From: Minisyncoccota bacterium
Lineage (GTDB): Bacteria; Patescibacteriota; Minisyncoccia; Phycocordibacterales; SBAW01
DNA length: 64,000 nucleotides
Assembly: GCA_035546615.1 (NCBI GenBank)
Contig: DASZWM010000002.1
Span: 15,460 to 79,459 of the forward strand
Direction: 5' to 3'
Positions within the stretch are counted from its first letter, which is position 1; every line of letters begins with the position of its first letter. The translations under genes and the position numbers were made by a program. Positions 1-64,000 of this stretch are shown here, in pieces. Below the pieces are notes generated by a model, which ran no database searches, was not told the origin of the DNA, and saw only the letters and a program-made list of their open reading frames with translations.

Positions 1-111
1 CTGGCCGCCGATGGTTTCGGCGATAAAGACGGTCTTGAGCTTTTTGCGCGCCGCATAGACGCCGGCCGCCACACCGGCGGGTCCGCCGCCGACTATCGCA
101 AGGTCATACAT
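1..111 (-). CDS. FAD-dependent pyridine nucleotide-disulfide oxidoreductase (thioredoxin reductase-like), first 37 codons only; gene runs off the left edge
   Basis: Own reverse-strand translation from ATG (111-109): MYDLAIVGGGPAGVAAGVYAARKKLKTVFIAETIGGQ, with a GGGPAG dinucleotide-binding motif. Absent from the ORF track because there is no stop in the window. Confidence 0.55.
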   Translation of the reverse strand, partial: MYDLAIVGGGPAGVAAGVYAARKKLKTVFIAETIGGQ

Positions 112-154
112 ATTGTGATTTTATCACAAATCCCGCCTTTCGGCGGGATTGTTC

Positions 155-1309
155 CTACTTCATTTTCGGCCTCCGGAGGAAGCTGGGCACCGCGCCCCAG
201 TCGTCGTCTTCCTTGTCCTCCGCCTTCGGCTTGGCCTCCGCGGGCTCCTTTATGGGCATGCTTGGAGCGTTGTATATCTTGCCGATGGGCTGGGCGTCCG
301 CGTCCTTGTCCTTGGCGAAGGTAAACAGCGGCGTGCCGCGGGGATTGATGCCAACCGCCGGGAAGCCGGTCGCGATGACGGTCACGCGTATCTCGTTCTT
401 CTTGAGCTTCTCGTCGCGCGTTGCGCCGAAGATAATCTTCGCGTTCGGGTCAACCGATTCCGTGATTATCTTGGCGGCCTCATGCACCTCTACCATGCCC
501 AGGTCCTCGCCGCCGGCGATGGCGAAGAGTACGCCCTTGGCGCCGTTGATGGAAAGCTCCAGAAGGGGGGAAGAGACCGCCGCCTTTGCAGCCGCCTGGG
601 CGCGGTTCTCGCCGGAGGCGATGCCGATGCCCATGAGCGCGGAGCCGGAGTTCTCCATGACCGCGCGCACGTCGGCGAAGTCCACGTTGATGATGCCGGG
701 ATTGGTGATGAGGTCGGAAATGCCCTCGACGGCCTGCTTGAGCACGTCGTCGCACATGGCGAATGCCTGCTTGAGCGTGGTCTCTTTGGCTACGGTTGCG
801 AGCAAACGGTCGTTGGGGATTACGATAAGCGCGTCAACCTCCTTGCGCAGCTCGTCGAGGCCGGCCTCAGCCAAGCGAAGGCGCTGCTGGCCTTCGAATG
901 AGAAGGGCTTTGTAACGACGCCCACTGTGAGCGCGCCGAGTTCCTTGGCGGTCTTTGCGACCACGGGCGCCGCGCCGGTGCCGGTGCCGCCGCCCATGCC
1001 GCACGCGATGAAGACCATGTCGGAACCCTTGAGCGCCTGCTGGATCTCCTCCTTGGTCTCGTCGGCCGCGCGCTTGCCGAGCTCGGGGTTCATACCGGTG
1101 CCGAGGCCCCGGGTCAGGTTCTTGCCGATGTGTATCTTCTTCTTGGCGCCCGAGTTGTGGAGGTCCTGCGCGTCGGTGTTGACGGCGATGAAATCCACGC
1201 CGCGCACCTTGCTTTCGACCATGTGGTTGACGGCGTTCTTGCCGGAGCCCCCGACGCCGACGACGCGGATGCGGGCGAACGCTTCGATTTCCGGTTGTAT
1301 CTGGGGCAT
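155..1309 (-). CDS. ftsZ: cell division GTPase FtsZ
   Basis: ORF 155..1351. Tubulin signature [13 protein letters not shown], plus [13 protein letters not shown] and NTDAQDL. Start trimmed to ATG (MPQIQPEIE); the GTG at 1351 is also possible. Confidence 0.95.
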
Positions 1310-1428
1310 AGGTAAAAGTAGTGGATTTCTGGTAAGTCTTGCGTCCACCACTATACCACTTATGGAGCTATTGCAAACTTTGACTTTTTTGCCTTTCGTT
1401 TCCCGCGGCCTAAAGCGTTTCTATAGCC

Positions 1429-2607
1429 CTACGGAAGGAATTTTTTGAACCAGCGCACGAATATCCGGAAGAGGTCGCGCAGGCCCGCGCCGGCGCCCGG
1501 CTCGGCTTCTTCGCCCTGGGTAAAGCCCCAAATAGTGAGGCCATACGCCACGGCCCACGAGCCGTCCTTCAAGTGCACTTTGGAGCCGACGCCTTCCTGA
1601 AGCGACGCGACGCGCGAAGGGAGCCGGAGCACGGCCTTGGCGAGGTCGGACACGGTCTGTATGGAAGAGCCGCCGCCGGTGAGCACGACACCCGCGGGCA
1701 GGAGCTCGTTCTTGCCTATTTTCTTGAGCTGCGCCTCGACCAGCTTGAACATGTCGGAGACGCGGCGCGAAATGAGGTCGTCGATTTTGCGCTGCGGGAA
1801 GGTGGAGCCCAGCACGACGCCCTGCTTGAGCTGCTCCGCGTCCTCGGGGCTGATGCGCAGGCCGAGCGCCAGGTCGTTGGTGATGTCGGCGGCGCCGACG
1901 GGGAACACGCGCATGGAAATGGGGATGCCGTCCTCGAACACGATTATGGAAAGGGTTTCGGAACCGATATTGGCAAGCACGCAGCCCACGCGCTTCTGCA
2001 TTTTGGAAAGGGCGACGAAGCTGGCGGCAAGCGGCGAGGCTGCGACGTCCTCCACCTCGATGCCTGCTTCCTCGGTGGCGGCGACAAGATCGTTCACATG
2101 GCGCTCAAGGCAGGTAATAAAGAGAGCCTCGGCGGAGAGCCGCTGACCCTTGAGCCCGGCAGGGCTGCGGCCCATGACGCGCACGCCGTCCACCGAGTAG
2201 CGCAAGGGAATCGTATGGAGCACTTTGCGGTTAAGGAGCGCCGCGGGCGACAGCCCGCTTTCGGCCGCCGACAGCACGCGCGCGATATCGCGGCCGGTCA
2301 CTTCGGAGTCGCCGCGCTCGATGACGGTTTCGCCGCGCGCGAACGCCTCGTCCAGCCCGACGCCGCCGATGCCTAAGTACGCGCGCTTCACCTTAACCTG
2401 TGCCGCCTTGCTGGCCTGCGCTACCGCCGCGGCAATGGAGCGCGAGACTTCCGGGATGGAAATGATATAGCCCTGCTTCATGCCGCGGCTCTCGGCATAG
2501 CCCGTGCCGAGTATCTGCGGCGCTTCGCGGGAAAGTCCCTGGTGCGCGGCGATGACTACCTTAACTTGATAGGTGCCGACGTCTATTCCCGTGACTATTT
2601 TTTGCAT
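1429..2607 (-). CDS. ftsA: cell division protein FtsA (actin-like ATPase)
   Basis: ORF 1429..2661. MQKIVTGIDVGTYQVKVV, LTGGGSSIQ. Lies directly upstream of ftsZ. Start set to the internal ATG at 2607. Confidence 0.9.
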   Translation of the reverse strand: MQKIVTGIDVGTYQVKVVIAAHQGLSREAPQILGTGYAESRGMKQGYIISIPEVSRSIAAAVAQASKAAQVKVKRAYLGIGGVGLDEAFARGETVIERGDSEVTGRDIARVLSAAESGLSPAALLNRKVLHTIPLRYSVDGVRVMGRSPAGLKGQRLSAEALFITCLERHVNDLVAATEEAGIEVEDVAASPLAASFVALSKMQKRVGCVLANIGSETLSIIVFEDGIPISMRVFPVGAADITNDLALGLRISPEDAEQLKQGVVLGSTFPQRKIDDLISRRVSDMFKLVEAQLKKIGKNELLPAGVVLTGGGSSIQTVSDLAKAVLRLPSRVASLQEGVGSKVHLKDGSWAVAYGLTIWGFTQGEEAEPGAGAGLRDLFRIFVRWFKKFLP

Positions 2608-2959
2608 ACGGTATGAAGCGCTCGAGCATGCGGGTCTCGAATCGCTCCATTGTAGCACCATGTTTGTGGCCTTTCAGATGAAGGGCGCCGTGGATAAAGA
2701 GGTAGGGCAGGCTAAAAGGCTTCGCGGCGGCCGGGCACAGGAGTATTTCGCCGGAGTTTTTTGAAAGGGGGAATGAGAGGACGTTGGAGACGTGGTCCTT
2801 CTTTTTCGTCGCAATAGTTATGCGGCGCATCTCGGCGGCCGGGATATATGCGACCGAAAGCTCGTAGTTCTTGCCTAAAATAGCATCCTTAATAGACGAG
2901 AAAAGCGCGCGGGGCATCCGCGCGCGCGTTTTGTTTGAAAAAGATACGGTGTCCCGCAT
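2561..2959 (-). CDS. ybeY: rRNA maturation endoribonuclease YbeY
   Basis: HGALHLKGHKH zinc-binding histidine motif and typical size. The 3' end overlaps the ftsA start. Confidence 0.8.
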   Translation of the reverse strand: MRDTVSFSNKTRARMPRALFSSIKDAILGKNYELSVAYIPAAEMRRITIATKKKDHVSNVLSFPLSKNSGEILLCPAAAKPFSLPYLFIHGALHLKGHKHGATMERFETRMLERFIPYAKNSHGNRRRHLSS

Positions 2960-2969
2960 CGAGAGGAGA

Positions 2970-3227
2970 TTAGCGGCGCGGACGGCGCTCGCCGGGCATG
3001 CGCTCCACCAGTTTGCCGAGCTTGATGAGTTCCTGTATTTCCTCGCGGCGCTTAATAGCCTTGAGCGCGTGCTTGCGGACTACCGCGGGGGACTTAACGC
3101 GGGCGCGGTAGCGGCGGGCGCGCATGCGGATGAGCACCTGCGCGCCTTGCACGCGCTTCGTAAAGCGGCGGATAAGATTTACCGCCGATTCGCCCTCGTT
3201 CTTCTGGACCTCCGCATTTACTGCCAT
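2970..3227 (-). CDS. rpsU: 30S ribosomal protein S21
   Basis: 85-aa, very basic. LIRRFTKRV...RARRYRARVKSPAVVRKHALK resembles S21. Confidence 0.65.
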   Translation of the reverse strand: MAVNAEVQKNEGESAVNLIRRFTKRVQGAQVLIRMRARRYRARVKSPAVVRKHALKAIKRREEIQELIKLGKLVERMPGERRPRR

Positions 3228-3258
3228 GTGTGATGCCTAGAATAGCACGCGGGGGGCC

Positions 3259-4422
3259 CTAACGCAAGGTGCGCAGGAAGCGGGGGACTTCGTTGACGCT
3301 GATTATGTGCTGGGAGCTGTTGCGGGTGGAACGGACGATGACCGTGCCGTCAAGCGCCTCGCGCTGGCCCATGATAAGGAGGTAGGGGACGCCGAGCTCT
3401 GCCGCGGCGGAGAGCTGCATCGAGAGCCGGCTGGCATCGAAGGACTGCAGCACCGGCACGTGCGCCGCGCGCAGCATATCCACGACCGCCAGGCCCTGCA
3501 GCTTGGCGCGCAGGCCGAGCTGGGCGAAATAGATCTTCGGCTTTATAGCAGGCGCGACGGTGGCGAAGTTCTGCTTGGAAACGCCTTTCTTGCGGAAGAA
3601 GATGCTCGCGCCCACGCCGGTTGAGTCCTTGCGGTGGCTTTCGCGCTTGAGGTACTCGTCATAGCGGCCGCCGAGCGCGCCCACGATAGTGGCGTCGTCT
3701 TCTTTGAAATCGAGCGCGAAGGCGATATGGGGGCCGCGCTCGTCGCCGCCCAAGAGGTCGTCGAGCTGATAGGGGATGCCAAGCTGCTCCAGATGCTCGA
3801 GCACGGAGCGGAAATGCACGCGGCTCTTTTCAGAAAGGAAGTGCATCGGCCGCGGACCGCCCTCAAGCAATGCCGTTATCTCCGGCGAGTGCAGGCGATA
3901 GACGGAGAACGGGTCGTCCATCACGCCTTTGCGCGCGGCTTCCTCGAACTGGTCGAGGTTGCGGCGCAGGTAGCTTCCGAGCTCGCGCCCGAAGCGCTGC
4001 TGGCTGTCGCGGTCGCCGAGTGCGTTGACGCGCACGCGCTCAACCTCGCTGCCCCATTCGGTGGCCACCATCGTTATGGTCTTGAGCAGGACTATTTCGC
4101 CGACGCTCTCCGGCGTGCCGATGACCTGGAGGCCGAACTCGCCCACGTCGCGCGGCGACATCCCGCCGGGCACGTGGCTGGGGGCGGGCGTAGCATAAAA
4201 TCCCAGTATCGGGTCCTGCGGCCGCGCGGCCGCGCGCATGGCGCCGAGCAATGCCGCGCTTTGGAACGAGTACACGCCCTGTGTACGGCGGTTGCCGACC
4301 TTCGCCTCGATGTGGCGCATATGGTCGCGCTCTATCTCGCGCATGGGGCGGAAGCCGTAGAACGACGCCACTTCCGACGCGTGCTTCAGGAACGATATCG
4401 GCGATGTTCGGGAGGTACTCAT
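3259..4422 (-). CDS. histidyl-tRNA synthetase-like protein (class II core plus anticodon-binding domain; motif 2 degenerate)
   Basis: GALGGRYDEYL matches the HisRS GGGRYD motif. The C-terminal KIYFAQLG...PYLLIMGQRE...VIVRS looks like a HGTP anticodon-binding domain. The RxERPQ motif-2 region reads FYATPAPSHVP. Confidence 0.6.
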   Translation of the reverse strand: MSTSRTSPISFLKHASEVASFYGFRPMREIERDHMRHIEAKVGNRRTQGVYSFQSAALLGAMRAAARPQDPILGFYATPAPSHVPGGMSPRDVGEFGLQVIGTPESVGEIVLLKTITMVATEWGSEVERVRVNALGDRDSQQRFGRELGSYLRRNLDQFEEAARKGVMDDPFSVYRLHSPEITALLEGGPRPMHFLSEKSRVHFRSVLEHLEQLGIPYQLDDLLGGDERGPHIAFALDFKEDDATIVGALGGRYDEYLKRESHRKDSTGVGASIFFRKKGVSKQNFATVAPAIKPKIYFAQLGLRAKLQGLAVVDMLRAAHVPVLQSFDASRLSMQLSAAAELGVPYLLIMGQREALDGTVIVRSTRNSSQHIISVNEVPRFLRTLR

Positions 4423-4434
4423 GCGTGGCAGCTG

Positions 4435-4989
4435 CTATTGCGACGAAAGGCTTCCGGGGAAAAGGCCGAGTTCCTGGACGGGGAGAAGCCGCACGAACGC
4501 GCGGCCGACGATATCGGCGCGCGGCAGCACGCCCCAGATGCGCGAATCGGAGCTCTCGGGCCGGTTGTCGCCCATGACGAAATACTCGCCGGCCTTGAGC
4601 GTGACGCTCATGTCGCCGCCGTTGCCCTGATGCGTGACATAGGATTCGTCCGGCGTGAGGATATTGCCGTTGGTCATCACCACAGACACTACTCCGCGCT
4701 GTATGCGCACGGTCTCTCCCGGAAGCCCGATGACGCGCTTGATGAAATACTGGGTCGGGTCCTTCGGATAGCGGAAAATGACGACATCGCCGCGCGCGGG
4801 CTCCTCGAACCGGTAGGAAAGCTCGTCGACGATAAGGTACTGGCCCGTCTCAAAGGTCGGCACCATCGACGCTCCCGAGACGATGAACGGTTTCGCGATG
4901 AAAAGTCGGACCGGAACGACGATGACGATTGCGATGAGTGCGAATTTCAGGAGTTCGATGAAAAAATTTTCACGTTTCTCCTCTTGCAT
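4435..4989 (-). CDS. lepB: signal peptidase I
   Basis: SGASMVPTF (catalytic Ser box), KRVIGLPGE, GDNRPESSDSR, and an N-terminal TM helix. Start ambiguous (4989 or 5016). Confidence 0.9.
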   Translation of the reverse strand: MQEEKRENFFIELLKFALIAIVIVVPVRLFIAKPFIVSGASMVPTFETGQYLIVDELSYRFEEPARGDVVIFRYPKDPTQYFIKRVIGLPGETVRIQRGVVSVVMTNGNILTPDESYVTHQGNGGDMSVTLKAGEYFVMGDNRPESSDSRIWGVLPRADIVGRAFVRLLPVQELGLFPGSLSSQ

Positions 4990-5213
4990 ACCGAGTATTG
5001 TACATCCGCCGTGCATTGATGCAAGCCCCGCACTGAAAATTGGCGTTGTTCATTTTGCAAAACCGTGTCATGAGGTGGTATGCGAGCGTGCAGGCGTCAA
5101 AAAATGGCGATTATCGGGAGATGAACATGTTTTGCGACGCCAATTACTAGTGTCGGGGCAAGCGCAAATGCGTTTTCTCGTGCGTTTTTTGCCGCCGTGC
5201 TATAGTTTTCGGC

Positions 5214-5744
5214 ATGCAGTGGATAGTCGCAGGCCTTGGAAATCCCGGCGAAGAGTACGTCGGCACGCGCCACAATGCGGGCCGCGACTTTTTGCATGCG
5301 TTTGAGGACAAATTGCCGAAGAACGTGAAGGCGATAACACCCGATGTCTACATGAACAACTCCGGCGGGCCGCTCAAGAAGCTTATTCCCTCCAAAAAGG
5401 CGGCCGAGAGGCTCATTGTGCTTCATGACGAGCTCGACTTGCCGGTCGGGCGCATCAAAATCTCCTATGGCTCATCCGCCGGCGGCCACAACGGCGTCAA
5501 ATCGGTACAAGCGGCGCTCAAAACGCAGGATTTCACGCGCATCCGCATCGGCATTTCTCCTTCAACCCCTTCCGGCAAGCTGAAGCGCCCTCAAGGCGCA
5601 AAGATAGTGGACTTCGTACTCGGCAAATTCAAGCCCGCCGACCAGGAGAAACTCAAGAAGGTCCGCAAGACGGTGCTTGAGGCTATCGAACTGATAGTAA
5701 AAGACGGCGTCCAGGCCGCGATGATGGAGATACATTCGCGGTAG
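5214..5744 (+). CDS. pth: peptidyl-tRNA hydrolase
   Basis: MQWIVAGLGNPGEEYVGTRHNAGRDFL is the canonical Pth N-terminus. Confidence 0.95.
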   Translation: MQWIVAGLGNPGEEYVGTRHNAGRDFLHAFEDKLPKNVKAITPDVYMNNSGGPLKKLIPSKKAAERLIVLHDELDLPVGRIKISYGSSAGGHNGVKSVQAALKTQDFTRIRIGISPSTPSGKLKRPQGAKIVDFVLGKFKPADQEKLKKVRKTVLEAIELIVKDGVQAAMMEIHSR

Positions 5745-5823
5745 ACGCGCCCGGGGCTTTTTGTATACTCGCAAAGGAATCCCGTCTGCTGTAGCCGGGA
5801 TGTAAAGCGCAAGGAGGCGGCAT

Positions 5824-6225
5824 ATGCGCCCGCGAGTGCTTATTGCAGACGAAGACGACAAGACACTAGCAGTGGCGGGAAGCCTGCTCAAGGAAGCAGG
5901 CATGGAATTCGTCCTGGCAAGAACCGGCAGGTCGGCTCTCAAGGCGGCGCAAAACGTCTTCGACCTTATCATCACCGAATGCGAGATCGAATTCGACCCT
6001 GCGAAGTCTCCAGGCGAAAAAATAAACCTGCTTGAGGCGTACAAGACAGCGTGCATCGCGACGCCCATCGTCCTGTATACGGCTCTCGAACATTCCTCCG
6101 TGATCGTCTCGGCGGCTGGCAGCCAACTCCCTCTGGTGAAGCAGATACTCCGCAAGCCGCTCGCGCTCAAGGAACCGCAGAACTTCCTGACTGCGGTCCG
6201 CGCGACGCTGATCGTGTCGTTGTAG
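5824..6225 (+). CDS. stand-alone response-regulator receiver domain (Glu at phospho-acceptor position)
   Basis: VLIADEDD acidic pocket, DLIITE (acceptor strand), VLYTA (Thr), LRKPL (Lys-Pro). AAGGAGG RBS lies 6 nt upstream. Confidence 0.75.
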   Translation: MRPRVLIADEDDKTLAVAGSLLKEAGMEFVLARTGRSALKAAQNVFDLIITECEIEFDPAKSPGEKINLLEAYKTACIATPIVLYTALEHSSVIVSAAGSQLPLVKQILRKPLALKEPQNFLTAVRATLIVSL

Positions 6226-6233
6226 GTAAAACG

Positions 6234-6266
6234 AATCGCCCGCCGGAGGAACTCCGGCGGGCGATT
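6234..6266. terminator. bidirectional hairpin between the receiver gene and rpsA
   Basis: AATCGCCCGCCGGA ggaac TCCGGCGGGCGATT, a perfect 14-bp stem followed by TTGTTGCGTTAGTTTTT. Confidence 0.6.
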
Positions 6267-6288
6267 GTTGCGTTAGTTTTTCACGGAA

Positions 6289-7410
6289 TTACTTCTTATC
6301 TCCGGCGAATGCCAGCGCCATGCGCATGTCCTTCGGCTCGAAGAGGGAAATGGTAAACGGGTAGCGCTTGCCGAGCTCGAGGCTTGCGCGGAGCTTTTCT
6401 TCGCTCCCGAACTCGCTGACGTGCACGAGGCCCGCGATGCCTTCCTCAATGGATGCGAGCGCGCCGTGCTTGTTGAACTTGATGACGACGCCCTCAACCT
6501 TATCGCCCTTGTTGTATTTGCCGGAGGCGACCTGCCACGGGTTTTCCTTGAGCTGTTTTGCGGAAAGGGATATTTTGCCGTCCTTGATGTCGATTATTTT
6601 CACCTTCACCTTGTCGCCGACCTTGTAGAAGTGGCGGGGATCGTCAACGAGGCCCCAGTCGATCTCGGAAATGTGGACCAGGCCTTCGAGGCCTTCCTCA
6701 AGCTTCACGAAGACGCCGAAGTCAACCATACCGGTCACCTCGCCCTCTACCGTGTCGCCGACCGCGTAAGACGCAATGAGCTCGCGCTTTTCCTTATCGT
6801 CAACGCCCTTCTCGGAGAATATCAGCTTGCCTTCCTTCGGGGTTGCGGAAATGATGGAAACGATAAGGCGGGTGCCCACCAGCTTGCGCAGCTCGTCGAG
6901 GATCTTGTCCTTGTCGCCGTCTACGACGCGCGGATAGTGCTCGGCTTTAAGCTGGCTGGCGGGGAGGAAGCCGGCGATGCCCTGCCACTCAAGTATGAGT
7001 CCGCCCTTGTTGGCTTCCTTAACCAGTATCTCCACCTGGCGCTTCTCCTTGACGGCAAGCTCGGCCTCGGCCCAGATGAGCGCCTGGCGCGCCTCCTTGA
7101 GGGAAAGCTCGATGTAGCCTTCTTTGCTGTCGGTCGAGATGACCTTGGCGGCGATGCGGTCGCCGACGTTCGTGCGCTTGATGACCTCGCGCGCGTTGAG
7201 GTATTCGCGGCCGAAGATGACGCCGGTGCCGAACGGAGGGAGGTCGATGTAGAGGCGCGCGCGGTCAAGAGCAATGACCGGACCCTCGACGATGTCTCCC
7301 GGCTGGGGAGGGGTAGGAGCACGCTCCATAAGCCCTGCCATGATGGTCGGGGCGGCTGCAGAATCTTCGATCTGGGACGCGTCTAAGACGGCCTCTTTTG
7401 CTTTTGCCAT
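6289..7410 (-). CDS. rpsA: 30S ribosomal protein S1 (four S1 RNA-binding repeats)
   Basis: Repeated G-x-V-x-G-x-V...GVFV/GAFV S1-domain motifs, e.g. GDTVEGEVTGMVDFGVFVKL and GDKVEGVVIKFNKHGALASI. Confidence 0.85.
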   Translation of the reverse strand: MAKAKEAVLDASQIEDSAAAPTIMAGLMERAPTPPQPGDIVEGPVIALDRARLYIDLPPFGTGVIFGREYLNAREVIKRTNVGDRIAAKVISTDSKEGYIELSLKEARQALIWAEAELAVKEKRQVEILVKEANKGGLILEWQGIAGFLPASQLKAEHYPRVVDGDKDKILDELRKLVGTRLIVSIISATPKEGKLIFSEKGVDDKEKRELIASYAVGDTVEGEVTGMVDFGVFVKLEEGLEGLVHISEIDWGLVDDPRHFYKVGDKVKVKIIDIKDGKISLSAKQLKENPWQVASGKYNKGDKVEGVVIKFNKHGALASIEEGIAGLVHVSEFGSEEKLRASLELGKRYPFTISLFEPKDMRMALAFAGDKK

Positions 7411-7572
7411 AGTCTAGTGAAGTAAGCGAAGTAAAAACTTGTTTTTATTTCGGAACGAACGACGACTATATAAGTCGCCGAGACTTCTATAATTATTGTG
7501 TTGTACGGTGAGGCCTCCAGGTCGGAGATTAGTCTCACTCGCGCTAATAAAGGATAGCCCTTTATTGCTTGC

Positions 7573-7601
7573 ACTATATATCAAAACTGCGTGAGGCGCA
7601 A
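7573..7601 (-). promoter_or_regulatory. candidate sigma70-type promoter for rpsA
   Basis: On the minus strand, TTGCGC-N17-TATAGT. This would give a ~155-nt AT-rich leader with two hairpins. Confidence 0.3.
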
Positions 7602-7607
7602 GGCTCT

Positions 7608-7651
7608 GAATTAAAGAAGAAACCCCGCCCCAGCAATGCGCTGGAACGGGG
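7608..7651 (-). terminator. rho-independent terminator of 7687..8277
   Basis: On the minus strand, CCCCG..CCAGC gcatt GCTGG..CGGGG followed by TTTCTTCTTT. Confidence 0.6.
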
Positions 7652-7686
7652 CCTCGGCGCCAGCGTGGGCCGCTGGTAACCGGAGA

Positions 7687-8277
7687 TCAGGAAGTGAGGA
7701 AGCCGAGCGGCATGTGCCCGACGCCGACGCCGTGAACGATGGCGCCCACCGTGTTGATGTCATTCGACGCGGCGACCAGCAGCGGGGGAGCGTGGCCGTG
7801 GCCGGCGCCCTTCTGCTTGTCGATGTCGAGGCCGTAGGCGTTCGAGATCGCGACGGTCCAGGTCGGAATGAGCGAGCCGGTGGCCGGGTAGGCCGCCGAA
7901 CCGTCGTTCCAGCCGCGGGACTTCACGAAGGCGACGTCGTAGATGCCGGCATGGCCGTCGATCACGCTCGGAATACGGTCGAGAATGACCCCGCCGTCAG
8001 CGACCTGGTCGATGTGCAGCGCGCCCTCCTTGAGGCCGAAGCCGCCGGTGATGGCGTACGTGTCGTCCAGCGCCGAGGCGGCCTTCAGAAGGTTCGGATT
8101 GCCGGTGATGTGGCCGATGACGAAGGCGTCGAAGGCGACCTGGTCGATGTCGAAATGTCCGCTATAGATACCCTTGTCGATCAGCGCGTGGCCGGGCGAC
8201 GAGCCGGCGAACGCGGCGGGAGCGGCGAGCAATGCGGCGGCAAACGATGCCGCAAGAGTCAGACGCAAGCTTTTCAT
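7687..8277 (-). CDS. secreted hypothetical protein
   Basis: Signal peptide MKSLRLTLAASFAAALLAAPAAFA/GS. AGGAGG RBS, own terminator. No recognisable family. Confidence 0.55.
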   Translation of the reverse strand: MKSLRLTLAASFAAALLAAPAAFAGSSPGHALIDKGIYSGHFDIDQVAFDAFVIGHITGNPNLLKAASALDDTYAITGGFGLKEGALHIDQVADGGVILDRIPSVIDGHAGIYDVAFVKSRGWNDGSAAYPATGSLIPTWTVAISNAYGLDIDKQKGAGHGHAPPLLVAASNDINTVGAIVHGVGVGHMPLGFLTS

Positions 8278-8412
8278 GCGCAGTCCTCCTGGTTGCAGTT
8301 CACTTCCAAATTGACGAATTACAGTTCCGCACTTGTCCTGGATTCAAGGTCCTGGCGTACGGAATACCAGCAGATAGTATGAAATCTTCACGTTTGTGTC
8401 AATATATGTTCT

Positions 8413-8448
8413 GAACAGGGTCAAAAAATAACAGTGCCCCGAGGCGGA
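8413..8448 (-). terminator. rho-independent terminator of 8483..8872
   Basis: On the minus strand, CCCCGAGG aatccg CCTCGGGG followed by CACTGTTATTTTTT. Confidence 0.55.
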
Positions 8449-8482
8449 TTCCTCGGGGCGGGCGAACAGATGCGAAACGGGG

Positions 8483-8872
8483 CTAGAAGCCCTCAACTTT
8501 CTTGTATTCCCGGTAGGCCGGGTCGTTGGGGTCAAAAGACGGCTTCTGCGGCTCGGGCGGATCGTCGCCGAGCGCGGCGTCCCGGCCAGTCTCCCCGCGA
8601 CGGCTGCCGTCGCCGAAGCCGCTTTCCGGATTGGGTGTCATATTGAACACCGAAGCGCCTTGCTGCGCCGTTGAGCGGTCGTCAGACATCGGCAATCCGC
8701 GCTGGTTGTGGGTTCCGGACATGTCGGCGTTCCCAACCATCCGTGCAGGGCCGGGGCCGCTGCCATTGGCGATCTCGCGAAGTTCTTCCATGCTTTCCCC
8801 GATATCGCAGATGCCGGGAATTGAGGTTCGGTCAGTGCCGCCGAAAGGGCCGGCGAATTTTGTAAGTCGCAT
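8483..8872 (-). CDS. hypothetical protein (Gly/Pro/Asp-rich)
   Basis: 129-aa ORF with a GGAGCAGG RBS-like sequence and its own terminator. Low-complexity sequence, no family recognised. Confidence 0.35.
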   Translation of the reverse strand: MRLTKFAGPFGGTDRTSIPGICDIGESMEELREIANGSGPGPARMVGNADMSGTHNQRGLPMSDDRSTAQQGASVFNMTPNPESGFGDGSRRGETGRDAALGDDPPEPQKPSFDPNDPAYREYKKVEGF

Positions 8873-9046
8873 CTTACCTGCTCCCTAAGATTTTGGTTTG
8901 CCCGATAGGGCGGAACATAGCCTCGTCATCAGCCTTTGCGTATACGCGCAAAAGTTGGAGGTATCCGCTTACTGTAGCGCAAGGGGCGCGCTCTTTCAAA
9001 CAGAGTAATCCCCCGCCGCGCCTAAAAGCGCGCCGGGGGATATGGC

Positions 9047-9289
9047 TCACACTGAGCCTTTGTCTTCGCCTCGGCGTTTGCCGTCGGGGTATTTGTGGTC
9101 GATAGCGTGCGGGCGATAGACGTCCTTTTCGGGAAGCGGTGTTCGATCCGGCCGAAGGCTCGCGTGCTCCGGCCCGGCAGGCAGACTGGCGCGTGCCCGG
9201 GCGAGCGCCTCGTCTATTTTCCGCTCCCGTTCCTCTTCTTCTGTTTCTGTTCGCACTGTTCGTACTCCTCGTAACCGACTCCGCATCAT
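9047..9289 (-). CDS. hypothetical charged protein (short form of ORF 9047..9517)
   Basis: MMRSRLRGV...EEEERERKIDEALARA. A hairpin (9008-9040) follows the stop. No clear RBS. Confidence 0.2.
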   Translation of the reverse strand: MMRSRLRGVRTVRTETEEEERERKIDEALARARASLPAGPEHASLRPDRTPLPEKDVYRPHAIDHKYPDGKRRGEDKGSV

Positions 9290-9376
9290 ACAACAAGGCG
9301 CGAATATGCAAAGTTCTGGGGCATCTGGGGGCGTTTTAAAGAGGCAAAATGCGGCAAAATATGCTATACTAAACGC

Positions 9377-9997
9377 ATGGTTATCAGCTATTTGGGGGGC
9401 CAGAATATCAAGGTCACGCAAGGGGATTTGACCCTTTCCTTCAACCCTCCGTCCAAGGACTCCGGCCTCAAGTCGGCGAAGTTCGGCTCCGACATCGTAT
9501 TCGTTTCGACCGACCACGAAGACTTCAACGGCGTTGAGAACGCGAGCTTCGGCGAACGTGAGCCGTTCGCGATAAAAGGCCCGGGCGAGTACGAGGTCCG
9601 GGGGGTCGCGGTGCGCGGCTTCGGCATGCCCACCGAATACGGCGGCAGCCCCGGCATCAATACTATATATAGCGTGGTGCTTGAAGGCATGAACCTCTGC
9701 TTCCTCGGCGCTCTCTCAAATTCAGAGCTTCCGCAGGCGGCCAAGCAGGAGCTCGACGACATCGATATCCTCTTCCTTCCCGTTGGCGGCGAAGGCATTG
9801 TCGATACGGCGGCCGGGTACAAGCTTGCGGTACAATTGGAGCCGAAAGCGGTCGTGCCCATGCCGATGGACGACGGGGCTTTGAAGAAATTCCTGAAGGA
9901 GGCGGGCGCGGAGGACACGAAGCCAACCGACAAGCTCACGCTTAAAAAGAAGGACCTCGACGGCAAACAGGGCGAAATAATGGTGCTCGCCGCATAA
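9377..9997 (+). CDS. metallo-beta-lactamase-fold hydrolase (UPF0173-like)
   Basis: VFVSTDHEDFNG, DILFLPVGG and a beta-rich layout typical of small MBL-fold proteins. Confidence 0.65.
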   Translation: MVISYLGGQNIKVTQGDLTLSFNPPSKDSGLKSAKFGSDIVFVSTDHEDFNGVENASFGEREPFAIKGPGEYEVRGVAVRGFGMPTEYGGSPGINTIYSVVLEGMNLCFLGALSNSELPQAAKQELDDIDILFLPVGGEGIVDTAAGYKLAVQLEPKAVVPMPMDDGALKKFLKEAGAEDTKPTDKLTLKKKDLDGKQGEIMVLAA

Positions 9998-10001
9998 CGA
10001 T

Positions 10002-10259
10002 ATGAAAAAGCTTATCGAAAAACTTCGCGCAGAAAGGACTCCGCATGAGCGGCGCCAAATTTCCATGCAGGTGGCCGGCGTCATGACCGCGATACTCTTT
10101 GTCGGCTGGATAGGCACGCTCGGCGTGCGCCTGGCCGGCAGCGCGCAGCCCGCAAGCGATTCGTCGCAGGCCGCGGCAACCCTGGAGGCGGTGCAGGGAA
10201 GCGCCACCTCGACATCGACGTTCCTTCCCGGGTACTCTGGATACTCAAACGGATTCTAA
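10002..10259 (+). CDS. small membrane protein
   Basis: One TM helix (VAGVMTAILFVGWIGTLGV). Packed between the MBL gene and gyrA. Confidence 0.45.
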   Translation: MKKLIEKLRAERTPHERRQISMQVAGVMTAILFVGWIGTLGVRLAGSAQPASDSSQAAATLEAVQGSATSTSTFLPGYSGYSNGF

Positions 10260-10265
10260 CCTTCC

Positions 10266-12749
10266 ATGGCTGACGACGAAACAAAGAAAGACCCCAAAGA
10301 CGGCCGCACTGACGGCGGCACCGGCATAGTCGGGCGCAACATCTCCACCGAGATGCGCGAGAGCTTCATCGACTACGCGATGTCGGTCATTACCGACCGC
10401 GCGCTTCCTGATGTGCGCGACGGATTGAAGCCCGTGCACCGCCGCATCCTCTACACCATGCATCGCCTGGGGCTCACGCCTTCGGCGCGCTTCCGCAAGT
10501 CGGCGCTCGTGGTGGGCGACGTGCTCGGCAAATACCATCCGCACGGCGACGCGTCCGTATACGACGCGATGGTAAAAATGGCGCAGGAGTTCTCCATGCG
10601 CTATCCGCTCGTGCTCGGCCAGGGCAACTTTGGTTCCGTGGACGGCGACTCGGCCGCCGCCATGCGCTACACCGAAGCGAAGATGTCCCGCATGGCGGAG
10701 CAGCTCCTCGGCGATATCGAAAAGGAAACTATCGACTGGCGCCCCAACTACGACGGCAGCCTCAAGGAGCCGGTGGTGCTTCCGGCCGCGGTGCCCAACA
10801 TTTTGCTTAACGGCACGCTCGGCATCGCTGTGGGTATGGCCACCTCTATCCCGCCGCACAACCTCACCGAGCTCTCAAACGCGCTCGTGCACCTTATTGA
10901 GAATCCCGAGGCGACGGTAGAGGACCTCATGCAGTTCGTCACCGGCCCCGACTTCCCAACAGGTGCGCTCGTATTTAATAAGAAGGACCTGCTCCACGCG
11001 TACACCACCGGCAAGGGCGGCGTGGTTACCCGCGGCGTTGCCGAAATTGTGGAGGGCAAGAAGGGCGACTATCAGATAGTCATTACCTCCATACCGTACC
11101 GCGTGAACAAGGCCGACATGATAATGCGCGTAGCCGACCTCGTGCACGAGAAGAAGCTCGAGGGCATCCGCGGCCTGCGCGACGAGTCCACCAAGGACAT
11201 CCGCATCGTAGTAGACCTGAAGCAGGGCGCGCATCCGCAGAAGGTGCTCAACTACCTCTACAAGCACACGGCGCTCGAGGACACGTTCCACTTCAACATG
11301 GTCGTGCTCGTGGACGGCGTGCCCCAGACCCTGTCGCTGAAGGGGATACTGCAGGAATTCATCAAGCACCGCCAGGACGTCGTGCGCCGCCGCACGCAGT
11401 ACGACCTTACGCAGGCGCAGGCCCGCGAGCATATATTGCTCGGCCTCAAGAAGGCGCTCGACCATATCGACGAGATAATCAAGCTCATCCGCGCATCCCG
11501 GGACGTGGCCGACGCACACGCAAACCTGATGAAGAAGTTCAAGTTCTCCGAACTGCAGGCGACCGCCATTCTTGAAATGCGCCTCCAGAAGCTCGCCAAC
11601 CTCGAGCGCAAGAAGATAGAGGACGAATTGAAAGAGGTTCAGGCCCTTATCGAAGAGCTCACGAGCCTGCTGAAGAGCGAAAAGAAGATGATGACGGTCA
11701 TCCGCGGCGAAATAGAGGACATCAACAAGAAATACGGCGACGAGCGCAACACCAAGGTGGTAAAGGGCGCGGCAGGCGTCATTAACGTCGAGGACCTCGT
11801 GCCCGACGAGGAGCAAGTGCTCGTGCTCACCCAGGGCGGCTATGTAAAGCGCACCAACCCCGACGAGTTCCGCAAGCAAAAGCGCGGCGGCGTGGGCGTC
11901 ATCGACCTCGATACCAAGGAGGAGGACTTCGTAACGAACTTCCTCACGACCTCGACGCACTCGGACCTGCTCTTTTTCACCAACGCGGGCAAGGCGTACC
12001 AGCTGAAGTTCTACGAGATCCCCGAAGGCAAGCGCTCCACCAAGGGCCGCCCTATTGTGAACTTCCTCTCCGTTACCCCCGAAGAGCGCGTTACCTCGGT
12101 GCTCCCTATGCGCAAGAACCAGAAGGAGGGCGAGAAATTCCTCTACATGATAACCAAGCAGGGCGTCGTGAAGAAATGCGACGCGACTGCCTTCCACGAT
12201 GTGCGCCGCTCCGGCCTCATCGCGCAGAAGCTCCAGAAGAACGACGAGCTCATCGCGGCACTCTTGGTGGAGAAGGGCGATGAAATATTCCTTTCGACCG
12301 CCAAGGGGCAGTCTATCCGCTTCAAGGAGTCCGACGTGCGCCCGATGGGCCGCGCGGCCGGAGGCGTGCGCGGCATGAAGCTCAGCGGCGGCGATACCAT
12401 CGTGGGTGCCGATGTGGTTAAGAAGGGAGTAAAGAACCAGGAAGTGCTCGTCATTTCACGCAACGGCTACGGCAAGACGACCGCGACCGAAGAATATAAG
12501 AACCAGAACCGCGGCGGCTCCGGCATCAAGACCATGAATATGACCCCCAAGACCGGCCCGCTTATCGCTGCGCGCATCATCACCAAGGAAGATGGCGTGG
12601 GTGAGGACGAGATCGTGGTCATATCTAAAAAAGGCCAGGTCATCCGCACCGAGCTTAAGGAGATCCCCAGCCTTTCCCGCAGCACGCAGGGCGTACGCGT
12701 TATGAAGCTCCGCGAAGGCGATGCGATAGCAAGCTTCGTTTGTCTATAG
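10266..12749 (+). CDS. gyrA: DNA gyrase subunit A
   Basis: [27 protein letters not shown] (active-site Tyr) and C-terminal beta-pinwheel repeats. Confidence 0.97.
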
Positions 12750-12752
12750 GAT

Positions 12753-13346
12753 ATGGATACTACCACTCAGGCGTATCTTGAAATTCTGGAGAAAACAAAT
12801 CAGCAATTAAGTCTTTGGTATAACCCATATGGTCTAATGGTGGCAGTATTGACTGGCCTAGTAGCGGCACTTGCAATTGTTTTTGCTTTTATTTTATGGA
12901 GACAGCAGAAAGAATATAAAGATGCTTTTAAAGATTTTCTCGCTGAACGTAAAAAGTTCGCCAATAGTGAGATAGCAAAGGCAATAGTAGAAGCCGGAAA
13001 AGTGCTTGACGATAAAATTATAGAAGCGGACAAACAACTCAAAGATATAAAAGACTCAAGTAGCAAAACAAAAAAAGACATTGAGAAGGAAATTCAAGAA
13101 CTCAAAAAGTCCAGAGAATCTTTGCAGTCAGGTAGTGCGATTTTTCGTAGTGGAGGTGTGAGCGGCCCAATATATGGCACCGCTGCGAGTTCTATTTTGG
13201 GAGTAGCTTCTGGCGCGAATAGTACAACCGTTTGGGATCCAACTTCTAGTGTATTTAGTGCTGTTGGTAAAATATGTGGTTTTTGTGGAACTCAGAATTA
13301 TCCTGGCGCACAATTCTGTTTCTCTTGTGGGAACCCCCTTGGATAA
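12753..13346 (+). CDS. membrane-anchored coiled-coil protein with C-terminal zinc ribbon
   Basis: TM helix MVAVLTGLVAALAIVFAFILW, a Lys/Glu-rich helix, and C-terminal CGFCGTQNYPGAQFCFSCGNPL. First gene of the AT-rich island. Confidence 0.6.
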   Translation: MDTTTQAYLEILEKTNQQLSLWYNPYGLMVAVLTGLVAALAIVFAFILWRQQKEYKDAFKDFLAERKKFANSEIAKAIVEAGKVLDDKIIEADKQLKDIKDSSSKTKKDIEKEIQELKKSRESLQSGSAIFRSGGVSGPIYGTAASSILGVASGANSTTVWDPTSSVFSAVGKICGFCGTQNYPGAQFCFSCGNPLG

Positions 13347-13383
13347 AAAGTTCTTGTCTTCCTAGAAAGAATCTAATCACTAT

Positions 13384-14358
13384 ATGAAAATAAAGATTGA
13401 AGAATTGCGGCAATTAATGGTTAAAATTCTTGCGGGCAAGTATTACTCGCAGGAGGAGGCAGAAAAGATTGCCGAAGTTTTTCTTTATGCTGAATTGTCC
13501 GGTAAAAATACACAAGGAGTTCTTAAACTTCTTGGTTCTGAGCCGGCTCAAAATATACAGCCCAAGTATCTTCCTAAGATTATAAAAGAGACAAAAGTAT
13601 CTGCGCTTGTAGACGGAGGCGGAGCGGCCGGACCTTTGGCAGCTCAATTTGCACTAGATAAGGCGATTTCATTGGCTAAAGAGACTGGAGTAGGAATTGT
13701 GGGTTTAAACAATACTTTTTCTAGCGTAGGAGTTATGGGATTTTATGCTCGCAAGATGGCCCAAGCAAATCTGATAAGTATTGTGAGTGCAAGTTCACCC
13801 AGAGCAATTGTTCCTGCGGGAGGTATTGAGCCAGCTTTTGGCACAAACCCCATAGCATTTGGTTTCCCTACAGAAGAATATCCAATCGTTTTTGATATGG
13901 CGTCTTCGGCTATCACTTGGTATGGGCTTGTTCGTGCAAAAGCCCTTGGTCAAAAGCTACCCGAAAATGTCGCGATTGATAAAGAAGGAAACATAACAAC
14001 TGATCCTGAGGCGGCAATGGCTGGAGCTATTTTACCTTTTGATCGCTCTTACAAAGGTTCTGGGCTGGCTATGGTCGTTGAACTCTTAGCGGGAGCTTTT
14101 ACAGGTGCATCGGTTGTATTTGACGAAGGTGACTGGGGAACTTCCTTTATTGCCTTTAGTCCCGATCTTGTTATTGGCACTGAGCAATTCAAGAAAAAGT
14201 CCTCAGAGCTGGTAAAGAAAGTAAAAGCAGGCAAAACCAAAGCAGGAGAGAGCATACATATCGCCGGTTATGACAGCGAGGCAAAGCTAAAAGAGATCAA
14301 TGATTCAGGAGAGATAGAGATTGAAGATAAAATTCTCGATCAACTAAAGACTTTGTAA
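13384..14358 (+). CDS. Ldh_2 family malate/L-lactate/sulfolactate-type dehydrogenase
   Basis: AEVFLYAELSGKNTQGV, GFPTEEYPIVFDMASS and SYKGSGLAMVVELLAG resemble the Ldh_2 family. Confidence 0.75.
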   Translation: MKIKIEELRQLMVKILAGKYYSQEEAEKIAEVFLYAELSGKNTQGVLKLLGSEPAQNIQPKYLPKIIKETKVSALVDGGGAAGPLAAQFALDKAISLAKETGVGIVGLNNTFSSVGVMGFYARKMAQANLISIVSASSPRAIVPAGGIEPAFGTNPIAFGFPTEEYPIVFDMASSAITWYGLVRAKALGQKLPENVAIDKEGNITTDPEAAMAGAILPFDRSYKGSGLAMVVELLAGAFTGASVVFDEGDWGTSFIAFSPDLVIGTEQFKKKSSELVKKVKAGKTKAGESIHIAGYDSEAKLKEINDSGEIEIEDKILDQLKTL

Positions 14359-14365
14359 TAAGAAT

Positions 14366-14905
14366 ATGAAATTTGGGAACTTGAAATTTGCGCCTGCCAT
14401 TGAACACCCAGAACTTTTGGCTGCTCCTGTTGCTAGTGCACTTACGAGTTTGTCCATCGCTGATGTTGGTGTCGCAGAAATCGACCCAGCTCTCTCCGAC
14501 ACCGCAGCATTTTGCGAGAAGTACGCCGTTGTGCCTGCCCAGGCTGCTAATTGTGTAGTGCTTAAGTACAAAAAAGGCGAAGAGTCGGCCTTTGTCGCAT
14601 GCGTGATTTTGGCAACCACTCGTGCTGATGTGAACGGCCTGGTGCGCAAGGTACTCGACATCAAAAAGATTTCTTTTGCGCCCATGGAGGAAGCCGTGGC
14701 AGGAAGCTCGATGGAATTTGGAGCAATAACTCCTATCGGTTTACCAGCTAATTGGCCAATTTTAATAGACAAAGCCGTTGTCGATTCTCCTGGGGTTATA
14801 ATCGGGAGCGGAATTCGCAAATCTAAATTAGGTTTACCGGGCAGAGTTCTTGCTTCACTGCCGAACATACAAATACTTGAAGGGCTAGGTCAGGTAAAGA
14901 CATAA
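14366..14905 (+). CDS. YbaK/EbsC-type aminoacyl-tRNA deacylase domain protein
   Basis: NCVVLKYKK..., FAPMEEAVAGSSMEFGAITPIGLP, IIGSG. Layout matches the YbaK/ProRS-editing family. Confidence 0.65.
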   Translation: MKFGNLKFAPAIEHPELLAAPVASALTSLSIADVGVAEIDPALSDTAAFCEKYAVVPAQAANCVVLKYKKGEESAFVACVILATTRADVNGLVRKVLDIKKISFAPMEEAVAGSSMEFGAITPIGLPANWPILIDKAVVDSPGVIIGSGIRKSKLGLPGRVLASLPNIQILEGLGQVKT

Positions 14906-14912
14906 TAAATAT

Positions 14913-15167
14913 ATGAGCAAAGGAGATACAGTACCGCCAGTTCCTTCGGACGCTCCTCAGGTAGGAGAGGTCTTTAAGCATTACAAAGGGGACCCATACC
15001 GCGTCGTAGCGCTCGCGCTCCATTCCAACGACGACGAGTGGATGGTGGTGTACGAGCCCATATACGAAAATCCGGCCGCGCCCATGTTTACCCGGCCGGT
15101 TCGGGAGTGGGGAGAGGAAGTAGAGTGGGAAGGCAAAAAAGTGAAGCGCTTTCAAAAAACAGCTTAA
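14913..15167 (+). CDS. DUF1653-like small protein
   Basis: FKHYKGDPYRVVALALHSNDDEWMVVYEPIY...MFTRPVREW matches the DUF1653 pattern. Confidence 0.6.
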   Translation: MSKGDTVPPVPSDAPQVGEVFKHYKGDPYRVVALALHSNDDEWMVVYEPIYENPAAPMFTRPVREWGEEVEWEGKKVKRFQKTA

Positions 15168-15199
15168 TTCTTTATTTTAGCTTTTTGCAAAAAACTAAA

Positions 15200-15604
15200 A
15201 TGAAAAAGACCGTCATCTTCGACATGTACGGCGTGCTGGTGCGCCGGAACTTTTTCATAAACGAGGAGGAAGATACGGAGATGGTCGCGCTTGTGCGGGA
15301 GCTTAAAGAAAGGGGAACTCAGCTTCTGCTACTTTCCAATATCTATATATGGAACTCGGCGCACTTCAAAAGGAAGTACCGCTTTTTGGAGCTGTTCGAC
15401 AGGCTCTACTTCTCTTCCGACACTCACTTTTCCAAGCCCGACCCGGCGGCATTCCGAATGGTGCTTGAGGAAAATAACCTAAGCTCCGAAGACTGCGTCT
15501 TTTTTGACGACACAAAGGCCAATGTAGAAGGGGCGAAAGCCCTCGGCATAGAAGCGTATGTGTTTGAAGGCCCGGATGCGACAAGAAAAGCATTGGGTAT
15601 GTAG
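15200..15604 (+). CDS. HAD-superfamily hydrolase
   Basis: MKKTVIFDMYGVL (DxYG motif I) and FFDDTKANVEGA (motif IV). Start moved to the internal ATG at 15200 of ORF 15038..15604. Confidence 0.75.
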   Translation: MKKTVIFDMYGVLVRRNFFINEEEDTEMVALVRELKERGTQLLLLSNIYIWNSAHFKRKYRFLELFDRLYFSSDTHFSKPDPAAFRMVLEENNLSSEDCVFFDDTKANVEGAKALGIEAYVFEGPDATRKALGM

Positions 15605-15670
15605 GAGAGGGACGAAAAGGGATATTTAATGCTATAACACCGGAAGATGAATAGTGGAAAGGGGGCAGCG

Positions 15671-16066
15671 ATGCCGAAAATCGAAATCGACAAGATGATG
15701 CTGGCTCGGGTGGAGGGGAGAAAGCTCCTGTTCGCCCGCACGCGCGGCCTGGATACCTTTTACAGCCTGGGCGGCAAGCGCGAGCCGGGCGAAACGGATG
15801 AGCAGGCACTGGTACGCGAAGTGCTGGAAGAGGCGAACGTCCGCATAGACCCCGCTACCATTAAGCACGTACAGACCTTTGAAGGGCCCGCCCCGGACGG
15901 CCGTTGGATGCGCATGACCTGCTACGACGCGGAATTTGAGGGCGTCATGACGCCTTCAAGCGAAATAGAGGAGTTCAAATATCTGAGCTCAACCGATAAG
16001 CAGCTGACAACCCAGATGGGCGCCATGCTCCTGGACTGGTTCAAGGAACAAGACCTCATCGACTGA
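15671..16066 (+). CDS. NUDIX hydrolase
   Basis: Nudix box GGKREPGETDEQALVREVLEEANV. A G-rich RBS lies before the ATG at 15671. Confidence 0.85.
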   Translation: MPKIEIDKMMLARVEGRKLLFARTRGLDTFYSLGGKREPGETDEQALVREVLEEANVRIDPATIKHVQTFEGPAPDGRWMRMTCYDAEFEGVMTPSSEIEEFKYLSSTDKQLTTQMGAMLLDWFKEQDLID

Positions 16067-16111
16067 CAATATTCGTTCTATACTATAGCCAGTCTGAACA
16101 GGGAGAAATAC

Positions 16112-16306
16112 ATGAGCGATCGGCGAGATTTCGACGACAGCGACTTTCCAATCCGCGGTGGGGGAAAGCAGCCGTGGAGCTTAAAGATCTCGCGCCAGGA
16201 AGTGGAAGCCGCCGTAGAGGAGGGCAACCTTCTGCGCATGCTCGACCAAGAAGTGACTGTGACGCCGGAGGTCATCCTGATGATCGAAGCAGCACGTCGC
16301 TTATAG
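16112..16306 (+). CDS. small hypothetical protein
   Basis: 64 aa, GGGAGA RBS, followed by a strong hairpin. Confidence 0.4.
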   Translation: MSDRRDFDDSDFPIRGGGKQPWSLKISRQEVEAAVEEGNLLRMLDQEVTVTPEVILMIEAARRL

Positions 16307-16326
16307 GCGACTTCGCCACTGAAAAC

Positions 16327-16359
16327 TAAAAGGCCGCCCATGGGCGGCCTTTTGCTTTT
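16327..16359. terminator. bidirectional terminator
   Basis: AAAAGGCCGCCCATGGGCGGCCTTTTGCTTTT, a perfect palindrome flanked by an A-run and a T-run. Confidence 0.75.
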
Positions 16360-16385
16360 GTCGTAAGGAACAGGTCGGGCCATAG

Positions 16386-17033
16386 CTAGGCCGTGCGGAA
16401 GCGCCCCGCGCCAACCCACTCGTCTTGGCCCTTGGGCTTGGGGTAGTCGTAGCGCTCGCGAGCCGACCAGACGTCGACCCGGTGACAGAACGAAGCTAGC
16501 TCGTTCATAACCCGGCGCTTGGACGAGTAGTCCGTGTACTCGCCCTCCACGTACGTCAGCGCGTTCATCTGGTAGTCGGTGAGAACGATTCCGTATTCGC
16601 GCAGCTTCTGCTCGCGGAAGCGCCGGAACGCCTCCTTGGTCTGCAAGCCTTCCGCGTTGCTGGCTTCTCCGTTCTTAACTTGGATTCGCCACGGCTTCTC
16701 CAGGTCGTGAAGGAAGAATATCAGCGTGAAATCGTCGAGCTCAAAGCGCATTGGCCTTCCGAAGGCCTTCTCGAACTCGTACAGGTGTCGCCCGTAGTTG
16801 AGGCCGTCGGTGATGTGGTCGATGTAGCCGCCTGCCCACGTTTGATGGTTGTGGGTTGAACCCTGAGCCTTCTCGAAGAGCTTGCGATTATCCTGCAGGA
16901 TGCGTTCGCAAGCGCCCCTCAGGCTGGTATCGCGGATATGAGTCAGGCATTCATCGATAGTTTCGTAGTCGAAACCGAGGTTTATGGTCCGCACGGCTGT
17001 CTCCCTGGGTTTTGAAAGGACTGTTTTTACCAT
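16386..17033 (-). CDS. hypothetical protein, possible HD-type metal-dependent phosphohydrolase
   Basis: STHNHQTWAGGYIDH ... FFLHDLEKP gives an H...HD pattern. Assignment is tentative. Confidence 0.45.
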   Translation of the reverse strand: MVKTVLSKPRETAVRTINLGFDYETIDECLTHIRDTSLRGACERILQDNRKLFEKAQGSTHNHQTWAGGYIDHITDGLNYGRHLYEFEKAFGRPMRFELDDFTLIFFLHDLEKPWRIQVKNGEASNAEGLQTKEAFRRFREQKLREYGIVLTDYQMNALTYVEGEYTDYSSKRRVMNELASFCHRVDVWSARERYDYPKPKGQDEWVGAGRFRTA

Positions 17034-17075
17034 ACCACCTTGTAAGGTTTTAATGAACGGCGCGTCAAAAGGGGT

Positions 17076-17495
17076 ATGAAATTACAATTTTTTGCGGGAT
17101 TTTTAGTAGCTATCTTGGCACTTGTGGGCGTTTGGGCGTATGCCTCTTGGGACCGCAACAAGATGCTGGACGGACAGGCGAACCAAAATATAGTTTCTAA
17201 TGACGCCTCATCTTCTCCCGCGACCGGCGGCAAAAAGTCGCCTACTTCGGAAACTTTGACCGGCACCATTGAGTGCCTCCCGCATAAGGGCGACGGCCCC
17301 CACACTATGGAATGCGCCGTCGGCATCAAGACCGACCAGGGCCAGCACTACGCCCTCACCATGTTCGACTATCCGTCCGCTGCCGACGTTGGCGACCATG
17401 TGAAGCTCGTCGGAGTTACCGTAACTACAGACGAACTTCATGCGAGCTATGACATAGTCGGTACATTCCAGGTCGCAAGCGTTGAAAAGATATGA
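17076..17495 (+). CDS. membrane-anchored hypothetical protein
   Basis: N-terminal TM helix FFAGFLVAILALVGVWAYA and a Cys pair (CLPH...MEC). Confidence 0.5.
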   Translation: MKLQFFAGFLVAILALVGVWAYASWDRNKMLDGQANQNIVSNDASSSPATGGKKSPTSETLTGTIECLPHKGDGPHTMECAVGIKTDQGQHYALTMFDYPSAADVGDHVKLVGVTVTTDELHASYDIVGTFQVASVEKI

Positions 17496-17608
17496 AAGCG
17501 CGCATCGTAAAAATGAAAAACGAATACGGAGGGGAGCTGACGGTCATCCTGATAGCGCTTGCGGCGGTATTGGCCTACGCGTTCTGGGGCTCGCTGCTCA
17601 TCAAGTAA
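17492..17608 (+). CDS. unannotated 38-aa single-TM micro-ORF
   Basis: Own translation: MKARIVKMKNEYGGELTVILIALAAVLAYAFWGSLLIK. ATGA overlap with the upstream stop, and a hairpin follows directly. Confidence 0.3.
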   Translation: MKARIVKMKNEYGGELTVILIALAAVLAYAFWGSLLIK

Positions 17609-17616
17609 TAACAGTA

Positions 17617-17636
17617 CAAGCCCCCGCGGGGGCTTG
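17617..17636. terminator. shared hairpin between convergent genes
   Basis: CAAGCCCCCGCGGGGGCTTG palindrome. The flanking T-run is weak. Confidence 0.4.
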
Positions 17637-17637
17637 T

Positions 17638-17901
17638 TTAGAATTCGCGACCGAACCATTTCCCCTGATGCGGAGGCGCATCGTCCTCCATATCGCCCGG
17701 GGATGTGCTGACCGCCGCCTTTCGCATAAGAGCCGTCTGGATGATGGTGTTGAGGTGCTCCGCTCTCGCGCGGTAGACAAGCACCGCGCCTCTCTTCACG
17801 TCATATCGCCGGTAGGCCTTGATCCCTGCCGCCGTCAATTCGCGGCGTATCGCCAGAACCGTTCTCTTGGCGGCTCTGACTTTTAGAACAGTCTCCTTCA
17901 T
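17638..17901 (-). CDS. hypothetical basic protein (87 aa)
   Basis: Internal ATG of ORF 17638..18249 preceded by AGGAG. MKETVLKVRAAKRTVLAIRREL... Confidence 0.35.
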   Translation of the reverse strand: MKETVLKVRAAKRTVLAIRRELTAAGIKAYRRYDVKRGAVLVYRARAEHLNTIIQTALMRKAAVSTSPGDMEDDAPPHQGKWFGREF

Positions 17902-17973
17902 TGCCGCTCCTGCCGCAGTATGCGCCTGAACCGACACGACTATACCATGCGTTCGTGGGGTATACTTATACGC

Positions 17974-18531
17974 ATGGCAGAGAGTACTTTTTTGCACCCG
18001 GGTGCGGCGGTGCGAGCGGCCGGCATACATGAGGGGCTGCTCGTAGCCGACTTCGGGGCGGGGTCCGGCTTTTTTACCCGGGCGGCGGCGCGCGAGGTAG
18101 GCGATGCGGGCGCAGTGTGGGCGGTAGACCAGAATCGCGACCTGTTGCCGCGCATCAAGAACCTTTCGGCAGGCGAAGGACTCAACAATGTAGAGGTTAT
18201 GCACGGCGATATCGAGGTGGTGGGCGGCACCAACCTGCCGGAGAACCATTTCGACTTCGTTATTCTCGCCAACGTGCTTTTCATGCTCTCCGAGCGCGGC
18301 GAATGCATGGCGGAGATGCGCCGTGTGCTCAAAAAGACCGGCCGCGTTCTTGTTATCGACTGGAAGGATTCATTCGGGGGCCTTGGGCCGCATCCGGACC
18401 ATGTGATCACTCAGGAAGCGGCACAGGCGCTGTTTGAAAAGCACGGCTTCACCATGGGCCCCGCGGTGCCGGCGGGCGAGTATCATTGGGGATTTGTCGT
18501 TCGCAAAAAAGCCGCGCAGGGCGCATTATAG
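17974..18531 (+). CDS. class I SAM-dependent methyltransferase
   Basis: VADFGAGSGFFT (motif I), VWAVD and DFVILANVLF. Start uncertain (17947 or 17974). Confidence 0.8.
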   Translation: MAESTFLHPGAAVRAAGIHEGLLVADFGAGSGFFTRAAAREVGDAGAVWAVDQNRDLLPRIKNLSAGEGLNNVEVMHGDIEVVGGTNLPENHFDFVILANVLFMLSERGECMAEMRRVLKKTGRVLVIDWKDSFGGLGPHPDHVITQEAAQALFEKHGFTMGPAVPAGEYHWGFVVRKKAAQGAL

Positions 18532-18540
18532 ATACAGGAT

Positions 18541-19842
18541 ATGTCCACGTTCCAAATCGTCGTCCTCGGCATCTTTTCTTCGCTTATCCTTATAGGCGTC
18601 GGCGTGTTCGCCGCCTTTGGCGGCGTGCTGGGCGGCGCGGCCATCGGCCCGGTTACTATTTGGGGCACGCTTGATAGGAACACGATGGACGGTCTTATAG
18701 AGGCCCTGCGCGCGGAGGACAAGGGCTTTGAAACCGTTACCTATGTGCAGAAAAGCGAAGCCGCGTACGAGGGCGACCTGGTAAACGCCATGGCATCCGG
18801 CTCCGGCCCCGATCTGTTCCTCCTTTCGGGCGACGAGGTGCTCCCGTTTTCCGACAAGATACTCACCATTCCGTACGGCTCCATTTCGCAGGGAAGCTAC
18901 TTAGCTTCGTACGTGGACGAGGCGCAGCTATTTTTGACGCCGCAGGGCGTGCAGGCGCTGCCCTTCACGCTCGACCCCCTCGTGATGTACTGGAATCGCG
19001 ACCTTTTCGCCTCCGCCGGCATCGCGTCGCCGCCGAGCGTCTGGAGCGAGTTTTTGACGCTGGCGCCCAAGATAACCTCGCTCGATACCCGGTCCACCGT
19101 GCAGAAAAGCGCGGTGGCACTCGGCGAATGGCGCAACATTCCGCACGCCAAGGATATTCTTGCCGCCCTGTTCATGCAGGTGGGGGACACTATCGTCGCC
19201 CGCGACGGTGCCGGAGCGCCTACGGTTACGTTCGGCTCGGAGCCCGAAGGCTCGGCCGGCAATCCGGCGGAGTCGGCCCTGCGCTTCTATACCGAGTTCG
19301 CAAATCCTTCAAAGACCAGCTACTCGTGGAACCGGGCGCTGCCTCCGGCGGCTGACGCGTTCGTGTCGGGCGACGTGGGCGTCTACTTTGGCTTCGCAAG
19401 CGAGTATACGGAAATTAGCCAGCGCAACCCTAACTTGCGGTTCGGCGTCGCGCTTCTGCCGCAGATAGACCAGGGCGGAAGCCGGGTCACCTACGGCGAC
19501 ATCACCGGCATCGCTATAGCGCGCACGGCAGCGAACGTTAAAGGCGCGCTTACGGTAGCGCAGATACTCTCGGGCAAAACATCGGTCGGCATTATCTCCG
19601 GAGCGCTCTCCTTGCCGCCCGTTCGGCGCGATGTCGCGGTGGATACCGCATCCAGCGCCACAGCGGGCGTCTTCGTGCAGTCGGGGCTTATCGCGCGCGG
19701 CTGGCTTGATCCGTCCCCGAAAGGAAGCGATACCGTGTTCCAGACCATGATAGAATCCGTGGTGAGCGGCAAGGAGGCGCCCGCCACTGCGGTAAGCGAA
19801 GGCAAGGGGGCGCTCAGCGAGCTGCTGCCGTCGACCAGATAA
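18541..19842 (+). CDS. extracellular solute-binding protein (family 1 SBP-like), N-terminal TM anchor
   Basis: GPDLFLLSGDEV, LPFTLDPLVMYWNRDLFASAGIASPPSVWSEF. No permease or ATPase gene adjacent. Confidence 0.7.
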   Translation: MSTFQIVVLGIFSSLILIGVGVFAAFGGVLGGAAIGPVTIWGTLDRNTMDGLIEALRAEDKGFETVTYVQKSEAAYEGDLVNAMASGSGPDLFLLSGDEVLPFSDKILTIPYGSISQGSYLASYVDEAQLFLTPQGVQALPFTLDPLVMYWNRDLFASAGIASPPSVWSEFLTLAPKITSLDTRSTVQKSAVALGEWRNIPHAKDILAALFMQVGDTIVARDGAGAPTVTFGSEPEGSAGNPAESALRFYTEFANPSKTSYSWNRALPPAADAFVSGDVGVYFGFASEYTEISQRNPNLRFGVALLPQIDQGGSRVTYGDITGIAIARTAANVKGALTVAQILSGKTSVGIISGALSLPPVRRDVAVDTASSATAGVFVQSGLIARGWLDPSPKGSDTVFQTMIESVVSGKEAPATAVSEGKGALSELLPSTR

Positions 19843-19845
19843 GCG

Positions 19846-20328
19846 ATGAAACTATTTTTCTTCAAGCATAAGGAAGTCATGCGCGTGCTATTTACGGTGA
19901 CAATATTCTTATTGCCAATCATAGCTCTTGGGGCAACTTCTTCGGGCGGCAATACGTTGCCCACGTCCTCCGGCGGCAACACCTTGCCGACCTCCTATGG
20001 CGGCAATACGGCAAATTCAGGCGACAACTGCGACCCCAGGGTCCAGGTATGCAACCCGCTCCAGTTCCATAGCATCTGCGGCCTGGTGACCGGCGTGTTG
20101 GATGCCATCATGGTAATCGGCATTCCGATAGCTATAATGTTCGTCGTATGGGCCGGATTTAAATTCGTCGTAGCGCAAGGCAATCCGGAATCCATTTCAC
20201 AGGCTAAAACCAATTTTCTGCATGTCATCATCGGCATCGCCATATTCGTGGGTGCTTCGCTAATCGCGCATGTCATCATGCAAACGATCGAAAATCTCGG
20301 AGTGACCGGCATTAGTTCCTGCCAATAA
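19846..20328 (+). CDS. VirB2/TrbC-like (T4SS-type) pilin family protein 1
   Basis: Signal/TM segment, Cys pair, then two hydrophobic helices around AQGNPESISQAKTN. Carries the SSGGNTLPT tandem repeat. Confidence 0.65.
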   Translation: MKLFFFKHKEVMRVLFTVTIFLLPIIALGATSSGGNTLPTSSGGNTLPTSYGGNTANSGDNCDPRVQVCNPLQFHSICGLVTGVLDAIMVIGIPIAIMFVVWAGFKFVVAQGNPESISQAKTNFLHVIIGIAIFVGASLIAHVIMQTIENLGVTGISSCQ

Positions 20329-20329
20329 T

Positions 20330-20686
20330 ATGCCGCTCACCGCCGCCGCTACGCTTTCAAACCAATCGTCGCTCAAAGATGTCGCATTATTCGCGGTGGA
20401 GATTCTCAACTCCCTGGTTCCGGTCCTCCTGGTGCTTATCCTCGTGCTCTTTCTCTGGATAGGGGTGCAGTATATCTACCGGGCCGACGGTGAGAACAAG
20501 GCCTCTACCCGGGAAGCGATTCTCTGGGGGCTTATAGCGCTATTTGTCGCCTTCTCAGTGTGGGGAATAGTGCGCCTGGCTTGCAGCACGCTTCTTGGCA
20601 CCAGCGAATGCAGTTCAGGCAGCAGCGGTGGAGGGGGAAATGCAAACCAGGCGCCGCTCAATATCATTCCCGAATCGGCCCGCTAA
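20330..20686 (+). CDS. VirB2/TrbC-like pilin family protein 2
   Basis: LVPVLLVLILVLFLWIGVQYIY...REAILWGLIALFVAFSVWGIVRL, a two-helix pilin layout. Confidence 0.6.
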   Translation: MPLTAAATLSNQSSLKDVALFAVEILNSLVPVLLVLILVLFLWIGVQYIYRADGENKASTREAILWGLIALFVAFSVWGIVRLACSTLLGTSECSSGSSGGGGNANQAPLNIIPESAR

Positions 20687-20765
20687 GCTAAAAACTATCC
20701 ACACGGCCGCCTTGTGCCGGAGCGCCCCGCGGCATACAGTTAAGCCATACCCATTTAATACTCGT

Positions 20766-21113
20766 ATGAAAAAAACAGCACTTATCTCATCTCTTTTGTT
20801 CGCCTTGCCGGCGTTCGCCTTCGCTCAGGTGCAGGGTAACAACCTCCAGGGGCTTATCGCATGGCTGGGCGATACGCTCAATATGCTCATTCCGGTCCTT
20901 ATCGCGCTCGCGCTCGTGGCATTCTTCTGGGGATTGGTCCGCTACGTTTGGGGTGCAGGCGGCGAAGGCGCAGCTGACGGCAAGAGCATCATGATAGCAG
21001 GGCTCCTTGGCCTTTTCATCATGGTGTCCGTCTGGGGCATCATCAAGCTCGCGCAGAATACCCTTGGCGTTAACAACAGCAACGCTCCTCAATATCCGCA
21101 GGTTCCGCGCTAA
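20766..21113 (+). CDS. VirB2/TrbC-like pilin family protein 3
   Basis: Signal peptide MKKTALISSLLFALPAFAFA, then LIPVLIALALVAFFWGLVRYVWG...IMIAGLLGLFIMVSVWGIIKL. Start is the internal ATG of ORF 20595..21113. Confidence 0.65.
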   Translation: MKKTALISSLLFALPAFAFAQVQGNNLQGLIAWLGDTLNMLIPVLIALALVAFFWGLVRYVWGAGGEGAADGKSIMIAGLLGLFIMVSVWGIIKLAQNTLGVNNSNAPQYPQVPR

Positions 21114-21119
21114 CCGGGT

Positions 21120-21419
21120 ATGAACAACGCGGCGGCGGTTACCGTGTCGGGCCAGTGCATAGACAGCGCGCGGCTCTTTGCGGGCTGCCTGGCTGACCTC
21201 ATCATCAATCCAATACTGCTGCTCATATTCGTAGCGGGGCTCGTCGTATTCATTTACGGCATTGTCGAGTTCGTCTGGGGCCTTTCCGCGAACGGCGAGG
21301 AAAAGGAGAAAGGGAAGCAGCACATGCTCTACGGCCTTATCGGCATGTTCATCATGGCGGCGGCCTTCAGCATCATAAAAATAATTGCCAACACGATCGG
21401 CGTCTCGGTGCCGCACTAG
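21120..21419 (+). CDS. VirB2/TrbC-like pilin family protein 4
   Basis: INPILLLIFVAGLVVFIYGIVEFVWG...HMLYGLIGMFIMAAAFSIIKII. Confidence 0.6.
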   Translation: MNNAAAVTVSGQCIDSARLFAGCLADLIINPILLLIFVAGLVVFIYGIVEFVWGLSANGEEKEKGKQHMLYGLIGMFIMAAAFSIIKIIANTIGVSVPH

Positions 21420-21436
21420 CTTTTAGAAATAGAAAA

Positions 21437-21462
21437 GGCGCGGGAAAGAAATTTCCCGCGCC
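21437..21462. terminator. hairpin terminator between the pilin array and the convergent SPFH operon
   Basis: GGCGCGGGA aagaaatt TCCCGCGCC. On the minus strand it is followed by TTTTCTATTTCT. Confidence 0.65.
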
Positions 21463-21480
21463 CTCAGTGTTGTTGACCTC

Positions 21481-22302
21481 CTAGTTGTACCGGGGAGGCG
21501 AGAGTGCGACCCCCAGTATGAAGGGAGTGTCGGCGCTCCATGCCCACTCGGCGTCGTTTGGGAGACTTCCTCCACACACCTCGTAAGGGGTGGTATCTCC
21601 CGTCCATGCGGCACGCTGGACGATAATGCAGTGCCCGTCGTGCCACAGGTCCGGCGCGCACATGCCGCCGGGATTGAAGTTAGTGGGCGTTTCAGTATCC
21701 AGCGCGTAGCTTGTCTTCGAGGAACATGAATCCTGCGGACCCACGCTTCCGACAGCTACCTGCTCCGGCGCGCCACTGCCGCTCATGAGCGAAGCCAGCA
21801 TCGGAATTGCGAAGAACCCGAGCAGGATGGTGAGGAAGACAGCGAATACCCGCCGCCCTCCTTTGCTGGTAAGTACCAGCACCGCCGTAGCCAACATGCC
21901 TGCAACGAGCAGACCTGTGAGCAATTGCGTTGTGAAGAACTTCGCTGCTGCCGTGCCTGTATTTCCTACGCTCGCCCAGATCGAAGCCTGGAATGAAGCA
22001 AGGAAGGCAAGCGGAGCGAGCAGCGCGGTGGCAAGCACAATCAGAGTGATCGCCACTGCCACCCAAAGCCACCGAGGCAAGGCATACCACCGGGGACCGG
22101 TATGGGTCGCGGGTTCTTCGTGCCCGTGGCCACCACCCGCCGCAGGAGCGGCGGGTGCAGCTGCAGGCGTATGTACTGCCGGGGGAAGAGTCGCTCTCCC
22201 GGCAGGTGTTCTTGTTCTGCGCCCCCTGCTGAGCATGGCTGCGGAAAATATGATCGCAACGATACCAGCAGAGGCGACAGCGATAATCCAACCCTGAAGC
22301 AT
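21481..22302 (-). CDS. multi-pass membrane protein with Pro/Ala-rich linker and Cys-containing C-terminal domain
   Basis: About 5 hydrophobic helices. The C-terminal ~90 aa contain 5 Cys residues. The start overlaps the stop of the upstream SPFH-like gene by 1 nt. Confidence 0.6.
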   Translation of the reverse strand: MLQGWIIAVASAGIVAIIFSAAMLSRGRRTRTPAGRATLPPAVHTPAAAPAAPAAGGGHGHEEPATHTGPRWYALPRWLWVAVAITLIVLATALLAPLAFLASFQASIWASVGNTGTAAAKFFTTQLLTGLLVAGMLATAVLVLTSKGGRRVFAVFLTILLGFFAIPMLASLMSGSGAPEQVAVGSVGPQDSCSSKTSYALDTETPTNFNPGGMCAPDLWHDGHCIIVQRAAWTGDTTPYEVCGGSLPNDAEWAWSADTPFILGVALSPPRYN

Positions 22303-23576
22303 TACGTTTCAGCTCCTTCTCTAAGTCTACGGACCTCGCGTATGAGAGCAGCCTGTCCTGGGTCGATTTGAGCTCCACCCAGGATTACGATGCCGCCGTT
22401 CCTTCCGGCCGCTTCGGCCGCGCGAACCGTACCTTCGATCTGGGGAATGACAGTGGCGTCGGGGTATTCCTTGAGCGCTGCGCCGGTTTCCCGTATCAGT
22501 GCCGCCTGCCCCTTCGCCCGTTCGATTTGGGCATCCTTGTCCACCCGGGCTATCGCGAGGTCGCCAAGGCGAGCTCCGATAGCCGGATTTGTCGGAGTAA
22601 TGTCCCGGATTTGCACCCGGACGTTCATTACGCCGAAGTCCAGCGTCGTACCGTCGGTGGTTTTTGCATCCACCGCCGGAGCCGGCTTTCCCGTGCGGGC
22701 GATGGCGTCTGCCAATTCCCGCGCCTCGTCTTCGTCCTGTGCTGATAGTACCGCGTTTAGGGAGTGCGACCTCGTGAACGCGGTTACAGCATCGGAAGTA
22801 GTAGTTAGCAGGCGGCGAGTCCAGTCATCATCCGTGTTATAGGCCGTATCGTACGGGTTGGTAACCCGCTCGATAAGGTCGACATGGATACTCACGGGAA
22901 TCTTGTCCTGCGTGTCCGCCTTGGGGATGATGATGGGATAGAGGAAGTCAGCGACACGATAGTGGTCGCTATAGTCCTCGACCCGTACGAAGTCAACTTC
23001 CCCGTCCGGTCGGGTAATTTCCTTGAAGCGTTCGACCGGATACACGCGGATGTTCTGGAAGGGCGGGATGCCGGTGAATATGGCACCCGTGATCCAGTAG
23101 GTCCAACGCTTCCATGCCCACCAGAGAACGCTGATAGGCGAGTAGAGCAGCCAGACGAAAAAGAACCACCCGCGTTTTCTTCCCGGAAAGGGTATAGGAT
23201 GAGAGTCGGTATAGCCGCCCTCGCCCGGCAGATTCGTTTCCTCCACCTTCCAATAGGCGTTATCACGCCGATGGAGGGGGTTATCTTTCTCGCCTTTGAA
23301 CTTATGCCCTTCGAATGCCATGATGGCATCGACGAACCGCTGCCCGCGCTCCTTGATCTTCACCCGGCCTGGTTGCAGGTAGGTGAAAAAGCCGGCACGC
23401 GACGGCGGGTAATTCAGCTCATTGTTCCAGTCGTCCGGACGATATTCGTTCGGGTCGTTGGTGAGCCGATCGACGGCATGCGGTATAAGCGGCAGAAGAA
23501 AGAGCACGGCAAAGATACCTGCTCCCGCCCATGCCACCCAACCAAGTACCGTTACGAGCGTGAACAGAATTTCCAT
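22302..23576 (-). CDS. SPFH/band-7-like membrane protein
   Basis: N-terminal TM helix. ADTQDKIPVSIHVDLIERVTNPYDTAYN, FGVMNVRVQIRDITP and a C-terminal Ala/Glu-rich helix resemble the SPFH domain plus coiled coil. Confidence 0.55.
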   Translation of the reverse strand: MEILFTLVTVLGWVAWAGAGIFAVLFLLPLIPHAVDRLTNDPNEYRPDDWNNELNYPPSRAGFFTYLQPGRVKIKERGQRFVDAIMAFEGHKFKGEKDNPLHRRDNAYWKVEETNLPGEGGYTDSHPIPFPGRKRGWFFFVWLLYSPISVLWWAWKRWTYWITGAIFTGIPPFQNIRVYPVERFKEITRPDGEVDFVRVEDYSDHYRVADFLYPIIIPKADTQDKIPVSIHVDLIERVTNPYDTAYNTDDDWTRRLLTTTSDAVTAFTRSHSLNAVLSAQDEDEARELADAIARTGKPAPAVDAKTTDGTTLDFGVMNVRVQIRDITPTNPAIGARLGDLAIARVDKDAQIERAKGQAALIRETGAALKEYPDATVIPQIEGTVRAAEAAGRNGGIVILGGAQIDPGQAALIREVRRLREGAET

Positions 23577-23651
23577 CTAGGTTACTCCTATTGAATTTTC
23601 AAGCATCTATTGCGAATAGCAGCCCAAAGGCAGCTACACGCTTCACCTACT

Positions 23652-23681
23652 ATTATATCATACTTAGTACCACTTTGTCAA
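23652..23681 (-). promoter_or_regulatory. near-consensus sigma70 promoter for the SPFH operon
   Basis: On the minus strand, TTGACA-N18-TATAAT. AGGAG RBS lies 8 nt before the ATG at 23576. Confidence 0.5.
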
Positions 23682-23736
23682 GCTACAAAAGCCTTGGAAT
23701 ATAAGGCCAAATCGAACGTTTTCCTACTGCTTTTTG

Positions 23737-23820
23737 TGCCGGGGGTGGGAATCGAACCCACACGAACTCGCGTTCTCAGGATTTTAAGTCCTGTATGTCT
23801 ACCAATTCCATCACCCCGGC
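23737..23820 (-). tRNA. tRNA-Leu (anticodon TAA)
   Basis: Hand-folded cloverleaf: acceptor GCCGGGG/CCCCGGC, anticodon loop CTTAAAA, long variable arm, T arm GTGGG TTCGATT CCCAC. Confidence 0.9.
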
Positions 23821-23873
23821 GTTTCATATTTTTACCACGAATTTATGCTCTGTATATGATACAGTGTCAGCAC

Positions 23874-23955
23874 GCTGGGGTGGCGGAATTGGTATACGCA
23901 CCTGCCTTAGGAGCAGACGGGGTAACCCATGGAGGTTCAAGTCCTCTCCCCAGCA
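23874..23955 (+). tRNA. tRNA-Leu (anticodon TAG)
   Basis: Acceptor GCTGGGG/CCCCAGC, anticodon loop CTTAGGA, long variable arm, T arm GGAGG TTCAAGT CCTCT. Confidence 0.88.
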
Positions 23956-24075
23956 CATTGTAAGAGATAAGTTTTTGTTGTATTTTGATTCATACGCGCC
24001 TATATCTTCCCCAGGTCGATATAGCCGTTCGTTCGGGGCGAATGCAAAACAGGATTTTGCGCTCTTCCTCACTTC

Positions 24076-24148
24076 GCGCCTATAGCTCAGCTGGTAGAGC
24101 TGCTCCCTCTTAAGGAGAAGGTCCCAGGTTCGAATCCTGGTGGGCGCA
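24076..24148 (+). tRNA. tRNA-Lys (anticodon CTT)
   Basis: GCGCCTA TAGCTCAGCTGGTAGAGC, anticodon loop CTCTTAA, T arm CCCAG GTTCGAAT CCTGG. Confidence 0.92.
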
Positions 24149-24159
24149 CAGACGACAGT

Positions 24160-24184
24160 AAAATCCCGCTTGAGCGGGATTTTC
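24160..24184 (+). terminator. rho-independent terminator after tRNA-Lys
   Basis: AAAATCCCGC ttga GCGGGATTTT. Confidence 0.7.
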
Positions 24185-24278
24185 TGCGCTGTGCGGGGCG
24201 CAGCCATGTCCCGCACTGGCGGGACGGCGAGCCGGGGTCGCGAAACTATTTCGCGACGGCGAAATAGTATTTGTGACC
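24184..24278 (+). repeat. tRNA-linked structured element, copy D (short form, 3' of tRNA-Lys)
   Basis: CTGCGC tgtgcggg GCGCAG; CCCGC actg GCGGG; ACGGCGAGCCGGGGTCGCG; ACTATTTCGC gacg GCGAAATAGT; ATTTGTGACC. Shares the core, GACG-loop hairpin and tail with copy E. Confidence 0.55.
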
Positions 24279-24301
24279 ACAAAGTGCGAGACGCTTTTTT
24301 G

Positions 24302-24447
24302 AGGCCAGGAGAAATCGATCAGGCGTTCAAAAATTGTCGTCACAATTTTTGCCGCACGACCCTGCCTCGCTCCCAAGTCTGCTGACTTGGGGCCCGCTCC
24401 GGCTTGCGATTCCCGACGAGAAGCACCCCGTGCTTCTCTCCATGGCC
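24302..24447 (-). repeat. tRNA-linked structured element, copy A (long form, 3' of tRNA-Cys)
   Basis: Three perfect hairpins plus the conserved core GCCGGAGCGGG..GGGAGCGAGGCAGGGTCGTG shared with copies B and C. The arms derive from the tRNA-Cys 3' end. Confidence 0.8.
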
Positions 24448-24469
24448 GCTTGCGTCGAAGACTCCTTAG

Positions 24470-24541
24470 AGGCCACGGCGGGAATCGCACCCGCGTATAA
24501 AGGATTTGCAGTCCCTTGCCTTACTACTTGGCTACGTGGCC
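24470..24541 (-). tRNA. tRNA-Cys (anticodon GCA)
   Basis: GGCCACG/CGTGGCC acceptor, anticodon loop CTGCAAA, T arm GCGGG TGCGATT CCCGC, discriminator U. Confidence 0.9.
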
Positions 24542-24593
24542 ATTGCCTAGCGGCAGGCACGTGCCCGCACGCGTAGGTGTAATTACAATACCG

Positions 24594-24911
24594 TTACTGC
24601 GAGAGTTCGTCGAGGCGCTGCCGGTTCTTTTCGCCCATATCTATTTCGAATACGATGTCCGGCGGAAGCGCACCCTTGATGCGCGTCTTGAAGAAATCCT
24701 TCATCTCGGTGCGATTGCGATTGGCGAATGACAACGCGTTCTCCTCCGCAGTCTCAGGCAGTACGGTCATATAAATAGTCGCGTGCTTGTTGTCTTCGGT
24801 TAACATGGCGCGGGTAATGGTGATGAGCGAGCCGCGGCCCGCTTCGCGCACCATGAATTCCGCCGCGACATCGCGCAGTCCTGCCTCAAGCCGTTCGTGT
24901 CGGTTGTCCAT
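24594..24911 (-). CDS. rbfA: ribosome-binding factor A
   Basis: 105 aa. LITITRAMLTEDNKHATIYMTVL..., downstream of infB as in most bacteria. Confidence 0.8.
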   Translation of the reverse strand: MDNRHERLEAGLRDVAAEFMVREAGRGSLITITRAMLTEDNKHATIYMTVLPETAEENALSFANRNRTEMKDFFKTRIKGALPPDIVFEIDMGEKNRQRLDELSQ

Positions 24912-24922
24912 ACGTTTCTATA

Positions 24923-26443
24923 CTATTTGTATACGATCGTAAACGCCTGGAGAATATCACCGGCAGCCGGTTCGGCCTGCGTTTTTATCTGCGCGCCGAA
25001 TTCGTTTCCGGCCTCTACCTTTTTAGTAGGCGCCTTCTGCGTCTGGAGGCTTACGACCGTGCCGCGCCCGAGCTCCATGTCGCGGCGCATGATCTTCACT
25101 TCCTCGCCCTGTATCAATTCGCCCTCCTCGACGCGGCCGCCGAGTATCACTTTGCCTTTGGCCGTGCTGAATACCTTGAGCACTTTGGCGGTGCCGGTGG
25201 CTTCCTCAGCACGCTCCTGCGGCACACGCTTCCGGATTTCCTCCCCAAGCCATTCGGATAATTTGTAGATGATGTCAAAGAGGCCTATCGAGACGCCAAG
25301 GCGGTCGGCCAAATCGCGCGCGACGCCTTCGGCCTTCACGTTGAAGCCGACCACAAGGCCCGGCGGCGTGCCGGAGCCCGCGAGCTTCACGTCCGATTCC
25401 GATATGGGGCCCACCGCCTTCGAGACGATGCGCACTTCGAGGCGCTCGTCTTGCGGCAATTTCTCAAGCTCGTGCATGACCGCGTCGGCGGTGCCGGCTA
25501 CGTCGGTTTTGATGACGAGCGGGAGTATGATGTGCGTCTTTTCCTCCTCGCCCTCGACGGTCTGCTGCTGGGCGGCGCGCGCAGGAGGCGCTTTGACCGG
25601 CGTCACGGCCGCCTCTTCCGCCTCTTTCTTCGATTTCACCGCGCGCCACTTGGCGCCCACTGCCGGAAGTATTGAAAAGCCCACGATGCCGATGGCGCTC
25701 CCGGCCGAAGCTTCCTTGATAGGCTTGCCGAGGAAATTTTCCATGATGCGCACGGGCGCGGTCGCGGCTCCGGAGACGATATGCTCGCCGCTGTGGATAG
25801 TGCCGTTTTGCACAATAAGTGTAGCGGTATTGCCGCGGCGGTTGTCGACATGCGCTTCTATGACAAGCCCTTCGGCTGCGGCGTTCGGATCAGCAGTGAT
25901 TCCTTCAAGCTCGCCGGCAAGCAAAATAAGGTCGAGCAGTTCAGGAATGCCTTCGCCGGTTTTGCCGGACACGGGGATGTAGGGGACGCTGCCGCCCAGG
26001 CCCTCGAGATATATATTGTGTTCAAGCAGAGACATCTTCGCTTTCTCGACATTGGCGCCTGGCTTGTCGACTTTCGTGAGCGCTACAACGTACGGGATCT
26101 TCGTCTCCTCGATAAGTTTCAGCGCTTCGACCGTCTGCGGTTTGACGCCTTCTTCGGCGGATACAACGAGTATCGCGACGTCGGCGACTTCGAGACCGCG
26201 CGAGCGCATCGCCTTGAACGCCTCGTGGCCCGGCGTGTCGAGGAAGGTAATGCGGTGTTCGCCGGTCGCATTTTTGTGGACGGCTTCGTAGGCCGAAAGA
26301 TGCTGGGTGATGCCGCCCGCTTCGCCGGCCACGACGTTGGTTTTGCGGATATAGTCAAGAAGCGTCGACTTGCCGTGGTCGATGTGTCCTACAATAGCAA
26401 CGATAGGGGGCCGCGCCCCCGCTGTGGGCTTCTGTTCAGGCAT
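24923..26443 (-). CDS. infB: translation initiation factor IF-2 (short form lacking the long N-terminal region)
   Basis: PPIVAIVGHIDHGKSTLLD, DTPGHEAF and TKVDK GTPase motifs, plus C-terminal IF-2 domains. Confidence 0.95.
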   Translation of the reverse strand: MPEQKPTAGARPPIVAIVGHIDHGKSTLLDYIRKTNVVAGEAGGITQHLSAYEAVHKNATGEHRITFLDTPGHEAFKAMRSRGLEVADVAILVVSAEEGVKPQTVEALKLIEETKIPYVVALTKVDKPGANVEKAKMSLLEHNIYLEGLGGSVPYIPVSGKTGEGIPELLDLILLAGELEGITADPNAAAEGLVIEAHVDNRRGNTATLIVQNGTIHSGEHIVSGAATAPVRIMENFLGKPIKEASAGSAIGIVGFSILPAVGAKWRAVKSKKEAEEAAVTPVKAPPARAAQQQTVEGEEEKTHIILPLVIKTDVAGTADAVMHELEKLPQDERLEVRIVSKAVGPISESDVKLAGSGTPPGLVVGFNVKAEGVARDLADRLGVSIGLFDIIYKLSEWLGEEIRKRVPQERAEEATGTAKVLKVFSTAKGKVILGGRVEEGELIQGEEVKIMRRDMELGRGTVVSLQTQKAPTKKVEAGNEFGAQIKTQAEPAAGDILQAFTIVYK

Positions 26444-26477
26444 ACTCAGAGGCAGTATATAGTAGATTAGACAAAGT

Positions 26478-27668
26478 ATGAAGTTATGGCAAAAAAATAT
26501 CTATGCCGACGCGGCGGCGGCAACGCCGGTGTCCGGCGAGGTGCGGCGCGAGCTTGTACGCCTGCTGGGGCTTTTTGGCAACCCCGGCGGGCTCCATGCG
26601 GAAGCTAACGAGGCCAAACGCGAGCTGGATGCCGCGCGAGAGCGGACCGCGGCGGCAATCGGCGCGCATGCGGACGAAATAGTCTTCACCTCGGGCGGAA
26701 CGGAAGCGAACAATCTCGCGGTTTTCGGGGCCCTGCGGCGGATGCTGCGCGTGGGGGAGGACGTGCATGCGATAACAAGCGCGATAGAGCACTCGTCGGT
26801 GCTGGAGCCCCTGCGCGCGCTTGAAAAAGAGGGTCTGCGGCTTACGGAGCTTCCGGTCGATATGAGCGGATTCGTGTCGCACAAGGATCTGCGCGAAGCG
26901 CTGGAGGCGCGCACGGTCTTTGTTTCCATACAAATGGTCAACAGCGAAGTGGGTACCGTGCAGGACATCCGCGAGCTTGCCAAAGAGATCCGGCACCAGC
27001 GCAAGGCGCGCGAAGGCGTAGGCGCGCCGCTGTATTTCCATACCGACGCCGCGCAGGCGCCGCTGTGGCTCCCTCTTAATGTCGAAAAGCTCGGCGTCGA
27101 TCTGCTGACGCTGGACGCGCAAAAAATGCTTGGCCCCAAGGGCGCGGGGCTTTTGTACGTCCGCCGGGGCACCCGGCTGGAGCCGCATATATGTGGAGGG
27201 GGACAGGAGCGCGGATTGCGCAGCGGCACCGAGAACGTCGCAATGGCCGGGGCATGCGCGCTCGCGCTTTTGCGGGCGCAGGAAGCCGCCGAAGCCCGGG
27301 CAGAAAAGATATCACGCGTACAGGACTATCTATTGGAATCGATACAGAAACTCCTTCCGGGAGTAATGCTCAACGGCCCAAAGGGGGAAGGCCGGATAGC
27401 GAACAACATCAATATTTCCCTGCCGAACCTGAACGGCGACATGGCGGTTGTTGCCATGAGCGCGCAAGGCGTGGCCATTTCCACACGCTCGGCGTGCGAT
27501 ACCGACGACGAGGCCCCTTCGCATGTGCTTCAGGGGATCGGAGTCTTGCCGGAGAGGGCAAAAAATACCGTCCGCATCGCGCTTTTGCCCGACGCGACGC
27601 GACGCGACGCCCGATGCATTGCCCGGACGCTTTTTAAAGTCGCAGCGCGATACGCTAAGACGCCGTAG
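26478..27668 (+). CDS. cysteine desulfurase / class V aminotransferase (IscS/NifS-like)
   Basis: FTSGGTEANN, HTDAAQA, LDAQKMLGPKGAGLLYVR (PLP-Lys region), SGTENV, STRSAC (active-site Cys loop). Confidence 0.85.
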   Translation: MKLWQKNIYADAAAATPVSGEVRRELVRLLGLFGNPGGLHAEANEAKRELDAARERTAAAIGAHADEIVFTSGGTEANNLAVFGALRRMLRVGEDVHAITSAIEHSSVLEPLRALEKEGLRLTELPVDMSGFVSHKDLREALEARTVFVSIQMVNSEVGTVQDIRELAKEIRHQRKAREGVGAPLYFHTDAAQAPLWLPLNVEKLGVDLLTLDAQKMLGPKGAGLLYVRRGTRLEPHICGGGQERGLRSGTENVAMAGACALALLRAQEAAEARAEKISRVQDYLLESIQKLLPGVMLNGPKGEGRIANNINISLPNLNGDMAVVAMSAQGVAISTRSACDTDDEAPSHVLQGIGVLPERAKNTVRIALLPDATRRDARCIARTLFKVAARYAKTP

Positions 27669-27710
27669 CACTGGCAAATCCGCGCTTAAGTGCTATAATA
27701 TCCAGTAAGT

Positions 27711-28475
27711 ATGGATCTCGAAAAGCTGACAAAACACCAAATCGTCCTCCTAACCCTCCTGGTGTCCTTCGTCACGTCCATCGCTACCGGCATCGTTACC
27801 GTTTCCCTTATGGACCAGGCGCCGGCGGGCGTGACTCGGGTGGTGAATCAGATAGTCGAGCATACGGTAGAGAAGGTCGTGCCGGCCACGCAAAGCGCCG
27901 CCGCGATAACGACCACGGAAAAGACGGTTGTGGTGAAGGACGACGACCTGGCCGCGCAGTCGATAGCGAAAGTGCAGAAGTCGATAGCGCGCGTGGTGCT
28001 TCCGGGCGGAAACGTTCTGGTCTCCCGCGGGATTATTATCGATGCCAAGGGGACCGTGCTCGCCGACAAGGCGGCGCTTGCCGCGGCGAACGTTCGGAAC
28101 TTCGAAGTCCTGCTGCCGGACGGGACCCGCGCTTCGGCCAAGTGGCGCGACCCGAAGGCAACCTCGACGCTCGCGACGCTGGATGTGAACGTCGGCACCT
28201 CGACCGGCTTCGCGCCGGCAACGATAGCCGACTCGAGTAAGCTTGCCCTGGGCCAATCCGTCATTCGCATAGGCGGAACGGGCGGCGACCAGGTAGGCAC
28301 CGGTGTTGTTGCCTCGCTTCCCGGGGGCGCGGCGCATTCGGTGGACGCGAGCATTTCCTCGGCTACTCCCGGCTCGCTGCTTATGACTTTATTCGGCGAA
28401 GTCGTCGGCCTCTCGACCACGGCCGCGATACAAGCCGGCGGCAGCCTTTACACGACACTCTCGCTACCAAGCTAA
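27711..28475 (+). CDS. membrane-anchored trypsin-fold (HtrA-like) protein, catalytic triad not recognisable
   Basis: N-terminal TM helix. The fold-level pattern GIIIDAKGTVLADKAAL ... TLATLDV ... ISSATPGSLLMTLFGEVVGL parallels HtrA, but the His and Asp positions are substituted and the GNSGG box reads TPGSL. Confidence 0.5.
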   Translation: MDLEKLTKHQIVLLTLLVSFVTSIATGIVTVSLMDQAPAGVTRVVNQIVEHTVEKVVPATQSAAAITTTEKTVVVKDDDLAAQSIAKVQKSIARVVLPGGNVLVSRGIIIDAKGTVLADKAALAAANVRNFEVLLPDGTRASAKWRDPKATSTLATLDVNVGTSTGFAPATIADSSKLALGQSVIRIGGTGGDQVGTGVVASLPGGAAHSVDASISSATPGSLLMTLFGEVVGLSTTAAIQAGGSLYTTLSLPS

Positions 28476-28488
28476 CTACTAAAAAACC

Positions 28489-31188
<2,700 letters not shown>

Positions 31189-31201
31189 AAAGAAAAAGCG
31201 G

Positions 31202-31235
31202 AGCCCGTCGCGCATCGAAAAATGCGCGACGGGCT
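31202..31235. terminator. bidirectional terminator after clpB / GNAT gene
   Basis: AGCCCGTCGCGCAT cgaaaa ATGCGCGACGGGCT, a 14-bp perfect stem preceded by an A-run. Confidence 0.65.
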
Positions 31236-31594
31236 TATGCGTGGTGGTATAGGAAATCATTCGTGACGTTCCCGACCCTGGAGAACCTGTTCTTTTCCCA
31301 GAATCGCTCGCTTTGGCGCTGGACTTGCACGGCGCGAATGTCCCGCAATCCGGCCTCCCAGGCTTGTTCGAGCAGTACAGCCAGCGCTTGGCTCCCGAAG
31401 CCGCGTCCATATGCCGTATGGGGTATGACGGTCATATTGGTAATGACCAGGTCGGCCCCGGTCTGCCGGTCGTTGAACACGATGCGGATGTGCGCCCGCA
31501 CGGCGTTAGGGAAGGGAAAATGCAGGATGTATGCTTCTTCCGCGCGGTCGTCGGGTTCGATCTCGCAATACTCAGCCAGCTTCTTGATCAGCAT
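31235..31594 (-). CDS. GNAT-family N-acetyltransferase (short, 119 aa)
   Basis: YGRGFGSQALAVLLEQA (acetyl-CoA motif A) and FWEKNRF. Confidence 0.7.
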   Translation of the reverse strand: MLIKKLAEYCEIEPDDRAEEAYILHFPFPNAVRAHIRIVFNDRQTGADLVITNMTVIPHTAYGRGFGSQALAVLLEQAWEAGLRDIRAVQVQRQSERFWEKNRFSRVGNVTNDFLYHHA

Positions 31595-31602
31595 GGTCCC
31601 TC

Positions 31603-31806
31603 CTAGTGTTTCGGTTGGGTTTTGGCGTAGAGCATGACCGCAACGGCATATACGGCCGTTAGGGTCGGCGCGCCCGTGGGGTACGTCTTCACCGCATGCT
31701 TGCCCTGATTGATCTCCTCAAGCGCCCGCTCGATGTATTCTCGCGGAACAGGAGTATCTCCCCGGCCTTGCGCCGTATCCTCGACTAGTTTTACCATGTC
31801 CGACAT
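31603..31806 (-). CDS. small hypothetical protein upstream of the GNAT gene
   Basis: Internal ATG (MSDMVKLVEDTAQ...) preceded by AAGGAG. 8-nt gap to the GNAT start. Confidence 0.4.
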   Translation of the reverse strand: MSDMVKLVEDTAQGRGDTPVPREYIERALEEINQGKHAVKTYPTGAPTLTAVYAVAVMLYAKTQPKH

Positions 31807-31919
31807 CCGCAGATTCTCCTTACTAACGCGTTCTGCCTCCAAAATGCACTATACGGCACCGGAGCGGAATGGGAAAGGCGAGACAGTTTTATAGTGGATA
31901 GAATAGTGGACCAAGATAG

Positions 31920-31953
31920 AAAAAGCTGGCAATAAGCCAGCAGTTTCTTTTTT
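31920..31953. terminator. hairpin flanked by A- and T-runs at the distal end of element B
   Basis: AAAAAGCTGGC aataa GCCAGC AGTTTCTTTTTT. Confidence 0.5.
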
Positions 31954-31954
31954 A

Positions 31955-32107
31955 GTGCGCCGGGGAGGAATCGGTCAGGAATAAAGTGTTCGCCGTCGCG
32001 AATACTTTTTCACGACCCTGCCTCGCTCCCGCATCTGGTGATGCGGGGCCCGCTCCGGCTTGCGAATCCTCACGCAAGGTATCCCATACCTTGCTCCCGC
32101 GCAGCAC
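31955..32107 (-). repeat. tRNA-linked structured element, copy B (long form, 3' of tRNA-Tyr)
   Basis: Same three-hairpin architecture and core as copies A and C. It ends with a 15-nt exact copy of the tRNA-Tyr 3' end (31955-31969 = 32152-32166). Confidence 0.8.
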
Positions 32108-32114
32108 ATAACGC

Positions 32115-32144
32115 AAAAAGTCCTAGCAAGAGCTAAGACTTTTT
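32115..32144. terminator. terminator between tRNA-Tyr and element B
   Basis: AAAAAGTCCTAG caagag CTAAGACTTTTT (7 of 8 bp), with an A-run and T-run on either side. Confidence 0.55.
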
Positions 32145-32152
32145 GACGTTTG

Positions 32153-32235
32153 TGCGCCGGGGAGGATTCGAACCTCCGTAGCCCGAAGGCGACAGGTTTA
32201 CAGCCTGTTGTAATTGACCACTCTACCACCGACGC
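32153..32235 (-). tRNA. tRNA-Tyr (anticodon GTA)
   Basis: GCGTCGG/CCGGCGC acceptor, anticodon loop CTGTAAA, long variable arm, T arm GGAGG TTCGAAT CCTCC. Confidence 0.9.
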
Positions 32236-32313
32236 GTTTCAATAGAACGTTCTTACTTTACACTGTTTGCTTTTCCTTGTCAGCAGGCGAAAATTGGGTG
32301 CTACAATATTGGC

Positions 32314-33414
32314 ATGCGCAATAGGGGTGCCGTACTCATATTTGCGGGAGGGCTGCTCTTTACCCTCTTGCCGTTTATCGCCTCGGCCGCCGGGATTGTT
32401 CCATGTGGCGATACCACGGGCCTTGCGCCAGGTACTCCTCAGTATTACGCGGCCGCAACAAGTTGTCAGGCATGCAGCGTAATTCAACTGATTCAGACCC
32501 TTATTAACTTCATGATAGGACTCTCCATTCCTATCGCGATGGCGCTCTTCGCCTGGGCCGGCGTCCTGTATTTTACAGCCGCTACCAAGGAGGAGAATAT
32601 ATCAAAGGCAAAGAGCATTTTCCGCAGCGTATTTGTCGGATTCATCATAGTTCTCGGCGCATACCTTATGGTAGAGACGCTCCTGCACGCCATTCTTAAT
32701 CAGGATTACTTTACCGGCTGGAACAAGATCGAATGCGTTGATAATACCAAGCGCCCAACCCAGGGCACGCTCGGTCAACTGATAAATGAAGTAATAGGCC
32801 ATCCGGAAGATTCTTTAGTTGTTGGGAAGGCTCCTGTCGCGGTAAGCGATCCGTCTACATGTACCGGCAAACTGAGCTACGACAGCTCTATCAATCAGTA
32901 TTACTGCTTGAATACAGTCAGCGGCATGGTCAGTCAAACAGGCTCTGGACAGTGTGCGCCCGGCAGCATACAAGCTGCTGCTGCGGCGGGAGGATATCCC
33001 ATTACACCAGCACAAGCTCAGACCTTTTCCTGCCTTGCGGCTCCGGAAAGCGGTTGCCAAGGGAATCCTGGCCAAGCCAGGACGCCGACCGGCGACCCGA
33101 CAAGCGCTTCCGGCCATTTTCAGATCGTCCTTGGCCTCAATGATCAGTGTCATAATCTGAATATTCCTGCATGCACCCAGGCTGCGCAAGCAGCCGGCTA
33201 TTCGGTAAGCGGGAATCTCAATTGCTCCAGCCACTTCAGGGGAGGCGTTCCTATAGACGCAGTAGGACAGGCATGCAAGGCGGCGGCAAGCAACTTTACC
33301 TGCAATGCTTCGGCTGCGGCTTGTCTGGTAACGCAGAATCCAAGCTTTAGCGACTGGACGGCGGACCCTCGCAGCAGTTCACAGAAATCATGCGTCAATA
33401 CGTATAATCATTAG
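32314..33414 (+). CDS. pilin-like N-terminal module fused to a Cys-rich extracellular domain (possible lytic transglycosylase-like)
   Basis: N-terminus has IVPCG...SCQACSVIQLIQTLINFMIGLSIPIAMALFAWAGVLYF...KAKSIF..., the pilin layout of 19846-21419. The C-terminal ~240 aa carry many Cys residues and APESGC...SASGHFQI, which resembles the SLT E-S ... G-x-x-Q motif. Confidence 0.6.
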   Translation: MRNRGAVLIFAGGLLFTLLPFIASAAGIVPCGDTTGLAPGTPQYYAAATSCQACSVIQLIQTLINFMIGLSIPIAMALFAWAGVLYFTAATKEENISKAKSIFRSVFVGFIIVLGAYLMVETLLHAILNQDYFTGWNKIECVDNTKRPTQGTLGQLINEVIGHPEDSLVVGKAPVAVSDPSTCTGKLSYDSSINQYYCLNTVSGMVSQTGSGQCAPGSIQAAAAAGGYPITPAQAQTFSCLAAPESGCQGNPGQARTPTGDPTSASGHFQIVLGLNDQCHNLNIPACTQAAQAAGYSVSGNLNCSSHFRGGVPIDAVGQACKAAASNFTCNASAAACLVTQNPSFSDWTADPRSSSQKSCVNTYNH

Positions 33415-33417
33415 GAT

Positions 33418-34026
33418 ATGAAAAGCACTACTCTATATGGACTTATAGGATTGGGGGTCATCGCAGTGCTTTTTGCGGGCATATGGATCTGGCGCACGAC
33501 GTCCGCTGCGCCTGCGGAACAAATTCCCTCCAATGACGGAACCCCGGTATCCATCGGCGGAAATTCCTCTTCTGTAAATGTTCCGGTAAACCCGTCAAAT
33601 CCATCTTCCGGCAGGGATACGGAGCCGACTATCTCAATTAGCGGTCAAAACGGAAGTTCTTTCGTAACGAAAGACTTCATCCATAACGGGGAGACCGCTT
33701 CTGACGTGGTAAATCCGGGCAATTACTATCTGGCAGGCTCTATCGGATACTGCCTTGCTGACGGCAGATGTCCGGCAGGAGCCACCACTACGGATTTTAA
33801 CGTGAGCTATGACAGCAACCACAGCTCATTCAGTATATTGTTGCTGGAAGAACCGCTGGGCCAATCCCGACTCCATGCCGAAACATTCCTTGAGGAAAAG
33901 CTCGGCCTTACGGAGGCTCAATTGTGCGGCCTCAATTATTGGCTGGGCACGACCTATTGGGTAAACGAGATCTACGCCGGCAAGAACCTCGGATTCAGCT
34001 TCTGCCCGGGCGCGACCCAGCTCTAG
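33418..34026 (+). CDS. membrane-anchored hypothetical protein
   Basis: N-terminal TM helix LYGLIGLGVIAVLFAGIWIW and a Ser/Asn/Pro-rich linker. 3-nt gap after the pilin-fusion gene. Confidence 0.55.
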   Translation: MKSTTLYGLIGLGVIAVLFAGIWIWRTTSAAPAEQIPSNDGTPVSIGGNSSSVNVPVNPSNPSSGRDTEPTISISGQNGSSFVTKDFIHNGETASDVVNPGNYYLAGSIGYCLADGRCPAGATTTDFNVSYDSNHSSFSILLLEEPLGQSRLHAETFLEEKLGLTEAQLCGLNYWLGTTYWVNEIYAGKNLGFSFCPGATQL

Positions 34027-34085
34027 GATGGTCCTGGCGCGCCTGGGTTGCGCAAAAGGCCCTTATACGGTATAGTCTTCTGGTC

Positions 34086-34244
34086 ATGTCACAAGATAGG
34101 CTTATACGGCTCGCCTGCACCAAGTGCAAGCGCATAAACTACTGGTCTTCCAAGAATAAGAAGCTGGTGACCCGCAAGATAGAGCTCAAGAAGTGGTGCA
34201 AATGGTGCCGGGCTCAAACCGTGCACAAAGAGGCAAAAAAGTAG
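34086..34244 (+). CDS. rpmG: 50S ribosomal protein L33
   Basis: MSQDRLIRLACTKCKRINYWSSKNKK...KKWCKWCRAQTVHKEAK with four Cys. This is the last 52 codons of ORF 33924..34244. Confidence 0.85.
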   Translation: MSQDRLIRLACTKCKRINYWSSKNKKLVTRKIELKKWCKWCRAQTVHKEAKK

Positions 34245-34259
34245 TATCCTAAGCCGTAC

Positions 34260-34330
34260 GGGCCTATAGTTTAACGGTAGAACGTCGGTCTCCAAAACCG
34301 TCGGTCGAGGTTCAATTCCTCGTGGGCCCG
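34260..34330 (+). tRNA. tRNA-Trp (anticodon CCA)
   Basis: GGGCCTA/TGGGCCC acceptor, anticodon loop CTCCAAA, T arm CGAGG TTCAATT CCTCG. Confidence 0.88.
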
Positions 34331-34371
34331 CAAAAGACGCAAAATGCAACCTTCGTTGCTTTTTGTGCGTT

Positions 34372-34459
34372 GCGGGAGACGGAGCGATGCCGCGCAATGG
34401 CGCGGCCGCGAGTCGGGGTCGCGAAAATTTTTTGCGACGGCAAAAAGTTATTTGTGACC
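34372..34459 (+). repeat. tRNA-linked structured element, copy E (divergent short form, 3' of tRNA-Trp)
   Basis: GGAGCGATGCC; GCCGCGC aatg GCGCGGC; CGCGAGTCGGGGTCGCG; AAAATTTTTTGC gacg GCAAAAAGTT; ATTTGTGACC. Confidence 0.5.
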
Positions 34460-35341
34460 GCTCAAAAATTTTTTTGCGAGCCGCATAGCCTTCGCTTTGT
34501 TCCCGATCCAGATAATGTCCTTGTTCCGCTTGAACCAGCGCATCTGGCGCTTGGCATAATCCCAGTTTCCCCGTTCTATTTCCGCTACAAGCGCCTCTTT
34601 GTTCAGCAAGCCTTGCAGATACTGCGCAAGAGAACGGTATTCAAGCCCCAGCTCATGCATGCGCTTGTATGACACTCCTGCCTTGTGCAAACGTTTTGCT
34701 TCCATCACCATGCCTGCTTTCATGCGCCGGATGGTGCGAAGATGGATATTTTTCTTGAGCTTTTTCTCATCTGGCGCCAGCCCCAGCCACAGGACGTCAT
34801 ATTTCTGTTCAGGCTTGGGTAGAGGGCTTTTGCCGATAGCCTTGGCTATCTCTATCGCGCGTATGATACGCCGCTTGTGTCCGGGTTCAATAGTGCCAGC
34901 GCGGCGCAGGTCGAGCTTTTTAAGAATTGACAGCAGCTCTTCGGCGCTCTTTTTCTCGAGCCGCGCACGAAGTGCGGGGTTAGGCGCCACATTGGGCATA
35001 GTCATGCGGCCCAGGAGCATATCGATATACAGCCCCGTTCCACCAACTACTATGGGGAAAGTATGATATATCATACTTTTTTCGATCACGTTTTGCGCCT
35101 TCTTTACGAAGTCGTCGACGGAGAACTGCCTTTTAGGCGACGCGACGTTGAGCAGGTGGTGGGGGATGCCGGCCATCTCTTTTTTTGTAACTTTGCCGGT
35201 CGCAATATCGAGGCCGCGGTAGACTTGCCGCGAGTCGGCGGAGATTATCTCGCCGCCCAACTTTTGCGCAAGAAAAATACCAAGGGCGCTCTTGCCCGAA
35301 GCGGTCGGTCCGACTATAGCGATAACTTTAGGCTTTGACAT
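34448..35341 (-). CDS. miaA: tRNA dimethylallyltransferase
   Basis: IVGPTASGKSALGIFLA, ISADSRQVYRGLDIATGK. Confidence 0.93.
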   Translation of the reverse strand: MSKPKVIAIVGPTASGKSALGIFLAQKLGGEIISADSRQVYRGLDIATGKVTKKEMAGIPHHLLNVASPKRQFSVDDFVKKAQNVIEKSMIYHTFPIVVGGTGLYIDMLLGRMTMPNVAPNPALRARLEKKSAEELLSILKKLDLRRAGTIEPGHKRRIIRAIEIAKAIGKSPLPKPEQKYDVLWLGLAPDEKKLKKNIHLRTIRRMKAGMVMEAKRLHKAGVSYKRMHELGLEYRSLAQYLQGLLNKEALVAEIERGNWDYAKRQMRWFKRNKDIIWIGNKAKAMRLAKKFLSGHK

Positions 35342-35439
35342 CTCGACACTTTTACACTGTTTGTATAAAAAGGGAAGAGAAGCTAGAATGCCCTCGGCTC
35401 GTACAAAGTACTGTACGGCAGCAATACGGAGGTGTATCA

Positions 35440-36171
35440 GTGAAAGACATAGGAAGGAAAGCGATAATCCTTGCTCTAGACGAGCTTACGCTCGACCAGG
35501 CCTTGGAACTCTGCTCCAAAGTGGGCGACCGGATATTTGCCGTTAAGGGCCACAGTATTGTGGACCACTACGGCCCCGGTGTCGTTTCGCAGCTTCTCCA
35601 AGCGGGCGCTCCGCAATTTTGGGAAGATGCCAAACTTCTCGATATCCCGAACACGGTGCGGCTGCGCGCTCAAGCAATCGCTTCGTCGGGCGTCAACATA
35701 CTTACCCTGCAAGCAGAGGGAGAAATCGAAATGATGCTGGCCGGCCGCAAGGGCGGGTCTGGCATGAAGCTCTACGCCATTACCGTGCTAACCTCGCTCT
35801 CCGAAGAAGAAGTGCAGCTCCAGTCCGGACACTCGGTGAAAGCGACGGTGCTCTACCGCGCGCGTCTTGCCAAGCTGGCGGGAATGGACGGCATCGTTTG
35901 TTCGCCTCAGGAAGTTGAGCTCATTGCGAAACGCCCCGAGCTAAATGGGCTTGAGATCGTCGTTCCCGGCAGCAGATCTGCCGGCAAGGACCATGGCGAC
36001 CAAAAGCGGGTCGGCACGCCAACGGCAGTGATCAAAGCGGCAGGCGATCGGCTTGCACGTCTGGTTATTGGGCGGCAAGTTACGCAGGCTTCCGACCCGA
36101 TTGCTGCCCTTGAAGAACTCGAAGCCGAGATTGCAGCGGCGATCAAAGAGAAGGAAGCAGGAGTACCATGA
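35440..36171 (+). CDS. pyrF: orotidine 5'-phosphate decarboxylase
   Basis: IILALDELTLDQA, FAVKGHS, EDAKLLDIPNTV. Start placed at a GTG preceded by GGAGG (the ORF track starts at an upstream TTG, 35335). Confidence 0.75.
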   Translation: MKDIGRKAIILALDELTLDQALELCSKVGDRIFAVKGHSIVDHYGPGVVSQLLQAGAPQFWEDAKLLDIPNTVRLRAQAIASSGVNILTLQAEGEIEMMLAGRKGGSGMKLYAITVLTSLSEEEVQLQSGHSVKATVLYRARLAKLAGMDGIVCSPQEVELIAKRPELNGLEIVVPGSRSAGKDHGDQKRVGTPTAVIKAAGDRLARLVIGRQVTQASDPIAALEELEAEIAAAIKEKEAGVP

Positions 36172-36884
36172 TACACGCTACGGACGTTCTCAAAATGGGT
36201 CTCCCGGAACTTCGTAAGCTGCAGGTGGACGACTTTGGTGTCCTCATGTCGCGAGCGGAGTTCGACCACATCCTCGAGACATGCCAGGCCCTCTGGCTCC
36301 ACTCCGGGAAGCCACAGGACCCGCACGCACTTCTCACCAGTCTTCGGCACAGTGACGGGTTCGTCGACACGCTCCGAATGCTCCGGTATGCCAACCTGTG
36401 CATGATCATGGCCCAGCAGGTCGTGCTCAGGTTGCAGGAGTGCTACGACGACCGGGTCGATTGGGTCATCGGCTCCGACCACGCAGGCGCGACGCTCTCG
36501 TTTGCGGTTGCGTACCTGCTGGGTGCCAAGCACGACTTCAGCGAAAAAGACCCGAAGAACGACAAGAAACAGATCTGGAAGCGCTTCGAGATCGAACCGG
36601 GCGAAGTCGTCCTCCAGGTGGAGGAACTTGTAACCACTACGCAGACCCTGCACGCGGTGCGGGACGCTATCCGCGCCGGCAACTCGACACCGGTCCAGTT
36701 TGCGCCGATTGTCATGACGCTGGTCCACCGCTCCGATACCCTAGAGTTTGAGGGCGGACCGATCGGCCACGTCGTGCATTACGACATCAAGAGCTGGACA
36801 GCGGAAGAATGTCCTCTGTGCGCAGGGGGCTCGAAGGTACTTCCGCCGAAGAAGAATTGGTTGGAACTCACCCGGAAGGAATGA
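36168..36884 (+). CDS. type I phosphoribosyltransferase (PyrE-like, atypical)
   Basis: PRPP loop VVLQVEELVTTTQTL. ATGA overlap with pyrF. Extra C-terminal CPLC segment. Confidence 0.55.
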   Translation: MIHATDVLKMGLPELRKLQVDDFGVLMSRAEFDHILETCQALWLHSGKPQDPHALLTSLRHSDGFVDTLRMLRYANLCMIMAQQVVLRLQECYDDRVDWVIGSDHAGATLSFAVAYLLGAKHDFSEKDPKNDKKQIWKRFEIEPGEVVLQVEELVTTTQTLHAVRDAIRAGNSTPVQFAPIVMTLVHRSDTLEFEGGPIGHVVHYDIKSWTAEECPLCAGGSKVLPPKKNWLELTRKE

Positions 36885-36897
36885 TATGCAAGATCGA

Positions 36898-36938
36898 GGG
36901 TGTACGCGAATTGTCTCGCGCACACCCTTTTGCTTTTT
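36898..36938 (+). terminator. rho-independent terminator after the PRTase gene
   Basis: GGGTGTACGCGA attgtc TCGCGCACACCC followed by TTTTGCTTTTT. Confidence 0.7.
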
Positions 36939-36939
36939 A

Positions 36940-37053
36940 TGGCGGGGGGAATCGGCTACCACGTAGCCAGGTACTTTTCGATCTCGATGACTCGATAACG
37001 AAAAGTCTTTCGATTCTCCCATGGAAGCAAATCAATTTGCTTCCTCCCCGGAC
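36940..37053 (-). repeat. tRNA-linked structured element, copy F (variant core, 3' of tRNA-Leu-CAA)
   Basis: hp1 is GGAAGCAAA ttga TTTGCTTCC. GGGAGAATCGAA is the exact reverse complement of the tRNA T arm. The distal CCGATTCCCCCCGCCA is a decayed copy of the tRNA 3' end. Confidence 0.55.
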
Positions 37054-37060
37054 TCCAGAC

Positions 37061-37088
37061 AGAAAAAGAGCCGGGCGGTAAGCCTGGC
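37061..37088 (-). terminator. terminator after tRNA-Leu(CAA)
   Basis: On the minus strand, GCCAGGC ttacc GCCCGGC followed by TCTTTTTCT. Confidence 0.6.
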
Positions 37089-37098
37089 CTGTTTTCTG

Positions 37099-37185
37099 TG
37101 GTGCCGGGGGGGAGAATCGAACTCCCATGCCATTGCTGGCGCGGGATTTTGAGTCCCGTGCGTCTACCAATTCCGCCACCCCGGC
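37099..37185 (-). tRNA. tRNA-Leu (anticodon CAA), CCA encoded
   Basis: GCCGGGG/CCCCGGC acceptor, anticodon loop CTCAAAA, long variable arm, T arm GGGAG TTCGATT CTCCC, 3' ACCA. Confidence 0.9.
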
Positions 37186-37214
37186 TTGTGTTGGCTCGTG
37201 TTAGAATATCGTTT

Positions 37215-38213
37215 ATGGCAGGGTTTTACAATAACGCTATTTTCTGGGTCGAAGTAGAGAAGATACGGCCGAATCCCTTTCAGCCGCGCAAGGAATTCGA
37301 CGAGGCGAAATTGCGCGATTTGGCAAACTCCGTGCGCCAGTACGGCGTAATCCAGCCGCTTACCGTCACGCGACACGAGGTGCAGAAGGAGGACGGCGGG
37401 CTGGCTTCCGAATACGAGCTTATCGCCGGCGAGCGCCGGCTGCGCGCGGCGAAGATGGCGGGCATCACCTCGGTGCCCGTGCTTATCCGCGACTCGTTCG
37501 ACGACGACAAGACCAAGCTGGAGCTCGCGATAATCGAGAACCTTCAGCGCGAGGACCTCAATCCCATAGACCGTGCGCTGGCCTTCGACCGGCTGGTGAA
37601 GGAATTCAGCTTCAAGCACGCCGAAGTTGCCGAAAAGATAGGCAAGAGCCGCGTGTACGTCTCCAACACCATCCGCCTGCTGGGAATGCCTCCGGAAATG
37701 CAGCAGGCGCTTTCGGAAGGCAAGATAAGCGAAGGCCACACACGGCCGCTCCTCATGCTTGCCGACCGGCCGCAGGAGCAGAGCGTGCTCTTCCGCGAAA
37801 TAATGCTGAAGCGGCTCACCGTGCGCGACACAGAAAGCATTGCGCGGCGCATCGCCTTCGACCGCGTGCGCAAGAAGGAATATCTCTATTCGCCGCAGAT
37901 ACTCGAAATGGAGCGCGAGCTGACCGAGGCGCTCGGCACCCGCGTTGCCATAGAGCCCAAGGAGAACGGCGGCAAAGTGTCCATAGATTTTATGAGCGAG
38001 GAGGACTTGCAGATACTTTTCGCGCACCTGGCGGCCAAGATCAATGCTTCAAAAGAGGTGTCGACACAGCTGATACCCGCAGCCGCCACAGCTCTTGCTG
38101 AGGAACAGCCGGCGGCTTCCGACGTGCCGCTGGCGCAAAGCCTCGACGATCGTTCGCGCGACGAAATCACGAAGGACGAAAACACCTTCGACCCGACGAA
38201 TTTCTCTATCTAG
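37215..38213 (+). CDS. parB: chromosome partitioning protein ParB/Spo0J
   Basis: IRPNPFQPRKEFDE, GVIQPLTV, LIAGERRLRAA and an HTH region. Start is the internal ATG of ORF 37098..38213, whose 5' part overlaps the tRNA. Confidence 0.9.
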   Translation: MAGFYNNAIFWVEVEKIRPNPFQPRKEFDEAKLRDLANSVRQYGVIQPLTVTRHEVQKEDGGLASEYELIAGERRLRAAKMAGITSVPVLIRDSFDDDKTKLELAIIENLQREDLNPIDRALAFDRLVKEFSFKHAEVAEKIGKSRVYVSNTIRLLGMPPEMQQALSEGKISEGHTRPLLMLADRPQEQSVLFREIMLKRLTVRDTESIARRIAFDRVRKKEYLYSPQILEMERELTEALGTRVAIEPKENGGKVSIDFMSEEDLQILFAHLAAKINASKEVSTQLIPAAATALAEEQPAASDVPLAQSLDDRSRDEITKDENTFDPTNFSI

Positions 38214-39760
38214 CCGCTCTTCTCCGCTTCAAGCGCATTCCGGATGTGCCTTCGGGCAAGAGTGGTTTTGGCGAAGTCGAGCCATTTCTGCTTGGGCCGC
38301 GCGTTCTTCTTAGTCTGTATCTCAACGATGTCGCCGTTGTGAAGCTCGGTATCAAGCGGAACCATCTTGCCGCCCACTTTTGCGCCGAACAGGCGGTCGC
38401 CCAGGTCGGAGTGTATGGCGTATGCGAAATCCACGGGGGTTGCGGCAACCGGCAGGTCTACCACGTCGCCGTGCGGCGTAAAGACGAACACGCGGTGGGA
38501 AAATATGTCGCCGCGCACCGCGGTGTCGAAGTCAGGGTCCTCAAGCTCGTTTTCCTCAAGGCCCGAAAGCCATTCAGGCACCGGCGCGGAGCCGTAGCGC
38601 GTGCGCTCGGGGCCTTTTGGCGCGGCATCGGCCTCCGGCTTTTTCTCGGGCGCGCGGCGGAAACCCGGCAGGAGCGAGCGTATCCAATCGAAGCTGGAAC
38701 CGCGGCCGCGCGCCGGATCGCCGGCCCCGCCGCGTTCTTTATAGATAACGTGGGCGGCGATGCCGAAGAGCGCGTCGCGATGCATCTCTTTGGTGCGTAT
38801 CTGGACCTCGACGATGCCGCCGTCGCCCGCGAACACCGTGGTATGGAGCGACTGGTAGCCGTTGGGCTTCGGGAAGGCGATATAGTCCTTGATTTTGTAG
38901 GGAAGCGGCTGCCAGAGATTGTTCACGAGCCCCAGCACGCGGTAGCAGTCCGCGACGTTCTCCACCACGACGCGCAGCGCGGCAATGTCGTAGACCTTGT
39001 CGAGCTCGCCGCCTTTGCGCTTGAGCTTCTGCCACAGGCTCCAGAGGCCCTTCACGCGGAAGTCGGTCTCGAAGTTGCGGATATCGTTCTTGCCGAGCTC
39101 TTTCTTGAGCGTGCGGCTCATCTCCTCGAGCCTGTTCTGCGTTTCTTTGGACTTCTCGGTCAGGAGCTTGCGCGCCTCGGCATATTCTTCCGGGTACGCG
39201 TACTCGAACGCGAGGTCTTCCAATTCCTTGCGCACCACTCCCATGCCTAAACGGTGGGCGATAGCGGCGTATATCTCGAGCGTTTCGAGCGCGATACGCT
39301 TTCGTTTCTCGGGCGGGACATGCTTGAGCGTGCGCATGTTGTGGAGCCTGTCCATCAGCTTGATGATAAGCACGCGCACGTCCTTGCCGGTCGCCACCAG
39401 CAGCTTGCGCAAGGACTCGCGATGGCGCTCCGCGCCGCGGTACTTGAGGTGTCCGAGCTTGGTAACGCCTTCCACCAAAAACAGCACATCCTTGCCGAAC
39501 TCTTTCTCAATAGTGGCGGCTTCGACGCCCATATCCTCGATGGTGTCGTGGAGCAGTCCGGCGGCGATAGTGCGCGCGCTCATGCCTATTTCGGCGAGCG
39601 ACTCGGCCGTGGCGGCCAGGTGGGTGATGTACGGCGCGCCGGAGAAGCGCTTGTGGTCGCGGTGCGCGTGCGCCGCGAACGCGTACGCTTTTTCAACCAG
39701 CGCCCTATCCTCCGCGGTGGGGGAGCTCATCTTGCCCAGTATGTCTTTCACTTCGGGCAT
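38210..39760 (-). CDS. bifunctional (p)ppGpp synthetase/hydrolase (RelA/SpoT homolog)
   Basis: HD hydrolase domain (HRDHKR...HDTIED), synthetase domain (YIAFPKPNGYQSLHTTV), TGS domain (GDIVEIQT). Confidence 0.92.
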   Translation of the reverse strand: MPEVKDILGKMSSPTAEDRALVEKAYAFAAHAHRDHKRFSGAPYITHLAATAESLAEIGMSARTIAAGLLHDTIEDMGVEAATIEKEFGKDVLFLVEGVTKLGHLKYRGAERHRESLRKLLVATGKDVRVLIIKLMDRLHNMRTLKHVPPEKRKRIALETLEIYAAIAHRLGMGVVRKELEDLAFEYAYPEEYAEARKLLTEKSKETQNRLEEMSRTLKKELGKNDIRNFETDFRVKGLWSLWQKLKRKGGELDKVYDIAALRVVVENVADCYRVLGLVNNLWQPLPYKIKDYIAFPKPNGYQSLHTTVFAGDGGIVEVQIRTKEMHRDALFGIAAHVIYKERGGAGDPARGRGSSFDWIRSLLPGFRRAPEKKPEADAAPKGPERTRYGSAPVPEWLSGLEENELEDPDFDTAVRGDIFSHRVFVFTPHGDVVDLPVAATPVDFAYAIHSDLGDRLFGAKVGGKMVPLDTELHNGDIVEIQTKKNARPKQKWLDFAKTTLARRHIRNALEAEKSG

Positions 39761-39789
39761 ATCCTCTAATACTACTCCTTTTGCAGTAA

Positions 39790-42009
39790 TTATTCCGCTT
39801 TTTTCTTTGCAAAGCCTCTGCGCTTCTTTTCTTCGCTCAGTATCTCAAGCGCGCGATCGAGCGTAATCGCATATACGTCATCGGTTTTGAGTGAGCGGAA
39901 GTCGGGTTTGGGCTTCGTATTGTGGGCGATATAGGGACCAAAACGGCCGATGTTTGCAGTAATGGTCTCCTCGGTATCGGGGTGTACACCGAGCACGCGT
40001 GGGAGGCTCAAATACTTAAGAGCATCTTCAAGCGTAACTTCTTCGGGCACTTTTTCTTTGGGGATGGAGCCGCGCTTGGGCTTGTTCTTGGACTTCGAGC
40101 CCTTGCCGGTCGGCGTTTCGCCCACCTGCACGTACGGGCCGAATCGTCCGGTCAGCACGTAAATGGGCTCGCCGGTCTCCGGATAATTGCCGATGGGCTT
40201 GGGCGGCTCGTTTGAAATAACTTCGCCGGTCTCCGTGCGCGCGCCGAGGCAGTCGGGGAAGCGCGAGCAGGACATGAACTTGCCCTGGCGCGAGAGCTTG
40301 AACACCATGGGGCTGCCGCAGAGGGGGCATTTGAACTCTTCCGGCGCGGGACCGAGATCGGTAATCTTACCGGCCTCCTTATCCTTCAATTTAACGTCCT
40401 TAAGGAACGGGGTGTAGAAATCGCCGAGGGTCTTGGCATATTCGCGCTTGCCCTGCGCGATGTCGTCGAGCTCGTCTTCCATCTCGGCGGTAAAGGTATC
40501 TGAAATATAGTTGGCGAAGTTATCCTCGAGGAAGCTCGATACCACGTCGCCGGTGTCGGTGGGCATAAGCGTGCGGCCTTCCTTCAATACGTAGCCGCGG
40601 TCCTGGAGCGTCTTCATGATGCTCGCGTACGTGGACGGGCGGCCGATGCCGCGCTTCTCAAGCTCCTTTATGAGGCCGGCCTCGGTATAGCGGTTGGGCG
40701 GAGTGGTAGCCTTTTCCTCGGCCGACACGTCCTTAACGTCGAGCACTTCCTTGGCCGATACTTTCGGCAGTTCCACATCCTCGCCGCGGGCCGCAGGGTC
40801 GGCCTTGAGCCAGCCGTCGAATACGACGCGCGAGCCGTTGGCCGCAAATTGGGGGATCTTGGCGTTCTTGGTCTCGGCTACGACTTTCGTCTTGAGGAGC
40901 TTTGCATCCGCCATCTGGGAGGCGATTGTGCGCGCCCAGATAAGCTCGTAGAGCTTTTTCTGGTCCGGGGTCGTGCCGACCGACTCCTTTTCTATGTGGG
41001 TGGGACGCACCGCCTCGTGGGCTTCCTGCGCGTTCTTGGACTTGGCGGCGAAGGTATGCGCCTCGACATAGTTCTTGCCGTACTTCTTTTCGGCGTGGGC
41101 AAGTATGGAGGCGCGCGCCGGAGCGCCGAGGTTGGTCGAGTCGGTGCGCATGTAGGTGATATGCCCGGCTTCATACAGCTTCTGCGCGATGCGCATAGTA
41201 TTGGAAGGGGAATACCCGAGGCGCGTCGAAGCCGCCTGCTGGAGGGTGGAAGTGGTGAACGGCGCCCGGGGTGCGCGCTTCATTTCGCTTTCGGTCACGT
41301 CCAAGACGGTAAGCCCGTCCTTTTTGACGGCCTCTAGTATCTTGTCAGCCTCGTCCTTCTTGCGCGGCTCCTCGACGCAGGTAAGCATCAGGTCATCCTT
41401 TGCCTCGGTCTTCGTCGCCGCAGTTATTACATAAAACGTTTCGGGTACGAAGGCGCGTATCTCGCGCTCGCGCTCCATGATGATGCGCAAGGCGGGGCTC
41501 TGCACGCGTCCGGCCGAAAGCCCGTAGCGCACTTTCTTCCAAATGAGGCCGGAGAGGTCGTAGCCCACGAGGCGGTCGAGCACGCGGCGGGCCTCCTGGG
41601 CGAAGCGGAGGTTCTGGTCTATCTGGCGCGGATTCGCGAGCGCCTCGGCAATGGCTTCCTTGGTAATTTCGTGGAATACGATGCGCTCGGGCTTTTTGAG
41701 CTTAAGCTCCTGGCCGATGTGCCAGGCGATAGCCTCGCCCTCGCGGTCGGGGTCGGTCGCGAGTATGACCTCGTCGGCCTTCTTGGCGAGATGCGCCAGC
41801 TCGTCGATGACCTTGGCCTTGCCGGGCACGACCTCGTAGTGGGGGACGAAGCCCGCCGGAATGTCGATGGCTTTCTTATTGGACTTCGGCAGGTCGCGCA
41901 CGTGGCCCACGGATGCCCGCACGACGAAATCGCCTTTCTTGTCTATTTCGGAAAGGTACTTCTCAATAGTTTTCGCCTTGGCGGGCGACTCGACGATGAC
42001 CAGTTTCAT
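39790..42009 (-). CDS. topA: DNA topoisomerase I
   Basis: Toprim domain MKLVIVESPAKAKTIEKYL, active-site region GHITYMRTDS, C-terminal Cys4 zinc ribbons. Confidence 0.96.
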   Translation of the reverse strand: MKLVIVESPAKAKTIEKYLSEIDKKGDFVVRASVGHVRDLPKSNKKAIDIPAGFVPHYEVVPGKAKVIDELAHLAKKADEVILATDPDREGEAIAWHIGQELKLKKPERIVFHEITKEAIAEALANPRQIDQNLRFAQEARRVLDRLVGYDLSGLIWKKVRYGLSAGRVQSPALRIIMEREREIRAFVPETFYVITAATKTEAKDDLMLTCVEEPRKKDEADKILEAVKKDGLTVLDVTESEMKRAPRAPFTTSTLQQAASTRLGYSPSNTMRIAQKLYEAGHITYMRTDSTNLGAPARASILAHAEKKYGKNYVEAHTFAAKSKNAQEAHEAVRPTHIEKESVGTTPDQKKLYELIWARTIASQMADAKLLKTKVVAETKNAKIPQFAANGSRVVFDGWLKADPAARGEDVELPKVSAKEVLDVKDVSAEEKATTPPNRYTEAGLIKELEKRGIGRPSTYASIMKTLQDRGYVLKEGRTLMPTDTGDVVSSFLEDNFANYISDTFTAEMEDELDDIAQGKREYAKTLGDFYTPFLKDVKLKDKEAGKITDLGPAPEEFKCPLCGSPMVFKLSRQGKFMSCSRFPDCLGARTETGEVISNEPPKPIGNYPETGEPIYVLTGRFGPYVQVGETPTGKGSKSKNKPKRGSIPKEKVPEEVTLEDALKYLSLPRVLGVHPDTEETITANIGRFGPYIAHNTKPKPDFRSLKTDDVYAITLDRALEILSEEKKRRGFAKKKAE

Positions 42010-42047
42010 TGGATGCCTTGGATACTACAGTAGCACAGTGCGGAACA

Positions 42048-45000
42048 TTACCCTTTTTCCACTTCGCTTGGCAAGCGCCCCGGCCAGCGGTACACGAGCG
42101 TCGGAATGAGAATGAGCGTCAGTATCATCGCGAAGGAAAGCCCGAAAAGAATGGCGAACGCCAGCGGCCCCCACAGGGCGGACGCGAAGGTGAGCGGTAT
42201 CATGCCGATCACCGTGGTGATGGTCGTGAGGACGATGGGGCGCAGGCGCGAGGTCGCCGCCTCGACCACGATGTCGGAGAATGTGCGGCCCGCTCCCGCG
42301 TGGAGGCGCTGGAGTATGGAGTCCATGAGGATGATGGCGTGGTTGATAATGACGCCCGCGAGCGCAATGACGCCCAGAAGCGAGGAGAACGAGAGCGTCT
42401 GGCCGGTCAGCACCAGGCCGCCGAACACGCCGATGAGAGAAAGCGGGATAATGGCGAGCAGATACGTGGTGTAGCGGAATGAGTTGAAGGCAAGCACGAG
42501 AATGACGAACATAAGCGCCATGCCCGCCAACAGCGCGATACCCATCTCGGCGAAGGACTGATTGGTCTCTTCGTTCTCGCCGCCGATAGATACCGTGACG
42601 CCCACGGGAAGCTCGACGCTCTTCATCTTCTCGTTGTACGCGGCAAGCACCGCTCCGGCGGTGTAGCCCGGCAGCGTATTGGCCGACAAGGTTACTATGC
42701 GCTCCCGGTCCTCGTGGTTGATTGTCGAGTCGTTGCGCGCCACGCTTTCCTCAAGGAGCGAGCCGAGCAGTATCGTAGTCCCGCTCTGGGTGGTGATAGG
42801 CACCTGATGAAGCGCGTCTATGGTGGCGTTTGAGGCGTCATGCGGGTCAATGTAGGACGGGTTTAGATTGAGAAGCACGTTTATGTCCACGTCGCGCTCG
42901 GCGCCCGAAATGGACGTTGCCTTCATGCCCGACACCGCGGTGCGCAGGGTAGAGGCCACTTGCGCGGCCGTCACGCCCGCCTGCGCGAGCCGCGAGCGGT
43001 CGATGCGAAGCTCGAACTGAACGGTCTCGTTCTTGTTTGAAGCGTCGACGCTGGTGGCGCCGGGTGTCGACTCGAGCACGCCGCGCGCGGCCGCCACCGC
43101 CGCATCCAGCGCGTCGCGGTCGGAGCCGAGGAACTTAATAAGTACGGGCGCGCCCACGGGCGGGCCGCCGGTCGGCTGGTCGGACGTTACCTTGGCGCTC
43201 CGGATGCCGGAAAGCTCTTTCCGGACTTGGCTCAGCACTTCGGTGCTGGTCTTCGAGCGGCCTTTCGGCAAATTGATGGTGAGGCTCGCAAATCGCGGAT
43301 CGGACTGGGGATTGCCGCTGAATTCGCTGGTGCGGCCGACGGTCGTCACGAAGGACGCGATGTCGTGGTCGTTGTACAGCACTTCCTCCACCTGGCGCGC
43401 GACCAGATCGCTCTGATTGAGCGACGAGCCCGGCGGAAGCTCAATATCGGTATATAAAAAGTCTATGTCATCCTGCGGGAAAAAGCTCACGGGAAGCAGT
43501 CCCGCGATGGGCAGGGCGAGGGCCAGAACGAACGCGAGCGCCATGCCCCACAGGAAGCGGTTCTGGTTCTTCTTGTGATGCAGGAAGCTTTTCAGCTTCG
43601 CGGAGTACCAGGTACGCGCCGCCTCGGCGTACTCTTCCTGCTTGTCCAAGAGCCAGCCGCGCGCGCCTATCTTCTGCGAGAACATCATGGTGAGCGTCGG
43701 CACCAGCCCCAGCGCCACGAAAATGGAGGCGATGAGCACGAATATGAGCGTGTACGGGATGCCGGCGATGAATTTGCCCACGATGCCCGAAATAAAGAAG
43801 AGCGGGAAGAACACCGCGACGGTCGTCATCGTGCCGCCGATGAGCGGCCAAGCGTACTCGCGGAGGGCCTCGAAGGCAGCCACTTTTTTGTCGCCGAACG
43901 TGCGTATGCGGGTGTGTATGGCTTCGACGACGACGATGCCGGAGTCCACGAGGATGCCGATGGCGAGAATGAGCGAGAAGAGGGAAATAAAGTTGAGCGT
44001 GTTGCCGGTGTAGAGGAGCCCGACGAACGCGATAAGGAACGAAAGGGGAATGGAAAGGCCCGCGACTATCGCCTCGCGCCAGCCGATGGTCGCAAAGAGC
44101 ACGAGCATCACGAGCACGACGGTCTCAAGCCCCGTGCGGGTAAGCTCGGTCAGGTCCTGCTGCACCTCGTCGCCGGCGTCCAGCGACACCACGACCTGGC
44201 TGCCGTCCAGAAGCCCTGCCTTGAGCGTATCAAGCCTTGCCTTCACCGCGCGGGTCACAGCGGTCACGTCCTGTCCGCGCACTTTGTATACCAAAAGGGT
44301 CATGGCCTGCTCGGAGGGCGCGCCCGCAACCGAGATGCGCGAGTAGGAGGTCGCCTTCTCGACGCCGTCGGACACGTCGGCGATATCGCGCACGTAGATG
44401 ACCTGCCCGCCGACGTTCAGTATCGCCACCGAGCCGATGTCCTCGGTCGTATCGAAGCTGCCGTCGAAGGCGATATTGTAGTTGATGTCATTGACCTCGA
44501 TGGAGCCCACCGGAAGCGACGAGTTCGCAGCGCCTATGGCCGCCACGACCTGGGGGAGCGAAATGCCGTAGCGCGCGAGGTCCTCCTTGCGCACGACGAC
44601 GTCTATCTCGCGGTTGCGCACACCGGAGATGTCTACGCGCTGGACTCCCTTCACGGCCTGGAGCTCGTTCTGTACCTGATCGGCCAGTTCCGCCAGCTGG
44701 GCGAAGGGCTCGTTGGCGGAAATGGAGATTATCTGTATAGGCTGGTCGACGAAGTTCACGTCAGATACCGTCGGGTCCTTCGCTTCCGCCGGGAGGTCCA
44801 CTTTCGCCTTATCGACCTCGTCCTTGAGCTTCTGGATGGACTTGTCGAGGTCGGCCGACGCGAGGAACTGCACGGTCACGACCGAGATGCCGTCGCGCGA
44901 TGTCGAGGTGAGCGTGTCGAGGTTCTCGATGTTGGCCAGATGCTCTTCAAGCTTGTTAGTGACCAGGCGCTCGACGTCCTCGGCCGATGCGCCCGGAAGC

Positions 45001-45152
45001 ACGGTCGATACGATGCCCACCGGGATGGATACTTCCGGCGCCGACTCCTTGGTGATGCGTACGGCCGCGAAGACGCCCGATATCGTGACCGCCGCGATGA
45101 CGAGCAGGGTGAACTGGCGCTTTTCTATGAAGAATTTCCAGAATGACAGCAT
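42048..45152 (-). CDS. RND-family efflux transporter (AcrB/AcrD/AcrF type)
   Basis: 1034 aa, 12-TM layout with two large periplasmic loops, typical RND N-terminus FFIEKRQFTLLV. Confidence 0.9.
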   Translation of the reverse strand: MLSFWKFFIEKRQFTLLVIAAVTISGVFAAVRITKESAPEVSIPVGIVSTVLPGASAEDVERLVTNKLEEHLANIENLDTLTSTSRDGISVVTVQFLASADLDKSIQKLKDEVDKAKVDLPAEAKDPTVSDVNFVDQPIQIISISANEPFAQLAELADQVQNELQAVKGVQRVDISGVRNREIDVVVRKEDLARYGISLPQVVAAIGAANSSLPVGSIEVNDINYNIAFDGSFDTTEDIGSVAILNVGGQVIYVRDIADVSDGVEKATSYSRISVAGAPSEQAMTLLVYKVRGQDVTAVTRAVKARLDTLKAGLLDGSQVVVSLDAGDEVQQDLTELTRTGLETVVLVMLVLFATIGWREAIVAGLSIPLSFLIAFVGLLYTGNTLNFISLFSLILAIGILVDSGIVVVEAIHTRIRTFGDKKVAAFEALREYAWPLIGGTMTTVAVFFPLFFISGIVGKFIAGIPYTLIFVLIASIFVALGLVPTLTMMFSQKIGARGWLLDKQEEYAEAARTWYSAKLKSFLHHKKNQNRFLWGMALAFVLALALPIAGLLPVSFFPQDDIDFLYTDIELPPGSSLNQSDLVARQVEEVLYNDHDIASFVTTVGRTSEFSGNPQSDPRFASLTINLPKGRSKTSTEVLSQVRKELSGIRSAKVTSDQPTGGPPVGAPVLIKFLGSDRDALDAAVAAARGVLESTPGATSVDASNKNETVQFELRIDRSRLAQAGVTAAQVASTLRTAVSGMKATSISGAERDVDINVLLNLNPSYIDPHDASNATIDALHQVPITTQSGTTILLGSLLEESVARNDSTINHEDRERIVTLSANTLPGYTAGAVLAAYNEKMKSVELPVGVTVSIGGENEETNQSFAEMGIALLAGMALMFVILVLAFNSFRYTTYLLAIIPLSLIGVFGGLVLTGQTLSFSSLLGVIALAGVIINHAIILMDSILQRLHAGAGRTFSDIVVEAATSRLRPIVLTTITTVIGMIPLTFASALWGPLAFAILFGLSFAMILTLILIPTLVYRWPGRLPSEVEKG

Positions 45153-45169
45153 GGGATGATGCGGCGGGA

Positions 45170-46699
45170 TTACTGCGCTACTTCTACCGTTTCCCTCGCG
45201 CGCAGGCCCCGGGCGTCCGTGACTATCAGCATGTCGGGAGTGGCGCCGTCGAGTATGACCACGCGGTCGCCGAGCAGCTCGCCTATCGTTACTGTATGCG
45301 CCACGAGCATATTGTTCGCGTCCACCGTAAAGACGCTCATGCCGCCCTGGCCAATCTTAAGCGCCGCAAGGGGAATGACGAGGCGCGCGGGAGCGGCGGC
45401 CGTGGCGGCGTTTTGCGCGCGGGCAAGCTCGACCGTGACCGACTGGCCGTTGATGAGAGCGGTCGCGGAGCCGCTGATGCCGACGCGCACCTCTATTTTC
45501 TTGGTGACGGGGTCAATGGCGGGCGCGATGCGGGTTATGACGCCGTCTGCCGAGCCGCCGAGCTTCGCCTTGCCGCCTACCGCAAGCTGGCGGGCGTCGG
45601 ATTCGGTGACATAGGCTACCACTTCAAGCGCGCCGTTGTTGGCTACCGTAAGGACCGCGGAGCCGAGCTGGACGTAGTCGCCGCGCTTCAGCGACAGGGA
45701 ATTGATAGTGCCGGAAATGGGGGCGCGGATGAGCGTATGCTCAAGGTTGGCGCGCGCGGAGGCGAGGCCCGCCTGGGCCTGCTTTACCGCCGCGGCGCTG
45801 ACCGAGGCGTTTGCGCCGGTGCCCGCGATGCTCTGGCGGGCGCTGCCGAGCGCGGTTATGGAGGCGGTCACGGCCGTGCGCGCCGCGATAGTGGCAGCCT
45901 TATAGCCGTCCAGCACCGATGCGGTCACGACCTCGTCGGGCTCGCCGGCGTTAAGCGCGCGCAGGAGGGCATCGAGGAAGTTGCGCACCTGCTGGAGCTC
46001 GGCTTCGGTTTGAGCAAGCTCGCCGCTTTGGTCTGAGGCGGAAGAGATCTGCGCCGATGCGGCCTTCTGCCTGTCGAGCGCGGCATCGAGCGCGCTGCGC
46101 AGGCTTTCGGCCTCGCGTTTGGAGGCGGAATCTTCCGTCTTTACGCGCAGGTAATACGTGTGCGGCGTGGTATCCGGATTGATGAACATAGGGTCCGCCG
46201 CGTTGTGCACCGCGTTGTCTGCCGCCGCGTAGGCGGAGAGGAGCGCGCTTGCGGCGCTGGTGCCTGAAATGCCGGCGGAGGCCTGCGCCGCCTCGACGCC
46301 GGCCTGCGCCTGGAGCACCGCCGCGCGCTCGGACGCGTTCTCGACTTCCGCTACCACCGCGCCCGCGCCGACGTAGTCGCCGAGCTGGTAGTTGAGCGAG
46401 GTAATCTCGCCGGATTTCTCCGCGCGCACGGTAGCCTCGGACTTGGAGCTCACGGTGCCCGCTACCGAAAGCCCGGAGGTCTGGTTGGAAAGGTCGGCGA
46501 TGGAGCGCAGCTCAACGCTGCGGGTATTGTTCGGCGCCGCCGCTTCGGAAGCGCCGCCTGAGAACGCCGCGTGGAGGACGATAAGCAGGACGACCAGAAC
46601 GCCCGCCCCCGCGGCGAGTTTTTTCCAGCCCAGACGCTTGGCTGTACGGGTCAGATACGAAACGAAGTCCTGGAGGCGCGCGAAAATAGATTGCAACAT
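45170..46699 (-). CDS. efflux transporter periplasmic adaptor (MFP/HlyD family)
   Basis: N-terminal TM helix, lipoyl-like and coiled-coil hairpin regions (TVRAEKSGEITSLNYQLGDYV). Lies directly upstream of the RND gene. Confidence 0.8.
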   Translation of the reverse strand: MLQSIFARLQDFVSYLTRTAKRLGWKKLAAGAGVLVVLLIVLHAAFSGGASEAAAPNNTRSVELRSIADLSNQTSGLSVAGTVSSKSEATVRAEKSGEITSLNYQLGDYVGAGAVVAEVENASERAAVLQAQAGVEAAQASAGISGTSAASALLSAYAAADNAVHNAADPMFINPDTTPHTYYLRVKTEDSASKREAESLRSALDAALDRQKAASAQISSASDQSGELAQTEAELQQVRNFLDALLRALNAGEPDEVVTASVLDGYKAATIAARTAVTASITALGSARQSIAGTGANASVSAAAVKQAQAGLASARANLEHTLIRAPISGTINSLSLKRGDYVQLGSAVLTVANNGALEVVAYVTESDARQLAVGGKAKLGGSADGVITRIAPAIDPVTKKIEVRVGISGSATALINGQSVTVELARAQNAATAAAPARLVIPLAALKIGQGGMSVFTVDANNMLVAHTVTIGELLGDRVVILDGATPDMLIVTDARGLRARETVEVAQ

Positions 46700-46708
46700 A
46701 TGAAAATA

Positions 46709-46960
46709 TTATCTGTTCTTCTTAATAATACCCTGAATGACGTTGAGCCGCTTGGACAGGTGGGTGGCGAACTTCTCGACGCCCGATAGCTTCGCGAAGG
46801 TCACCATCTCGCCGCCCATGCCGAACACAAGCAGTTTCTGGCCCTTCTTGAGGCCCATCGCCTCGCGGGCGTCCGCGGGAATGACTATCTGGCCCTTTTC
46901 GCCCAAGGTCGTGATGCCGTATATCTTCTCCGCGGGGTGGTGAGCATGGTTCTTAAGCAT
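46709..46960 (-). CDS. AbrB/MazE/SpoVT-family DNA-binding protein
   Basis: TTLGEKGQIVIPADAREAMGLKKGQKLLVF is a swapped-hairpin AbrB-type motif. First gene of the efflux operon. Confidence 0.7.
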   Translation of the reverse strand: MLKNHAHHPAEKIYGITTLGEKGQIVIPADAREAMGLKKGQKLLVFGMGGEMVTFAKLSGVEKFATHLSKRLNVIQGIIKKNR

Positions 46961-47029
46961 AGTATGAAATGTATTACTTTTCCTACACTGTACCGCAGGA
47001 AGGCCGTGCGGTCAATGAAGGCTTACGTG

Positions 47030-47068
47030 GCGTAAAAAATGCCCCGCGCGACTATGAGTCGCGCGGGG
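47030..47068 (-). terminator. rho-independent terminator of the gcrA-like gene
   Basis: On the minus strand, CCCCGCGCGACT cat AGTCGCGCGGGG followed by CATTTTTTACGCC. Confidence 0.75.
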
Positions 47069-47083
47069 TGATGTTGTCTGGGC

Positions 47084-47611
47084 CTAGTAGGCCCCATACT
47101 GCGGATTGACCGGCGTTGCGGCCTGCCGTCCATAATGCGCGTGATAGAGGCAATACTGATTCCTTTTTCCTCCCGTATCCGCGCCGCAGTACAGCGCGGG
47201 GCTCGTTTCCGTCTGGTCGCGCACGATAGTGTGACACATCCCTTCCTCAACCTGCAGGAGCGTCACGTTGATGCTCTTCGGTTGCGGGATTTCCATGACG
47301 GCACGGGGCAGCGCAGCCTGCCGCGCGGCTTCCGGATGCAGCTTGGGCGGCTCGCGCCTTGCTTTTATCCGTAACCGCATGAGCGCGGCATTGTTTGTTG
47401 AGCCTGTTCGCGGTTTGCGCGGCCGGGCCTGGCTGGGTGCGGGCTTCGGCCGTCCGGAAAGGTTGAGACGGTGGATTTTTCCAATGACGGCATTCGCCGT
47501 AACTCCGCCCAGCTGGGCGGCTATCTGGCTTTTGGAAAATCCCTCGCTCCAGAGCTTTTTGAGCAATTCAATGCGCTCGTCCGTCCAGCCATGATTCTTG
47601 GTAGAACCCAT
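47084..47611 (-). CDS. gcrA: GcrA-family cell-cycle regulator-like protein
   Basis: WTDERIELLKKLWSEGFSKSQIAAQLGGVTANAVIGKIHRLNLSGR closely parallels the Caulobacter GcrA N-terminus. C-terminal C...YCG...YCLYH motif. AAGGAG RBS and own terminator. Confidence 0.8.
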   Translation of the reverse strand: MGSTKNHGWTDERIELLKKLWSEGFSKSQIAAQLGGVTANAVIGKIHRLNLSGRPKPAPSQARPRKPRTGSTNNAALMRLRIKARREPPKLHPEAARQAALPRAVMEIPQPKSINVTLLQVEEGMCHTIVRDQTETSPALYCGADTGGKRNQYCLYHAHYGRQAATPVNPQYGAY

Positions 47612-47664
47612 AGGCTTTTACTCCTTGTACTGATAGTGGAACAAATGTCCTGTCCTTACTATAA

Positions 47665-48525
47665 CTATGTCCGTACTATCTTGCCAAGACGCTCTTCTAC
47701 GAGCCCGCGGATCTGCAGCGATGAAAGCGCGATGTTCGCTTCCTGAGCGGAAAGCCCCGCGCGCTCAATAAGCTCGTCTTTTTCGAGTGCTTCGGCCAAT
47801 GCCTCGAGTATTTTCGCTTCGGCAGGCGTCAGATCGGACGGGAAGGAGGCTTCCGCAGCATCTTCGACTTTCAGTCCGAGCGCTTCAAGAATATCTTCGC
47901 TGTTGCGAACGAGCGTTGCGCCTTCGCGAATCAGCCGGTTGACGCCCGCGCCGCTCTCGCGCCCCAGCTCGTGCGGCACGGCGAGCACTTCGCGGTTGTA
48001 GTCAAGCGCGAGCCGCGCGGTAATAAGCGTGCCGGACTTTTCTCCCGCTTCTATTATGAGCGTGGCAAGCGCCATGCCGGCCCCGATGCGGTTTCGCTTG
48101 GCGAAATCGAACAGCTGGGGCCGGTAGGGGCCGGGATTCTCGCTTACGAGCGCGCCGCCCTTCTCAAGTATCCGCTGCGCCAGCCCGCGGTTGCTTGCGG
48201 GATATATAGAAGAGTCATCGCATGAGGAGGGGAGCACCGCTACGGTTGCCAGCCCGGCATCGAGCGCCGCCTTGTGCGCTTCGGCGTCTATGCCTAAAGC
48301 GAGGCCCGAGACTATCGCGACCGGATACCGCGCTAGCCCCGCGATAAGCGCTTGGCACATACGCCTTCCATATATAGACGTAGCGCGCGAGCCCACGACG
48401 CACAGGAGCTTGTACTCGGGCGGGGGAAGTTCGCCGCGTAGGTACAGCATTTTCGGCTTGTCCGGAATTTCCCTCAAAAGGTCGGAAAATCCGTCAGGCG
48501 GCAGTTGTCGGATAGGGAAAGCCAT
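47665..48525 (-). CDS. dprA: DNA processing protein DprA (Smf)
   Basis: VVGSRATSIYG, IVSGLALGIDAEAHKAAL, GTLITARLALDYNREV. Confidence 0.9.
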   Translation of the reverse strand: MAFPIRQLPPDGFSDLLREIPDKPKMLYLRGELPPPEYKLLCVVGSRATSIYGRRMCQALIAGLARYPVAIVSGLALGIDAEAHKAALDAGLATVAVLPSSCDDSSIYPASNRGLAQRILEKGGALVSENPGPYRPQLFDFAKRNRIGAGMALATLIIEAGEKSGTLITARLALDYNREVLAVPHELGRESGAGVNRLIREGATLVRNSEDILEALGLKVEDAAEASFPSDLTPAEAKILEALAEALEKDELIERAGLSAQEANIALSSLQIRGLVEERLGKIVRT

Positions 48526-48550
48526 TGTATTCTATGGATATTCTGAACAT

Positions 48551-49822
48551 ATGTTAGATATCACGTTCATCCGCGAGAATCTAGAGCTCGTGAAGGCCGG
48601 CGCCAAGAAGAAGCATATCGAGGTCGACCTCGACCGGCTCATGTCCGTGGACGAAAAGCGCCGCGCGCTCCTGGTGGAGATAGAGACCATGCGCGCCAAG
48701 CAGAACGAGGTGTCCGACATGGTGGTCAAGGCGAGCCCCGAGGAAAAAGAAAAGGCTATCGGCGAAATGCGGGTGCTCAAGGAGACGCTTCAGGGCAAAG
48801 AGAAGGAAATGGAGGAGGTGATGCATGAATGGCAGCTCCTTATGGTGGCGGTGCCGAACATTCCGGATTTGTCAGTGCCCGACGGCGACTCCGACGCGGA
48901 CAATAAAGAGGTGAAGGTGTGGGGCGGAAAGCCGCAGTTCGCTTTTACCCCGAAGAGCCACGTCGAATTGATGCAGGACCTCGAGATGGCGGACTTCGAG
49001 CGCGGCACCAAGGTCGCCGGATTCCGCGGCTACTTCCTCAAGGGCGACGGGGCGCTCTTATCTTTCGCTATCTGGCGCTACGCGCAGGATTTTTTCCTGA
49101 AAAAGGATTTTACGCCGATGATAGTGCCGAGTTTGGTAAAGCGCGTCGCATTTTTGGGCAGCGGGTACCTGCCCCAGGGCGAGGACGACCTGTATAAGAC
49201 GCAGGACGGCGATTTTTTGGCCGGCACCGCGGAAGTGGCGACGATGGGGTACTACATGAACGAAGTATTGCCGAAAGAAAAACTGCCGATGAAATTCCTT
49301 TCCTTCTCGCCGTGCTTCAGGCGCGAGGCGGGCGCGCACGGCAAGGACGTCAAAGGCCTTATCCGGGTACACGAATTCTTCAAATGGGAGCAGGTCATCG
49401 TGTGCGAGGGCACGCATGAGGAGTCGGTCAAATGGCACGAATGGGTGAATCGCAACACGGAAGAGTTCATCGAGTCGCTTGAGATCCCGTACCACACGGT
49501 GCTCAACTGTGGCGGTGACCTCGGGCTGGGCCAGGTAAAAAAGTATGACATCGAGCTGTGGGTGCCGGGCGAGAATACGTATCGCGAGATAAGCTCGGCC
49601 TCGTACTTCCATGACTTCCAGACCCGCCGTCTTAACATCCGCTATCGCGACGAGAACGGAAAGATGCAGTACTCGCATTCGCTTAATTCCACCGCCATTC
49701 CGACTCCGCGTATCCTCGTGTCTTTGATAGAGAATTACCAGCAGGAAGACGGCTCCATCCTCATCCCGAAAGCCCTGCAGCAGTACATGGGCAAGGAAAA
49801 AATAGAAAAAGCGAAAGCGTAA
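48551..49822 (+). CDS. serS: seryl-tRNA synthetase
   Basis: MLDITFIRENLELVK, a coiled-coil arm, class II motifs (FRREAGAHGKD, GLIRVHEF, TAIPTPRILV). Start is the internal ATG of ORF 48191..49822. Confidence 0.95.
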   Translation: MLDITFIRENLELVKAGAKKKHIEVDLDRLMSVDEKRRALLVEIETMRAKQNEVSDMVVKASPEEKEKAIGEMRVLKETLQGKEKEMEEVMHEWQLLMVAVPNIPDLSVPDGDSDADNKEVKVWGGKPQFAFTPKSHVELMQDLEMADFERGTKVAGFRGYFLKGDGALLSFAIWRYAQDFFLKKDFTPMIVPSLVKRVAFLGSGYLPQGEDDLYKTQDGDFLAGTAEVATMGYYMNEVLPKEKLPMKFLSFSPCFRREAGAHGKDVKGLIRVHEFFKWEQVIVCEGTHEESVKWHEWVNRNTEEFIESLEIPYHTVLNCGGDLGLGQVKKYDIELWVPGENTYREISSASYFHDFQTRRLNIRYRDENGKMQYSHSLNSTAIPTPRILVSLIENYQQEDGSILIPKALQQYMGKEKIEKAKA

Positions 49823-49824
49823 GT

Positions 49825-50664
49825 ATGGCACGCGTGCAACTGCCGGTCTCCAAGCTCAAGGCGCGCAAGCGCCGCAGGCGCGTGCTTGCGCTGGTGTTCG
49901 CGCTTGCGGGCGCCCTCGCGCTTGCGGCAGGCGCGATAGCGCTTACATGGGCGCCGTTCCTGCGCATCCAGAAGCTTGAGGTAGCAGGAGTGTCGTCGGT
50001 AAATAAAGAGCTGGTGGAGGAGCAGATCCGCAAAAGCCTCAGCGGCGCGTATTGGGGCGTATTTCCGCGCGACAATATCTTTTTGTATTCCAAAGCCGAG
50101 ATGCGCGCGCGGCTGCTTTCGCAGTTTCCGGTGTTCGCAAGCGCGAGCCTTTCTTCCGAGGGCTTCGACGGCCTGCGCGTAGACCTGGTCGAGCGCAAGC
50201 CGGCGGCGCTTTGGTGCGGCGAGGGGCCGGAGCTTTCAGGCTCATGCCTTACGCTCGACGAAAGCGGCGCGGCGTATACCCTCGCGGCGGATTTCTCCGG
50301 CTCGGTATATGCGCGGTACACCGGAGCGCTTCCGCAAGGGCCTTTGCCGCGGCAGTTCCTGGCGCCCGAGCAGTTCCGCGGCCTTGCAGCCTTCGTGAGC
50401 GAGCTGTCGGGCAAGCTTTCAAGCACGTCGATAAGCGTCGTCGCTGTCGGCGGGGACGGCGACGTGCAGGTGGTGTGCGAGAACGGCTTCAGGCTGGTGT
50501 TCTCGCTGGATGATAACGGCGCCGATGTGCTTGAGCGCTTCGCGCTGGCGCTGACCGCGGGGCCGTTCGCAACCCACAAGCTTTCGGACTTTGAATATCT
50601 CGACCTTCGCTTTGGCGACAAGCTGTACTACAAGCTGAAAGGGGAGGAAAAAGCGGAAGAATAA
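49825..50664 (+). CDS. FtsQ/DivIB-like cell division protein (POTRA domain)
   Basis: N-terminal TM helix, then LRIQKLEVAGVSSV...VDLVERKPAALW, a POTRA pattern. Confidence 0.7.
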   Translation: MARVQLPVSKLKARKRRRRVLALVFALAGALALAAGAIALTWAPFLRIQKLEVAGVSSVNKELVEEQIRKSLSGAYWGVFPRDNIFLYSKAEMRARLLSQFPVFASASLSSEGFDGLRVDLVERKPAALWCGEGPELSGSCLTLDESGAAYTLAADFSGSVYARYTGALPQGPLPRQFLAPEQFRGLAAFVSELSGKLSSTSISVVAVGGDGDVQVVCENGFRLVFSLDDNGADVLERFALALTAGPFATHKLSDFEYLDLRFGDKLYYKLKGEEKAEE

Positions 50665-50668
50665 AAGA

Positions 50669-50700
50669 GGGCGCGCCGTACGGCGCGCCCCGCTTCGTTT
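50669..50700 (+). terminator. terminator after the ftsQ-like gene
   Basis: GGGCGCGCCG ta CGGCGCGCCC followed by CGCTTCGTTTT. Confidence 0.6.
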
Positions 50701-50946
50701 TCATCGCCCGGTGAGATTTCCCCACCAGTCGTCTATTCGCTTCAGCAGCCGCCGGAGTTTGCCCGGCTCCTTCTGCTTTTGCTGCATGGGCTCTTCGGGA
50801 TCCTCGGGTTCAGGCTTCATGACCTCAAGGCAGCTTGCCTCCCAATCATAGTGAATGCCCTGCTTTCCGGGCGGGATTTGCTTTAAAGCCCGTTCTGCCG
50901 GGGAATCACCCGGGTTGATCGGACCCAGTCCTATTCTGGCTGTCAC
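50701..50946 (-). CDS. hypothetical protein (81 aa, Pro/Glu-rich)
   Basis: ORF only. No family recognised. Confidence 0.3.
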   Translation of the reverse strand: MTARIGLGPINPGDSPAERALKQIPPGKQGIHYDWEASCLEVMKPEPEDPEEPMQQKQKEPGKLRRLLKRIDDWWGNLTGR

Positions 50947-51007
50947 GTCGATTGCTCCTCGTACTGGTTCAGTTGACTATTACACCGCCGCTCGGTAGCC
51001 TTGTCAA

Positions 51008-51985
51008 ATGAAGTCAAAAGAAAGCTTCTGGAACGGCCTTCCCAAGCCCTTGTTCGTGCTCGCGCCTTTGGCGAACGTCACCGACGCGGCGTTCCGGCGC
51101 ATAATCGCCAAGTACAGCAAGCCGGCGGGGCCGCACGTGTTCTGGACTGAATTCGTCTCGGCGGACGGGCTTGTCCTCGCCAATGAGGAAGGGAAGGCAA
51201 AGCTCATGCGCGACCTTATATATACGGAAGCGGAGCGGCCCATAGTGGCGCAGTTCTTCACCTCGACTCCGGCGCATATGGAGAAAGCCGCCGCGCTTGC
51301 GGCCGAGCTTGGCTTCGACGGCATCGATATAAACATGGGATGCCCCGACAAAAGCATTGAGAAGCAGGGTGCGGGGGCGAAGCTCATTCAGACCCCTGAA
51401 GTTGCGCAAGAACTCATTGCCGCGGCAAAGCGCGGGGCGCCGAATCTGCCCGTTTCGGTCAAAACGCGGCTCGGCTACAACAAGGATATTCTTGAAGAAT
51501 GGCTGCCTAAGCTGCTTGCCGCTGAACCGGCTGCCCTGACCTTGCACGCGCGCACGCGCAAGGAGATGTCGGCCGTGCCCGCGCATTGGGACAGAGTGAA
51601 GCGCGCGGTTGAGATCCGCAACGAGCTCGGAAGCAAAACTCTCATCATCGGCAACGGCGATGCGATGGACCTCGAAGATGCTAAAAAGAAGGCGGAAGAG
51701 TCGGGAGCTGACGGTGTTATGCTCGGCCGCGCCATTTTCGGCAAGCCGTGGCTCTTCAGCGGGGCCGAGGCACCCGCGCTTACGGAGCGGCTGCGCATCG
51801 CGGTGGAGCACAGCAAGCTCTTTGAGGAGCTTTTGGGCGATATCAAGAATTTTGCCATCATGAAAAAGCACTTCAAAGCATATGCCGAAGGGTTTCCGGG
51901 CGCGAAGGAGCTTCGCATGGAGCTGATGGAGACGAAAAGCGCCGCGGAGATAGAAAAGGTGGTTGAATACTTTCTCGCATCCTGA
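51008..51985 (+). CDS. tRNA-dihydrouridine synthase
   Basis: LAPLANVTDAAFRR, GFDGIDINMGCP (catalytic Cys), VSVKTRLG. Confidence 0.9.
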   Translation: MKSKESFWNGLPKPLFVLAPLANVTDAAFRRIIAKYSKPAGPHVFWTEFVSADGLVLANEEGKAKLMRDLIYTEAERPIVAQFFTSTPAHMEKAAALAAELGFDGIDINMGCPDKSIEKQGAGAKLIQTPEVAQELIAAAKRGAPNLPVSVKTRLGYNKDILEEWLPKLLAAEPAALTLHARTRKEMSAVPAHWDRVKRAVEIRNELGSKTLIIGNGDAMDLEDAKKKAEESGADGVMLGRAIFGKPWLFSGAEAPALTERLRIAVEHSKLFEELLGDIKNFAIMKKHFKAYAEGFPGAKELRMELMETKSAAEIEKVVEYFLAS

Positions 51986-52020
51986 TATAAAAACTGTAGG
52001 CAGTAGGCAGGGAGGCTTCA

Positions 52021-52335
52021 GTGAAGCAGGGACAGAAAAAGCCAATCACTACGGGTAGTCTGCTCCGGGCTGCCCGGGAGCTAAAGGCGGAGGGCCAAAA
52101 GGTCACGTATTCGAGTTTGGGAAAAAAGACTGGCCAACACGGCCATTCGATCAAACGTTTTTTAGATCGAGTGCCGTGGATAATTGCTGAACTCGAAATA
52201 GTACGGGTAGCAAAGGGATATGCTCCCCAAGAACCTGACCGGCTCAGACGGCTTATCTTGACGTTTCCTGAGGATGGAGCGTTCGGCTGGCTCGCCCAAA
52301 GGATCGGGCCTCGTATCTTTCAGGAAAGCTTGTGA
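52021..52335 (+). CDS. hypothetical protein (GTG start)
   Basis: 104-aa ORF. No family recognised. Confidence 0.3.
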   Translation: MKQGQKKPITTGSLLRAARELKAEGQKVTYSSLGKKTGQHGHSIKRFLDRVPWIIAELEIVRVAKGYAPQEPDRLRRLILTFPEDGAFGWLAQRIGPRIFQESL

Positions 52336-52415
52336 GTCCGCCCGCAGCCACGACCGATGGTAGGAATACTATCGGTCGTTTTCGTTCCTCTTAATTAGTA
52401 GCGTATACTAAGGCC

Positions 52416-52727
52416 ATGAACGAGCTGGTGCATGCCGATATCTTCTTTTTTATAACGTCCGTTGCTGTCATAGCACTGTCGGCCGCCATGCTCGTCCTCC
52501 TCTTGTATCTTATTCCGGCCGCACGCGATCTGCGGTCGATTACGGCCAAAGTGCGGAAGGCCGGCGACGAGATGGAGAAGGATTTCGAGGACCTTCGCGC
52601 GAATCTGCGGGCGGAAGGTAGCAAGGGAAAGATGCTGGTAGATATCGTGCTCGGCTGGGCGGGCCACGTACTCAAGGCGCCCGCCGCGCGTCGGGCAAAG
52701 AAACAGCCGCCTTCATCCGAAGTTTAG
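52416..52727 (+). CDS. small membrane protein (DUF948-like)
   Basis: N-terminal TM helix followed by a charged helical region. Confidence 0.45.
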   Translation: MNELVHADIFFFITSVAVIALSAAMLVLLLYLIPAARDLRSITAKVRKAGDEMEKDFEDLRANLRAEGSKGKMLVDIVLGWAGHVLKAPAARRAKKQPPSSEV

Positions 52728-52784
52728 GTTAGGGCTGTATTGTGAAGAAGAGCGGAAATATTCATTAACCTAATTACTGTTACT

Positions 52785-53192
52785 ATGGCAAAGAAAAATT
52801 CTGGAATGGGCATGTCAGTGGGCGTCGGGGCGGGGCTCGCTGCGGCTGCTACGGCTGGAGCGGCGGCGTACTGGCTCTACGGCTCCAAGCACTCGGCACA
52901 GCACCGCAAATTGGCCAAGAGCTGGATGCTCAAGGCGCGCGCCGAGGTAATGGAGGCGATAGAGAAGATACAGGACATAGACAAGGAGCAGTACATGGCT
53001 GCGGTCAACGGCGTGCTCAAGAACTACGCGGGCGCAAGCTCAACCGAGATGGCGGCCATGATGCGCGATTTCAAGACCGCATGGACCCACATGCAGGCCG
53101 CGCAGAAGAGCGGCAGCAAGGGCGCAAAGAGCGCCAAGCGCACCGGCAAGAAGATGGTGAAAAGCGCTCGTAAAATGGTCCGCGGAAAGTAA
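52785..53192 (+). CDS. YtxH-like small membrane-associated protein
   Basis: Gly/Ala-rich N-terminal helix and a Lys-rich C-terminal tail. Confidence 0.45.
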   Translation: MAKKNSGMGMSVGVGAGLAAAATAGAAAYWLYGSKHSAQHRKLAKSWMLKARAEVMEAIEKIQDIDKEQYMAAVNGVLKNYAGASSTEMAAMMRDFKTAWTHMQAAQKSGSKGAKSAKRTGKKMVKSARKMVRGK

Positions 53193-53211
53193 TACTTTAA
53201 TCAGCAAGCAA

Positions 53212-53246
53212 AAGGTCGTCGAGGAAGGTTCCCGGCGGCCTTTTGT
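53212..53246 (+). terminator. rho-independent terminator
   Basis: AAGGTCGTCG aggaaggttcc CGGCGGCCTT (two G-U pairs) followed by TTGTT. Confidence 0.5.
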
Positions 53247-53260
53247 TATATACTGGCTTC

Positions 53261-54319
53261 ATGGCAAAGGGCTCCAAGGAAGAAATCGCTGCGCCTATGG
53301 CGCTGTATCGCAAATACCGGCCTTCCGGCTTTGCGGAAGTGCGCGGGCAGGAAGAGGTCGTTTCGGTCCTTGAGGCCGCTATAAAGAAGAACGAAATCGC
53401 GCACGCCTACCTTTTCTCCGGCGGGCGCGGCACCGGCAAGACCTCGATGGCGCGCATTTTGGCCCGCGCGGTCGGGACCAGCGAGCAGGATATCTACGAG
53501 ATGGACGCCGCATCCAACCGCGGTATCGACGAGATACGCGAGCTTCGCGAAGGTGTCTCGACGATGCCGTTCGATTCCAAATACAAGTTCTATATCATCG
53601 ACGAGGCTCACGCGCTCACCAAAGACGCCTGGGGAGCGTTTCTCAAGACCCTTGAGGAGCCGCCGGCGCACGCGATATTCGTGCTTGCGACGACCGAGCT
53701 CGACCGCGTGCCCGAAACCATCCAGTCGCGCTGCCAGGTGTTCCGTTTCAAGAAGCCCAGCCACGAAACGCTTAAGAAGCTCGTCCTCGATGTAGCCAAG
53801 AAAGAAGGCGTCGCGCTTGCGCCCGCAGGTGCGGAGCTTGTCGCTTTGGTAGGGGAAGGCTCGTTCCGCGACACACTCGGCACGCTCCAGAAGGCGCTTA
53901 CGATTTCGGAAGACAAGAAACTGACGGAAGAGGAGATAGCGAAGGTAATTGGTGCGCCATCGGCCGGGCTGGTAAATAATTTTATCTCGGCGCTTGCCCA
54001 GAAAAATATAGACGACGCGCTTGCCGCCTTCTCGGCCGCGGTAAAAAACGGCTCGGAGCCGCAGATATTCATCTTGCTCGCCGTTGCGAAAGTGCGCGGG
54101 ATATTGCTCCTGCGCTTTGCCCCCAAAATGCGCGGAGAGCTTGCCGAGCAGTTCGGCGAGGACGATATGAAGCTGCTTGAGTCGCTCGCAAAGGGCGAGG
54201 GCGCAAGCATTAACTCCCAAACCCTGGCAGAATTCCTGACCGCGCTCATTGAAACTCCGCGCGCTCCGCTTCCGACTATTCCGCTGGAGCTTGCTCTGTA
54301 CCGCCTCTTCCAACAATAG
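53261..54319 (+). CDS. dnaX: DNA polymerase III subunit gamma/tau (short form)
   Basis: YRKYRPSGFAEVRGQE, GGRGTGKTS, IIDEAHALT, SRCQVFRF. Start placed at the ATG after the terminator. Confidence 0.9.
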   Translation: MAKGSKEEIAAPMALYRKYRPSGFAEVRGQEEVVSVLEAAIKKNEIAHAYLFSGGRGTGKTSMARILARAVGTSEQDIYEMDAASNRGIDEIRELREGVSTMPFDSKYKFYIIDEAHALTKDAWGAFLKTLEEPPAHAIFVLATTELDRVPETIQSRCQVFRFKKPSHETLKKLVLDVAKKEGVALAPAGAELVALVGEGSFRDTLGTLQKALTISEDKKLTEEEIAKVIGAPSAGLVNNFISALAQKNIDDALAAFSAAVKNGSEPQIFILLAVAKVRGILLLRFAPKMRGELAEQFGEDDMKLLESLAKGEGASINSQTLAEFLTALIETPRAPLPTIPLELALYRLFQQ

Positions 54320-54321
54320 AT

Positions 54322-54987
54322 ATGGAATTTATACAGTCATCGAATCCGAGCGAGGGCGCCCAGGCTATGGCGCAGAAGATAGTTGAATCTTTGCGGAAGG
54401 GAAAAGTGCTGTGGCTGATATGCGGCGGCTCGAACGTGCCGCTTTCGGCGGAGGCCATGGATGCCGTACGCGCCGCAGTTTCTGCGGATGAATTGCGGAA
54501 CCTAACGGTCGGCATGACGGATGAGCGGTACGGGCCGCTTGGGCACGCCGACTCCAACTGGAAGCAGCTTGAGGATGTTGGGTTCAATATAGAAGGAGTC
54601 ACGGCTATTCCGGTACTTACGGGAAAGCCGCTTGAAGAGACTGTTTCGGAATATGCTCAGAAGCTCGAAGATGCGCTGCAAGAAGAACCGCTTGTTATCG
54701 CGCAATTCGGCATCGGCGCGGACGGGCATATCGCGGGCATGCTTCCGCACAGCCCCGCGGTCTCAAGCACGGACACTATATACGCATACGAAGCCGCGCC
54801 ATTCACGCGCATTACAATAACCCAGCCGGTATTCAAGAAAATATCCGTCGCGTATGCGATAGTATTCGGCGAGTCCAAAAAAGCCGCCATCGACCGCCTC
54901 AAGAACGAGGACCTTCCGGTTGAGGAAATGCCCTGCCAGTTGCTTAAGCAAATCCCCGAAGCGTATTTTTATACCGACCAGCTTTAA
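54322..54987 (+). CDS. 6-phosphogluconolactonase / glucosamine-6-P isomerase family protein
   Basis: VLWLICGGSNVP, MTDERY, FGIGADGHIAGMLP. Confidence 0.8.
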   Translation: MEFIQSSNPSEGAQAMAQKIVESLRKGKVLWLICGGSNVPLSAEAMDAVRAAVSADELRNLTVGMTDERYGPLGHADSNWKQLEDVGFNIEGVTAIPVLTGKPLEETVSEYAQKLEDALQEEPLVIAQFGIGADGHIAGMLPHSPAVSSTDTIYAYEAAPFTRITITQPVFKKISVAYAIVFGESKKAAIDRLKNEDLPVEEMPCQLLKQIPEAYFYTDQL

Positions 54988-54992
54988 GAAAA

Positions 54993-55015
54993 ACATCCTT
55001 ACAAACTTGAGAATG
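54993..55015. repeat. left copy of the 23-bp inverted repeat bracketing the ArsR-family gene (also part of a terminator hairpin)
   Basis: ACATCCTTACAAACTTGAGAATG. Its first 9 nt pair with 55016-55024 (TAAGGATGT), flanked by AAA/TTTTT. Confidence 0.7.
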
Positions 55016-55026
55016 TAAGGATGTTT

Positions 55027-55311
55027 TTAGAGATTCTGGAAGGATTTTAGGAAGCGGACGAATATCTTACCGTAGGGCGAAAGCCGGTGCTCCACGAACT
55101 TGCCGCGATACTTTTTTGCGATAAGGCCGGCCACATAGAGCCGCCTGGTGTGCTCGCCGATGGTCTTCTCGTTCGCATTAAGGGTCGCCGCAATAGTATC
55201 GAGCGTAACGCCCTCGTGCCGGGCGATAAGAAGCAGTATCTCGATGCGGTAATGATTTGCCATGCCCTTGAGATGGCGTTCCATCTGCTTTGCCGTCTTC
55301 GTATTTTTCAT
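55027..55311 (-). CDS. ArsR/SmtB-family winged-helix transcriptional regulator
   Basis: LKGMANHYRIEILLLIARHEGVTLDTIAATLNANEKTIGEHTRRLYVAGLI. An alternative GTG start lies at 55332. Confidence 0.75.
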   Translation of the reverse strand: MKNTKTAKQMERHLKGMANHYRIEILLLIARHEGVTLDTIAATLNANEKTIGEHTRRLYVAGLIAKKYRGKFVEHRLSPYGKIFVRFLKSFQNL

Positions 55312-55337
55312 GCGGGAGAGTATACATGACACCCCAA

Positions 55338-55360
55338 CATTCTCAAGTTTGTAAGGATGT
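55338..55360. promoter_or_regulatory. right copy of the 23-bp inverted repeat, in the ArsR-family gene promoter region (candidate operator)
   Basis: CATTCTCAAGTTTGTAAGGATGT is the exact reverse complement of 54993-55015. Confidence 0.5.
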
Positions 55361-55431
55361 GTGGAAAGGGAAGAGGCGGGGCTGGAAGCGTTTTGTGAAG
55401 GAGCCTTAAATTTGCTATCCTCAGATTGTAT

Positions 55432-55502
55432 TGCCCGATCGTCTAATGGTAGGACAGAGGCCTTTGAAGCCTTTAATTGGGGTTCGAATCCCTGTCGGGC
55501 AG
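55432..55502 (+). tRNA. tRNA-Gln (anticodon TTG)
   Basis: TGCCCGA/TCGGGCA acceptor (U1-A72), anticodon loop CTTTGAA, T arm TGGGG TTCGAAT CCCTG. Confidence 0.9.
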
Positions 55503-55523
55503 CAAATGTAGCGAAGCGTAATT

Positions 55524-55664
55524 TGCGCCCGAAGGAAGCAATGGGATTGCTTCCGGCAGGGATTCGAAAGCCGGAGCGGGACCCGCATCAGCAGATGCGG
55601 GAGCGAGGCAGGGTCGTGCGGCTAAAGTTGCGACGGCAACTTTAGAACGCCTGACCGAATCCCT
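55524..55664 (+). repeat. tRNA-linked structured element, copy C (long form, 3' of tRNA-Gln)
   Basis: hp1 is GGAAGCAAT ggg ATTGCTTCC, hp2 is CCCGCATC agca GATGCGGG, hp3 is CTAAAGTTGC gacg GCAACTTTAG. The core is near-identical to copies A and B. CAGGGATTCGAA is the exact reverse complement of the tRNA-Gln T arm. Confidence 0.8.
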
Positions 55665-55726
55665 AAGAAGTTTCTAGTTTTCTCTGTCTCTAGGCAGAAT
55701 CACTTTTTGATGGTAAATCTGTCCTG

Positions 55727-57400
55727 ATGCCGTATTCGACTGATATGTCAGTGTATTTAGATTTGGGCGGCGCTTTAGCTGCTTTTGGCCTTTTATTTAC
55801 TGTTTACCAACTTCGGCGACCAAGGTGGGAGGTAATTTTGCGAATTAGAAATAATTGGCAAAGTGATATTTTCTGGATATTAGGTTTTATAGGTTTGTTT
55901 TATGCCCTAGTTGGCGTGCTTGTATCTGAACTCCCAATTAATTCTTTCAACTTTCCGTTTAATACCCCATTACTTTACGAGGTGGCAGCGTACCTATCGT
56001 TTGTAGCTTCACCTCTGTCATTAATATATTTTGCGACCAATGACAAAAAGTTATTTAACGCAAAAACTGCAGAAACTTTCTACGAAGTAATCTTGCAAGA
56101 AATTTCTAAATCTAGTGATGTAAACCTAGATGCGGCATTGGAAATAGTCTTGAGAAACTTTAATGAAATTTGTGATGCAACTCTTCAAAATACAGATAAA
56201 GATTTGCGCTCATACGCAAGGTCAATTTTAGACGTTGTACTAAGTGACGAGTCTGTAGTAAAAGTGCTCACTACCAAGAGGCTTGATGCTTTGCAATATA
56301 TCTTTTATTTAATAAAGGAAAAGAATATCACTCGTGCTCATTCGGGGATAGGTATACCGAGAATTGTAAATAATCTTTTCTTTGACGAAAATTCCTTCCT
56401 CTATAAACAACTCGATAGAAAAGGGTTGGCACTTTCATCAAATATATACACGAGCATTTTTGAATCTCCAGTTATACTCACCAACTTTGATCTGTTTGGG
56501 TACCCGACTATCGGTTATGGAATGAGTAGAGATACTGGCAATGCTGGTATAAGAGTATTTATCAAAGCCTTATCTCTAAGCATTGAAACTTACTTTAAAA
56601 CAGGGAGCGTGCCTCCGAGGCACATTAATAATGGGTTGTCTTACTTAAGCAATATATTTGGAGGGTTGTGTGCAAAAATTGCCATCAAAGAAAATAAAGG
56701 TGTTGATACTAAATCTAGTTTAGAAGATGAGTGGTGGGGCTTACATCAAATAGCCTCCTTTTTAGGACATGATTATATTTTTCTTGCCTATGAAGAAAAA
56801 CTAAATCAGCAAGTTCTGGAAAACGAAAAAACTGCCCATGAGGCTCGATTTGGCTCAAATGCAACTATAAATGAGGGTATTGCAGCTGTTATCTATAAAG
56901 CTTTTGAGCAGCTTTCACAAATTAAAAAAACCACAGACATATATCATACAGTTCTGGAGCTCTTGCATGGAATGATGAATGAGCCTACCTACAAGGAAGG
57001 TTATAGACCGCCTTTTGAAAAGAGACTCTGGCAACAAATCGGTGCAAATGTTGCTAAACGTTATTATCCTGCCGTCGTTAGAACGTATTTAACCTTTGTT
57101 GGGTTCTGTCTTGGCGCAGATGCAAACCAACGACAAGGTTGGATTGGCGAACAAGCGGAACGTATGAGACGACTTTTGTATATTGACCTTAAGCCTTTAT
57201 TTGATAAGAATGAAAAAATGATAAATAAGGAATTTATGAAAGACGTTTTGCTCCCAGATTCCATGTCCTATAAAGATGGTAAATTTACTTATACCTCTGG
57301 ATTCGGAGAAGGTACAACCACTGAAGTAGCACCACCCCCTGAGGGTGCGACATCAGGTTTGGAAGGAATAGATTTAGAGAGTATGCCTCACTTCGTCTAG
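55727..57400 (+). CDS. ORFan membrane protein (3 N-terminal TM helices plus a ~450-aa helical domain)
   Basis: 557-aa ORF in the AT-rich island. No motif recognised. Confidence 0.65.
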   Translation: MPYSTDMSVYLDLGGALAAFGLLFTVYQLRRPRWEVILRIRNNWQSDIFWILGFIGLFYALVGVLVSELPINSFNFPFNTPLLYEVAAYLSFVASPLSLIYFATNDKKLFNAKTAETFYEVILQEISKSSDVNLDAALEIVLRNFNEICDATLQNTDKDLRSYARSILDVVLSDESVVKVLTTKRLDALQYIFYLIKEKNITRAHSGIGIPRIVNNLFFDENSFLYKQLDRKGLALSSNIYTSIFESPVILTNFDLFGYPTIGYGMSRDTGNAGIRVFIKALSLSIETYFKTGSVPPRHINNGLSYLSNIFGGLCAKIAIKENKGVDTKSSLEDEWWGLHQIASFLGHDYIFLAYEEKLNQQVLENEKTAHEARFGSNATINEGIAAVIYKAFEQLSQIKKTTDIYHTVLELLHGMMNEPTYKEGYRPPFEKRLWQQIGANVAKRYYPAVVRTYLTFVGFCLGADANQRQGWIGEQAERMRRLLYIDLKPLFDKNEKMINKEFMKDVLLPDSMSYKDGKFTYTSGFGEGTTTEVAPPPEGATSGLEGIDLESMPHFV

Positions 57401-57402
57401 AT

Positions 57403-57960
57403 ATGAATCCAAACATTTGGTTTTACACTTTTAGTACAGCAGCCCAAGTAATGGCGGCTTTGGCCGGTTTATTTGCAGTATTTGTTGTATATAAGATTCA
57501 AGATTTTAGTCAGCTTATAAAAGACGCCCGCTCTAGTCTGTCCCGGTTGATTCCATACAATTCAGCGAATACGGGCGGAGATACAATCTCTAAGCAGGAA
57601 GTATTAGATATGACTGATAGAGAATTGGTTACTACGCTTGCCGAGTTGTTAGTACTTGAGACATCTCAGAATGGAGCGTTCTTTAGCGGACATTCAGAAA
57701 CTATAGATGGCACAACGATAGCTGTAAACTCGAATACCTACGACTATTTCGCAGCCCTTGTTGATAAAAAGGAAAGAATACTAAAACGTCTGATTTTTGT
57801 CTTGGGTTTAAGTTTAGGAACTATTTGTGTTTGTCTAGTATCATTGGTGCTAATTGACGTGTTATCAAAGTTTGAGTGGTTTATTTGGATGTGTTTGGCT
57901 TTATTTATATACACCCTTTGGACAATCGGAATGGATATTTACAAGATAACCCTAGAGTAA
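57403..57960 (+). CDS. ORFan membrane protein (1 N-terminal and 2 C-terminal TM helices)
   Basis: 185 aa, starting 3 nt after the previous stop. The N-terminal helix MAALAGLFAVFVVYKI resembles that of the 557-aa protein (LAAFGLLFTVYQL). Confidence 0.6.
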   Translation: MNPNIWFYTFSTAAQVMAALAGLFAVFVVYKIQDFSQLIKDARSSLSRLIPYNSANTGGDTISKQEVLDMTDRELVTTLAELLVLETSQNGAFFSGHSETIDGTTIAVNSNTYDYFAALVDKKERILKRLIFVLGLSLGTICVCLVSLVLIDVLSKFEWFIWMCLALFIYTLWTIGMDIYKITLE

Positions 57961-57969
57961 TCTTTCTCT

Positions 57970-58293
57970 ATGAAAGGAATAATTATCGAAAATAGTCTCA
58001 AAGACAAAAGTATTATCACCGAAGCTGAAATTATTCGAACTTGGGAAGATGGAAGTTGGAAGTTGCGGGAGGTAAAAGTTTCAACAGAATGGGCTGAAAA
58101 ATTTGGAGGATACTTAAATGATGGACCCTGGTATGTTCACTTTTGGGAATCCGACAGCGACGATGTACTAGTAGTATTTAAAGACAAAAGCTTCTGGATC
58201 AAACATTCGGACAAGAATACTTGGCAAGATGCTATTGCTCATGGAAAGTCGTTACATATACCCGTGGAGCAATTAGACTTTCCTATTGATTGA
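57970..58293 (+). CDS. small soluble ORFan protein
   Basis: 107 aa, Trp/Asp-rich, same operon-like spacing. Confidence 0.5.
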   Translation: MKGIIIENSLKDKSIITEAEIIRTWEDGSWKLREVKVSTEWAEKFGGYLNDGPWYVHFWESDSDDVLVVFKDKSFWIKHSDKNTWQDAIAHGKSLHIPVEQLDFPID

Positions 58294-58331
58294 GATTTCG
58301 ATTTCTCCCTTTTATATTATATAATCAAGAT

Positions 58332-58715
58332 ATGAAGTATTTGCTAATCACGGCTTTATTTTTGGTTGTCTTTGTGTTTGCTACTCCAGCAAAGGCCGCA
58401 CCATTAACCCAATCCCAAGTAAATGCAATAATTACTATTATGCAGTCTTTCGGTGTAGATAGTGCTACGATTTTAAATATCAAAACAACACTCTCTAATT
58501 CGACTTCCGCTAAGGTAGAATCCGTCGTCAAAACTACTTTTAAAGGAGTTCCTACCTACGCACAAGTGAAAAGAGAGTTAGCAAAATCACGCAATAAGGA
58601 GGTGACTTATATGGAGAATGGATGTGTATACTCAATAAACCATTTAGTGAGTGAACATATTTTCAAAACACGCGATATGAGTATTCGCGATCTTGCATCT
58701 GGAGCAAGTTGTTAG
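58332..58715 (+). CDS. secreted ORFan protein
   Basis: Signal peptide MKYLLITALFLVVFVFATPAKA/AP. Start is the internal ATG of ORF 58290..58715. Confidence 0.5.
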   Translation: MKYLLITALFLVVFVFATPAKAAPLTQSQVNAIITIMQSFGVDSATILNIKTTLSNSTSAKVESVVKTTFKGVPTYAQVKRELAKSRNKEVTYMENGCVYSINHLVSEHIFKTRDMSIRDLASGASC

Positions 58716-58758
58716 TGCTCCTTGGTGTATAAAGTTTAAAAATATAGTTAATCTTCTC

Positions 58759-59241
58759 TTACCCCCGTCGCGCCGCATCAATAGCGGCAACGTCGAGCTT
58801 TTTCATCGTCATCATCGCGTCAAACGCGCGTTTTGCCTCATCGCCGCCCTTGGCAAGTGCTTCGGTCAGCGTGCGCGGCGTTATTTGCCACGATACTCCC
58901 CAGCGGTCCTTGCACCAGCCGCACTCGCTCTCCTGGCCGCCGTTTCCGACGATGGCATTCCAGTAGCGGTCCGTCTCTTCCTGATCGTCCGTCGCTATCT
59001 GGAAGGAAAACGCCTCGCTTTGCTTGAAATACGAGCCGCCGTTAATGCCCATGCAAGGAATCCCGCAGACCGTGAACTCTACCGAGAGCACGTCGCCTTT
59101 CTTGCCCGACGGGAAATCGGCAGGCGCATGGAAGACGCCCGTTACCTTGCTGTCGGGGAACGTAGCGGCATAGAAATTCGCCGCCCCTTCCGCATCCTTA
59201 TCAAACCAGAGGCAAATAGTGTTTTTTGGTATCATATACAT
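58759..59241 (-). CDS. VOC/glyoxalase-fold protein (PhnB / 3-demethylubiquinone methyltransferase-like domain)
   Basis: ICLWFDKDAEGAANFYAATFPDS..., FSFQIATDDQEETDRYWNAI, CGWCKDRWGVSWQI. Confidence 0.75.
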   Translation of the reverse strand: MYMIPKNTICLWFDKDAEGAANFYAATFPDSKVTGVFHAPADFPSGKKGDVLSVEFTVCGIPCMGINGGSYFKQSEAFSFQIATDDQEETDRYWNAIVGNGGQESECGWCKDRWGVSWQITPRTLTEALAKGGDEAKRAFDAMMTMKKLDVAAIDAARRG

Positions 59242-59341
59242 ATATTTTATAGCACCTCAGGATAATCTACAAAATAAGCGGAGGCTCCGGAAAAGGCCCG
59301 ACATCGTCCCAGAGGATCCATCCTTTGCTATACTGGCCACT

Positions 59342-59695
59342 ATGAAGGCTTTGATAAGACGCCTCTCACACCCGTTTCGCGGGCTTAAGTACGCCCTTAT
59401 GCACGATTTCGCCGTACGCTTCGAAGTATTTGTCTTCGGGGGAATCGGCCTGCCGGCTGCGTACTTCTTTTTCGGGCCGTTTTCAGCGCGCGAAATGCTG
59501 CTGCTCATATTCTGCTGGTTTTTTGTGGTAGTGGCGGAACTGCAGAATTCGGCTATCGAAGTTGCCCTCGACAAGATTCATCCCGAACGCCATGAGGCGA
59601 TTGGCCGTAGCAAAGACCTGGCTGCAGCGGCCGTGGTGTGGGCGTCGTTTTTCGGCATTATAAGTTTTATTTTTGTAGTGACCGGATTGATCTAA
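59342..59695 (+). CDS. dgkA: diacylglycerol kinase family membrane protein
   Basis: FRGLKYALMHDFAVRFE, VVVAELQNSAIEVALD, three TM helices. Start is the internal ATG of ORF 59219..59695. Confidence 0.8.
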   Translation: MKALIRRLSHPFRGLKYALMHDFAVRFEVFVFGGIGLPAAYFFFGPFSAREMLLLIFCWFFVVVAELQNSAIEVALDKIHPERHEAIGRSKDLAAAAVVWASFFGIISFIFVVTGLI

Positions 59696-59701
59696 AGGAG
59701 T

Positions 59702-59953
59702 ATGACTACCCAAAAAATCGCCGGAGGCGTGGTTCACACCATGCCGGACGACTTGCGAAAGGCGATTGCCTCGGTGCCTGCGGCGCTGGCCGTGTGGGAG
59801 GACGTCACGCCGCTGGCGCGCAACGAGTGGATCTGCTGGGTCATCTCCGGCAAAAAAACGGAGACGAGAAGCATTCGCATCAAGAAGGCGATATCGAAGA
59901 TGAAGAGCGGCATGCGCAGGCCTTGCTGCTGGGCGGGCTGTCCGCATCGGTAA
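59702..59953 (+). CDS. YdeI/OmpD-associated family protein
   Basis: MPDDLRKAI...AVWEDVTPLARNEWICWVISGKKTETRSIRIKKAISKM. Confidence 0.65.
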   Translation: MTTQKIAGGVVHTMPDDLRKAIASVPAALAVWEDVTPLARNEWICWVISGKKTETRSIRIKKAISKMKSGMRRPCCWAGCPHR

Positions 59954-60054
59954 AATCTGCGCGAGGATATACACGCTCGGAAGGTATCTATAGACATTTT
60001 ATAAATTCCATTGTAGAGTACTCCCTGGATTGAAATACAAGATGGGAGCGAAGG

Positions 60055-60804
60055 ATGTATCTACCGACACAACCGGTTTTGGCTTCTCGCGTGATTAGGG
60101 GAATGGGCGGCGTGGGCAACTACGAGCTCTACCCCAGCAACGGCTCATACCTGCGTACGCCGGAGGGGAAGATGCTCCGCAAGGCGCCTCTCAAAAAGTG
60201 GCTCGCCTATATGTTCGAGACCGACAGCGGAATATACCGCGGAGCGATAACGGATACGATCCTTGTCGAGCGCATCATGGAGTACATGGCGCGCTATCAT
60301 GGCAAGCATTTCACGAACTGCTCCGCGCTCGCGCACTTTCTGACCACCGGCGAGTTCGTCGAATGCTCGGAAGATCGAGGCCTGCTGGTTGCCGAACAGG
60401 GCATGCGCCTCTATACAGGCCAGACGGTCGGCGTAGGAGACATGCTGTGCATCTTCTATGCGAATGAGCGCCGCTTACGGTCCCGCAAGGAGCCGTGGCG
60501 CAGGCTCTACTTGAATTCGCAAAAGGGCCGGCATGAAGACGGGCGGTTCAGTCACGGATGCGTGCCGGCGCAGAAAGTCTTCACTGCGCAGGACCTGCAC
60601 AAAATCCAAAAGGACTATCGCGTCGACGACTATCACTTTCTCGTGTGCGTCGCGAAGCATAACGGCGAGCCCGTTTGGATCGCGCAGTGGGGCTATTCTC
60701 GCCCTAATGAGGCGCCCGCCTCGCTGGTGCTTACGGTGGGAGAGCATGACGGCTACCATATCCGTACGCCATTCCTAGTGTTCATCAAGAAACGCAGGAA
60801 CTGA
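60055..60804 (+). CDS. hypothetical protein
   Basis: 249-aa ORF at backbone G+C. No family recognised. Confidence 0.45.
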   Translation: MYLPTQPVLASRVIRGMGGVGNYELYPSNGSYLRTPEGKMLRKAPLKKWLAYMFETDSGIYRGAITDTILVERIMEYMARYHGKHFTNCSALAHFLTTGEFVECSEDRGLLVAEQGMRLYTGQTVGVGDMLCIFYANERRLRSRKEPWRRLYLNSQKGRHEDGRFSHGCVPAQKVFTAQDLHKIQKDYRVDDYHFLVCVAKHNGEPVWIAQWGYSRPNEAPASLVLTVGEHDGYHIRTPFLVFIKKRRN

Positions 60805-60858
60805 AGATCTTGAAGCGTTGGCGGCCGCGCAAGCGGCTGCCATTTCTTTTTTACGTAC

Positions 60859-61365
60859 TTACTTAGCCAGTTGTTTGTATTCCCGAAAGAGCAGTGTACA
60901 CGCCGCGGCCACGCCCGCAAAAATAGCCGCCGTGCCGGTTGCATACAGCGTGCCGGCTACTTGCGGCGTCCAGTACAAAAAGTTAGTCGTGCTCAGCAGG
61001 TAGTGCCAGTCGTGCATCACGCCATCGCCGCCCAGAAGCGGCAGCTGCATGGCAAGGGCATCGCCGGCGTATATGGAGACGTTCACCAAGCTTTGACCCG
61101 CCCACATGAGGCACACGGCCGCGGAGAGCTTTTGGCCGGTGTAGAAAAAATATCCGGCTAGGAACGCGGGGAGGGCAACCTGAAAACCGGAACCCATCAG
61201 GACATGGATGAACTGCCCGAAGAATATGAATATAGCGTGGCCGGCCTCGTGGAAGATAAGGTTGGCGCCGTCGATAAAGTGCCATTGCGCGGGCGTTGCG
61301 GCGCAGCGCAGAAAATATATGCTTGCGAGCGCGACTCCGGCCGCCCGGGCGTACCAGGAATTCAT
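60859..61365 (-). CDS. integral membrane protein with HExxH motif (putative intramembrane metalloprotease)
   Basis: LIFHEAGHAIFIFFG within a multi-TM protein. Confidence 0.5.
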   Translation of the reverse strand: MNSWYARAAGVALASIYFLRCAATPAQWHFIDGANLIFHEAGHAIFIFFGQFIHVLMGSGFQVALPAFLAGYFFYTGQKLSAAVCLMWAGQSLVNVSIYAGDALAMQLPLLGGDGVMHDWHYLLSTTNFLYWTPQVAGTLYATGTAAIFAGVAAACTLLFREYKQLAK

Positions 61366-61396
61366 GCTGGTAGTATACTTCCTCTAAAAAACGTAC

Positions 61397-61436
61397 GAAA
61401 AAGCGCCGCTTACTGAGAAGGTGAGCGGCGCTTTTT
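61397..61436. terminator. bidirectional terminator
   Basis: AAAAAGCGCCGCTTAC tgagaag GTGAGCGGCGCTTTTT. Confidence 0.7.
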
Positions 61437-61455
61437 AGCAATTCAGAACAAGTGG

Positions 61456-61920
61456 TCAGGCTACTGCGATGGCGAGCGACTGAGGCATGCGGCCTCCTAT
61501 GCGCACATTCTCACCGCCGGCCGATTGCAGTTTCTCCAGGAACGGAAGGTACCAGAGCAGCCACACGACGTCTGCAGGGCTGTCGATGTATCCTTCAAAC
61601 GCGTCGGCAACCTGTGCAGGTAACGGGGCAGAAGCCGGCATCGTACGCAAGCCGTCGGTTCCGGTCCTCACAAACGCGCCGAACTGGCCGATAATAGTCA
61701 GTACGAATTCCTCGTCCGGATTCAGGCTGCCACCGGCATACCATACGCTTTTCAGCGTTCCGTCGAGGAATAGGCGAGCTATCGCGGCCCGTTTCTGCGA
61801 AGGCCAGCCGTGCTTTAGGCCAATCCTTATCAGATGCGCATGATACGGCAGCCAAATGGCCAAGAACCAGAAAGCGGCTAAGCCTCCGCAGATCAGCAGG
61901 CAAATTTTCCAAAGAGACAT
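61456..61920 (-). CDS. membrane-anchored hypothetical protein
   Basis: N-terminal TM helix ICLLICGGLAAFWFLAIW, followed by a terminator. Confidence 0.45.
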   Translation of the reverse strand: MSLWKICLLICGGLAAFWFLAIWLPYHAHLIRIGLKHGWPSQKRAAIARLFLDGTLKSVWYAGGSLNPDEEFVLTIIGQFGAFVRTGTDGLRTMPASAPLPAQVADAFEGYIDSPADVVWLLWYLPFLEKLQSAGGENVRIGGRMPQSLAIAVA

Positions 61921-62023
61921 GTCGCGTCCTCCGTGCTATCCAGGCGCGATTAAACCATACAAATCAGCCTAACAAAAGCAATACCCTCGCTTCTTTCTTT
62001 TGCTACAATAGCCCCACTATCCA

Positions 62024-63289
62024 ATGCCCCAAAAAAATTCATACGATGTCATAGTGGTGGGCGGCGGGGCCTCGGGCCTTATGGCCGCGGGCCGGGCCGC
62101 GGAGCGGGGGTTCAAAGTGCTTTTGTTGGAGAAAAATCGCAAAGTGGGGGAGAAGCTCAGGATAACCGGCGGGGGGCGGTGCAATATCACGAATGCCGAG
62201 GAAGACGCGCAGGCGCTTTTGCGCGCGTACGGCAAGGCGGAGCAGTTTCTGTACTCGCCGTTCTCGCAATTCGGCGTGAAGGATACGTTCGCGTTTTTCG
62301 AATCGCGGGGATTGCCGCTTGTCGTGCAGGCCCGCAAACGCGCGTTCCCAAAGAGCGAGAAAGCGGCAGATGTCCTCGCGGTGCTCGAGAAATACACGAA
62401 AGATGGCGGGGTAATTTTCAAAACTGGTTCTCCGGTGACGGAAGTGCACGCGGCAGGAGAAGGAATCACGGGTATTTCCTGCGGCAAGGAAACATACGCC
62501 GCTTCCAACTATATTTTCGCGACCGGCAGCGTATCGCACCCGGAGACCGGCTCAAGCGGCGACGGGCTCAAGTGGCTCACTCAGCTTGGGCACACGGTAG
62601 AAGAGCCCACTGCGGCAATCGTGCCGCTTGCGGTGAAAGAAGACTGGAGCAAGGCGCTTGCGGGCACGACTATCTCGGGCATGAAATTGACGTTTTTCGT
62701 AGAAGGTAAAAAGGCGTTTTCTGAAACGGGCGGGCTTTTATTCACTCACTTCGGCCTTTCAGGGCCGCTTGTCCTCAATAGCGCGCATAAAGTCGCGGAC
62801 TTGCTTCATGGCGGGGTGGTGACCGCAGCCATAGACCTCTACCCGCAGACCGACTTGGGGGCGCTTGAGAAAAAGATACTCGCGGCGTTCGATGCGAACA
62901 AGAACAAGGCGCTCAAGAATGTCGTGAAGGAATTCGTACCGGAAGGAACGCACAAGGGCGTTGCGATGCTCATCGCCGCGCAAACGGATATCGAGAAAAA
63001 AGTGCATCTCGTGAGCCGCGCTGAGCGCAAGCAGATGGCGAGGCTGCTCAAAGCCCTGCCGCTCACTATCGTGGGGCTCATGGGGTTCGATAGGGCGGTC
63101 ATCGCCGACGGCGGCGTCGTGCTTGAGGAAGTGGACACGCGCACGATGCGCTCCAAAAAAGTGCCGAACTTGTACGTGACCGGCGATTTGCTGCATATCA
63201 ACCGGCCTTCAGGCGGCTACAGCCTCCAGCTGTGCTGGTCCACCGGCTTCGTGGCAGGGGACCATGTCGGGGAGAAAGAGCCTCTCTGA
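62024..63289 (+). CDS. NAD(P)/FAD-dependent oxidoreductase, HI0933/BaiN-like
   Basis: YDVIVVGGGASGLMAAGRAAERG, ITGGGRCNITN, YVTGDLLHINRPSGGYSLQ. Confidence 0.85.
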   Translation: MPQKNSYDVIVVGGGASGLMAAGRAAERGFKVLLLEKNRKVGEKLRITGGGRCNITNAEEDAQALLRAYGKAEQFLYSPFSQFGVKDTFAFFESRGLPLVVQARKRAFPKSEKAADVLAVLEKYTKDGGVIFKTGSPVTEVHAAGEGITGISCGKETYAASNYIFATGSVSHPETGSSGDGLKWLTQLGHTVEEPTAAIVPLAVKEDWSKALAGTTISGMKLTFFVEGKKAFSETGGLLFTHFGLSGPLVLNSAHKVADLLHGGVVTAAIDLYPQTDLGALEKKILAAFDANKNKALKNVVKEFVPEGTHKGVAMLIAAQTDIEKKVHLVSRAERKQMARLLKALPLTIVGLMGFDRAVIADGGVVLEEVDTRTMRSKKVPNLYVTGDLLHINRPSGGYSLQLCWSTGFVAGDHVGEKEPL

Positions 63290-63301
63290 TACAATGGATA
63301 G

Positions 63302-64000
63302 GTGAAGCATCTTCTTTATATAGGAATATGCGCCGCGGCCTTCTTCGCCTTTTTTCCTCAGGCCTCTTTTGCCGCCGCAGTTACGGCTCCTTCAATACTC
63401 GTTTCTTCAAGCACTCCGCTTCAGGGCGAGCCGGTGCTCGTGACGTTTGAGGGCGTCACCGCCACATCTTCCATACAAAGCATTTCGTATAACGGCGGCA
63501 AGCCGGGCACCTTCTTATACGCGGGCAAGGTCCATGCGCTTTTGGCTGTCGACCTGCATCAGAAGCCGGGGCCGTATGCTGTCTCGGCGCTTCTGGCCAC
63601 GGGCAAGAAGCTCGAAAAGATTATTACGGTCATAGAGCGGCCGCAGGTAAAAGCCCCGCTGGGCATTCCGGAAAAGCTCGGCGGAAATACGGCGGCGAGC
63701 CAGGCGACGCTGGTATCCACGCTTGCGAGCGAGAATGCGAGCCTTGCGAACATTTGGACCGGCACGAAGGCGTTCTGGTCGCAGAACTTCCAGTGGCCGC
63801 TTAAAAGTATTACCGTGACCGACCCGTACGGCTACTCGCGGGAAACCGGCGCGTATTCGATCGCCCATAAGGGCACCGACCTTCGCGCGGCGGAAGGCAC
63901 GCCCGTTGCGGCGATAAACCGCGGGGTAGTGCGCGTTGTGCACGAGTATCGCGACTACGGAAAGACGATAGTGGTCGACCACGGGCTCGGGCTGATGTCC
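63302..64000 (+). CDS. M23-family metallopeptidase (5' part; runs off the right edge)
   Basis: Own translation from GTG 63302. Signal peptide VKHLLYIGICAAAFFAFFPQASFA, then HKGTDLRAAEGTPVAAINRGVV...YGKTIVVDHGLGLMS (M23 HxxxD / HxH region). Not in the ORF track because there is no stop in the window. Confidence 0.7.
   Translation, partial: MKHLLYIGICAAAFFAFFPQASFAAAVTAPSILVSSSTPLQGEPVLVTFEGVTATSSIQSISYNGGKPGTFLYAGKVHALLAVDLHQKPGPYAVSALLATGKKLEKIITVIERPQVKAPLGIPEKLGGNTAASQATLVSTLASENASLANIWTGTKAFWSQNFQWPLKSITVTDPYGYSRETGAYSIAHKGTDLRAAEGTPVAAINRGVVRVVHEYRDYGKTIVVDHGLGLMS

What the first reader, a model, noticed from the sequence alone, without database searches (positions are those of the whole stretch)
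47030..47611. Stand-alone GcrA-family gene in a non-alphaproteobacterial-looking genome
The N-terminal 50 aa (WTDERIELLKKLWSEGFSKSQIAAQLGGVTANAVIGKIHRLNLSGR) are near-collinear with the DNA-binding domain of Caulobacter GcrA. A Pro/Arg/Lys-rich linker and the conserved C-terminal Cys/His segment (MCHTIV...LYCGADTGGKRNQYCLYHAHY) are also present. GcrA is known as an alphaproteobacterial cell-cycle regulator that recognises CcrM-methylated GANTC promoters through sigma70. Otherwise it is seen mainly in phages of those hosts. Here it is monocistronic, with an AAGGAG RBS and a 12-bp GC hairpin plus T-run, between an efflux operon and dprA. This suggests horizontal acquisition or an undescribed role outside Alphaproteobacteria.
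Basis: partly seen in the sequence, partly recalled or inferred. Interest (0 to 1): 0.5.

Follow-up and report, generated by a model that had tools for sequence, protein, structure and literature searches.

The report
GcrA-family regulator in a Paceibacteria genome
A real, selectively maintained copy of the alphaproteobacterial cell-cycle regulator GcrA sits at a conserved spot (between dprA and topA) in a group of ultra-small CPR bacteria, but in this genome its key DNA-reading arginine and most sigma-factor contact residues have been replaced, so it probably works differently.

Summary
Window 47084-47611 (-) encodes a 175-aa protein that hits Pfam GcrA at 114 bits (cutoff 26.9). It has its own RBS, a promoter-like site and a 12-bp GC hairpin terminator. 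The genome is CPR (Paceibacteria, Adlerbacteria-like): TopA is 80-94% identical to named CPR MAGs.

This is not a recent transfer. GcrA-family genes occupy the same dprA-topA slot in four other relatives:
- one 51% identical copy with the same derived features
- one canonical alpha-like GcrA
- one 102-aa mini form
- one N-domain-only form

Two relatives have an empty slot and two carry unrelated small genes. The best reading is an old transfer from Alphaproteobacteria or their phages, followed by vertical inheritance with fast divergence and losses.

The window protein belongs to a rare derived subfamily of three Paceibacterota proteins. It keeps the HTH fold and all four zinc ligands. It has lost R33 (the G/m6A-reading arginine), W120/P125/F130/Y151 of the sigma70 interface, and the basic C-terminal tail. 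It fails the NCBIfam equivalog cutoff (105 vs 280 bits). Both domains are under purifying selection (dN/dS about 0.2). No CcrM-type methyltransferase lies in the window, and GANTC statistics are uninformative. GenBank already labels the protein GcrA family. Interest is moderate.

The parts
47084..47611 (-). gcrA-family CDS, 175 aa (GenBank HVV14904.1)
   Evidence: ORF list. Pfam PF07750 at 114 bits, E=1.1e-32. PDB 7ye1_G at E=8e-24. Exact match to P0001 / HVV14904.1.
47450..47590 (-). N-terminal helix-turn-helix DNA-binding domain (residues 8-54)
   Evidence: 72% identical to the Caulobacter GcrA DBD. The AF2 model has pLDDT about 95 and 0.5 A rmsd to 5yiv_A. It keeps N34, I37, G38, K39, H41, R42, W3 and W15; R33 is Ala39. 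dN/dS 0.18 against L082.
47276..47449 (-). Pro/Arg/Lys-rich disordered linker (residues 55-112)
   Evidence: pLDDT about 45-50 through most of the linker. Only 34% identical to the L082 orthologue, dN/dS 0.38.
47117..47275 (-). C-terminal CCCH zinc-finger domain, homologous to the GcrA sigma-interacting domain (residues 113-165). A non-basic tail follows to residue 175.
   Evidence: Zinc ligands C126, C142, C154 and H157 align to C118, C133, C143 and H146. Model pLDDT 82-92, TMt 0.71 to 5yix_B. The sigma-contact residues W120, P125, F130 and Y151 are replaced. dN/dS 0.20. Only P0002 and P0311 share this derived domain among 1.84e9 representatives.
47621..47626 (-). Shine-Dalgarno AAGGAG, 9 nt upstream of the ATG
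   Evidence: Read directly from the sequence.
47658..47687 (-). sigma70-type promoter-like site TTGGCA-18-TATAGT, overlapping the 3' end of dprA
   Evidence: Consensus scan, 10 of 12 matches; 4 sites found against 0.8 expected in the region. This is a consensus match only.
47033..47068 (-). Intrinsic-terminator-like hairpin (12 bp stem, 10 GC pairs, loop of 3) plus T-run
   Evidence: Terminator scan and the sequence itself.
47665..48525 (-). dprA, the upstream boundary of the conserved slot
   Evidence: Pfam DNA_processg_A at E=1.1e-60. It is 68-76% identical to dprA at the same position in seven relatives.
39790..42009 (-). topA, the downstream boundary of the conserved slot
   Evidence: Pfam Topoisom_bac at E=4.4e-123. 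It is 80-94% identical in the CPR relatives. It lies directly after dprA in L167 and L171.
42048..46960 (-). Secondary insertion between gcrA and topA: an AbrB/MazE-like gene (46709-46960), a membrane-fusion protein (45170-46699) and an RND pump (42048-45152)
   Evidence: Pfam hits. The MFP and RND genes are present only in the window, L082 and (RND only seen) L166, and absent from L167-L173. The AbrB-like gene is unique to the window.

Best explanation
The gene encodes a two-domain GcrA-family protein in a Paceibacteria (CPR, Adlerbacteria-like) chromosome.

Origin (inferred). An ancestor of this clade took up a canonical gcrA, most likely from an alphaproteobacterium or one of its phages, and it landed between dprA and topA. 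It has since been inherited vertically. It diverged very fast and was repeatedly truncated, replaced or lost.

The window copy (shown). It belongs to a derived subfamily of three known Paceibacterota proteins. Its own promoter-like site and terminator suggest it is expressed as a single-gene unit. Both folded domains are under purifying selection.

Mechanism (inferred from the Caulobacter structures). The C-terminal CCCH zinc finger tethers the protein to the housekeeping sigma factor of RNA polymerase. The N-terminal helix-turn-helix, on a flexible linker, gives the holoenzyme an extra DNA contact and biases it towards a subset of promoters.

Differences from Caulobacter GcrA (shown as substitutions, consequences inferred). 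The arginine that reads the G of GANTC and walls the m6A pocket (R33) is Ala. Four of the six residues needed for Caulobacter sigma70 binding are non-conservatively replaced (a fifth, F132, is Tyr), and the basic tail is gone. The DNA specificity is therefore probably no longer m6A-GANTC, and the sigma interface has probably been re-fitted to the CPR sigma factor.
For: Family and fold:
- Pfam GcrA at 114 bits.
- PDB sequence hits to Caulobacter GcrA.
- The AF2 model matches both solved domains.

Host genome:
- TopA has 80-94% identical homologues in named CPR MAGs.
- The window carries ordinary housekeeping genes.
- GC at gcrA is 0.588 against a window mean of 0.571.
- The serS-dprA-gcrA-abrB stretch was assembled independently in a Logan contig.

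Vertical inheritance:
- L082 has the syntenic order dnaX-dus-ftsQ-serS / dprA-gcrA-MFP-RND-topA-relA, with a GcrA 51% identical to the window's.
- L169 has dprA, a canonical GcrA (Pfam 158.6 bits) and topA.
- L168 has a GcrA N-domain gene in the slot (44 bits).
- L172 has a 102-aa mini-GcrA (zinc-finger region E=3e-5).

Alpha-like origin:
- The L169 GcrA has a median 48% (maximum 55%) identity to alphaproteobacterial GcrAs. That is the same range as Caulobacter or Rhodobacteraceae against other orders.
- All non-CPR best hits are Hyphomicrobiales and other Alphaproteobacteria.
- Phage copies are more distant.

Selection:
- dN/dS is 0.18 for the DBD and 0.20 for the zinc-finger domain. dprA is 0.16 and dnaX 0.16.

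Derived residues:
- See the alignment, read against the residue roles described in PMC5887438.
- P0002 and P0311 (HVU80323.1) share the same changes.
Against: - Nothing here shows binding to sigma or to DNA.
- Only one of the six residues whose substitution abolishes Caulobacter sigma70 binding is identical (Y142); F132 is conservatively Tyr. The C-domain may therefore bind something else.
- The NCBIfam equivalog score is far below its cutoff.
- The slot is unstable. It is empty in L167 and L171 and holds unrelated small genes in L170 and L173. The gene is evidently dispensable in close relatives.
- The NJ tree does not group L169 with the window/L082 pair (2.5% bootstrap) and its backbone is unresolved. 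A single acquisition rests on synteny, not on phylogeny.
- dS is near saturation, so the dN/dS values are rough.
Confidence: 0.58

Rival explanations
1. The protein is still a GcrA-fold DNA binder but no longer a sigma cofactor. It would act as an ordinary small HTH repressor, activator or nucleoid-associated protein, and the zinc finger would serve folding or another partner.
For: - W120, P125, F130 and Y151 are replaced and the basic C-terminal patch is absent.
- The equivalog cutoff is missed.
- The relative L168 keeps only the DBD, joined to an unrelated C-terminus.
- Many viral contigs and Lactobacillus phages carry only the DBD.
Against: - All four zinc ligands are kept and the domain has dN/dS 0.20.
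- The model still resembles the solved sigma-interacting domain, TMt 0.71.
- Y142 is kept and F132 is a conservative Tyr.
- Re-fitting of an interface to a very different CPR sigma factor would give the same pattern.
Confidence: 0.25
2. It is a canonical GcrA/CcrM epigenetic module transplanted into a CPR bacterium. The protein would read m6A-GANTC written by a CcrM-type methyltransferase encoded elsewhere in the genome.
For: - Five of the six base-contacting residues are kept, including the methyl-pocket residues I37 and G38.
- GANTC is at 0.56 of the dinucleotide expectation.
- GANTC density is higher in intergenic DNA: 3.9 against 2.2 per kb.
Against: - R33, which hydrogen-bonds the G and walls the first methyl pocket, is Ala here and in L082, and Asn in P0311.
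- GANTC observed/expected is 0.91 under a third-order Markov model. TCNGA and AGNCT behave the same way.
- No [DNS]PP[YFWH] methyltransferase motif occurs in any ORF of at least 150 aa in the window. None occurs in a plausible ORF across about 170 kb of relatives' loci.
Confidence: 0.08
3. It is a decaying remnant of an old transfer with no present function.
For: - The slot is patchy, with losses, truncation and a frameshifted copy in relatives.
- It is the fastest-evolving gene of the syntenic block: 51% identity against 71-93% for most neighbours.
Against: - The ORF is intact and has an RBS, a promoter-like site and a terminator.
- dN/dS is about 0.2 in both folded domains. Divergence is concentrated in the linker.
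- Three independent genomes keep the same derived motifs.
Confidence: 0.07
4. It is an artefact: a mis-binned or chimeric alphaproteobacterial or phage fragment, or a very recent mobile-element insertion.
For: All high-scoring non-self hits apart from P0002 are alphaproteobacterial.
Against: - The same junctions occur in an independent Logan assembly and in a JGI contig from another sample.
- GcrA-family genes lie in the same slot in further CPR contigs.
- Composition is typical for the window.
- No integrase or phage genes are adjacent.
Confidence: 0.02

Closest known systems
Caulobacter crescentus GcrA (PDB 5YIU/5YIV DBD, 5YIX SID-sigma70 domain 2, 7YE1/7YE2 transcription activation complexes; Pfam PF07750; NCBIfam NF050816)
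   Same: - Same three-part architecture: N-terminal HTH, disordered Pro/Arg-rich linker, C-terminal CCCH zinc finger.
- The DBD is 72% identical and the model superposes at 0.5 A.
- N34, I37, G38, K39, H41, R42, W3 and W15 and all four zinc ligands are conserved.
   Different: - R33 is Ala.
- W120 is Thr, P125 is Gln, F130 is Ala and Y151 is Arg.
- Zinc-finger spacing is C-X15-C-X11-C-X2-H rather than C-X14-C-X9-C-X2-H.
- There is no C-terminal basic patch.
- It has an 8-residue N-terminal extension.
- It scores 105 bits against the 280-bit equivalog cutoff.
- The host is a CPR bacterium, with no CcrM seen in the DNA available.
Canonical GcrA of a related Paceibacterium (L169 9374-9871; P0304)
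   Same: - Same dprA-topA slot in a genome whose TopA is 86% identical.
- Same architecture.
   Different: - L169 keeps R33, CKWPIGDP, F130/F132, Y151 and a basic tail, and scores 158.6 bits on Pfam GcrA.
- It is only 40% identical to the window protein and 48-55% identical to alphaproteobacterial GcrAs.
Phage GcrA-like proteins (Caulobacter phage phiCbK group; PHROG 16311/12262; IMG/VR contigs)
   Same: - Same family and in part the same two-domain layout.
- They show the family is mobile.
   Different: - They are much more distant: at most 34% identity and E no better than 2e-7 in GenBank phages, and at most 42% in IMG/VR.
- Many carry only the DBD.
- The window gene lies in a chromosomal housekeeping context with no phage genes nearby.
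Other activators that bind sigma domain 2 or its non-conserved region (RbpA of Actinobacteria, GrgA of Chlamydia), as compared in PMC5887438
   Same: The concept is the same: a small factor pre-bound to the housekeeping sigma that adds DNA contacts (an analogy taken from the paper).
   Different: There is no sequence or fold relationship. This was not tested here beyond the fold search, which returned only GcrA structures as significant hits.

Membership tests
GcrA family (Pfam PF07750) | Profile score above the curated gathering threshold over both domains | tested here: met
   114 bits against a 26.9-bit cutoff, residues 9-164 matched to profile positions 3-147 of 155.
GcrA family (Pfam PF07750) | N-terminal three-helix HTH DNA-binding domain with the GcrA-DBD fold | tested here: met
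   AF2 pLDDT about 95. Foldseek gives 5yiv_A at TMt 0.93, rmsd 0.5 A, 72% identity.
GcrA family (Pfam PF07750) | C-terminal CCCH zinc finger (C118, C133, C143, H146 in Caulobacter) | tested here: met
   C126, C142, C154 and H157 align to the four ligands. Loop lengths differ (X15/X11 against X14/X9). The model gives TMt 0.71 to 5yix_B.
Cell-cycle sigma70 cofactor GcrA, equivalog (NCBIfam NF050816) | Score above the curated equivalog cutoff | tested here: not met
   105.3 bits against a cutoff of 280.
Cell-cycle sigma70 cofactor GcrA, equivalog (NCBIfam NF050816) | Base- and methyl-reading residues R33, N34, I37, G38, H41 and R42 (PMC5887438) | tested here: not met
   Five of six are kept, but R33 is Ala39. 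R33 hydrogen-bonds the +4 G, stacks on the +3 T and forms the side of the first m6A pocket. It is also Ala in L082 and Asn in P0311.
Cell-cycle sigma70 cofactor GcrA, equivalog (NCBIfam NF050816) | Sigma70-domain-2 contact residues whose substitution abolishes binding (W120, G129, F130, F132, Y142, Y151) | tested here: not met
   The window has T, P, A, Y, Y and R at these positions. Only Y142 is identical and F132 is a conservative Tyr (residue roles).
Cell-cycle sigma70 cofactor GcrA, equivalog (NCBIfam NF050816) | [quoted passage not shown] | tested here: not met
   The tail is QAATPVNPQYGAY, with no Arg or Lys run. L082 ends right after the finger.
Cell-cycle sigma70 cofactor GcrA, equivalog (NCBIfam NF050816) | Physical binding to the housekeeping sigma factor / RNAP | not testable with these tools
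   No rpoD is present in the window or in the fetched relatives' loci.
GcrA/CcrM epigenetic module | A CcrM-type GANTC N6-adenine methyltransferase in the same genome | tested here: inconclusive
   There is no [DNS]PP[YFWH] motif in any ORF of at least 150 aa in the 64-kb window, and none in a plausible ORF across about 170 kb of relatives' loci. The rest of the genome is not available.
GcrA/CcrM epigenetic module | GANTC depletion genome-wide with relative enrichment in promoters | tested here: inconclusive
   There are 150 sites against 269 +/- 16 in dinucleotide shuffles. Observed/expected is 0.91 under a third-order Markov model, and TCNGA and AGNCT behave alike.
Alphaproteobacterial core cell-cycle regulator | Encoded in an alphaproteobacterial chromosome, typically near argD/phoU-phoB as seen in L085 | tested here: not met
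   The host is Paceibacteria. The context is dprA-gcrA-(abrB-MFP-RND)-topA, against an aminotransferase/PhoU/PhoB/pst context in an alpha-type contig.

The most novel reading that the evidence does not exclude
A clade of ultra-small, probably host-dependent Paceibacteria has domesticated the alphaproteobacterial RNAP cofactor GcrA and rebuilt both of its interfaces. The G/m6A-reading arginine is gone and the sigma-contact surface has been replaced. The result would be a methylation-independent, sigma-tethered promoter selector, and a first candidate global transcription or cell-cycle regulator for CPR bacteria. The repeated presence of alpha-like GcrA in this clade could also mark a long-standing physical association with alphaproteobacterial hosts.
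Probability: 0.12. Interest if true: 0.65.

Novelty: new variant of a known kind. Interest (0 to 1): 0.4.

Why it matters
GcrA is treated in the literature as an alphaproteobacterial (and phage) regulator coupled to CcrM methylation. The library held no paper linking it to CPR bacteria.

Here a GcrA lineage has been kept under selection in a different phylum with tiny genomes and almost no known global regulators. It comes in several natural versions: canonical, R33-less with a remodelled zinc finger, a linker-less mini form, and a DBD-only form.

That set is a ready-made natural mutagenesis series. It could be used to ask which parts of GcrA are needed for sigma binding and for m6A reading. 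It also gives a concrete, testable entry point into transcription control in Paceibacteria.

The limits are real. The family is known, GenBank already labels this protein as GcrA family, and no functional data can be derived here.

Tried and rejected
1. **Genome and metagenome scans.** The species-representative genome scan and the metagenome contig scan returned only alphaproteobacterial-type loci at 47% identity or less. The peptide patterns favour canonical GcrAs, so these scans say little about CPR. The CPR relatives were found instead by anchoring on TopA.

2. **NJ phylogeny with bootstrap (the first attempt timed out).** Only the window+L082 pair is supported (100%). The backbone is unresolved. 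The grouping with a divergent 'proteobacterium' sequence (L066, 63%) looks like long-branch attraction, because L066 keeps R33 and CRWP.

3. **GANTC statistics.** The apparent depletion disappears under a third-order Markov model, and control palindromes behave the same way. I rejected this as evidence for or against CcrM.

4. **Motif scans for methyltransferase and sigma70 genes.** Nothing usable was found.

5. **Slot proteins of L170 and L173.** They look superficially similar (W-rich N-terminus, Pro-rich linker). They show no significant similarity to GcrA or to each other, so I did not count them as GcrA.

6. **Representative search with the C-domain alone.** Two of the five hits (P0309, P0310) are repetitive sequences and were rejected as spurious.

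7. **A link between gcrA and the efflux genes.** I rejected this because relatives with gcrA lack the pump (L169, L172, L168).

8. **Low-GC island ORFs.** PADLOC and PHROGs gave nothing for the four ORFs of the 55.7-58.7 kb island. The 12753-13346 ORF gave only three weak PADLOC matches (E=2e-4 to 1.5e-3).
Full report
**1. The observation**

The minus-strand ORF 47084..47611 encodes 175 aa.
- It matches Pfam GcrA (PF07750) at E=1.1e-32 and 114 bits, against a gathering score of 26.9, over residues 9-164.
- phmmer against PDB finds only Caulobacter GcrA: the full-length chain 7ye1_G at E=8e-24 and the DNA-binding domain 5yiu at E=6.7e-16.
- An AlphaFold2 model built on 83 homologues has two confident domains separated by a low-confidence linker: pLDDT about 95 for residues 11-50, 82-92 for 111-160, and about 45-50 through most of the linker (residues 61-100).
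- Foldseek places the N-domain on 5yiv_A (rmsd 0.5 A, TMt 0.93, 72% identity). It places the C-domain on the GcrA sigma-interacting domain 5yix_B (TMt 0.71).
- AAGGAG lies 9 nt before the ATG.
- A 12-bp hairpin with 10 GC pairs, followed by a T-run, comes after the stop codon. A TTGGCA-18-TATAGT promoter-like site overlaps the end of dprA.

**2. Whose genome this is**

- The exact protein is GenBank HVV14904.1, 'GcrA family cell cycle regulator [Candidatus Paceibacterota bacterium]'.
- As an independent check, the neighbouring TopA has more than 100 homologues at 75-94% identity. Nearly all of those that carry a source name are labelled Paceibacterota, Parcubacteria, Adlerbacteria, Pacebacteria or Patescibacteria.
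- The window carries ordinary housekeeping genes: ftsA, gyrA, infB, clpB, relA/spoT, topA, dprA, serS, dus and dnaX.
- GC content around gcrA is 0.588, against a window mean of 0.571.
- The serS-dprA-gcrA-abrB stretch was assembled independently in a Logan contig.

Chimerism or mis-binning is therefore not a serious option.

**3. Relatives and the history of the locus**

In 5.8 billion proteins the only close relative is P0002, at 51% identity. Everything else is alphaproteobacterial at 48% or less: Bauldia, Methylocystis, Bartonella, Bosea and others.

P0002 lies in a JGI contig (L082) with the same gene order as the window: dnaX-dus-ftsQ-serS / dprA-gcrA-MFP-RND-topA-relA. Neighbouring proteins are 61-93% identical, with serS the exception at 35%.

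I then anchored on TopA and inspected the dprA-topA interval in further relatives. Identity below is TopA identity to the window.

| Locus | TopA identity | What lies between dprA and topA |
|---|---|---|
| L166 | 94% | RND then topA; contig ends inside RND |
| L082 | 93% | Derived GcrA (168 aa), MFP, RND |
| L167 | 90% | Empty (24 bp) |
| L168 | 89% | About 165-aa gene with one frameshift; N-terminus is a GcrA DBD (Pfam 44 bits), C-terminus unrelated |
| L170 | 89% | 171-aa gene with no detectable GcrA similarity; dprA truncated |
| L169 | 86% | Canonical 165-aa GcrA (Pfam 158.6 bits; keeps R33, CKWPIGDP and the basic tail) |
| P0195 contig | 86% | 72-aa ORF; no DNA available |
| L171 | 83% | Empty (77 bp) |
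| L173 | 82% | 178-aa gene with no detectable GcrA similarity |
| L172 (Ca. Adlerbacteria) | 80% | 102-aa 'hypothetical protein', a linker-less mini-GcrA with C-X14-C-X11-C-X2-H (Pfam GcrA E=3e-5, just under the cutoff) |

So a GcrA-family gene is an old resident of this slot in the clade. It evolves quickly and is often remodelled or lost.

The MFP-RND pump is a later insertion between gcrA and topA. It is confined to the window, L082 and L166. In the window only, an AbrB/MazE-like gene accompanies it.

**4. Where it came from**

- The canonical CPR copy (L169) has a median 48% and maximum 55% identity to a panel of alphaproteobacterial GcrAs. That is the same range as Caulobacter (median 50%) or Rhodobacteraceae (48%) against other orders.
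- phiCbK-type phage copies have a median 32-34% identity to the same panel.
- The window protein's best phage matches are at most 34% identical in GenBank phages and at most 42% in IMG/VR. Many viral copies carry only the DBD.
- The NJ tree resolves only the window+L082 pair (100%). It leaves the backbone, and the position of L169, unresolved.

My reading is one old transfer from an alphaproteobacterium or one of its phages, followed by vertical descent. This is an inference from synteny plus alpha-level similarity, not a phylogenetic result.

**5. What is special about the window copy**

I mapped the protein onto the residue roles described for Caulobacter GcrA in PMC5887438, using the alignment.

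Kept:
- W3, W15, S20, S22, T32, N34, I37, G38, K39, H41 and R42.
- All four zinc ligands.

Changed:
- R33 is Ala. In Caulobacter, R33 makes two hydrogen bonds to the G of GANTC, stacks on the preceding T and forms one wall of the first m6A pocket.
- At the six residues whose substitution abolishes sigma70 binding in the two-hybrid assay (W120, G129, F130, F132, Y142, Y151), the window has T, P, A, Y, Y and R.
- P125 is Gln.
- The finger loops have different lengths (X15/X11).
- The basic C-terminal patch is missing.
- Consistent with this, the NCBIfam GcrA equivalog model scores 105 bits against a cutoff of 280.

These changes are shared. L082 has the same R33A and lacks WPxGDP. An exhaustive phmmer search of 1.84 billion representatives with the C-domain alone found just one more protein of this type. 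It is P0311 = HVU80323.1, again Candidatus Paceibacterota, with R33 replaced by Asn and the same EDGMC...YCG..TG.KR..YC..H pattern.

The subfamily is under purifying selection. Between the window and L082:

| Region or gene | dN/dS |
|---|---|
| gcrA DBD | 0.18 |
| gcrA zinc-finger domain | 0.20 |
| gcrA linker | 0.38 |
| dprA | 0.16 |
| dnaX | 0.16 |
| topA | 0.065 |

dS is near saturation, so these numbers are rough.

**6. The CcrM question**

- No ORF of at least 150 aa in the window carries an amino-methyltransferase motif IV. Nor does any plausible ORF in about 170 kb of relatives' loci.
- GANTC occurs 150 times, against 269 +/- 16 in dinucleotide shuffles.
- Observed/expected is 0.91 under a third-order Markov model. 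TCNGA (0.57 under the dinucleotide model) and AGNCT behave alike.
- The modest intergenic excess (3.9 against 2.2 per kb) is matched by AGNCT.

These data neither show nor exclude GANTC methylation.

**7. Most likely mechanism**

Shown:
- The family and the two-domain fold.
- An intact zinc site.
- Purifying selection on both domains.

Suggested by consensus matches only:
- The gene's own expression signals (RBS, promoter-like site, terminator-like hairpin).

Inferred:
- The C-domain still docks on the housekeeping sigma factor, through an interface re-fitted to the CPR protein.
- The HTH adds a promoter-proximal DNA contact.
- With R33 gone, the preferred sequence and the dependence on m6A have probably changed.

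Rivals, in order of likelihood:
1. A DNA binder that no longer contacts sigma.
2. A conventional GcrA/CcrM module.
3. A functionless remnant.
4. An artefact.

**8. Verdict**

The finding is real and correctly identified as GcrA family in a non-alphaproteobacterial genome.
- It is not a fresh horizontal arrival. It is a lineage-resident, fast-evolving gene.
- Its neighbourhood with the efflux pump is secondary.
- It is a derived variant that fails the tests for the canonical m6A-reading sigma70 cofactor.
- Public annotation already names it GcrA family, and no experiment backs any function.

I rate it as a new variant of a known kind, with moderate interest.

Noticed in passing
window 48551-49822 (+): The window's seryl-tRNA synthetase (423 aa) is only 34-37% identical to the SerS at the same position in all eight related Paceibacteria loci. 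Its neighbours are mostly 70-93% identical. This looks like an in-situ replacement of serS by a distant xenologue.
   Followed up: partly
window 42048-46960 (-): The block of AbrB/MazE-like gene, membrane-fusion protein and RND pump is an insertion between gcrA and topA. The MFP and RND genes occur only in the window, L082 and (RND only seen) L166. The AbrB-like gene is unique to the window. topA follows the pump by 38 bp, so it may now be co-transcribed with it.
   Followed up: partly
window 55727-58715 (+), next to a tRNA at 55432-55502: This is a low-GC island (GC 0.36-0.43, GC3 about 0.31-0.37, against about 0.57 and 0.7 elsewhere). It has four ORFs of 557, 185, 107 and 141 aa with no Pfam, PADLOC or PHROG match. 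It is probably a tRNA-adjacent acquired island of unknown function.
   Followed up: partly
window 12753-14905 (+): This is a second low-GC stretch (GC 0.41-0.46, GC3 0.29-0.43). It encodes a zinc-ribbon membrane protein, an Ldh_2-family malate/L-lactate dehydrogenase and a YbaK-type tRNA-editing domain protein. It is likely also acquired.
   Followed up: no
L172 5555-5863 (Ca. Adlerbacteria, MDB5225554.1): This is a 102-aa 'hypothetical protein' in the dprA-topA slot. It is a linker-less mini-GcrA: a short HTH-like N-terminus joined directly to C-X14-C-X11-C-X2-H. Its Pfam GcrA score (24.9 bits) is just under the cutoff, so it is unannotated.
   Followed up: partly
L168 9396-9896 (GCA_037975565.1): This is a GcrA-DBD gene with one frameshift and an unrelated, Cys-free C-terminus, with its own terminator. 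The assembly has many split genes (dus, clpB), so the frameshift may be a sequencing error.
   Followed up: partly
L170 9200-9380: dprA is reduced to a short remnant upstream of a 171-aa non-GcrA gene in the slot, so the deletion removed most of dprA.
   Followed up: no
window, whole: All interrupted palindromes of the type GANTC, TCNGA and CTNAG are at 0.38-0.57 of the dinucleotide expectation but near 0.7-0.9 under a third-order Markov model. This is a codon or oligonucleotide usage effect that could be mistaken for restriction avoidance.
   Followed up: yes
window 23737-24541: This is a cluster of five tRNA genes on both strands within 0.8 kb.
   Followed up: no

Follow-up and report, generated by a model that had tools for sequence, protein, structure and literature searches.

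In the linear form of an integron cassette, a short sequence from its start recurs inverted on the 5' flank of attC, a folded imperfect hairpin, and the next unit opens with a direct copy of that sequence; a single strand folds and recombines, structure is kept over sequence, and tandem arrays are formed. The same arrangement is seen in the hairpin-rich stretch located 3' of tRNA-Gln in the Minisyncoccota DNA analysed here (64,000 nt in full, hereafter the window) and in its relatives, the folded strand of which would recombine in a similar manner. The element differs from the cassettes in that RYYYAAC/GTTRRRY boxes (R''/R') are missing, that IntI and attI are not adjacent and no integrase ORF recurs, that its arms, instead of being constant, reproduce 5-22 nt of the target gene (the family has more than 20 different targets), that its core sequence is strongly conserved, that its target is the 3' end of a gene and not attI, and that its cargo consists of a gene end and a terminator only. 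In the IMEX of CTX phage, two inverted target-like copies, separated by about 90 nt, can form a stem mimicking the duplex target (dif for CTX), and the integrating enzyme is encoded away from the site. Both would hold for the element; its target, however, is not dif, its length is 140 nt and not that of a phage genome, and its targets are many. IS200/IS605 elements and PATEs are strand-specific and hairpin-based, have no terminal inverted repeats of their own, give rise to non-autonomous derivatives and recognise the cleavage site through base pairing with an internal guide. These properties would likewise be shared, whereas a constant tetra- or pentanucleotide target is not: the sequence on the 5' side of the junction reads TTC, CGC, CAC, ACC or GTC, with only the C at -1 common to all. 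The putative guide of the element, furthermore, can be up to about 20 nt long and would pair for the most part 3' of the cut, and the element carries a copy of the 3' part of its target. No TnpA (Y1 HUH) or TnpB gene recurs near it across about 100 loci, each 8 kb long at most. A replication-strand bias was not detected either (sense strand G-rich in 59% of occupied vs 56% of empty genes, p = 0.58, local skew serving as a rough proxy), so a lagging-strand mechanism of the IS608 kind is without support.

Islands and prophages with tyrosine integrases use the same tRNA and tmRNA targets and the same crossover sublocations, the T-loop and the 3' end; they bring a replacement 3' end and displace the original one as a direct repeat. 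Such direct repeats of the tRNA 3' part were found at both ends of the element, and the identity of the right arm with the tRNA end and its trailer extends over as many as 27 nt. Neither an integrase gene nor cargo was detected between the repeats, the 58-330 nt from tRNA end to core containing no ORF; the element is 100 to 1000 times smaller than the islands and has, in addition, an inverted target copy and a conserved core with a single-stranded fold. Bridge RNAs (seekRNAs) of IS110 are structured nucleic acids of about 150 nt with short target-matching stretches and a programmable target, as the element would be, but they are encoded inside IS110/IS1111 beside a DEDD recombinase, and their target and donor loops pair with both sides of the crossover; the element has no linked ORF, and both of its arms correspond to one and the same side. 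Its arm helix resembles the acceptor/T stem stack of tRNA-like RNAs (the tRNA-like domain of tmRNA, mascRNA, YrlA), with the T-loop replaced by a 95-nt module and the D and anticodon arms by one hairpin; short forms lack any mimic, and no tRNA or tmRNA call by ARAGORN or Rfam overlaps an element. A MITE has the constant terminal inverted repeats of a parent IS and a short target-site duplication of fixed length; in the element, the inverted repeats are target-derived and 5 to 22 nt long, and direct repeats range from about 3 nt to over 90 nt. Retron ncRNA (msr-msd), finally, is present as a single copy per system, whereas five copies of the element were found in 64 kb with no recurring linked reverse-transcriptase ORF.

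The stretch 3' of tRNA-Gln belongs to a family of protein-less DNA elements that is widespread and apparently undescribed. Window copies measure about 130-200 bp, and copies with a carried gene end are longer; the insertion sites are the 3' ends of tRNA genes, tmRNA genes and a few protein genes, and the hosts are Patescibacteria. When the whole window was compared with Rfam 15 at gathering thresholds, only the eight tRNAs were matched; at E<=10, the Gln element gave the tRNA and two chance matches of 13 bits, in agreement with the sequence-only reading, which had matched it to no described family. A literature search found no description of such elements; its coverage was incomplete, and the missing description is therefore no proof of novelty.

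The tRNA-Gln copy and the other copies in the window

Eight tRNA genes were called in the window by ARAGORN and by Rfam, and six of them are followed by an element on their 3' side and in their own orientation, just as had been claimed from the letters alone. A covariance-model scan of the 64 kb (101 cores as input, filters off, two-hairpin core of about 95 nt) yielded exactly five matches (Tyr, Gln, Trp, Cys and Lys) of 80-88 bits, the next scoring 11 bits. All five are located 77-126 nt 3' of their tRNA and on its strand. The coordinates are collated in Table 1.

Table 1. Elements of the window and parts of the tRNA-Gln copy (window positions).
Feature	Position	Strand	Basis
Long-form type-1 element 3' of tRNA-Cys (24469-24541): arms, hp1, core	24300-24447	-	covariance-model match 24315-24413, 80.3 bits
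Short-form type-1 element 3' of tRNA-Lys (24076-24149)	24150-24284	+	covariance-model match 24187-24280, 80.2 bits
Long-form type-1 element 3' of tRNA-Tyr (32152-32235)	31955-32151	-	covariance-model match 31971-32069, 87.5 bits
Short-form type-1 element 3' of tRNA-Trp (34260-34331)	34332-34461	+	covariance-model match 34368-34461, 82.7 bits
Long-form element 3' of tRNA-Leu(CAA) (37099-37185)	36940-37098	-	no covariance-model match; same topology
tRNA-Gln(UUG), target gene	55432-55503	+	ARAGORN; Rfam tRNA 60.7 bits
20-nt spacer, tRNA-Gln to left arm	55504-55523	+	sequence; terminator scan
Left arm, acceptor part (TGCGCCCGA-A)	55524-55533	+	direct reading
hp1 hairpin (GGAAGCAAT ggg ATTGCTTCC), at the arm's acceptor/T-stem junction	55534-55554	+	direct reading; fold
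Left arm, T part: GG + CAGGGATTCGAA	55555-55568	+	12-nt exact run
Type-1 core	55569-55656	+	covariance-model match 55560-55658, 86.1 bits; covariation; fold
Right arm GAATCCCT	55657-55664	+	direct reading; 9-nt run CGAATCCCT
Terminator-like hairpin, would end the tRNA-Gln + element transcript	55683-55698	+	terminator scan

Every part that had been listed for the tRNA-Gln copy is present. In its left arm, the acceptor 3' strand of the tRNA is found in reverse complement as the acceptor part (exact stretch GCCCGA). The T part, set off by hp1 (frame GAGC..GCGK in other copies), matches tRNA positions 54-65 exactly, again in reverse complement, and spans the junction with 3 nt on its 5' side. The core consists of helix Pa (GCC:GGC), a GGA/GA internal loop, hp2 (CCCGCATC agca GATGCGGG) and the long hairpin hp3 (GGTCG and TGACC enclosing a GACG loop), which terminates at the junction C. 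The fold reaches -74 kcal/mol (z = -6.1 vs shuffles). In the right arm, the tRNA is copied directly but incompletely, from the T-loop into the 3' strand of the T-stem with 9 nt left; this copy is the displaced original gene end. A low-GC block is located after this copy, and a further stretch of the right arm was looked for past the block and not found. Because the spacer contains no terminator, the element lies inside the tRNA transcription unit.

Among the other copies, that of tRNA-Tyr is made up of a spacer hairpin, left arm, hp1, core and an 18-nt right arm (GATTCCTCCCCGGCGCAC). In the Lys copy, a palindromic terminator-like hairpin is followed by TGTGCG (24190-24195), the core and ACAAAG; the first five bases of TGTGCG are the reverse complement of the last five of the tRNA (GCGCAC), the final base being mismatched. 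The Trp copy has its terminator-like hairpin at 34346-34359. Both the Lys and the Trp element had been taken for variant or short forms; both contain the core of the other copies and count as full members, their insertion point being the very 3' end of the tRNA and not the T-loop. The Leu(CAA) copy has a different core: its arms and hp1 are laid out as in the other long forms, around a type-2 core (36954-37008). A homologous core was found behind tRNA-Phe in locus L025, and this second core family follows the same arm logic.

Arms, core structure and distribution

Sequence spanning one fixed junction reappears in the left arm as its reverse complement, and the 3' end of the gene reappears, displaced, in the right arm. 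Exact inverted runs were 12 nt for Gln, 11 nt for Cys and 9 nt for Tyr, and for Leu(CAA) 12 nt by direct reading and at least 11 nt by scan, as previously claimed. The claim that the arms are customised to the neighbouring tRNA was borne out at 64 loci, at which the longest common run was 9.6 nt with the cognate tRNA vs 5.7 nt with other tRNAs for the left arm, and 10.9 vs 5.1 nt for the right arm. In young copies, the left arm corresponds to exactly tRNA positions 54-72, with hp1 placed where the D and anticodon arms would branch; in the short forms, the arm comprises just 5 nt. A left arm copied from the 5' half of the tRNA (a pseudo-tRNA with an insert) was ruled out by the non-palindromic T-loop of tRNA-Cys, TGCGATT, which reads AATCGCA in the left arm, and by the G·U-containing T-stem of tRNA-Gln, which reads CAGGG there and TGGGG in the tRNA itself. 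The left arm is accordingly the tRNA 3' strand in reverse complement, as had been proposed.

Selection on secondary structure, also part of that proposal, was confirmed by covariation. In the core, 95.4% of cells were paired, compared with 72.4% after shuffling and 31-44% after sliding, and 668 compensatory cells were counted vs 185. A G·U pair was invariant in 101 of 101 core sequences, which points to the tRNA-sense strand as the folded one; the invariance of GCGAG, GGGTCG, GACG and TGAYC is partly imposed by the search pattern. A conserved AGNC directly follows the 5' arm. The GGA/GA loop between Pa and Pb contains the GA/GA element, with a bulge of only 1 nt; a kink-turn joins two helices through a 3-nt bulge and tandem sheared G·A pairs.

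In public genomes, 102 real-family loci were collected from Patescibacteria and a few Elusimicrobia, and the core was always 3' of a tRNA or tmRNA gene and co-oriented with it wherever one was nearby. Counted over these loci and the window, 76 of 155 tRNA/tmRNA genes had a strict core within 330 nt and none had one in the opposite orientation. A further 20 copies, retrieved by the covariance model independently of the search pattern, had the same position. The description as a tRNA-linked family holds to this extent; it is too narrow in that tmRNA, the topA coding sequence and one other protein gene are also targets. Phylum-wide distribution, non-tRNA targets, insertion at either of two sublocations (the T-loop or the 3' end), the diversity of core types and the carried replacement 3' end were all absent from the sequence-only reading.

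Integration model and competing explanations

The family is best read, with a probability of roughly 55%, as non-autonomous, site-specific integrative mini-elements of Patescibacteria, on which, we infer, a recombinase acts in trans on the folded strand. This is in line with the earlier suggestion of a miniature non-autonomous element that targets tRNA 3' ends. Three observations point to mobility. In topA, the in-gene and the displaced copies are both readable as the TopA C-terminus and share 64-81% nucleotide identity, the changes being mostly synonymous. One and the same tRNA-Tyr sequence lacks an element in about eight contexts, and in three contigs (four with the window copy) it is occupied, by three different cores. 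Tandem arrays of the element occur.

The integrated layout is U-C / Z* - (S) - y' - core-C / Z, slashes marking the junction. Here, U is the upstream part of the target gene, Z* the replacement of its 3' end brought by the element (in tRNA-Gln, on this model, the part from G57 onward), S an optional terminator-like hairpin, y' the arm complementary to the 3 nt before the junction and the first 5-20 nt past it (split by hp1 at the T-stem/acceptor boundary in T-loop insertions), core the conserved two-hairpin module of about 95 nt, and Z the original gene end, displaced and then decaying. As Z* is supplied by the element, the tRNA, tmRNA or protein remains intact. At topA, Z* is foreign. In the young copies L077, L036 and L102, on the other hand, the direct repeat is identical and extends 8-10 nt into the trailer, which looks more like local duplication than like an imported Z*.

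The element would move as a single strand, most likely of DNA, in which y' would pair with Z* or Z; the arm stem would imitate the target duplex, and the core would present this stem to the recombinase acting in trans. An enzyme that handles folded single strands, as at integron attC or CTX-phage attP, or an HUH enzyme as in IS200/IS605, could serve. One strand exchange 3' of the C (TTC/GA in the T-loop, C/AC at the 3' end) would give the observed product, and the arm would therefore be a base-pairing address. When all ORFs of about 100 loci (up to 8 kb) were clustered, no transposase or integrase family recurred, the recurrent families being housekeeping ones only (e.g. LepA, SmpB and TopA); none was seen among the tested ORFs of the window, and neither an excised form nor a circle junction was observed in the public-genome loci or the window. 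More tentatively, and as a possibility that we would sooner doubt than accept, the family might represent a system for DNA insertion, evolved in nature, with base pairing as its program, in which a folded module of about 95 nt and a trans-acting, possibly housekeeping, enzyme could be directed to any gene end by exchange of the 5-22-nt arm, the element supplying the replacement gene end. If so, it would constitute a new class of mobile element, and bacteria with the smallest genomes known would possess an integration site that is compact and can be re-addressed.

Patescibacteria genomes are among the smallest and most streamlined bacterial ones; despite this, an element accompanies about one in two tRNA genes of the loci sampled. 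If mobile as proposed, these would be among the smallest known site-specific integrative elements, parasites that settle in essential genes without harm because they supply a spare gene end and, in many cases, a terminator. An arm matched to its target suggests an address read through base pairing, the property that made CRISPR, TnpB and bridge RNA useful. The pseudo-tRNA fragments and foreign gene ends left by elements can mislead annotation and phylogeny, and they are at the same time markers of horizontal transfer among uncultured lineages.

Compared with mobility, a role as RNA only is less likely. A structured RNA that serves the host, which we consider rather unlikely, would be co-transcribed with the tRNA, its arms folding into an acceptor/T-stem minihelix cut by RNase P and RNase Z; either a stable tRNA-like RNA of about 140 nt would be released or trimming of the tRNA trailer would be aided, and the match of the arms with the tRNA would reflect an action of the RNA on the tRNA or its mimicry. 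Strong covariation with the invariant G·U on the tRNA-sense strand, the fold far more stable than shuffles and the exact 54-72 arm with hp1 at the D/anticodon branch place in young copies would all suit such an RNA. So would transcription: no terminator separates tRNA from element in the Gln and Cys copies, where an RNA form thus certainly exists, and the Gln copy has one after the element. The suggestion of an ncRNA that mimics or pairs with its tRNA describes the fold fairly but explains the family poorly, because the core also lies behind tmRNA and topA, where gene ends are displaced as well, about half of the copies have it downstream of a terminator-like hairpin, and identical tRNAs occur with and without it. 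Behind topA and the other protein gene, the arms match coding sequence; all short forms have the terminator-like hairpin between tRNA and core and only the 5-nt arm, and no promoter-like site was found upstream of cores. Right arms decay, down to 9 nt in the Gln copy, most related contigs have the identical tRNA-Tyr without an element, and tandem arrays and mosaic copies suit a selfish element.

Movement through RNA, in which a read-through transcript would be copied by a reverse transcriptase encoded elsewhere and the cDNA would recombine at the gene end, appears improbable. The folded strand is the sense strand, and the inverted repeats around two hairpins (cf. retron a1/a2) together with the AGNC after the 5' arm resemble msr-msd; reverse transcriptases of diversity-generating retroelements are, moreover, common in the radiation of Patescibacteria. 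Yet no reverse-transcriptase ORF recurs near the elements (about 100 loci), and terminators upstream of many cores would limit the template. The arms carry the genomic trailer and not a CCA end, so that reverse transcription of mature tRNA was rejected; diversity-generating retroelement homing was ruled out too, since the differences between Z* and Z of topA are not adenine-specific.

Still less probable are scars of larger islands or prophages, in which the direct repeats would be attL and attR of tRNA-targeting tyrosine integrases and the core a remnant of an attP arm. Direct repeats of the tRNA 3' end with a crossover in the T-loop or at the 3' end, reportedly the classic integrase sublocations (Williams 2002), would be expected of them, and the low-GC block after the Gln copy would fit. 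Size and layout are, however, uniform in more than 100 loci, integrase and phage genes are absent between the repeats, and a double-stranded attP would need neither the covarying hairpins nor the strand-specific G·U. A scan of viral contigs gave just three chance matches within coding sequence and no true match, and a phage origin was rejected. That the elements are merely intrinsic terminators or REP-like palindromes, by chance 3' of tRNA genes, is very improbable: terminator-like hairpins do belong to many copies, and an unrelated phylum has a hairpin that includes the tRNA-Tyr 3' end, but the 95-nt core is conserved across Patescibacteria classes (60-105 bits), has an internal loop, two covarying helices and no T-run of its own, and is never in opposite orientation or away from a gene end.

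Two further candidates are unrelated to the family: the group I introns of Patescibacteria tRNA genes are located in the anticodon loop at position 35/36 (PMC13011429), and the guide arrays of TIGR-Tas consist of 36-nt units adjoining Nop-domain genes (PMC12045711). Mosaic copies of the element were noted when the window was compared with locus L134.

Copies in the window and fold of the core

Five sites in the window carry the motif GCGAG-NC-R-GGGTCG-YG. A covariance model trained on 101 related cores and run with filters off recovered exactly these five, at 80-88 bits; the next match scored 11 bits. All five type-1 cores (modules of ~95 nt) start 77-126 nt past a tRNA 3' end on the tRNA's strand, a placement that we infer to be far beyond chance, because such positions make up <1% of the window's two strands. 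The element behind tRNA-Leu(CAA) is a sixth copy: arms and hairpin hp1 are present, but the type-1 model gave no match; with it, the sequence-only reading of an element in tRNA orientation behind six of the eight tRNAs holds. Nothing was found 3' of tRNA-Leu-UAA or tRNA-Leu-UAG in the window, which is Patescibacteria-like chromosome (gyrA, topA, clpB and a short IF-2 are present).

Positions of the features in the window
Feature	Position	Strand	Source
Second low-GC stretch (0.47-0.49)	12000-16000		
Lys core	24187-24280	+	covariance model
Cys core	24315-24413	-	covariance model
Tyr core	31971-32069	-	covariance model
366-aa ORF	32314-33414		
Trp core	34368-34461	+	covariance model
Second core family	36940-37098	-	
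tRNA-Gln(UUG)	55432-55503		
Spacer, 20 nt, between tRNA-Gln and left arm			
Gln left arm, first part: TGCGCCCGA-A	55524-55533		
Gln hairpin hp1	55534-55554		
Gln left arm, second part: GG-CAGGGATTCGAA	55555-55568		
Gln core	55560-55658	+	covariance model
Gln block holding two more hairpins	55569-55656		
Gln right arm GAATCCCT	55657-55664		
Low-GC block (0.37-0.48)	55727-58715		

Direct reading of the Gln copy confirmed the part-by-part layout proposed for it, and the fold drawn earlier was reproduced by single-strand folding (-74 kcal/mol, versus -49.8 ± 4.0 for shuffles; z = -6.1). Stable folds were also obtained from the opposite strand and with DNA parameters, as is expected of any palindrome set.

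In the core, helix Pa is followed by an asymmetric internal loop (GGA/GA), the short helix Pb, hairpin hp2 and finally the long hairpin hp3, the last base of which is the junction. The alignment strongly supports 29 consensus pairs: 95.4% of the cells are paired, versus 72.4% after column shuffling and 31-44% with slid partners, and compensatory cells number 668 versus 185, with double changes in 20 pairs, which bears out the proposed selection on secondary structure. Pa comprises 3 bp (G-N-C with G-N'-C), the middle pair being C-G in 40, G-C in 40 and A-U in 16 cases. One G·U pair of hp3 is invariant (101/101 sequences) and a second position is split evenly between G-C and G-U; since G·U pairs would be A·C mismatches on the other strand, the tRNA-sense strand is, judged by its pairing, the one that folds. 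The invariance of GCGAG, GGGTCG, GACG and TGAYC is partly circular because the search pattern fixed them; these positions do vary in copies that only the covariance model detected. The GGA/GA loop resembles a kink-turn whose bulge is 1 nt, and a similar frame, GAGC...GCGK, is present in hp1 of other copies.

A simple hairpin fails to explain the covariation of columns 66, 73 and 108 of alignment A1 (Gln copy: 55610, 55617 and 55651), which read G/C/G in 65 sequences and A/T/C in 32. The Gln, Cys and Tyr copies belong to the A/T/C variant, in which CAGG could take CCTG as its partner in place of the hp3 base, and the three columns may represent an alternative helix or a base triple. In two type-1 cores from other genomes (L082, 3648-3745; L022, 5609-5706) the hp2 region carries a large insertion or is replaced; the module thus tolerates insertions at hp2.

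Target-matched arms and the fixed junction

In reverse complement, the left arm repeats the T-loop, the T-stem 3' strand and the acceptor 3' strand of the tRNA, interrupted by hp1 where T-stem and acceptor meet; the right arm copies the tRNA directly from T-loop G57 onward. Exact inverted runs of 12 (Gln), 11 (Cys), 9 (Tyr) and at least 11 nt (Leu-CAA; 12 by direct reading) agree with the lengths quoted previously (12, 11, 9 and 12 nt). A left arm copied from the tRNA's own 5' strands is ruled out by the Cys copy, where T-loop TGCGATT becomes AATCGCA, and by the Gln T-stem, where the arm reads CAGGG versus TGGGG in the tRNA (paired via two G·U). In a comparison of 64 loci drawn from many genomes, arms proved customised to their tRNA, as had been claimed: the mean longest common run was 9.6 nt with the cognate versus 5.7 nt with tRNAs of other identity for the left arm, and 10.9 versus 5.1 nt for the right arm. 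Right arms range from 27/27 identical, including 10 nt of trailer, to nearly gone, the pattern expected if a functionless displaced copy decays.

With the junction written as a slash, it lies in the T-loop (TTC/GA) in the long forms (Gln, Cys, Tyr, Leu-CAA) and two bases before the tRNA end (C/AC or C/GC) in the short forms, which include Lys and Trp and make up about half of all copies. In short forms a palindromic terminator-like hairpin of fixed size separates tRNA end and arm (gap 44-50 nt), and the arm is only ~5 nt plus the 3' half of this hairpin. Both forms have one order: upstream part of the target gene ending in C, junction, replacement 3' end, optional terminator-like hairpin, left arm, core ending in C, junction, displaced original end. 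The left arm complements 3 nt of the upstream part plus the start of the replacement end.

Distribution, targets and other core types

Scanning one genome per species for the pattern gave at least 118 loci; 16 of these, all within coding regions of high-GC phyla, were rejected as chance matches. Among the matches listed, at least 102 are real-family loci in Patescibacteria of Paceibacteria type (Kaiser-, Adler-, Nomura-, Taylor-, Zambryskii-, Yonath- and Lloydbacteria, Minisyncoccia and many automatically labelled MAGs); a few further MAGs with the element are labelled Elusimicrobia or otherwise. Wherever a tRNA lay within 400 nt, the element was 3' of it and co-oriented in every case among the matches listed, the opposite orientation not being seen there. 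At least 19 tRNA identities are occupied. Among 155 tRNA/tmRNA genes of the listed real-family loci and the window, 76 have a strict core within 330 nt, 9 have another core flanked by inverted and direct copies of the tRNA end, and 70 have nothing. The covariance model added 20 copies missed by the pattern, each located either 3' of a gene end or within a tandem array. Viral contigs gave three chance matches only.

The same core follows tmRNA genes in five loci (L010, L015, L048, L050, L091; L022 appears alike by eye) and the topA 3' end in five genomes among the matches listed. A recurrent target upstream of cores in L001, L030, L042, L069 and L095 is a gene end GGTTC(G/T)AAC.TCGTCCA.. with T-loop-like GGTTCGAA; it is neither a tRNA nor, in the first four loci, which were compared with Rfam, an Rfam family.

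The Leu(CAA) copy has a different core of the same folded topology, which recurs behind tRNA-Phe (4339-4414) in L025 with identical flanks and a compensatory change in the first hairpin; this second core family reads AGACTTTTC..GAAAAG.ACCTGGCTACGTGGTAGCC/ and has the same arm/hp1 layout. Further types end in ..CCTGTAAGG.GA/ (L017, L101, L124) and ..GGTGCCCAG..GAGGGAGA/ (L134, L110, L045). In two metagenome contigs of another phylum, one of high GC (L122, L127), the tRNA-Tyr 3' end CCCCTCCCCACCA is followed within 40-70 nt by its reverse complement TGGTGGGGAGGGG, and in L128, of the same phylum, by the weaker complement TTTGGTGG, so that the acceptor 3' strand becomes part of a long hairpin, without a type-1 core; L126 and L129 have no such complement past tRNA-Tyr.

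Probable mobility, proposed mechanism and neighbourhood

The family is probably a mobile integrative element (probability about 0.8). Past the topA core lies a second copy of the last ~25 topA codons with its own stop codon and terminator. In-gene and displaced copies share the motif KTIPERCS.K.CP.HNPHK and are 64-81% identical in nucleotides, with mostly synonymous changes, as though two coding copies had evolved separately and then been joined; this is the product expected of an element importing a replacement gene end, and target-site duplication would not give it. When sites were sampled regardless of the element, using 26 nt from the body of the window's tRNA-Tyr, the identical tRNA was found in 13 contigs. 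It is empty in about eight distinct contexts, with an ordinary terminator or the next gene instead, and filled in L132 (type-1 element) and L124 (type-3 core); in L134, spacer and left arm are ~95% identical to the window's, hp1 is different and the core is much diverged (58.7 bits). Units are arrayed in tandem in L061, L092, L096 and L003, each opening with the same 5-nt arm. Less in keeping with an imported gene end are some young copies (L077, L036, L102) whose direct repeat includes identical trailer sequence, suggestive of local duplication or of re-integration inside a single lineage. The topA and tmRNA targets, the empty and filled tRNA-Tyr sites and the tandem arrays make the earlier suggestion of a mobile element at tRNA 3' ends essentially right. 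The precise left-arm coverage (tRNA positions 54-72, hp1 at the 65/66 boundary) fits it less well, as do the failure to find an enzyme and the absence of replication-strand bias between occupied and empty tRNAs. No ORF was found inside the elements, and no transposase or integrase family recurs among the ORFs of about 100 loci.

An RNA activity of the element, in processing or mobility, may exist: the Gln and Cys copies have no terminator upstream and must therefore be transcribed together with their tRNA, and the Gln copy has a terminator downstream. The earlier suggestion of a tRNA-mimicking RNA describes the fold, not its cause.

The mobile element would move in trans as a single strand, in which the left arm would pair with the replacement or displaced end, giving a stem with the same sequence as the target duplex. 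The core would present this stem to a recombinase; exchange of one strand 3' of the C and subsequent replication would then yield exactly the order seen. Replacement end and terminator would keep the host gene working, which would explain persistence inside essential genes. The single-stranded-DNA route taken by itself is a tentative proposal, somewhat short of even odds; the combined statement of a mobile integrative element using it is slightly favoured.

The mechanisms of integron attC sites, CTX-phage attP and IS200/IS605 guide pairing are established. The first two have their logic in common with the proposed single-strand mechanism, the last only in part. At least one defining feature is absent for each of IS200/IS605 and PATEs, integron cassettes, MITEs, tRNA-integrating islands, retron ncRNAs and IS110 bridge RNAs; the closest working likeness is an attC-type folded site with its arms replaced by target sequence, plus the gene-end replacement of tRNA-integrating islands. 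The element has no Rfam match, in line with the earlier failure to assign an RNA class, and a full-text literature search of incomplete coverage, which leaves a prior description elsewhere possible, returned none, the nearest papers being on other subjects. The family appears new and widespread.

A low-GC block begins right past the tRNA-Gln element, at the very point of the right arm's truncation, and looks like an islet acquired at the same tRNA site. The three of its ORFs that were scanned (557, 185 and 107 aa; a fourth has 141 aa) gave no Pfam/NCBIfam match, and the 185-aa ORF has many hydrophobic stretches and possibly spans the membrane. A 366-aa ORF adjoining tRNA-Tyr weakly matches a type IV secretion pilin (PF18895, E = 1.7e-6). 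The second low-GC stretch holds genes for a malate/L-lactate dehydrogenase family protein, a YbaK-like aminoacyl-tRNA editing domain and a HAD hydrolase.

Follow-up and report, generated by a model that had tools for sequence, protein, structure and literature searches.

An AT-rich islet in a tRNA-Gln-like sequence of a Paceibacterota genome, probably derived, with loss of the recombinase, from tRNA-targeting serine-recombinase islands

Tycheposon-type islands of Prochlorococcus insert at tRNA 3' ends, where they leave behind incomplete copies of the tRNA, build up in tandem at a single tRNA, carry cargo that includes defence genes and are also found as degenerate remnants with no intact integrase; most of them use tyrosine recombinases and a minority large serine recombinases (bioRxiv 10.1101/2020.12.28.424599). 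Horizontally acquired islands with complete type I R-M systems have been described in the class Paceibacteria (mSystems 2025, PMC12455944); the words "recombinase", "tRNA" and "integrase" do not occur in that paper, and it contains no family like the membrane protein P1 discussed below. In this study, a 3.1-kb islet carrying four genes (P1 to P4) was analyzed within a stretch of 64,000 nucleotides (the window), together with the loci of P1 and P2 homologs (designated L003, L005 and so on).

The islet resembles the tycheposons in that a tRNA-like sequence is split at both of its junctions, and its relatives resemble them in their tandem arrangement (L012, L010) and in the presence of recombinase remnants (L006, L010). 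There are also clear differences: the P1 relatives are found in CPR and their recombinases are all of the large serine type, a replication module is absent from them (with the exception of L003), and the window islet has no recombinase and lies in the pseudo-tRNA tail of another small element. No sequence relationship links the two groups and membership is not claimed. As for the R-M islands of Patescibacteria (PMC12455944), three relatives (L005, L012 and L019) are of that type, whereas the window islet is without R-M genes. The likeness to defence islands lies in the position of P1 homologs amid R-M, GmrSD-type and HNH genes, but P1 itself has neither a PADLOC match nor a recognizable effector domain. 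Prophage superinfection-exclusion proteins, such as the lactococcal Sie2009, are membrane-anchored, encoded close to the integrase of an integrated element and expressed from the resident element. The P1 family shares the membrane anchor and the recombinase-proximal position with them; however, Sie2009 is much smaller than P1 and has no similarity to it in sequence or fold, the P1-bearing elements are not phages, and a block of DNA entry by P1 is putative.

The islet and its junctions

The locus is anchored by a tRNA-Gln(UUG) gene (55432..55503, + strand; ARAGORN; Rfam RF00005, 60.7 bits), followed by copy C (55504..55664, + strand) of a GC-rich, structured, tRNA-linked element, which ends at GAATCCCT (55657-64). 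Copy C is closed by the helix GGGATTCG...CGAATCCC and is 82-95% identical to the copies adjoining tRNA-Cys and tRNA-Tyr. The consensus fold of the element comprises 47 pairs, 19 of which show compensatory changes, and a comparison with Rfam gave no family match. Alignment of the copies agreed with the initial annotation in that copies A and B run on and terminate in a copy of the acceptor 3' strand of their own tRNA. This tail is absent from copy C and was found at the right edge of the island (58761-58777).

The collapse in composition that had been placed at 55665, where copy C stops, was confirmed and begins directly past GAATCCCT. From 55665 to about 58760 the GC content is 0.34-0.41, down from approximately 0.53-0.60 outside. 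For the island as a whole (55665-58760) it is 0.375, versus 0.581 for all other parts of the window (z = -5.8 relative to other 3.1-kb windows), and the tetranucleotide distance is 0.70 for the island versus at most 0.42 elsewhere in the window. All four island genes have nearly the same GC (0.378-0.380) and a GC3 of 0.32-0.37, compared with a host GC3 of 0.57-0.74. The flank on the other side is formed by a convergent VOC/PhnB-like gene (PF06983, Pfam E = 3.4e-48; 58759..59241, - strand) with host-like GC (GC3 0.70), whose present stop codon is located at the island junction.

Both junctions were placed to a single nucleotide. The left one (55659..55664, + strand; based on the sequence, the alignment with copies A and B, and the GC profile) is ATCCCT, the left half of an imperfect 6-bp direct repeat, and the first island base follows at 55665 (+ strand). 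The right one (58761..58777, + strand) is composed of ACCCCC, the right copy of the repeat, and GTCGCGCCGCA, the displaced acceptor-3'-like tail of copy C, and it overlaps the final codons of the VOC gene. The overall structure is GAATCCCT / island / ACCCCC-GTCGCGCCGCA; in other words, the island interrupts the tRNA-Gln-3'-like tail of copy C, and it is this tail, and not the tRNA-Gln gene proper, that constitutes the insertion target. When the 17-mer ATCCCTGTCGGGCAGCA, representing the tRNA-Gln 3' end, was scanned against both strands (2 x 64 kb) with up to four mismatches allowed, the only match in the window besides tRNA-Gln itself was 58761-58777, in the same orientation. The flanking direct repeat (ATCCCT / ACCCCC) is short, at 6 bp only, and imperfect. 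The empty site rebuilt in silico has a VOC product of 165 aa versus 160 aa at present, and its junction would read CCTGACCGAATCCC(T/C)GTCGCGCCGCATC. The inner ends of the island have no similarity to sequences of the relatives, and no exact repeat with a length of at least 8 nt is common to the two ends. A terminator-like hairpin with a T-run (55683..55707, + strand) was predicted by a consensus scan inside the island, 5' of P1.

Two features expected of a tRNA-site island, an atypical composition and a split target with a direct repeat at the two ends, were found at this locus. The outlying GC and tetranucleotide values and the split tRNA-like motif identify 55665-58760 as foreign, AT-rich DNA spliced precisely into a tRNA-Gln-like sequence of a Paceibacterota (CPR) genome.

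The four proteins of the islet

The four ORFs are co-directional and tightly spaced (2-40 nt apart), as originally described. No integrase, recombinase, transposase or R-M gene was recognized among the four proteins with Pfam and PADLOC, and six serine recombinase queries gave a best tblastn E-value of 0.08 for a recombinase or its remnant anywhere in the window. Searches of the four proteins against Pfam, NCBIfam and PHROGs returned nothing significant, the suggested PADLOC check (5,027 models, PADLOC-DB v2) brought no known defence family at E <= 1, and PDB sequence profiles gave no match for the P1, P2 and P3 families. The initial annotation considered all four to be ORFans, which turned out to be the case for P4 only (see below).

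P1 (55727..57400, + strand; 557 aa, annotated at NCBI as the 551-aa VHD55_00715) is a member of a conserved, uncharacterized membrane-protein family, and its start lies 62 nt past the tRNA-like junction. The predicted architecture agreed with the original description: three N-terminal TM helices (13-28, 43-68 and 81-104, according to hydropathy and AF2) precede an all-helical body, modelled as a cytoplasmic alpha-solenoid with a small C-terminal beta element (AF2 pLDDT 87.5), for which generic alpha-solenoids were the only matches in fold comparisons. The exact sequence of the annotated 551-aa protein is not on record; homologs, in turn, are numerous (167 matches, over 160 of them full-length, with 155 clusters at 50% identity). 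The family members have approximately 550-600 aa, with 3-4 TM helices and the cytoplasmic alpha-solenoid, share invariant motifs including RMRRLLYIDLKP and Q/R residues of TM1, and show a mean column identity of 55%. The family is mostly restricted to Patescibacteria, and across 185,579 species genomes it was found at 13 loci, in several CPR classes and Eremiobacterota. In 21 of 25 loci the P1 homolog had a lower GC content than the DNA on either side of it. Searches with P1 gave no match in phage records, plasmid records or IMG/VR contigs, and derivation from a phage or plasmid is thus unsupported.

P2 (57403..57960, + strand; 185 aa), with 1+2 TM segments confirmed by hydropathy, represents a second, independent family of 25 homologs with the invariant N-terminal motif IWFYTFSTAAQVMAAL.GLFAVFVVYKIQ. 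Its first helix had been thought to resemble that of P1, but homology of the two proteins was rejected (hhalign probability 0.4%). P3 (57970..58293, + strand; 107 aa) is a stand-alone copy of a promiscuous domain of about 105 aa (28 homologs), which has a ferredoxin-like alpha/beta fold, is soluble, as previously noted, and in other proteins is fused to many unrelated modules. P4 (58332..58715, + strand) has 127 aa when read from the ATG and 141 aa from a TTG at 58290, and the signal-peptide-like N-terminus visible in its translation is in line with the secreted protein foreseen earlier. Homologs of P3 and P4 were sought with one concatenated P3+P4 query, and every match but the weakest fell on the P3 half. 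The protein P0324 (136 aa, E = 7e-5), considered as a P4 homolog, was rejected, as it aligned with P3 and not with P4. P4 remains an orphan: its exact sequence forms a singleton cluster and no convincing homolog was found at E <= 0.01.

Relatives of P1 and their genomic neighbourhoods

A common layout, in which a tRNA gene (+) is followed by a P1 homolog, a convergent serine recombinase and R-M genes, was found in four loci with different cargo: type I R-M in L005 and L012, ResIII and an MTase in L008, and a D12 MTase and HNH in L011. L014 also has the tRNA, the P1 homolog and the recombinase. In all five of these loci the P1 homolog is convergent with the recombinase and their stop codons abut or overlap. 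In L019, with an otherwise equal layout, a P2 homolog fills the slot flanked by tRNA-Gln on one side and by the orthologous serine recombinase on the other. The recombinases of the layout loci are orthologous (52-84% identical) and of the large serine type (about 440 aa), and in L006 and L010 the recombinase is reduced to a C-terminal remnant abutting the P1 homolog. The target site is tRNA-Gln in L008, L011 and L019. A P1- or P2-family gene directly follows a co-oriented tRNA or tRNA copy in the window and in L008, L011, L012, L014 and L019. A tRNA copy was found in one relative only (L012), where the 3' part of tRNA-Ser is repeated 5' of the P1 homolog, about 75 nt before its ORF start (about 140 nt ahead of the point where the alignment begins). 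In L009 there is a second tRNA-Thr. The 10-kb flanks of L005, L008, L011 and L019 yielded no attR-type tRNA 3' copies. Other P1 homologs (L026, L032, L048 and L054) are located directly 3' of R-M operons, and no recombinase lies within range of them.

In the window, the convergent recombinase of about 440 aa and the R-M genes are missing and their position is occupied by P2-P4. The most plausible reading is that the islet derives, without the recombinase, from CPR/Patescibacteria islands that target tRNA 3' ends, encode a serine recombinase and carry R-M systems. What ties it to this element family is the homology of P1 and P2 together with a site of the tRNA-Gln type; att or recombinase sequences are not shared. 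The absence of an integrase from the islet is accounted for by these relatives, because they carry a large serine recombinase, of which some have kept the remnant alone.

Among 293 ORFs located within 3.5 kb of P1 homologs there were 10 Resolvase, at least 21 DNA MTase, 8 ResIII, 5 HNH and 4 GmrSD genes, as well as several type II REase genes, whereas 146 ORFs at a distance of 6 kb or more had housekeeping content. Taken together, R-M, GmrSD, HNH and recombinase genes constituted approximately 55 of the 293 near ORFs versus 7 of the 146 far ones (Fisher p = 3e-5). The R-M genes among which P1 homologs are embedded are of types I, II and III, and PADLOC MTase and REase models match the neighbours. 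A recombinase and/or R-M genes were present within 5 kb in 12 of 18 well-flanked P1 loci, and neither was detected in the other 6 with the limited query set used; housekeeping neighbours were found at L007, L009, L042 and L070. The tRNA density was 0.109/kb on the 5' side of P1 homologs versus 0.010/kb on the 3' side, and 13 of 15 upstream tRNAs were co-oriented with the P1 homolog. The proximity of R-M, GmrSD-type and serine recombinase genes bears out the accessory or defence-module context proposed in the initial annotation. By this enrichment P1, alone of the four proteins, qualifies through guilt by association as a candidate defence gene. Since elsewhere the P1 family accompanies serine recombinases and R-M systems, the islet appears to be a mobile island of an ordinary kind with a plausible new defence-type gene.

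Origin of the islet and the possible role of P1

The overall best explanation, to which a probability of roughly 60% may be assigned, is that the locus is an acquired islet derived from this element family, with a mosaic cargo in which P1 is putatively protective. That it is an island is, in itself, highly probable. The islet would have been acquired recently, by site-specific integration into the tRNA-Gln-3'-end-like tail just downstream of the real tRNA-Gln, and its recombinase-less state may reflect either the remnant of an internal deletion or a cassette moved in trans. The islands of this family would target tRNA 3' ends by means of the large serine recombinase of about 440 aa, and they carry R-M systems. 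In intact relatives, P1 lies either in the slot that separates the tRNA, on the attL side, from the convergent recombinase or at the end of R-M operons. P2 is of an unrelated family, a member of which takes up this slot in a single orthologous element, whereas P3 is a promiscuous domain and P4 an orphan that is predicted to be secreted. At the cytoplasmic membrane, P1 may act as a stand-alone protective cargo, excluding incoming DNA or aborting phage infection alongside R-M systems, not as part of them, and the family would have spread with these systems on tRNA-targeting serine-recombinase islands. A protective function of P1, suggested by the company its homologs keep, is a serious possibility with somewhat less than even odds. 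More tentative still is the proposal that the P1 family constitutes a novel system of one gene, with a membrane-anchored product, for defence or for the exclusion of entering DNA, largely specific to CPR/Patescibacteria, with P2 as an alternative occupant of the slot.

The initial annotation regarded the four genes as one co-functioning, membrane-centred system, for instance for abortive infection or host interaction, that had been acquired as a whole, in agreement with their co-directional, closely spaced ORFs, a shared GC content compatible with single-block transfer, and the membrane or secreted character of three of the four proteins. The foreign origin and the tRNA-derived site stood up to analysis, but the conserved cassette did not: in tblastn searches of 99 loci, none of the 68 non-redundant P1 loci had an adjacent P2, P3 or P4 homolog, and the co-occurrence of the 557-aa and 185-aa proteins that was to be checked was likewise not observed. 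Moreover, P2 homologs occur in contexts without P1, even a P2 relative with 89% identity is followed by genes for 165 and 143 aa instead of 107 and 127 aa, and the P3 domain is joined to many unrelated modules. On these comparisons P1-P4 appear as a mosaic of cargo, and not as one system or a conserved module, which leaves the single-system proposal improbable. Rather unlikely, too, is that P1, or P2 in its stead, is of use to the mobile element and not to the host, cooperating with the neighbouring serine recombinase in directionality, regulation or transfer/uptake. The fixed convergent position in the five loci mentioned above, the P2 homolog of L019 and the retention of P1 homologs beside recombinase remnants would suit such a role; yet many P1 homologs follow R-M operons with the recombinase out of reach, P1 of the window is intact although every recombinase is missing there, there is no relationship between P1 and P2, and known recombination directionality factors do not resemble a membrane-integral protein whose solenoid comprises 450 aa.

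The strong conservation of the P1 family, its concentration in Patescibacteria and the housekeeping neighbours at four loci could also indicate a lineage-specific CPR envelope or housekeeping protein, whose AT-richness results from its composition or from local mutation bias and not from transfer. This is very unlikely in view of the mere 13 loci in 185,579 species genomes, the GC3 of all four genes (including that of the soluble P3) at about half the host value, the flanks that rejoin into a split tRNA-like sequence, and the enrichment of recombinase and R-M genes beside P1 homologs. Finally, a metagenome-assembled genome as the source and an abrupt shift in composition might point to an assembly or binning artefact, with a low-GC fragment of another organism in the contig. 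Host-type sequence, however, returns after 3.1 kb, and a chimeric assembly was rejected because the host flanks, when joined, restore an uninterrupted tRNA-Gln-like motif and contain the 6-bp repeat; such an origin is scarcely credible.

The preferred reading, an acquired islet with P1 as putative protective cargo, concerns bacteria with tiny genomes and few recognized defence systems beyond R-M, in which the movement of accessory genes is poorly described. The locus and its relatives outline a family of mobile elements that are directed to tRNAs, encode a large serine recombinase, carry R-M genes as cargo and have a slot of variable content next to the tRNA, and P1, an abundant, strongly conserved and so far unannotated membrane family, is its most faithful passenger. 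Should P1 not be protective, the locus would still show cleanly, and at the resolution of single nucleotides, how an island decays where it entered a tRNA-derived site. If it is protective, P1 would be a CPR-specific immune or exclusion gene and would make it easier to study how DNA enters these bacteria, which rely on its uptake.

Composition and junctions of the AT-rich island

The GC content, calculated per 300 nt, falls from 0.53 (55400-55699) to 0.35-0.40 from position 55700 and returns to 0.55-0.60 past ~58700. The segment 55665-58758 has a GC content of 0.375, compared with 0.581 in the remaining window, i.e. 5.8 sd below other 3.1-kb windows of the same 64-kb stretch, and its tetranucleotide distance (0.70) exceeds the maximum found in those windows (0.42). 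The sharp collapse at 55665 noted in the initial annotation is thus confirmed, as is its description of four co-directional ORFs. These are located on the forward strand (VHD55_00715 to 00730 of this Candidatus Paceibacterota MAG) and encode P1 (557 aa; 55727-57400), P2 (185 aa; 57403-57960), P3 (107 aa; 57970-58293) and P4 (127 aa; 58332-58715 from ATG, with an alternative TTG start at 58290). The uniform GC content of the four genes (0.378-0.380) and their low GC3 (0.32-0.37 vs 0.57-0.74 in flanking genes) point to a single unameliorated block from a donor of ~37% GC. A milder low-GC patch (0.45-0.49 vs ~0.58) is present at 12001-15000.

The tRNA-Gln(UUG) gene (55432-55503, forward strand) is directly followed by a ~160-nt GC-rich structured element (copy C; 55504-55664, forward strand), which ends with GAATCCCT (55657-64). 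The AT-rich DNA begins at 55665, exactly where copy C stops, as had been proposed. The missing tail of copy C sits beyond the far edge of the island, at 58761-58777. When the 17-mer from the 3' end of tRNA-Gln (ATCCCTGTCGGGCAGCA) was searched against both strands of the window with up to 4 mismatches, only two matches were obtained: tRNA-Gln itself and 58761-58777 (ACCCCCGTCGCGCCGCA), in equal orientation and at the point of GC recovery. This sole second match, at the right edge, indicates that the island (55665-58760, ~3.1 kb) interrupts the tRNA-like tail of copy C. Both junctions were placed at the single-nucleotide level, and the island is bounded by an imperfect 6-bp repeat (ATCCCT on the left, ACCCCC on the right). 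The flanks joined in silico (...CCGAATCCCTGTCGCGCCGCA...) share 17 of 19 positions with the 3' end of tRNA-Gln, and in the same join the product of the convergent PF06983 (VOC/PhnB-like) gene has 165 aa, compared with the current 160 aa. As read from the sequence, this geometry is the hallmark of a site-specific insertion into an att site of the tRNA type. A chimeric assembly was ruled out by the split-tail geometry of the two flanks.

Two further copies of the structured element, A (24296-24468) and B (~31953-32150), both on the reverse strand, adjoin tRNA-Cys and tRNA-Tyr, respectively. The three copies share a common fold of 47 pairs, 19 of them with compensatory changes, and no matching family was found in Rfam. 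Copies A and B terminate by repeating the T-arm and acceptor 3' strand of the tRNA that each adjoins (copy B ends with GATTCCTCCCCGGCGCAC and tRNA-Tyr with GAATCCTCCCCGGCGCAC). All three copies lie immediately 3' of their tRNA and end in such a duplicate, which for copy C is the tail at 58761-58777. A miniature integrated element is one possible identity, a hitherto undescribed tRNA-associated RNA another. Two other repeats were observed. A GC-rich 99-nt repeat with internal hairpins (24180-24278 and 34361-34459, 78% identical) is located just 3' of tRNA-Lys and tRNA-Trp, and a 32-nt inverted repeat (54993-55024 and 55329-55360, 91% complementary), whose first arm itself forms a hairpin, flanks an entire MarR/ArsR-like gene (55027-55332, reverse strand); it may serve as an operator or terminator, or constitute a unit that is mobile or invertible.

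Protein families encoded by the island

None of the four proteins had a match in Pfam, PADLOC, PHROGs or NCBIfam, and all four lack a recognisable catalytic domain. The initial annotation considered all four to be ORFans, which holds for P4 alone. A word-indexed search identified 167 P1 homologs, all full length (48-65% identity), and an exhaustive one 155 clusters at 50% identity, reaching down to ~21-23% identity, with members of ~550-600 aa that share one architecture. An alignment of 24 diverse members has a mean column identity of 55%, and the invariant motifs include RMRRLLYIDLKP and GYRxPFEKRxWEQI. The confident AF2 model of P1 (pLDDT 87.5, pTM 0.84) comprises three predicted TM helices (13-28, 43-68 and 81-104) and an all-alpha solenoid, predicted to be cytoplasmic, up to ~residue 493, with a small beta element C-terminal to it. 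The Arg-rich loop after TM1 suggests, by the positive-inside rule, an N-out, C-in topology. Searches of the P1 structure against BFVD and of its profile against PDB sequences returned nothing.

P1 homologs are rare and patchily distributed: a scan of 185,579 species genomes yielded 13 loci (Nomurabacteria, Kaiserbacteria, Saccharibacteria, Paceibacterota, Magasanikiibacteriota and two Eremiobacterota), and their GC content is below that of the flanks in 21 of 25 loci. Truncated, pseudogene-like fragments also occur on long contigs (L017, 10001-10291; L079/L082/L084, P1 residues 4-206), one of them in an Eremiobacterota genome.

For P2, 25 homologs with a nearly invariant N-terminal TM motif were found; its homology with P1 is not supported (hhalign probability 0.4%). 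The ~105-aa P3 domain (28 hits, 48-66% identity; motif GPWYxHFW...STW...GIPEEQLDFPI) has no Pfam model, is predicted to adopt a ferredoxin-like beta-alpha-beta fold (pLDDT 92), and is found on its own in some proteins and in others fused to NYN nuclease, ASCH, DUF2806, PQ-loop/SWEET or cupin modules, or to secreted TM/coiled-coil N-termini. P4 has no convincing homolog; its signal-peptide-like N-terminus and its length within AT-rich DNA argue that it is a real gene.

Genomic neighbourhoods of P1 homologs

In loci collected from other genomes and metagenomes (L numbers), a recurring order was found: a co-oriented tRNA gene, the P1 homolog, a convergent large serine recombinase of ~440 aa (Resolvase, Recombinase and Zn_ribbon domains) and a restriction-modification (R-M) system. 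The recombinases of this layout are orthologs (52-84% identical). The tRNA and the R-M system vary: tRNA-Arg with type I (HsdM, HsdS, HsdR) in L001/L005, tRNA-Gln with a ResIII helicase and N6_N4 MTase in L008 or with a D12 MTase and HNH in L011, and tRNA-Ser with type I in L012. In the last, a partial tRNA-Ser 3' copy lies ~75 nt before the ORF start of the P1 homolog and ~140 nt before the aligned region. In L014 (tRNA-Ser) the contig runs out after the recombinase. In L019, tRNA-Gln is directly followed by a P2 homolog and then by the orthologous recombinase and HsdM; judging from this gene order, P1 and P2 are apparently alternative occupants of one slot.

Other arrangements comprise tRNA-Asn, recombinase, HTH, MTase, GmrSD/SLFN, HinfI, MTase and P1 homolog (L025), type III R-M with the P1 homolog as the final gene (L026 and L032), and a ~16-kb element between two tRNA-Ser genes (L003/L004, 1407-17619) in which a P1 homolog is accompanied by PrimPol/AAA_25 and a serine recombinase of 569 aa. 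One of these tRNA-Ser genes, overlapping the end of the recombinase gene, has the odd anticodon ACT. Serine recombinase C-terminal fragments (residues ~312-440) abut intact P1 homologs in L006 (11656-12060) and L010 (11645-11980), both on the reverse strand, which indicates that decay with retention of P1 is recurrent. The additional, full recombinase of L010, 2.8 kb upstream, suggests that elements lie there in tandem.

Among 293 ORFs within 3.5 kb of P1 homologs, the foremost Pfam families were N6_N4_Mtase (11), Resolvase/Recombinase (10), ResIII (8), EcoRI_methylase (5), HNH (5), GmrSD_N (4), D12 MTase (3) and several type II REases, whereas the ORFs at a distance of 6 kb or more (146) belong mainly to housekeeping families. 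Mobility and defence-type ORFs (R-M, GmrSD, HNH, recombinase) account for ~55/293 near vs 7/146 far ORFs (p = 3e-5), and the PADLOC R-M models agree with this enrichment. Of 147 neighbouring ORFs, 7 were hit by the PADLOC model 'mad2' of the MADS system (best E = 4e-57); these may be serine recombinases or methyltransferases. A serine recombinase and/or R-M system was present within 5 kb of P1 homologs in 12 of 18 well-flanked loci (small tblastn query set), and the density of tRNA genes upstream is 11 times that downstream, 13 of 15 being co-oriented.

In both the window (53243-55503) and L008 (7811-9730), dnaX (46% identical) lies 0.7-1.1 kb upstream of tRNA-Gln; this conserved tRNA-Gln locus has been struck in different CPR lineages by elements that carry P1. 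A 272-aa protein, encoded with a DUF6602 protein directly ahead of the P1 homolog in L001/L005 (9149-9844) and, as a 49%-identical copy of that of L005, 1.6 kb upstream in L006 (7683-8456), may be a further recurrent partner.

Origin of the islet and role of P1

From its P1/P2 cargo, its tRNA-Gln-type target (common to the islet, L008, L011 and L019) and the stages of decay documented above, we infer that the islet belongs, as a member that lacks the recombinase, to a CPR family of tRNA-targeting, serine-recombinase-driven, R-M-carrying islands; no att or recombinase sequence shared with its relatives was found. It probably integrated at a secondary tRNA-Gln-type site, and the recombinase would have been lost by deletion, or the cassette moved in trans. 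The least probable explanation, an assembly artefact, conflicts with the rejoining of the flanks into one tRNA-Gln-like tail.

Since R-M systems of types I, II and III all travel with its homologs, P1 may act independently of any particular type, as a membrane-anchored protective cargo (an exclusion or abortive-type gene), to which we assign a probability of roughly 0.35-0.4. A role in element maintenance or transfer is considerably less likely. Somewhat more doubtful still is the initially proposed single four-gene system, as tblastn detected none of P2, P3 and P4 beside P1 homologs (91 loci, 68 non-redundant), and P2 homologs occur at loci without P1. The term cassette is considered wrong, like that of ORFans. 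A lineage-specific envelope function of P1 appears quite improbable.

R-M-bearing genomic islands have already been reported in Paceibacteria (PMC12455944), but tRNA targets, recombinases and a P1-like family are unmentioned in that paper. Tycheposon-type islands (bioRxiv 10.1101/2020.12.28.424599) offer a parallel, as they target tRNA ends, leave partial tRNA copies behind, accrete in tandem and degenerate to remnants; however, they have no sequence relationship to the islet or its relatives, and membership is not claimed. The P1 family is unannotated, and its link to mobile R-M islands appears to be undescribed in the literature that was searched. The islet is an ordinary phenomenon, cleanly resolved, and P1 represents one promising uncharacterised gene family.
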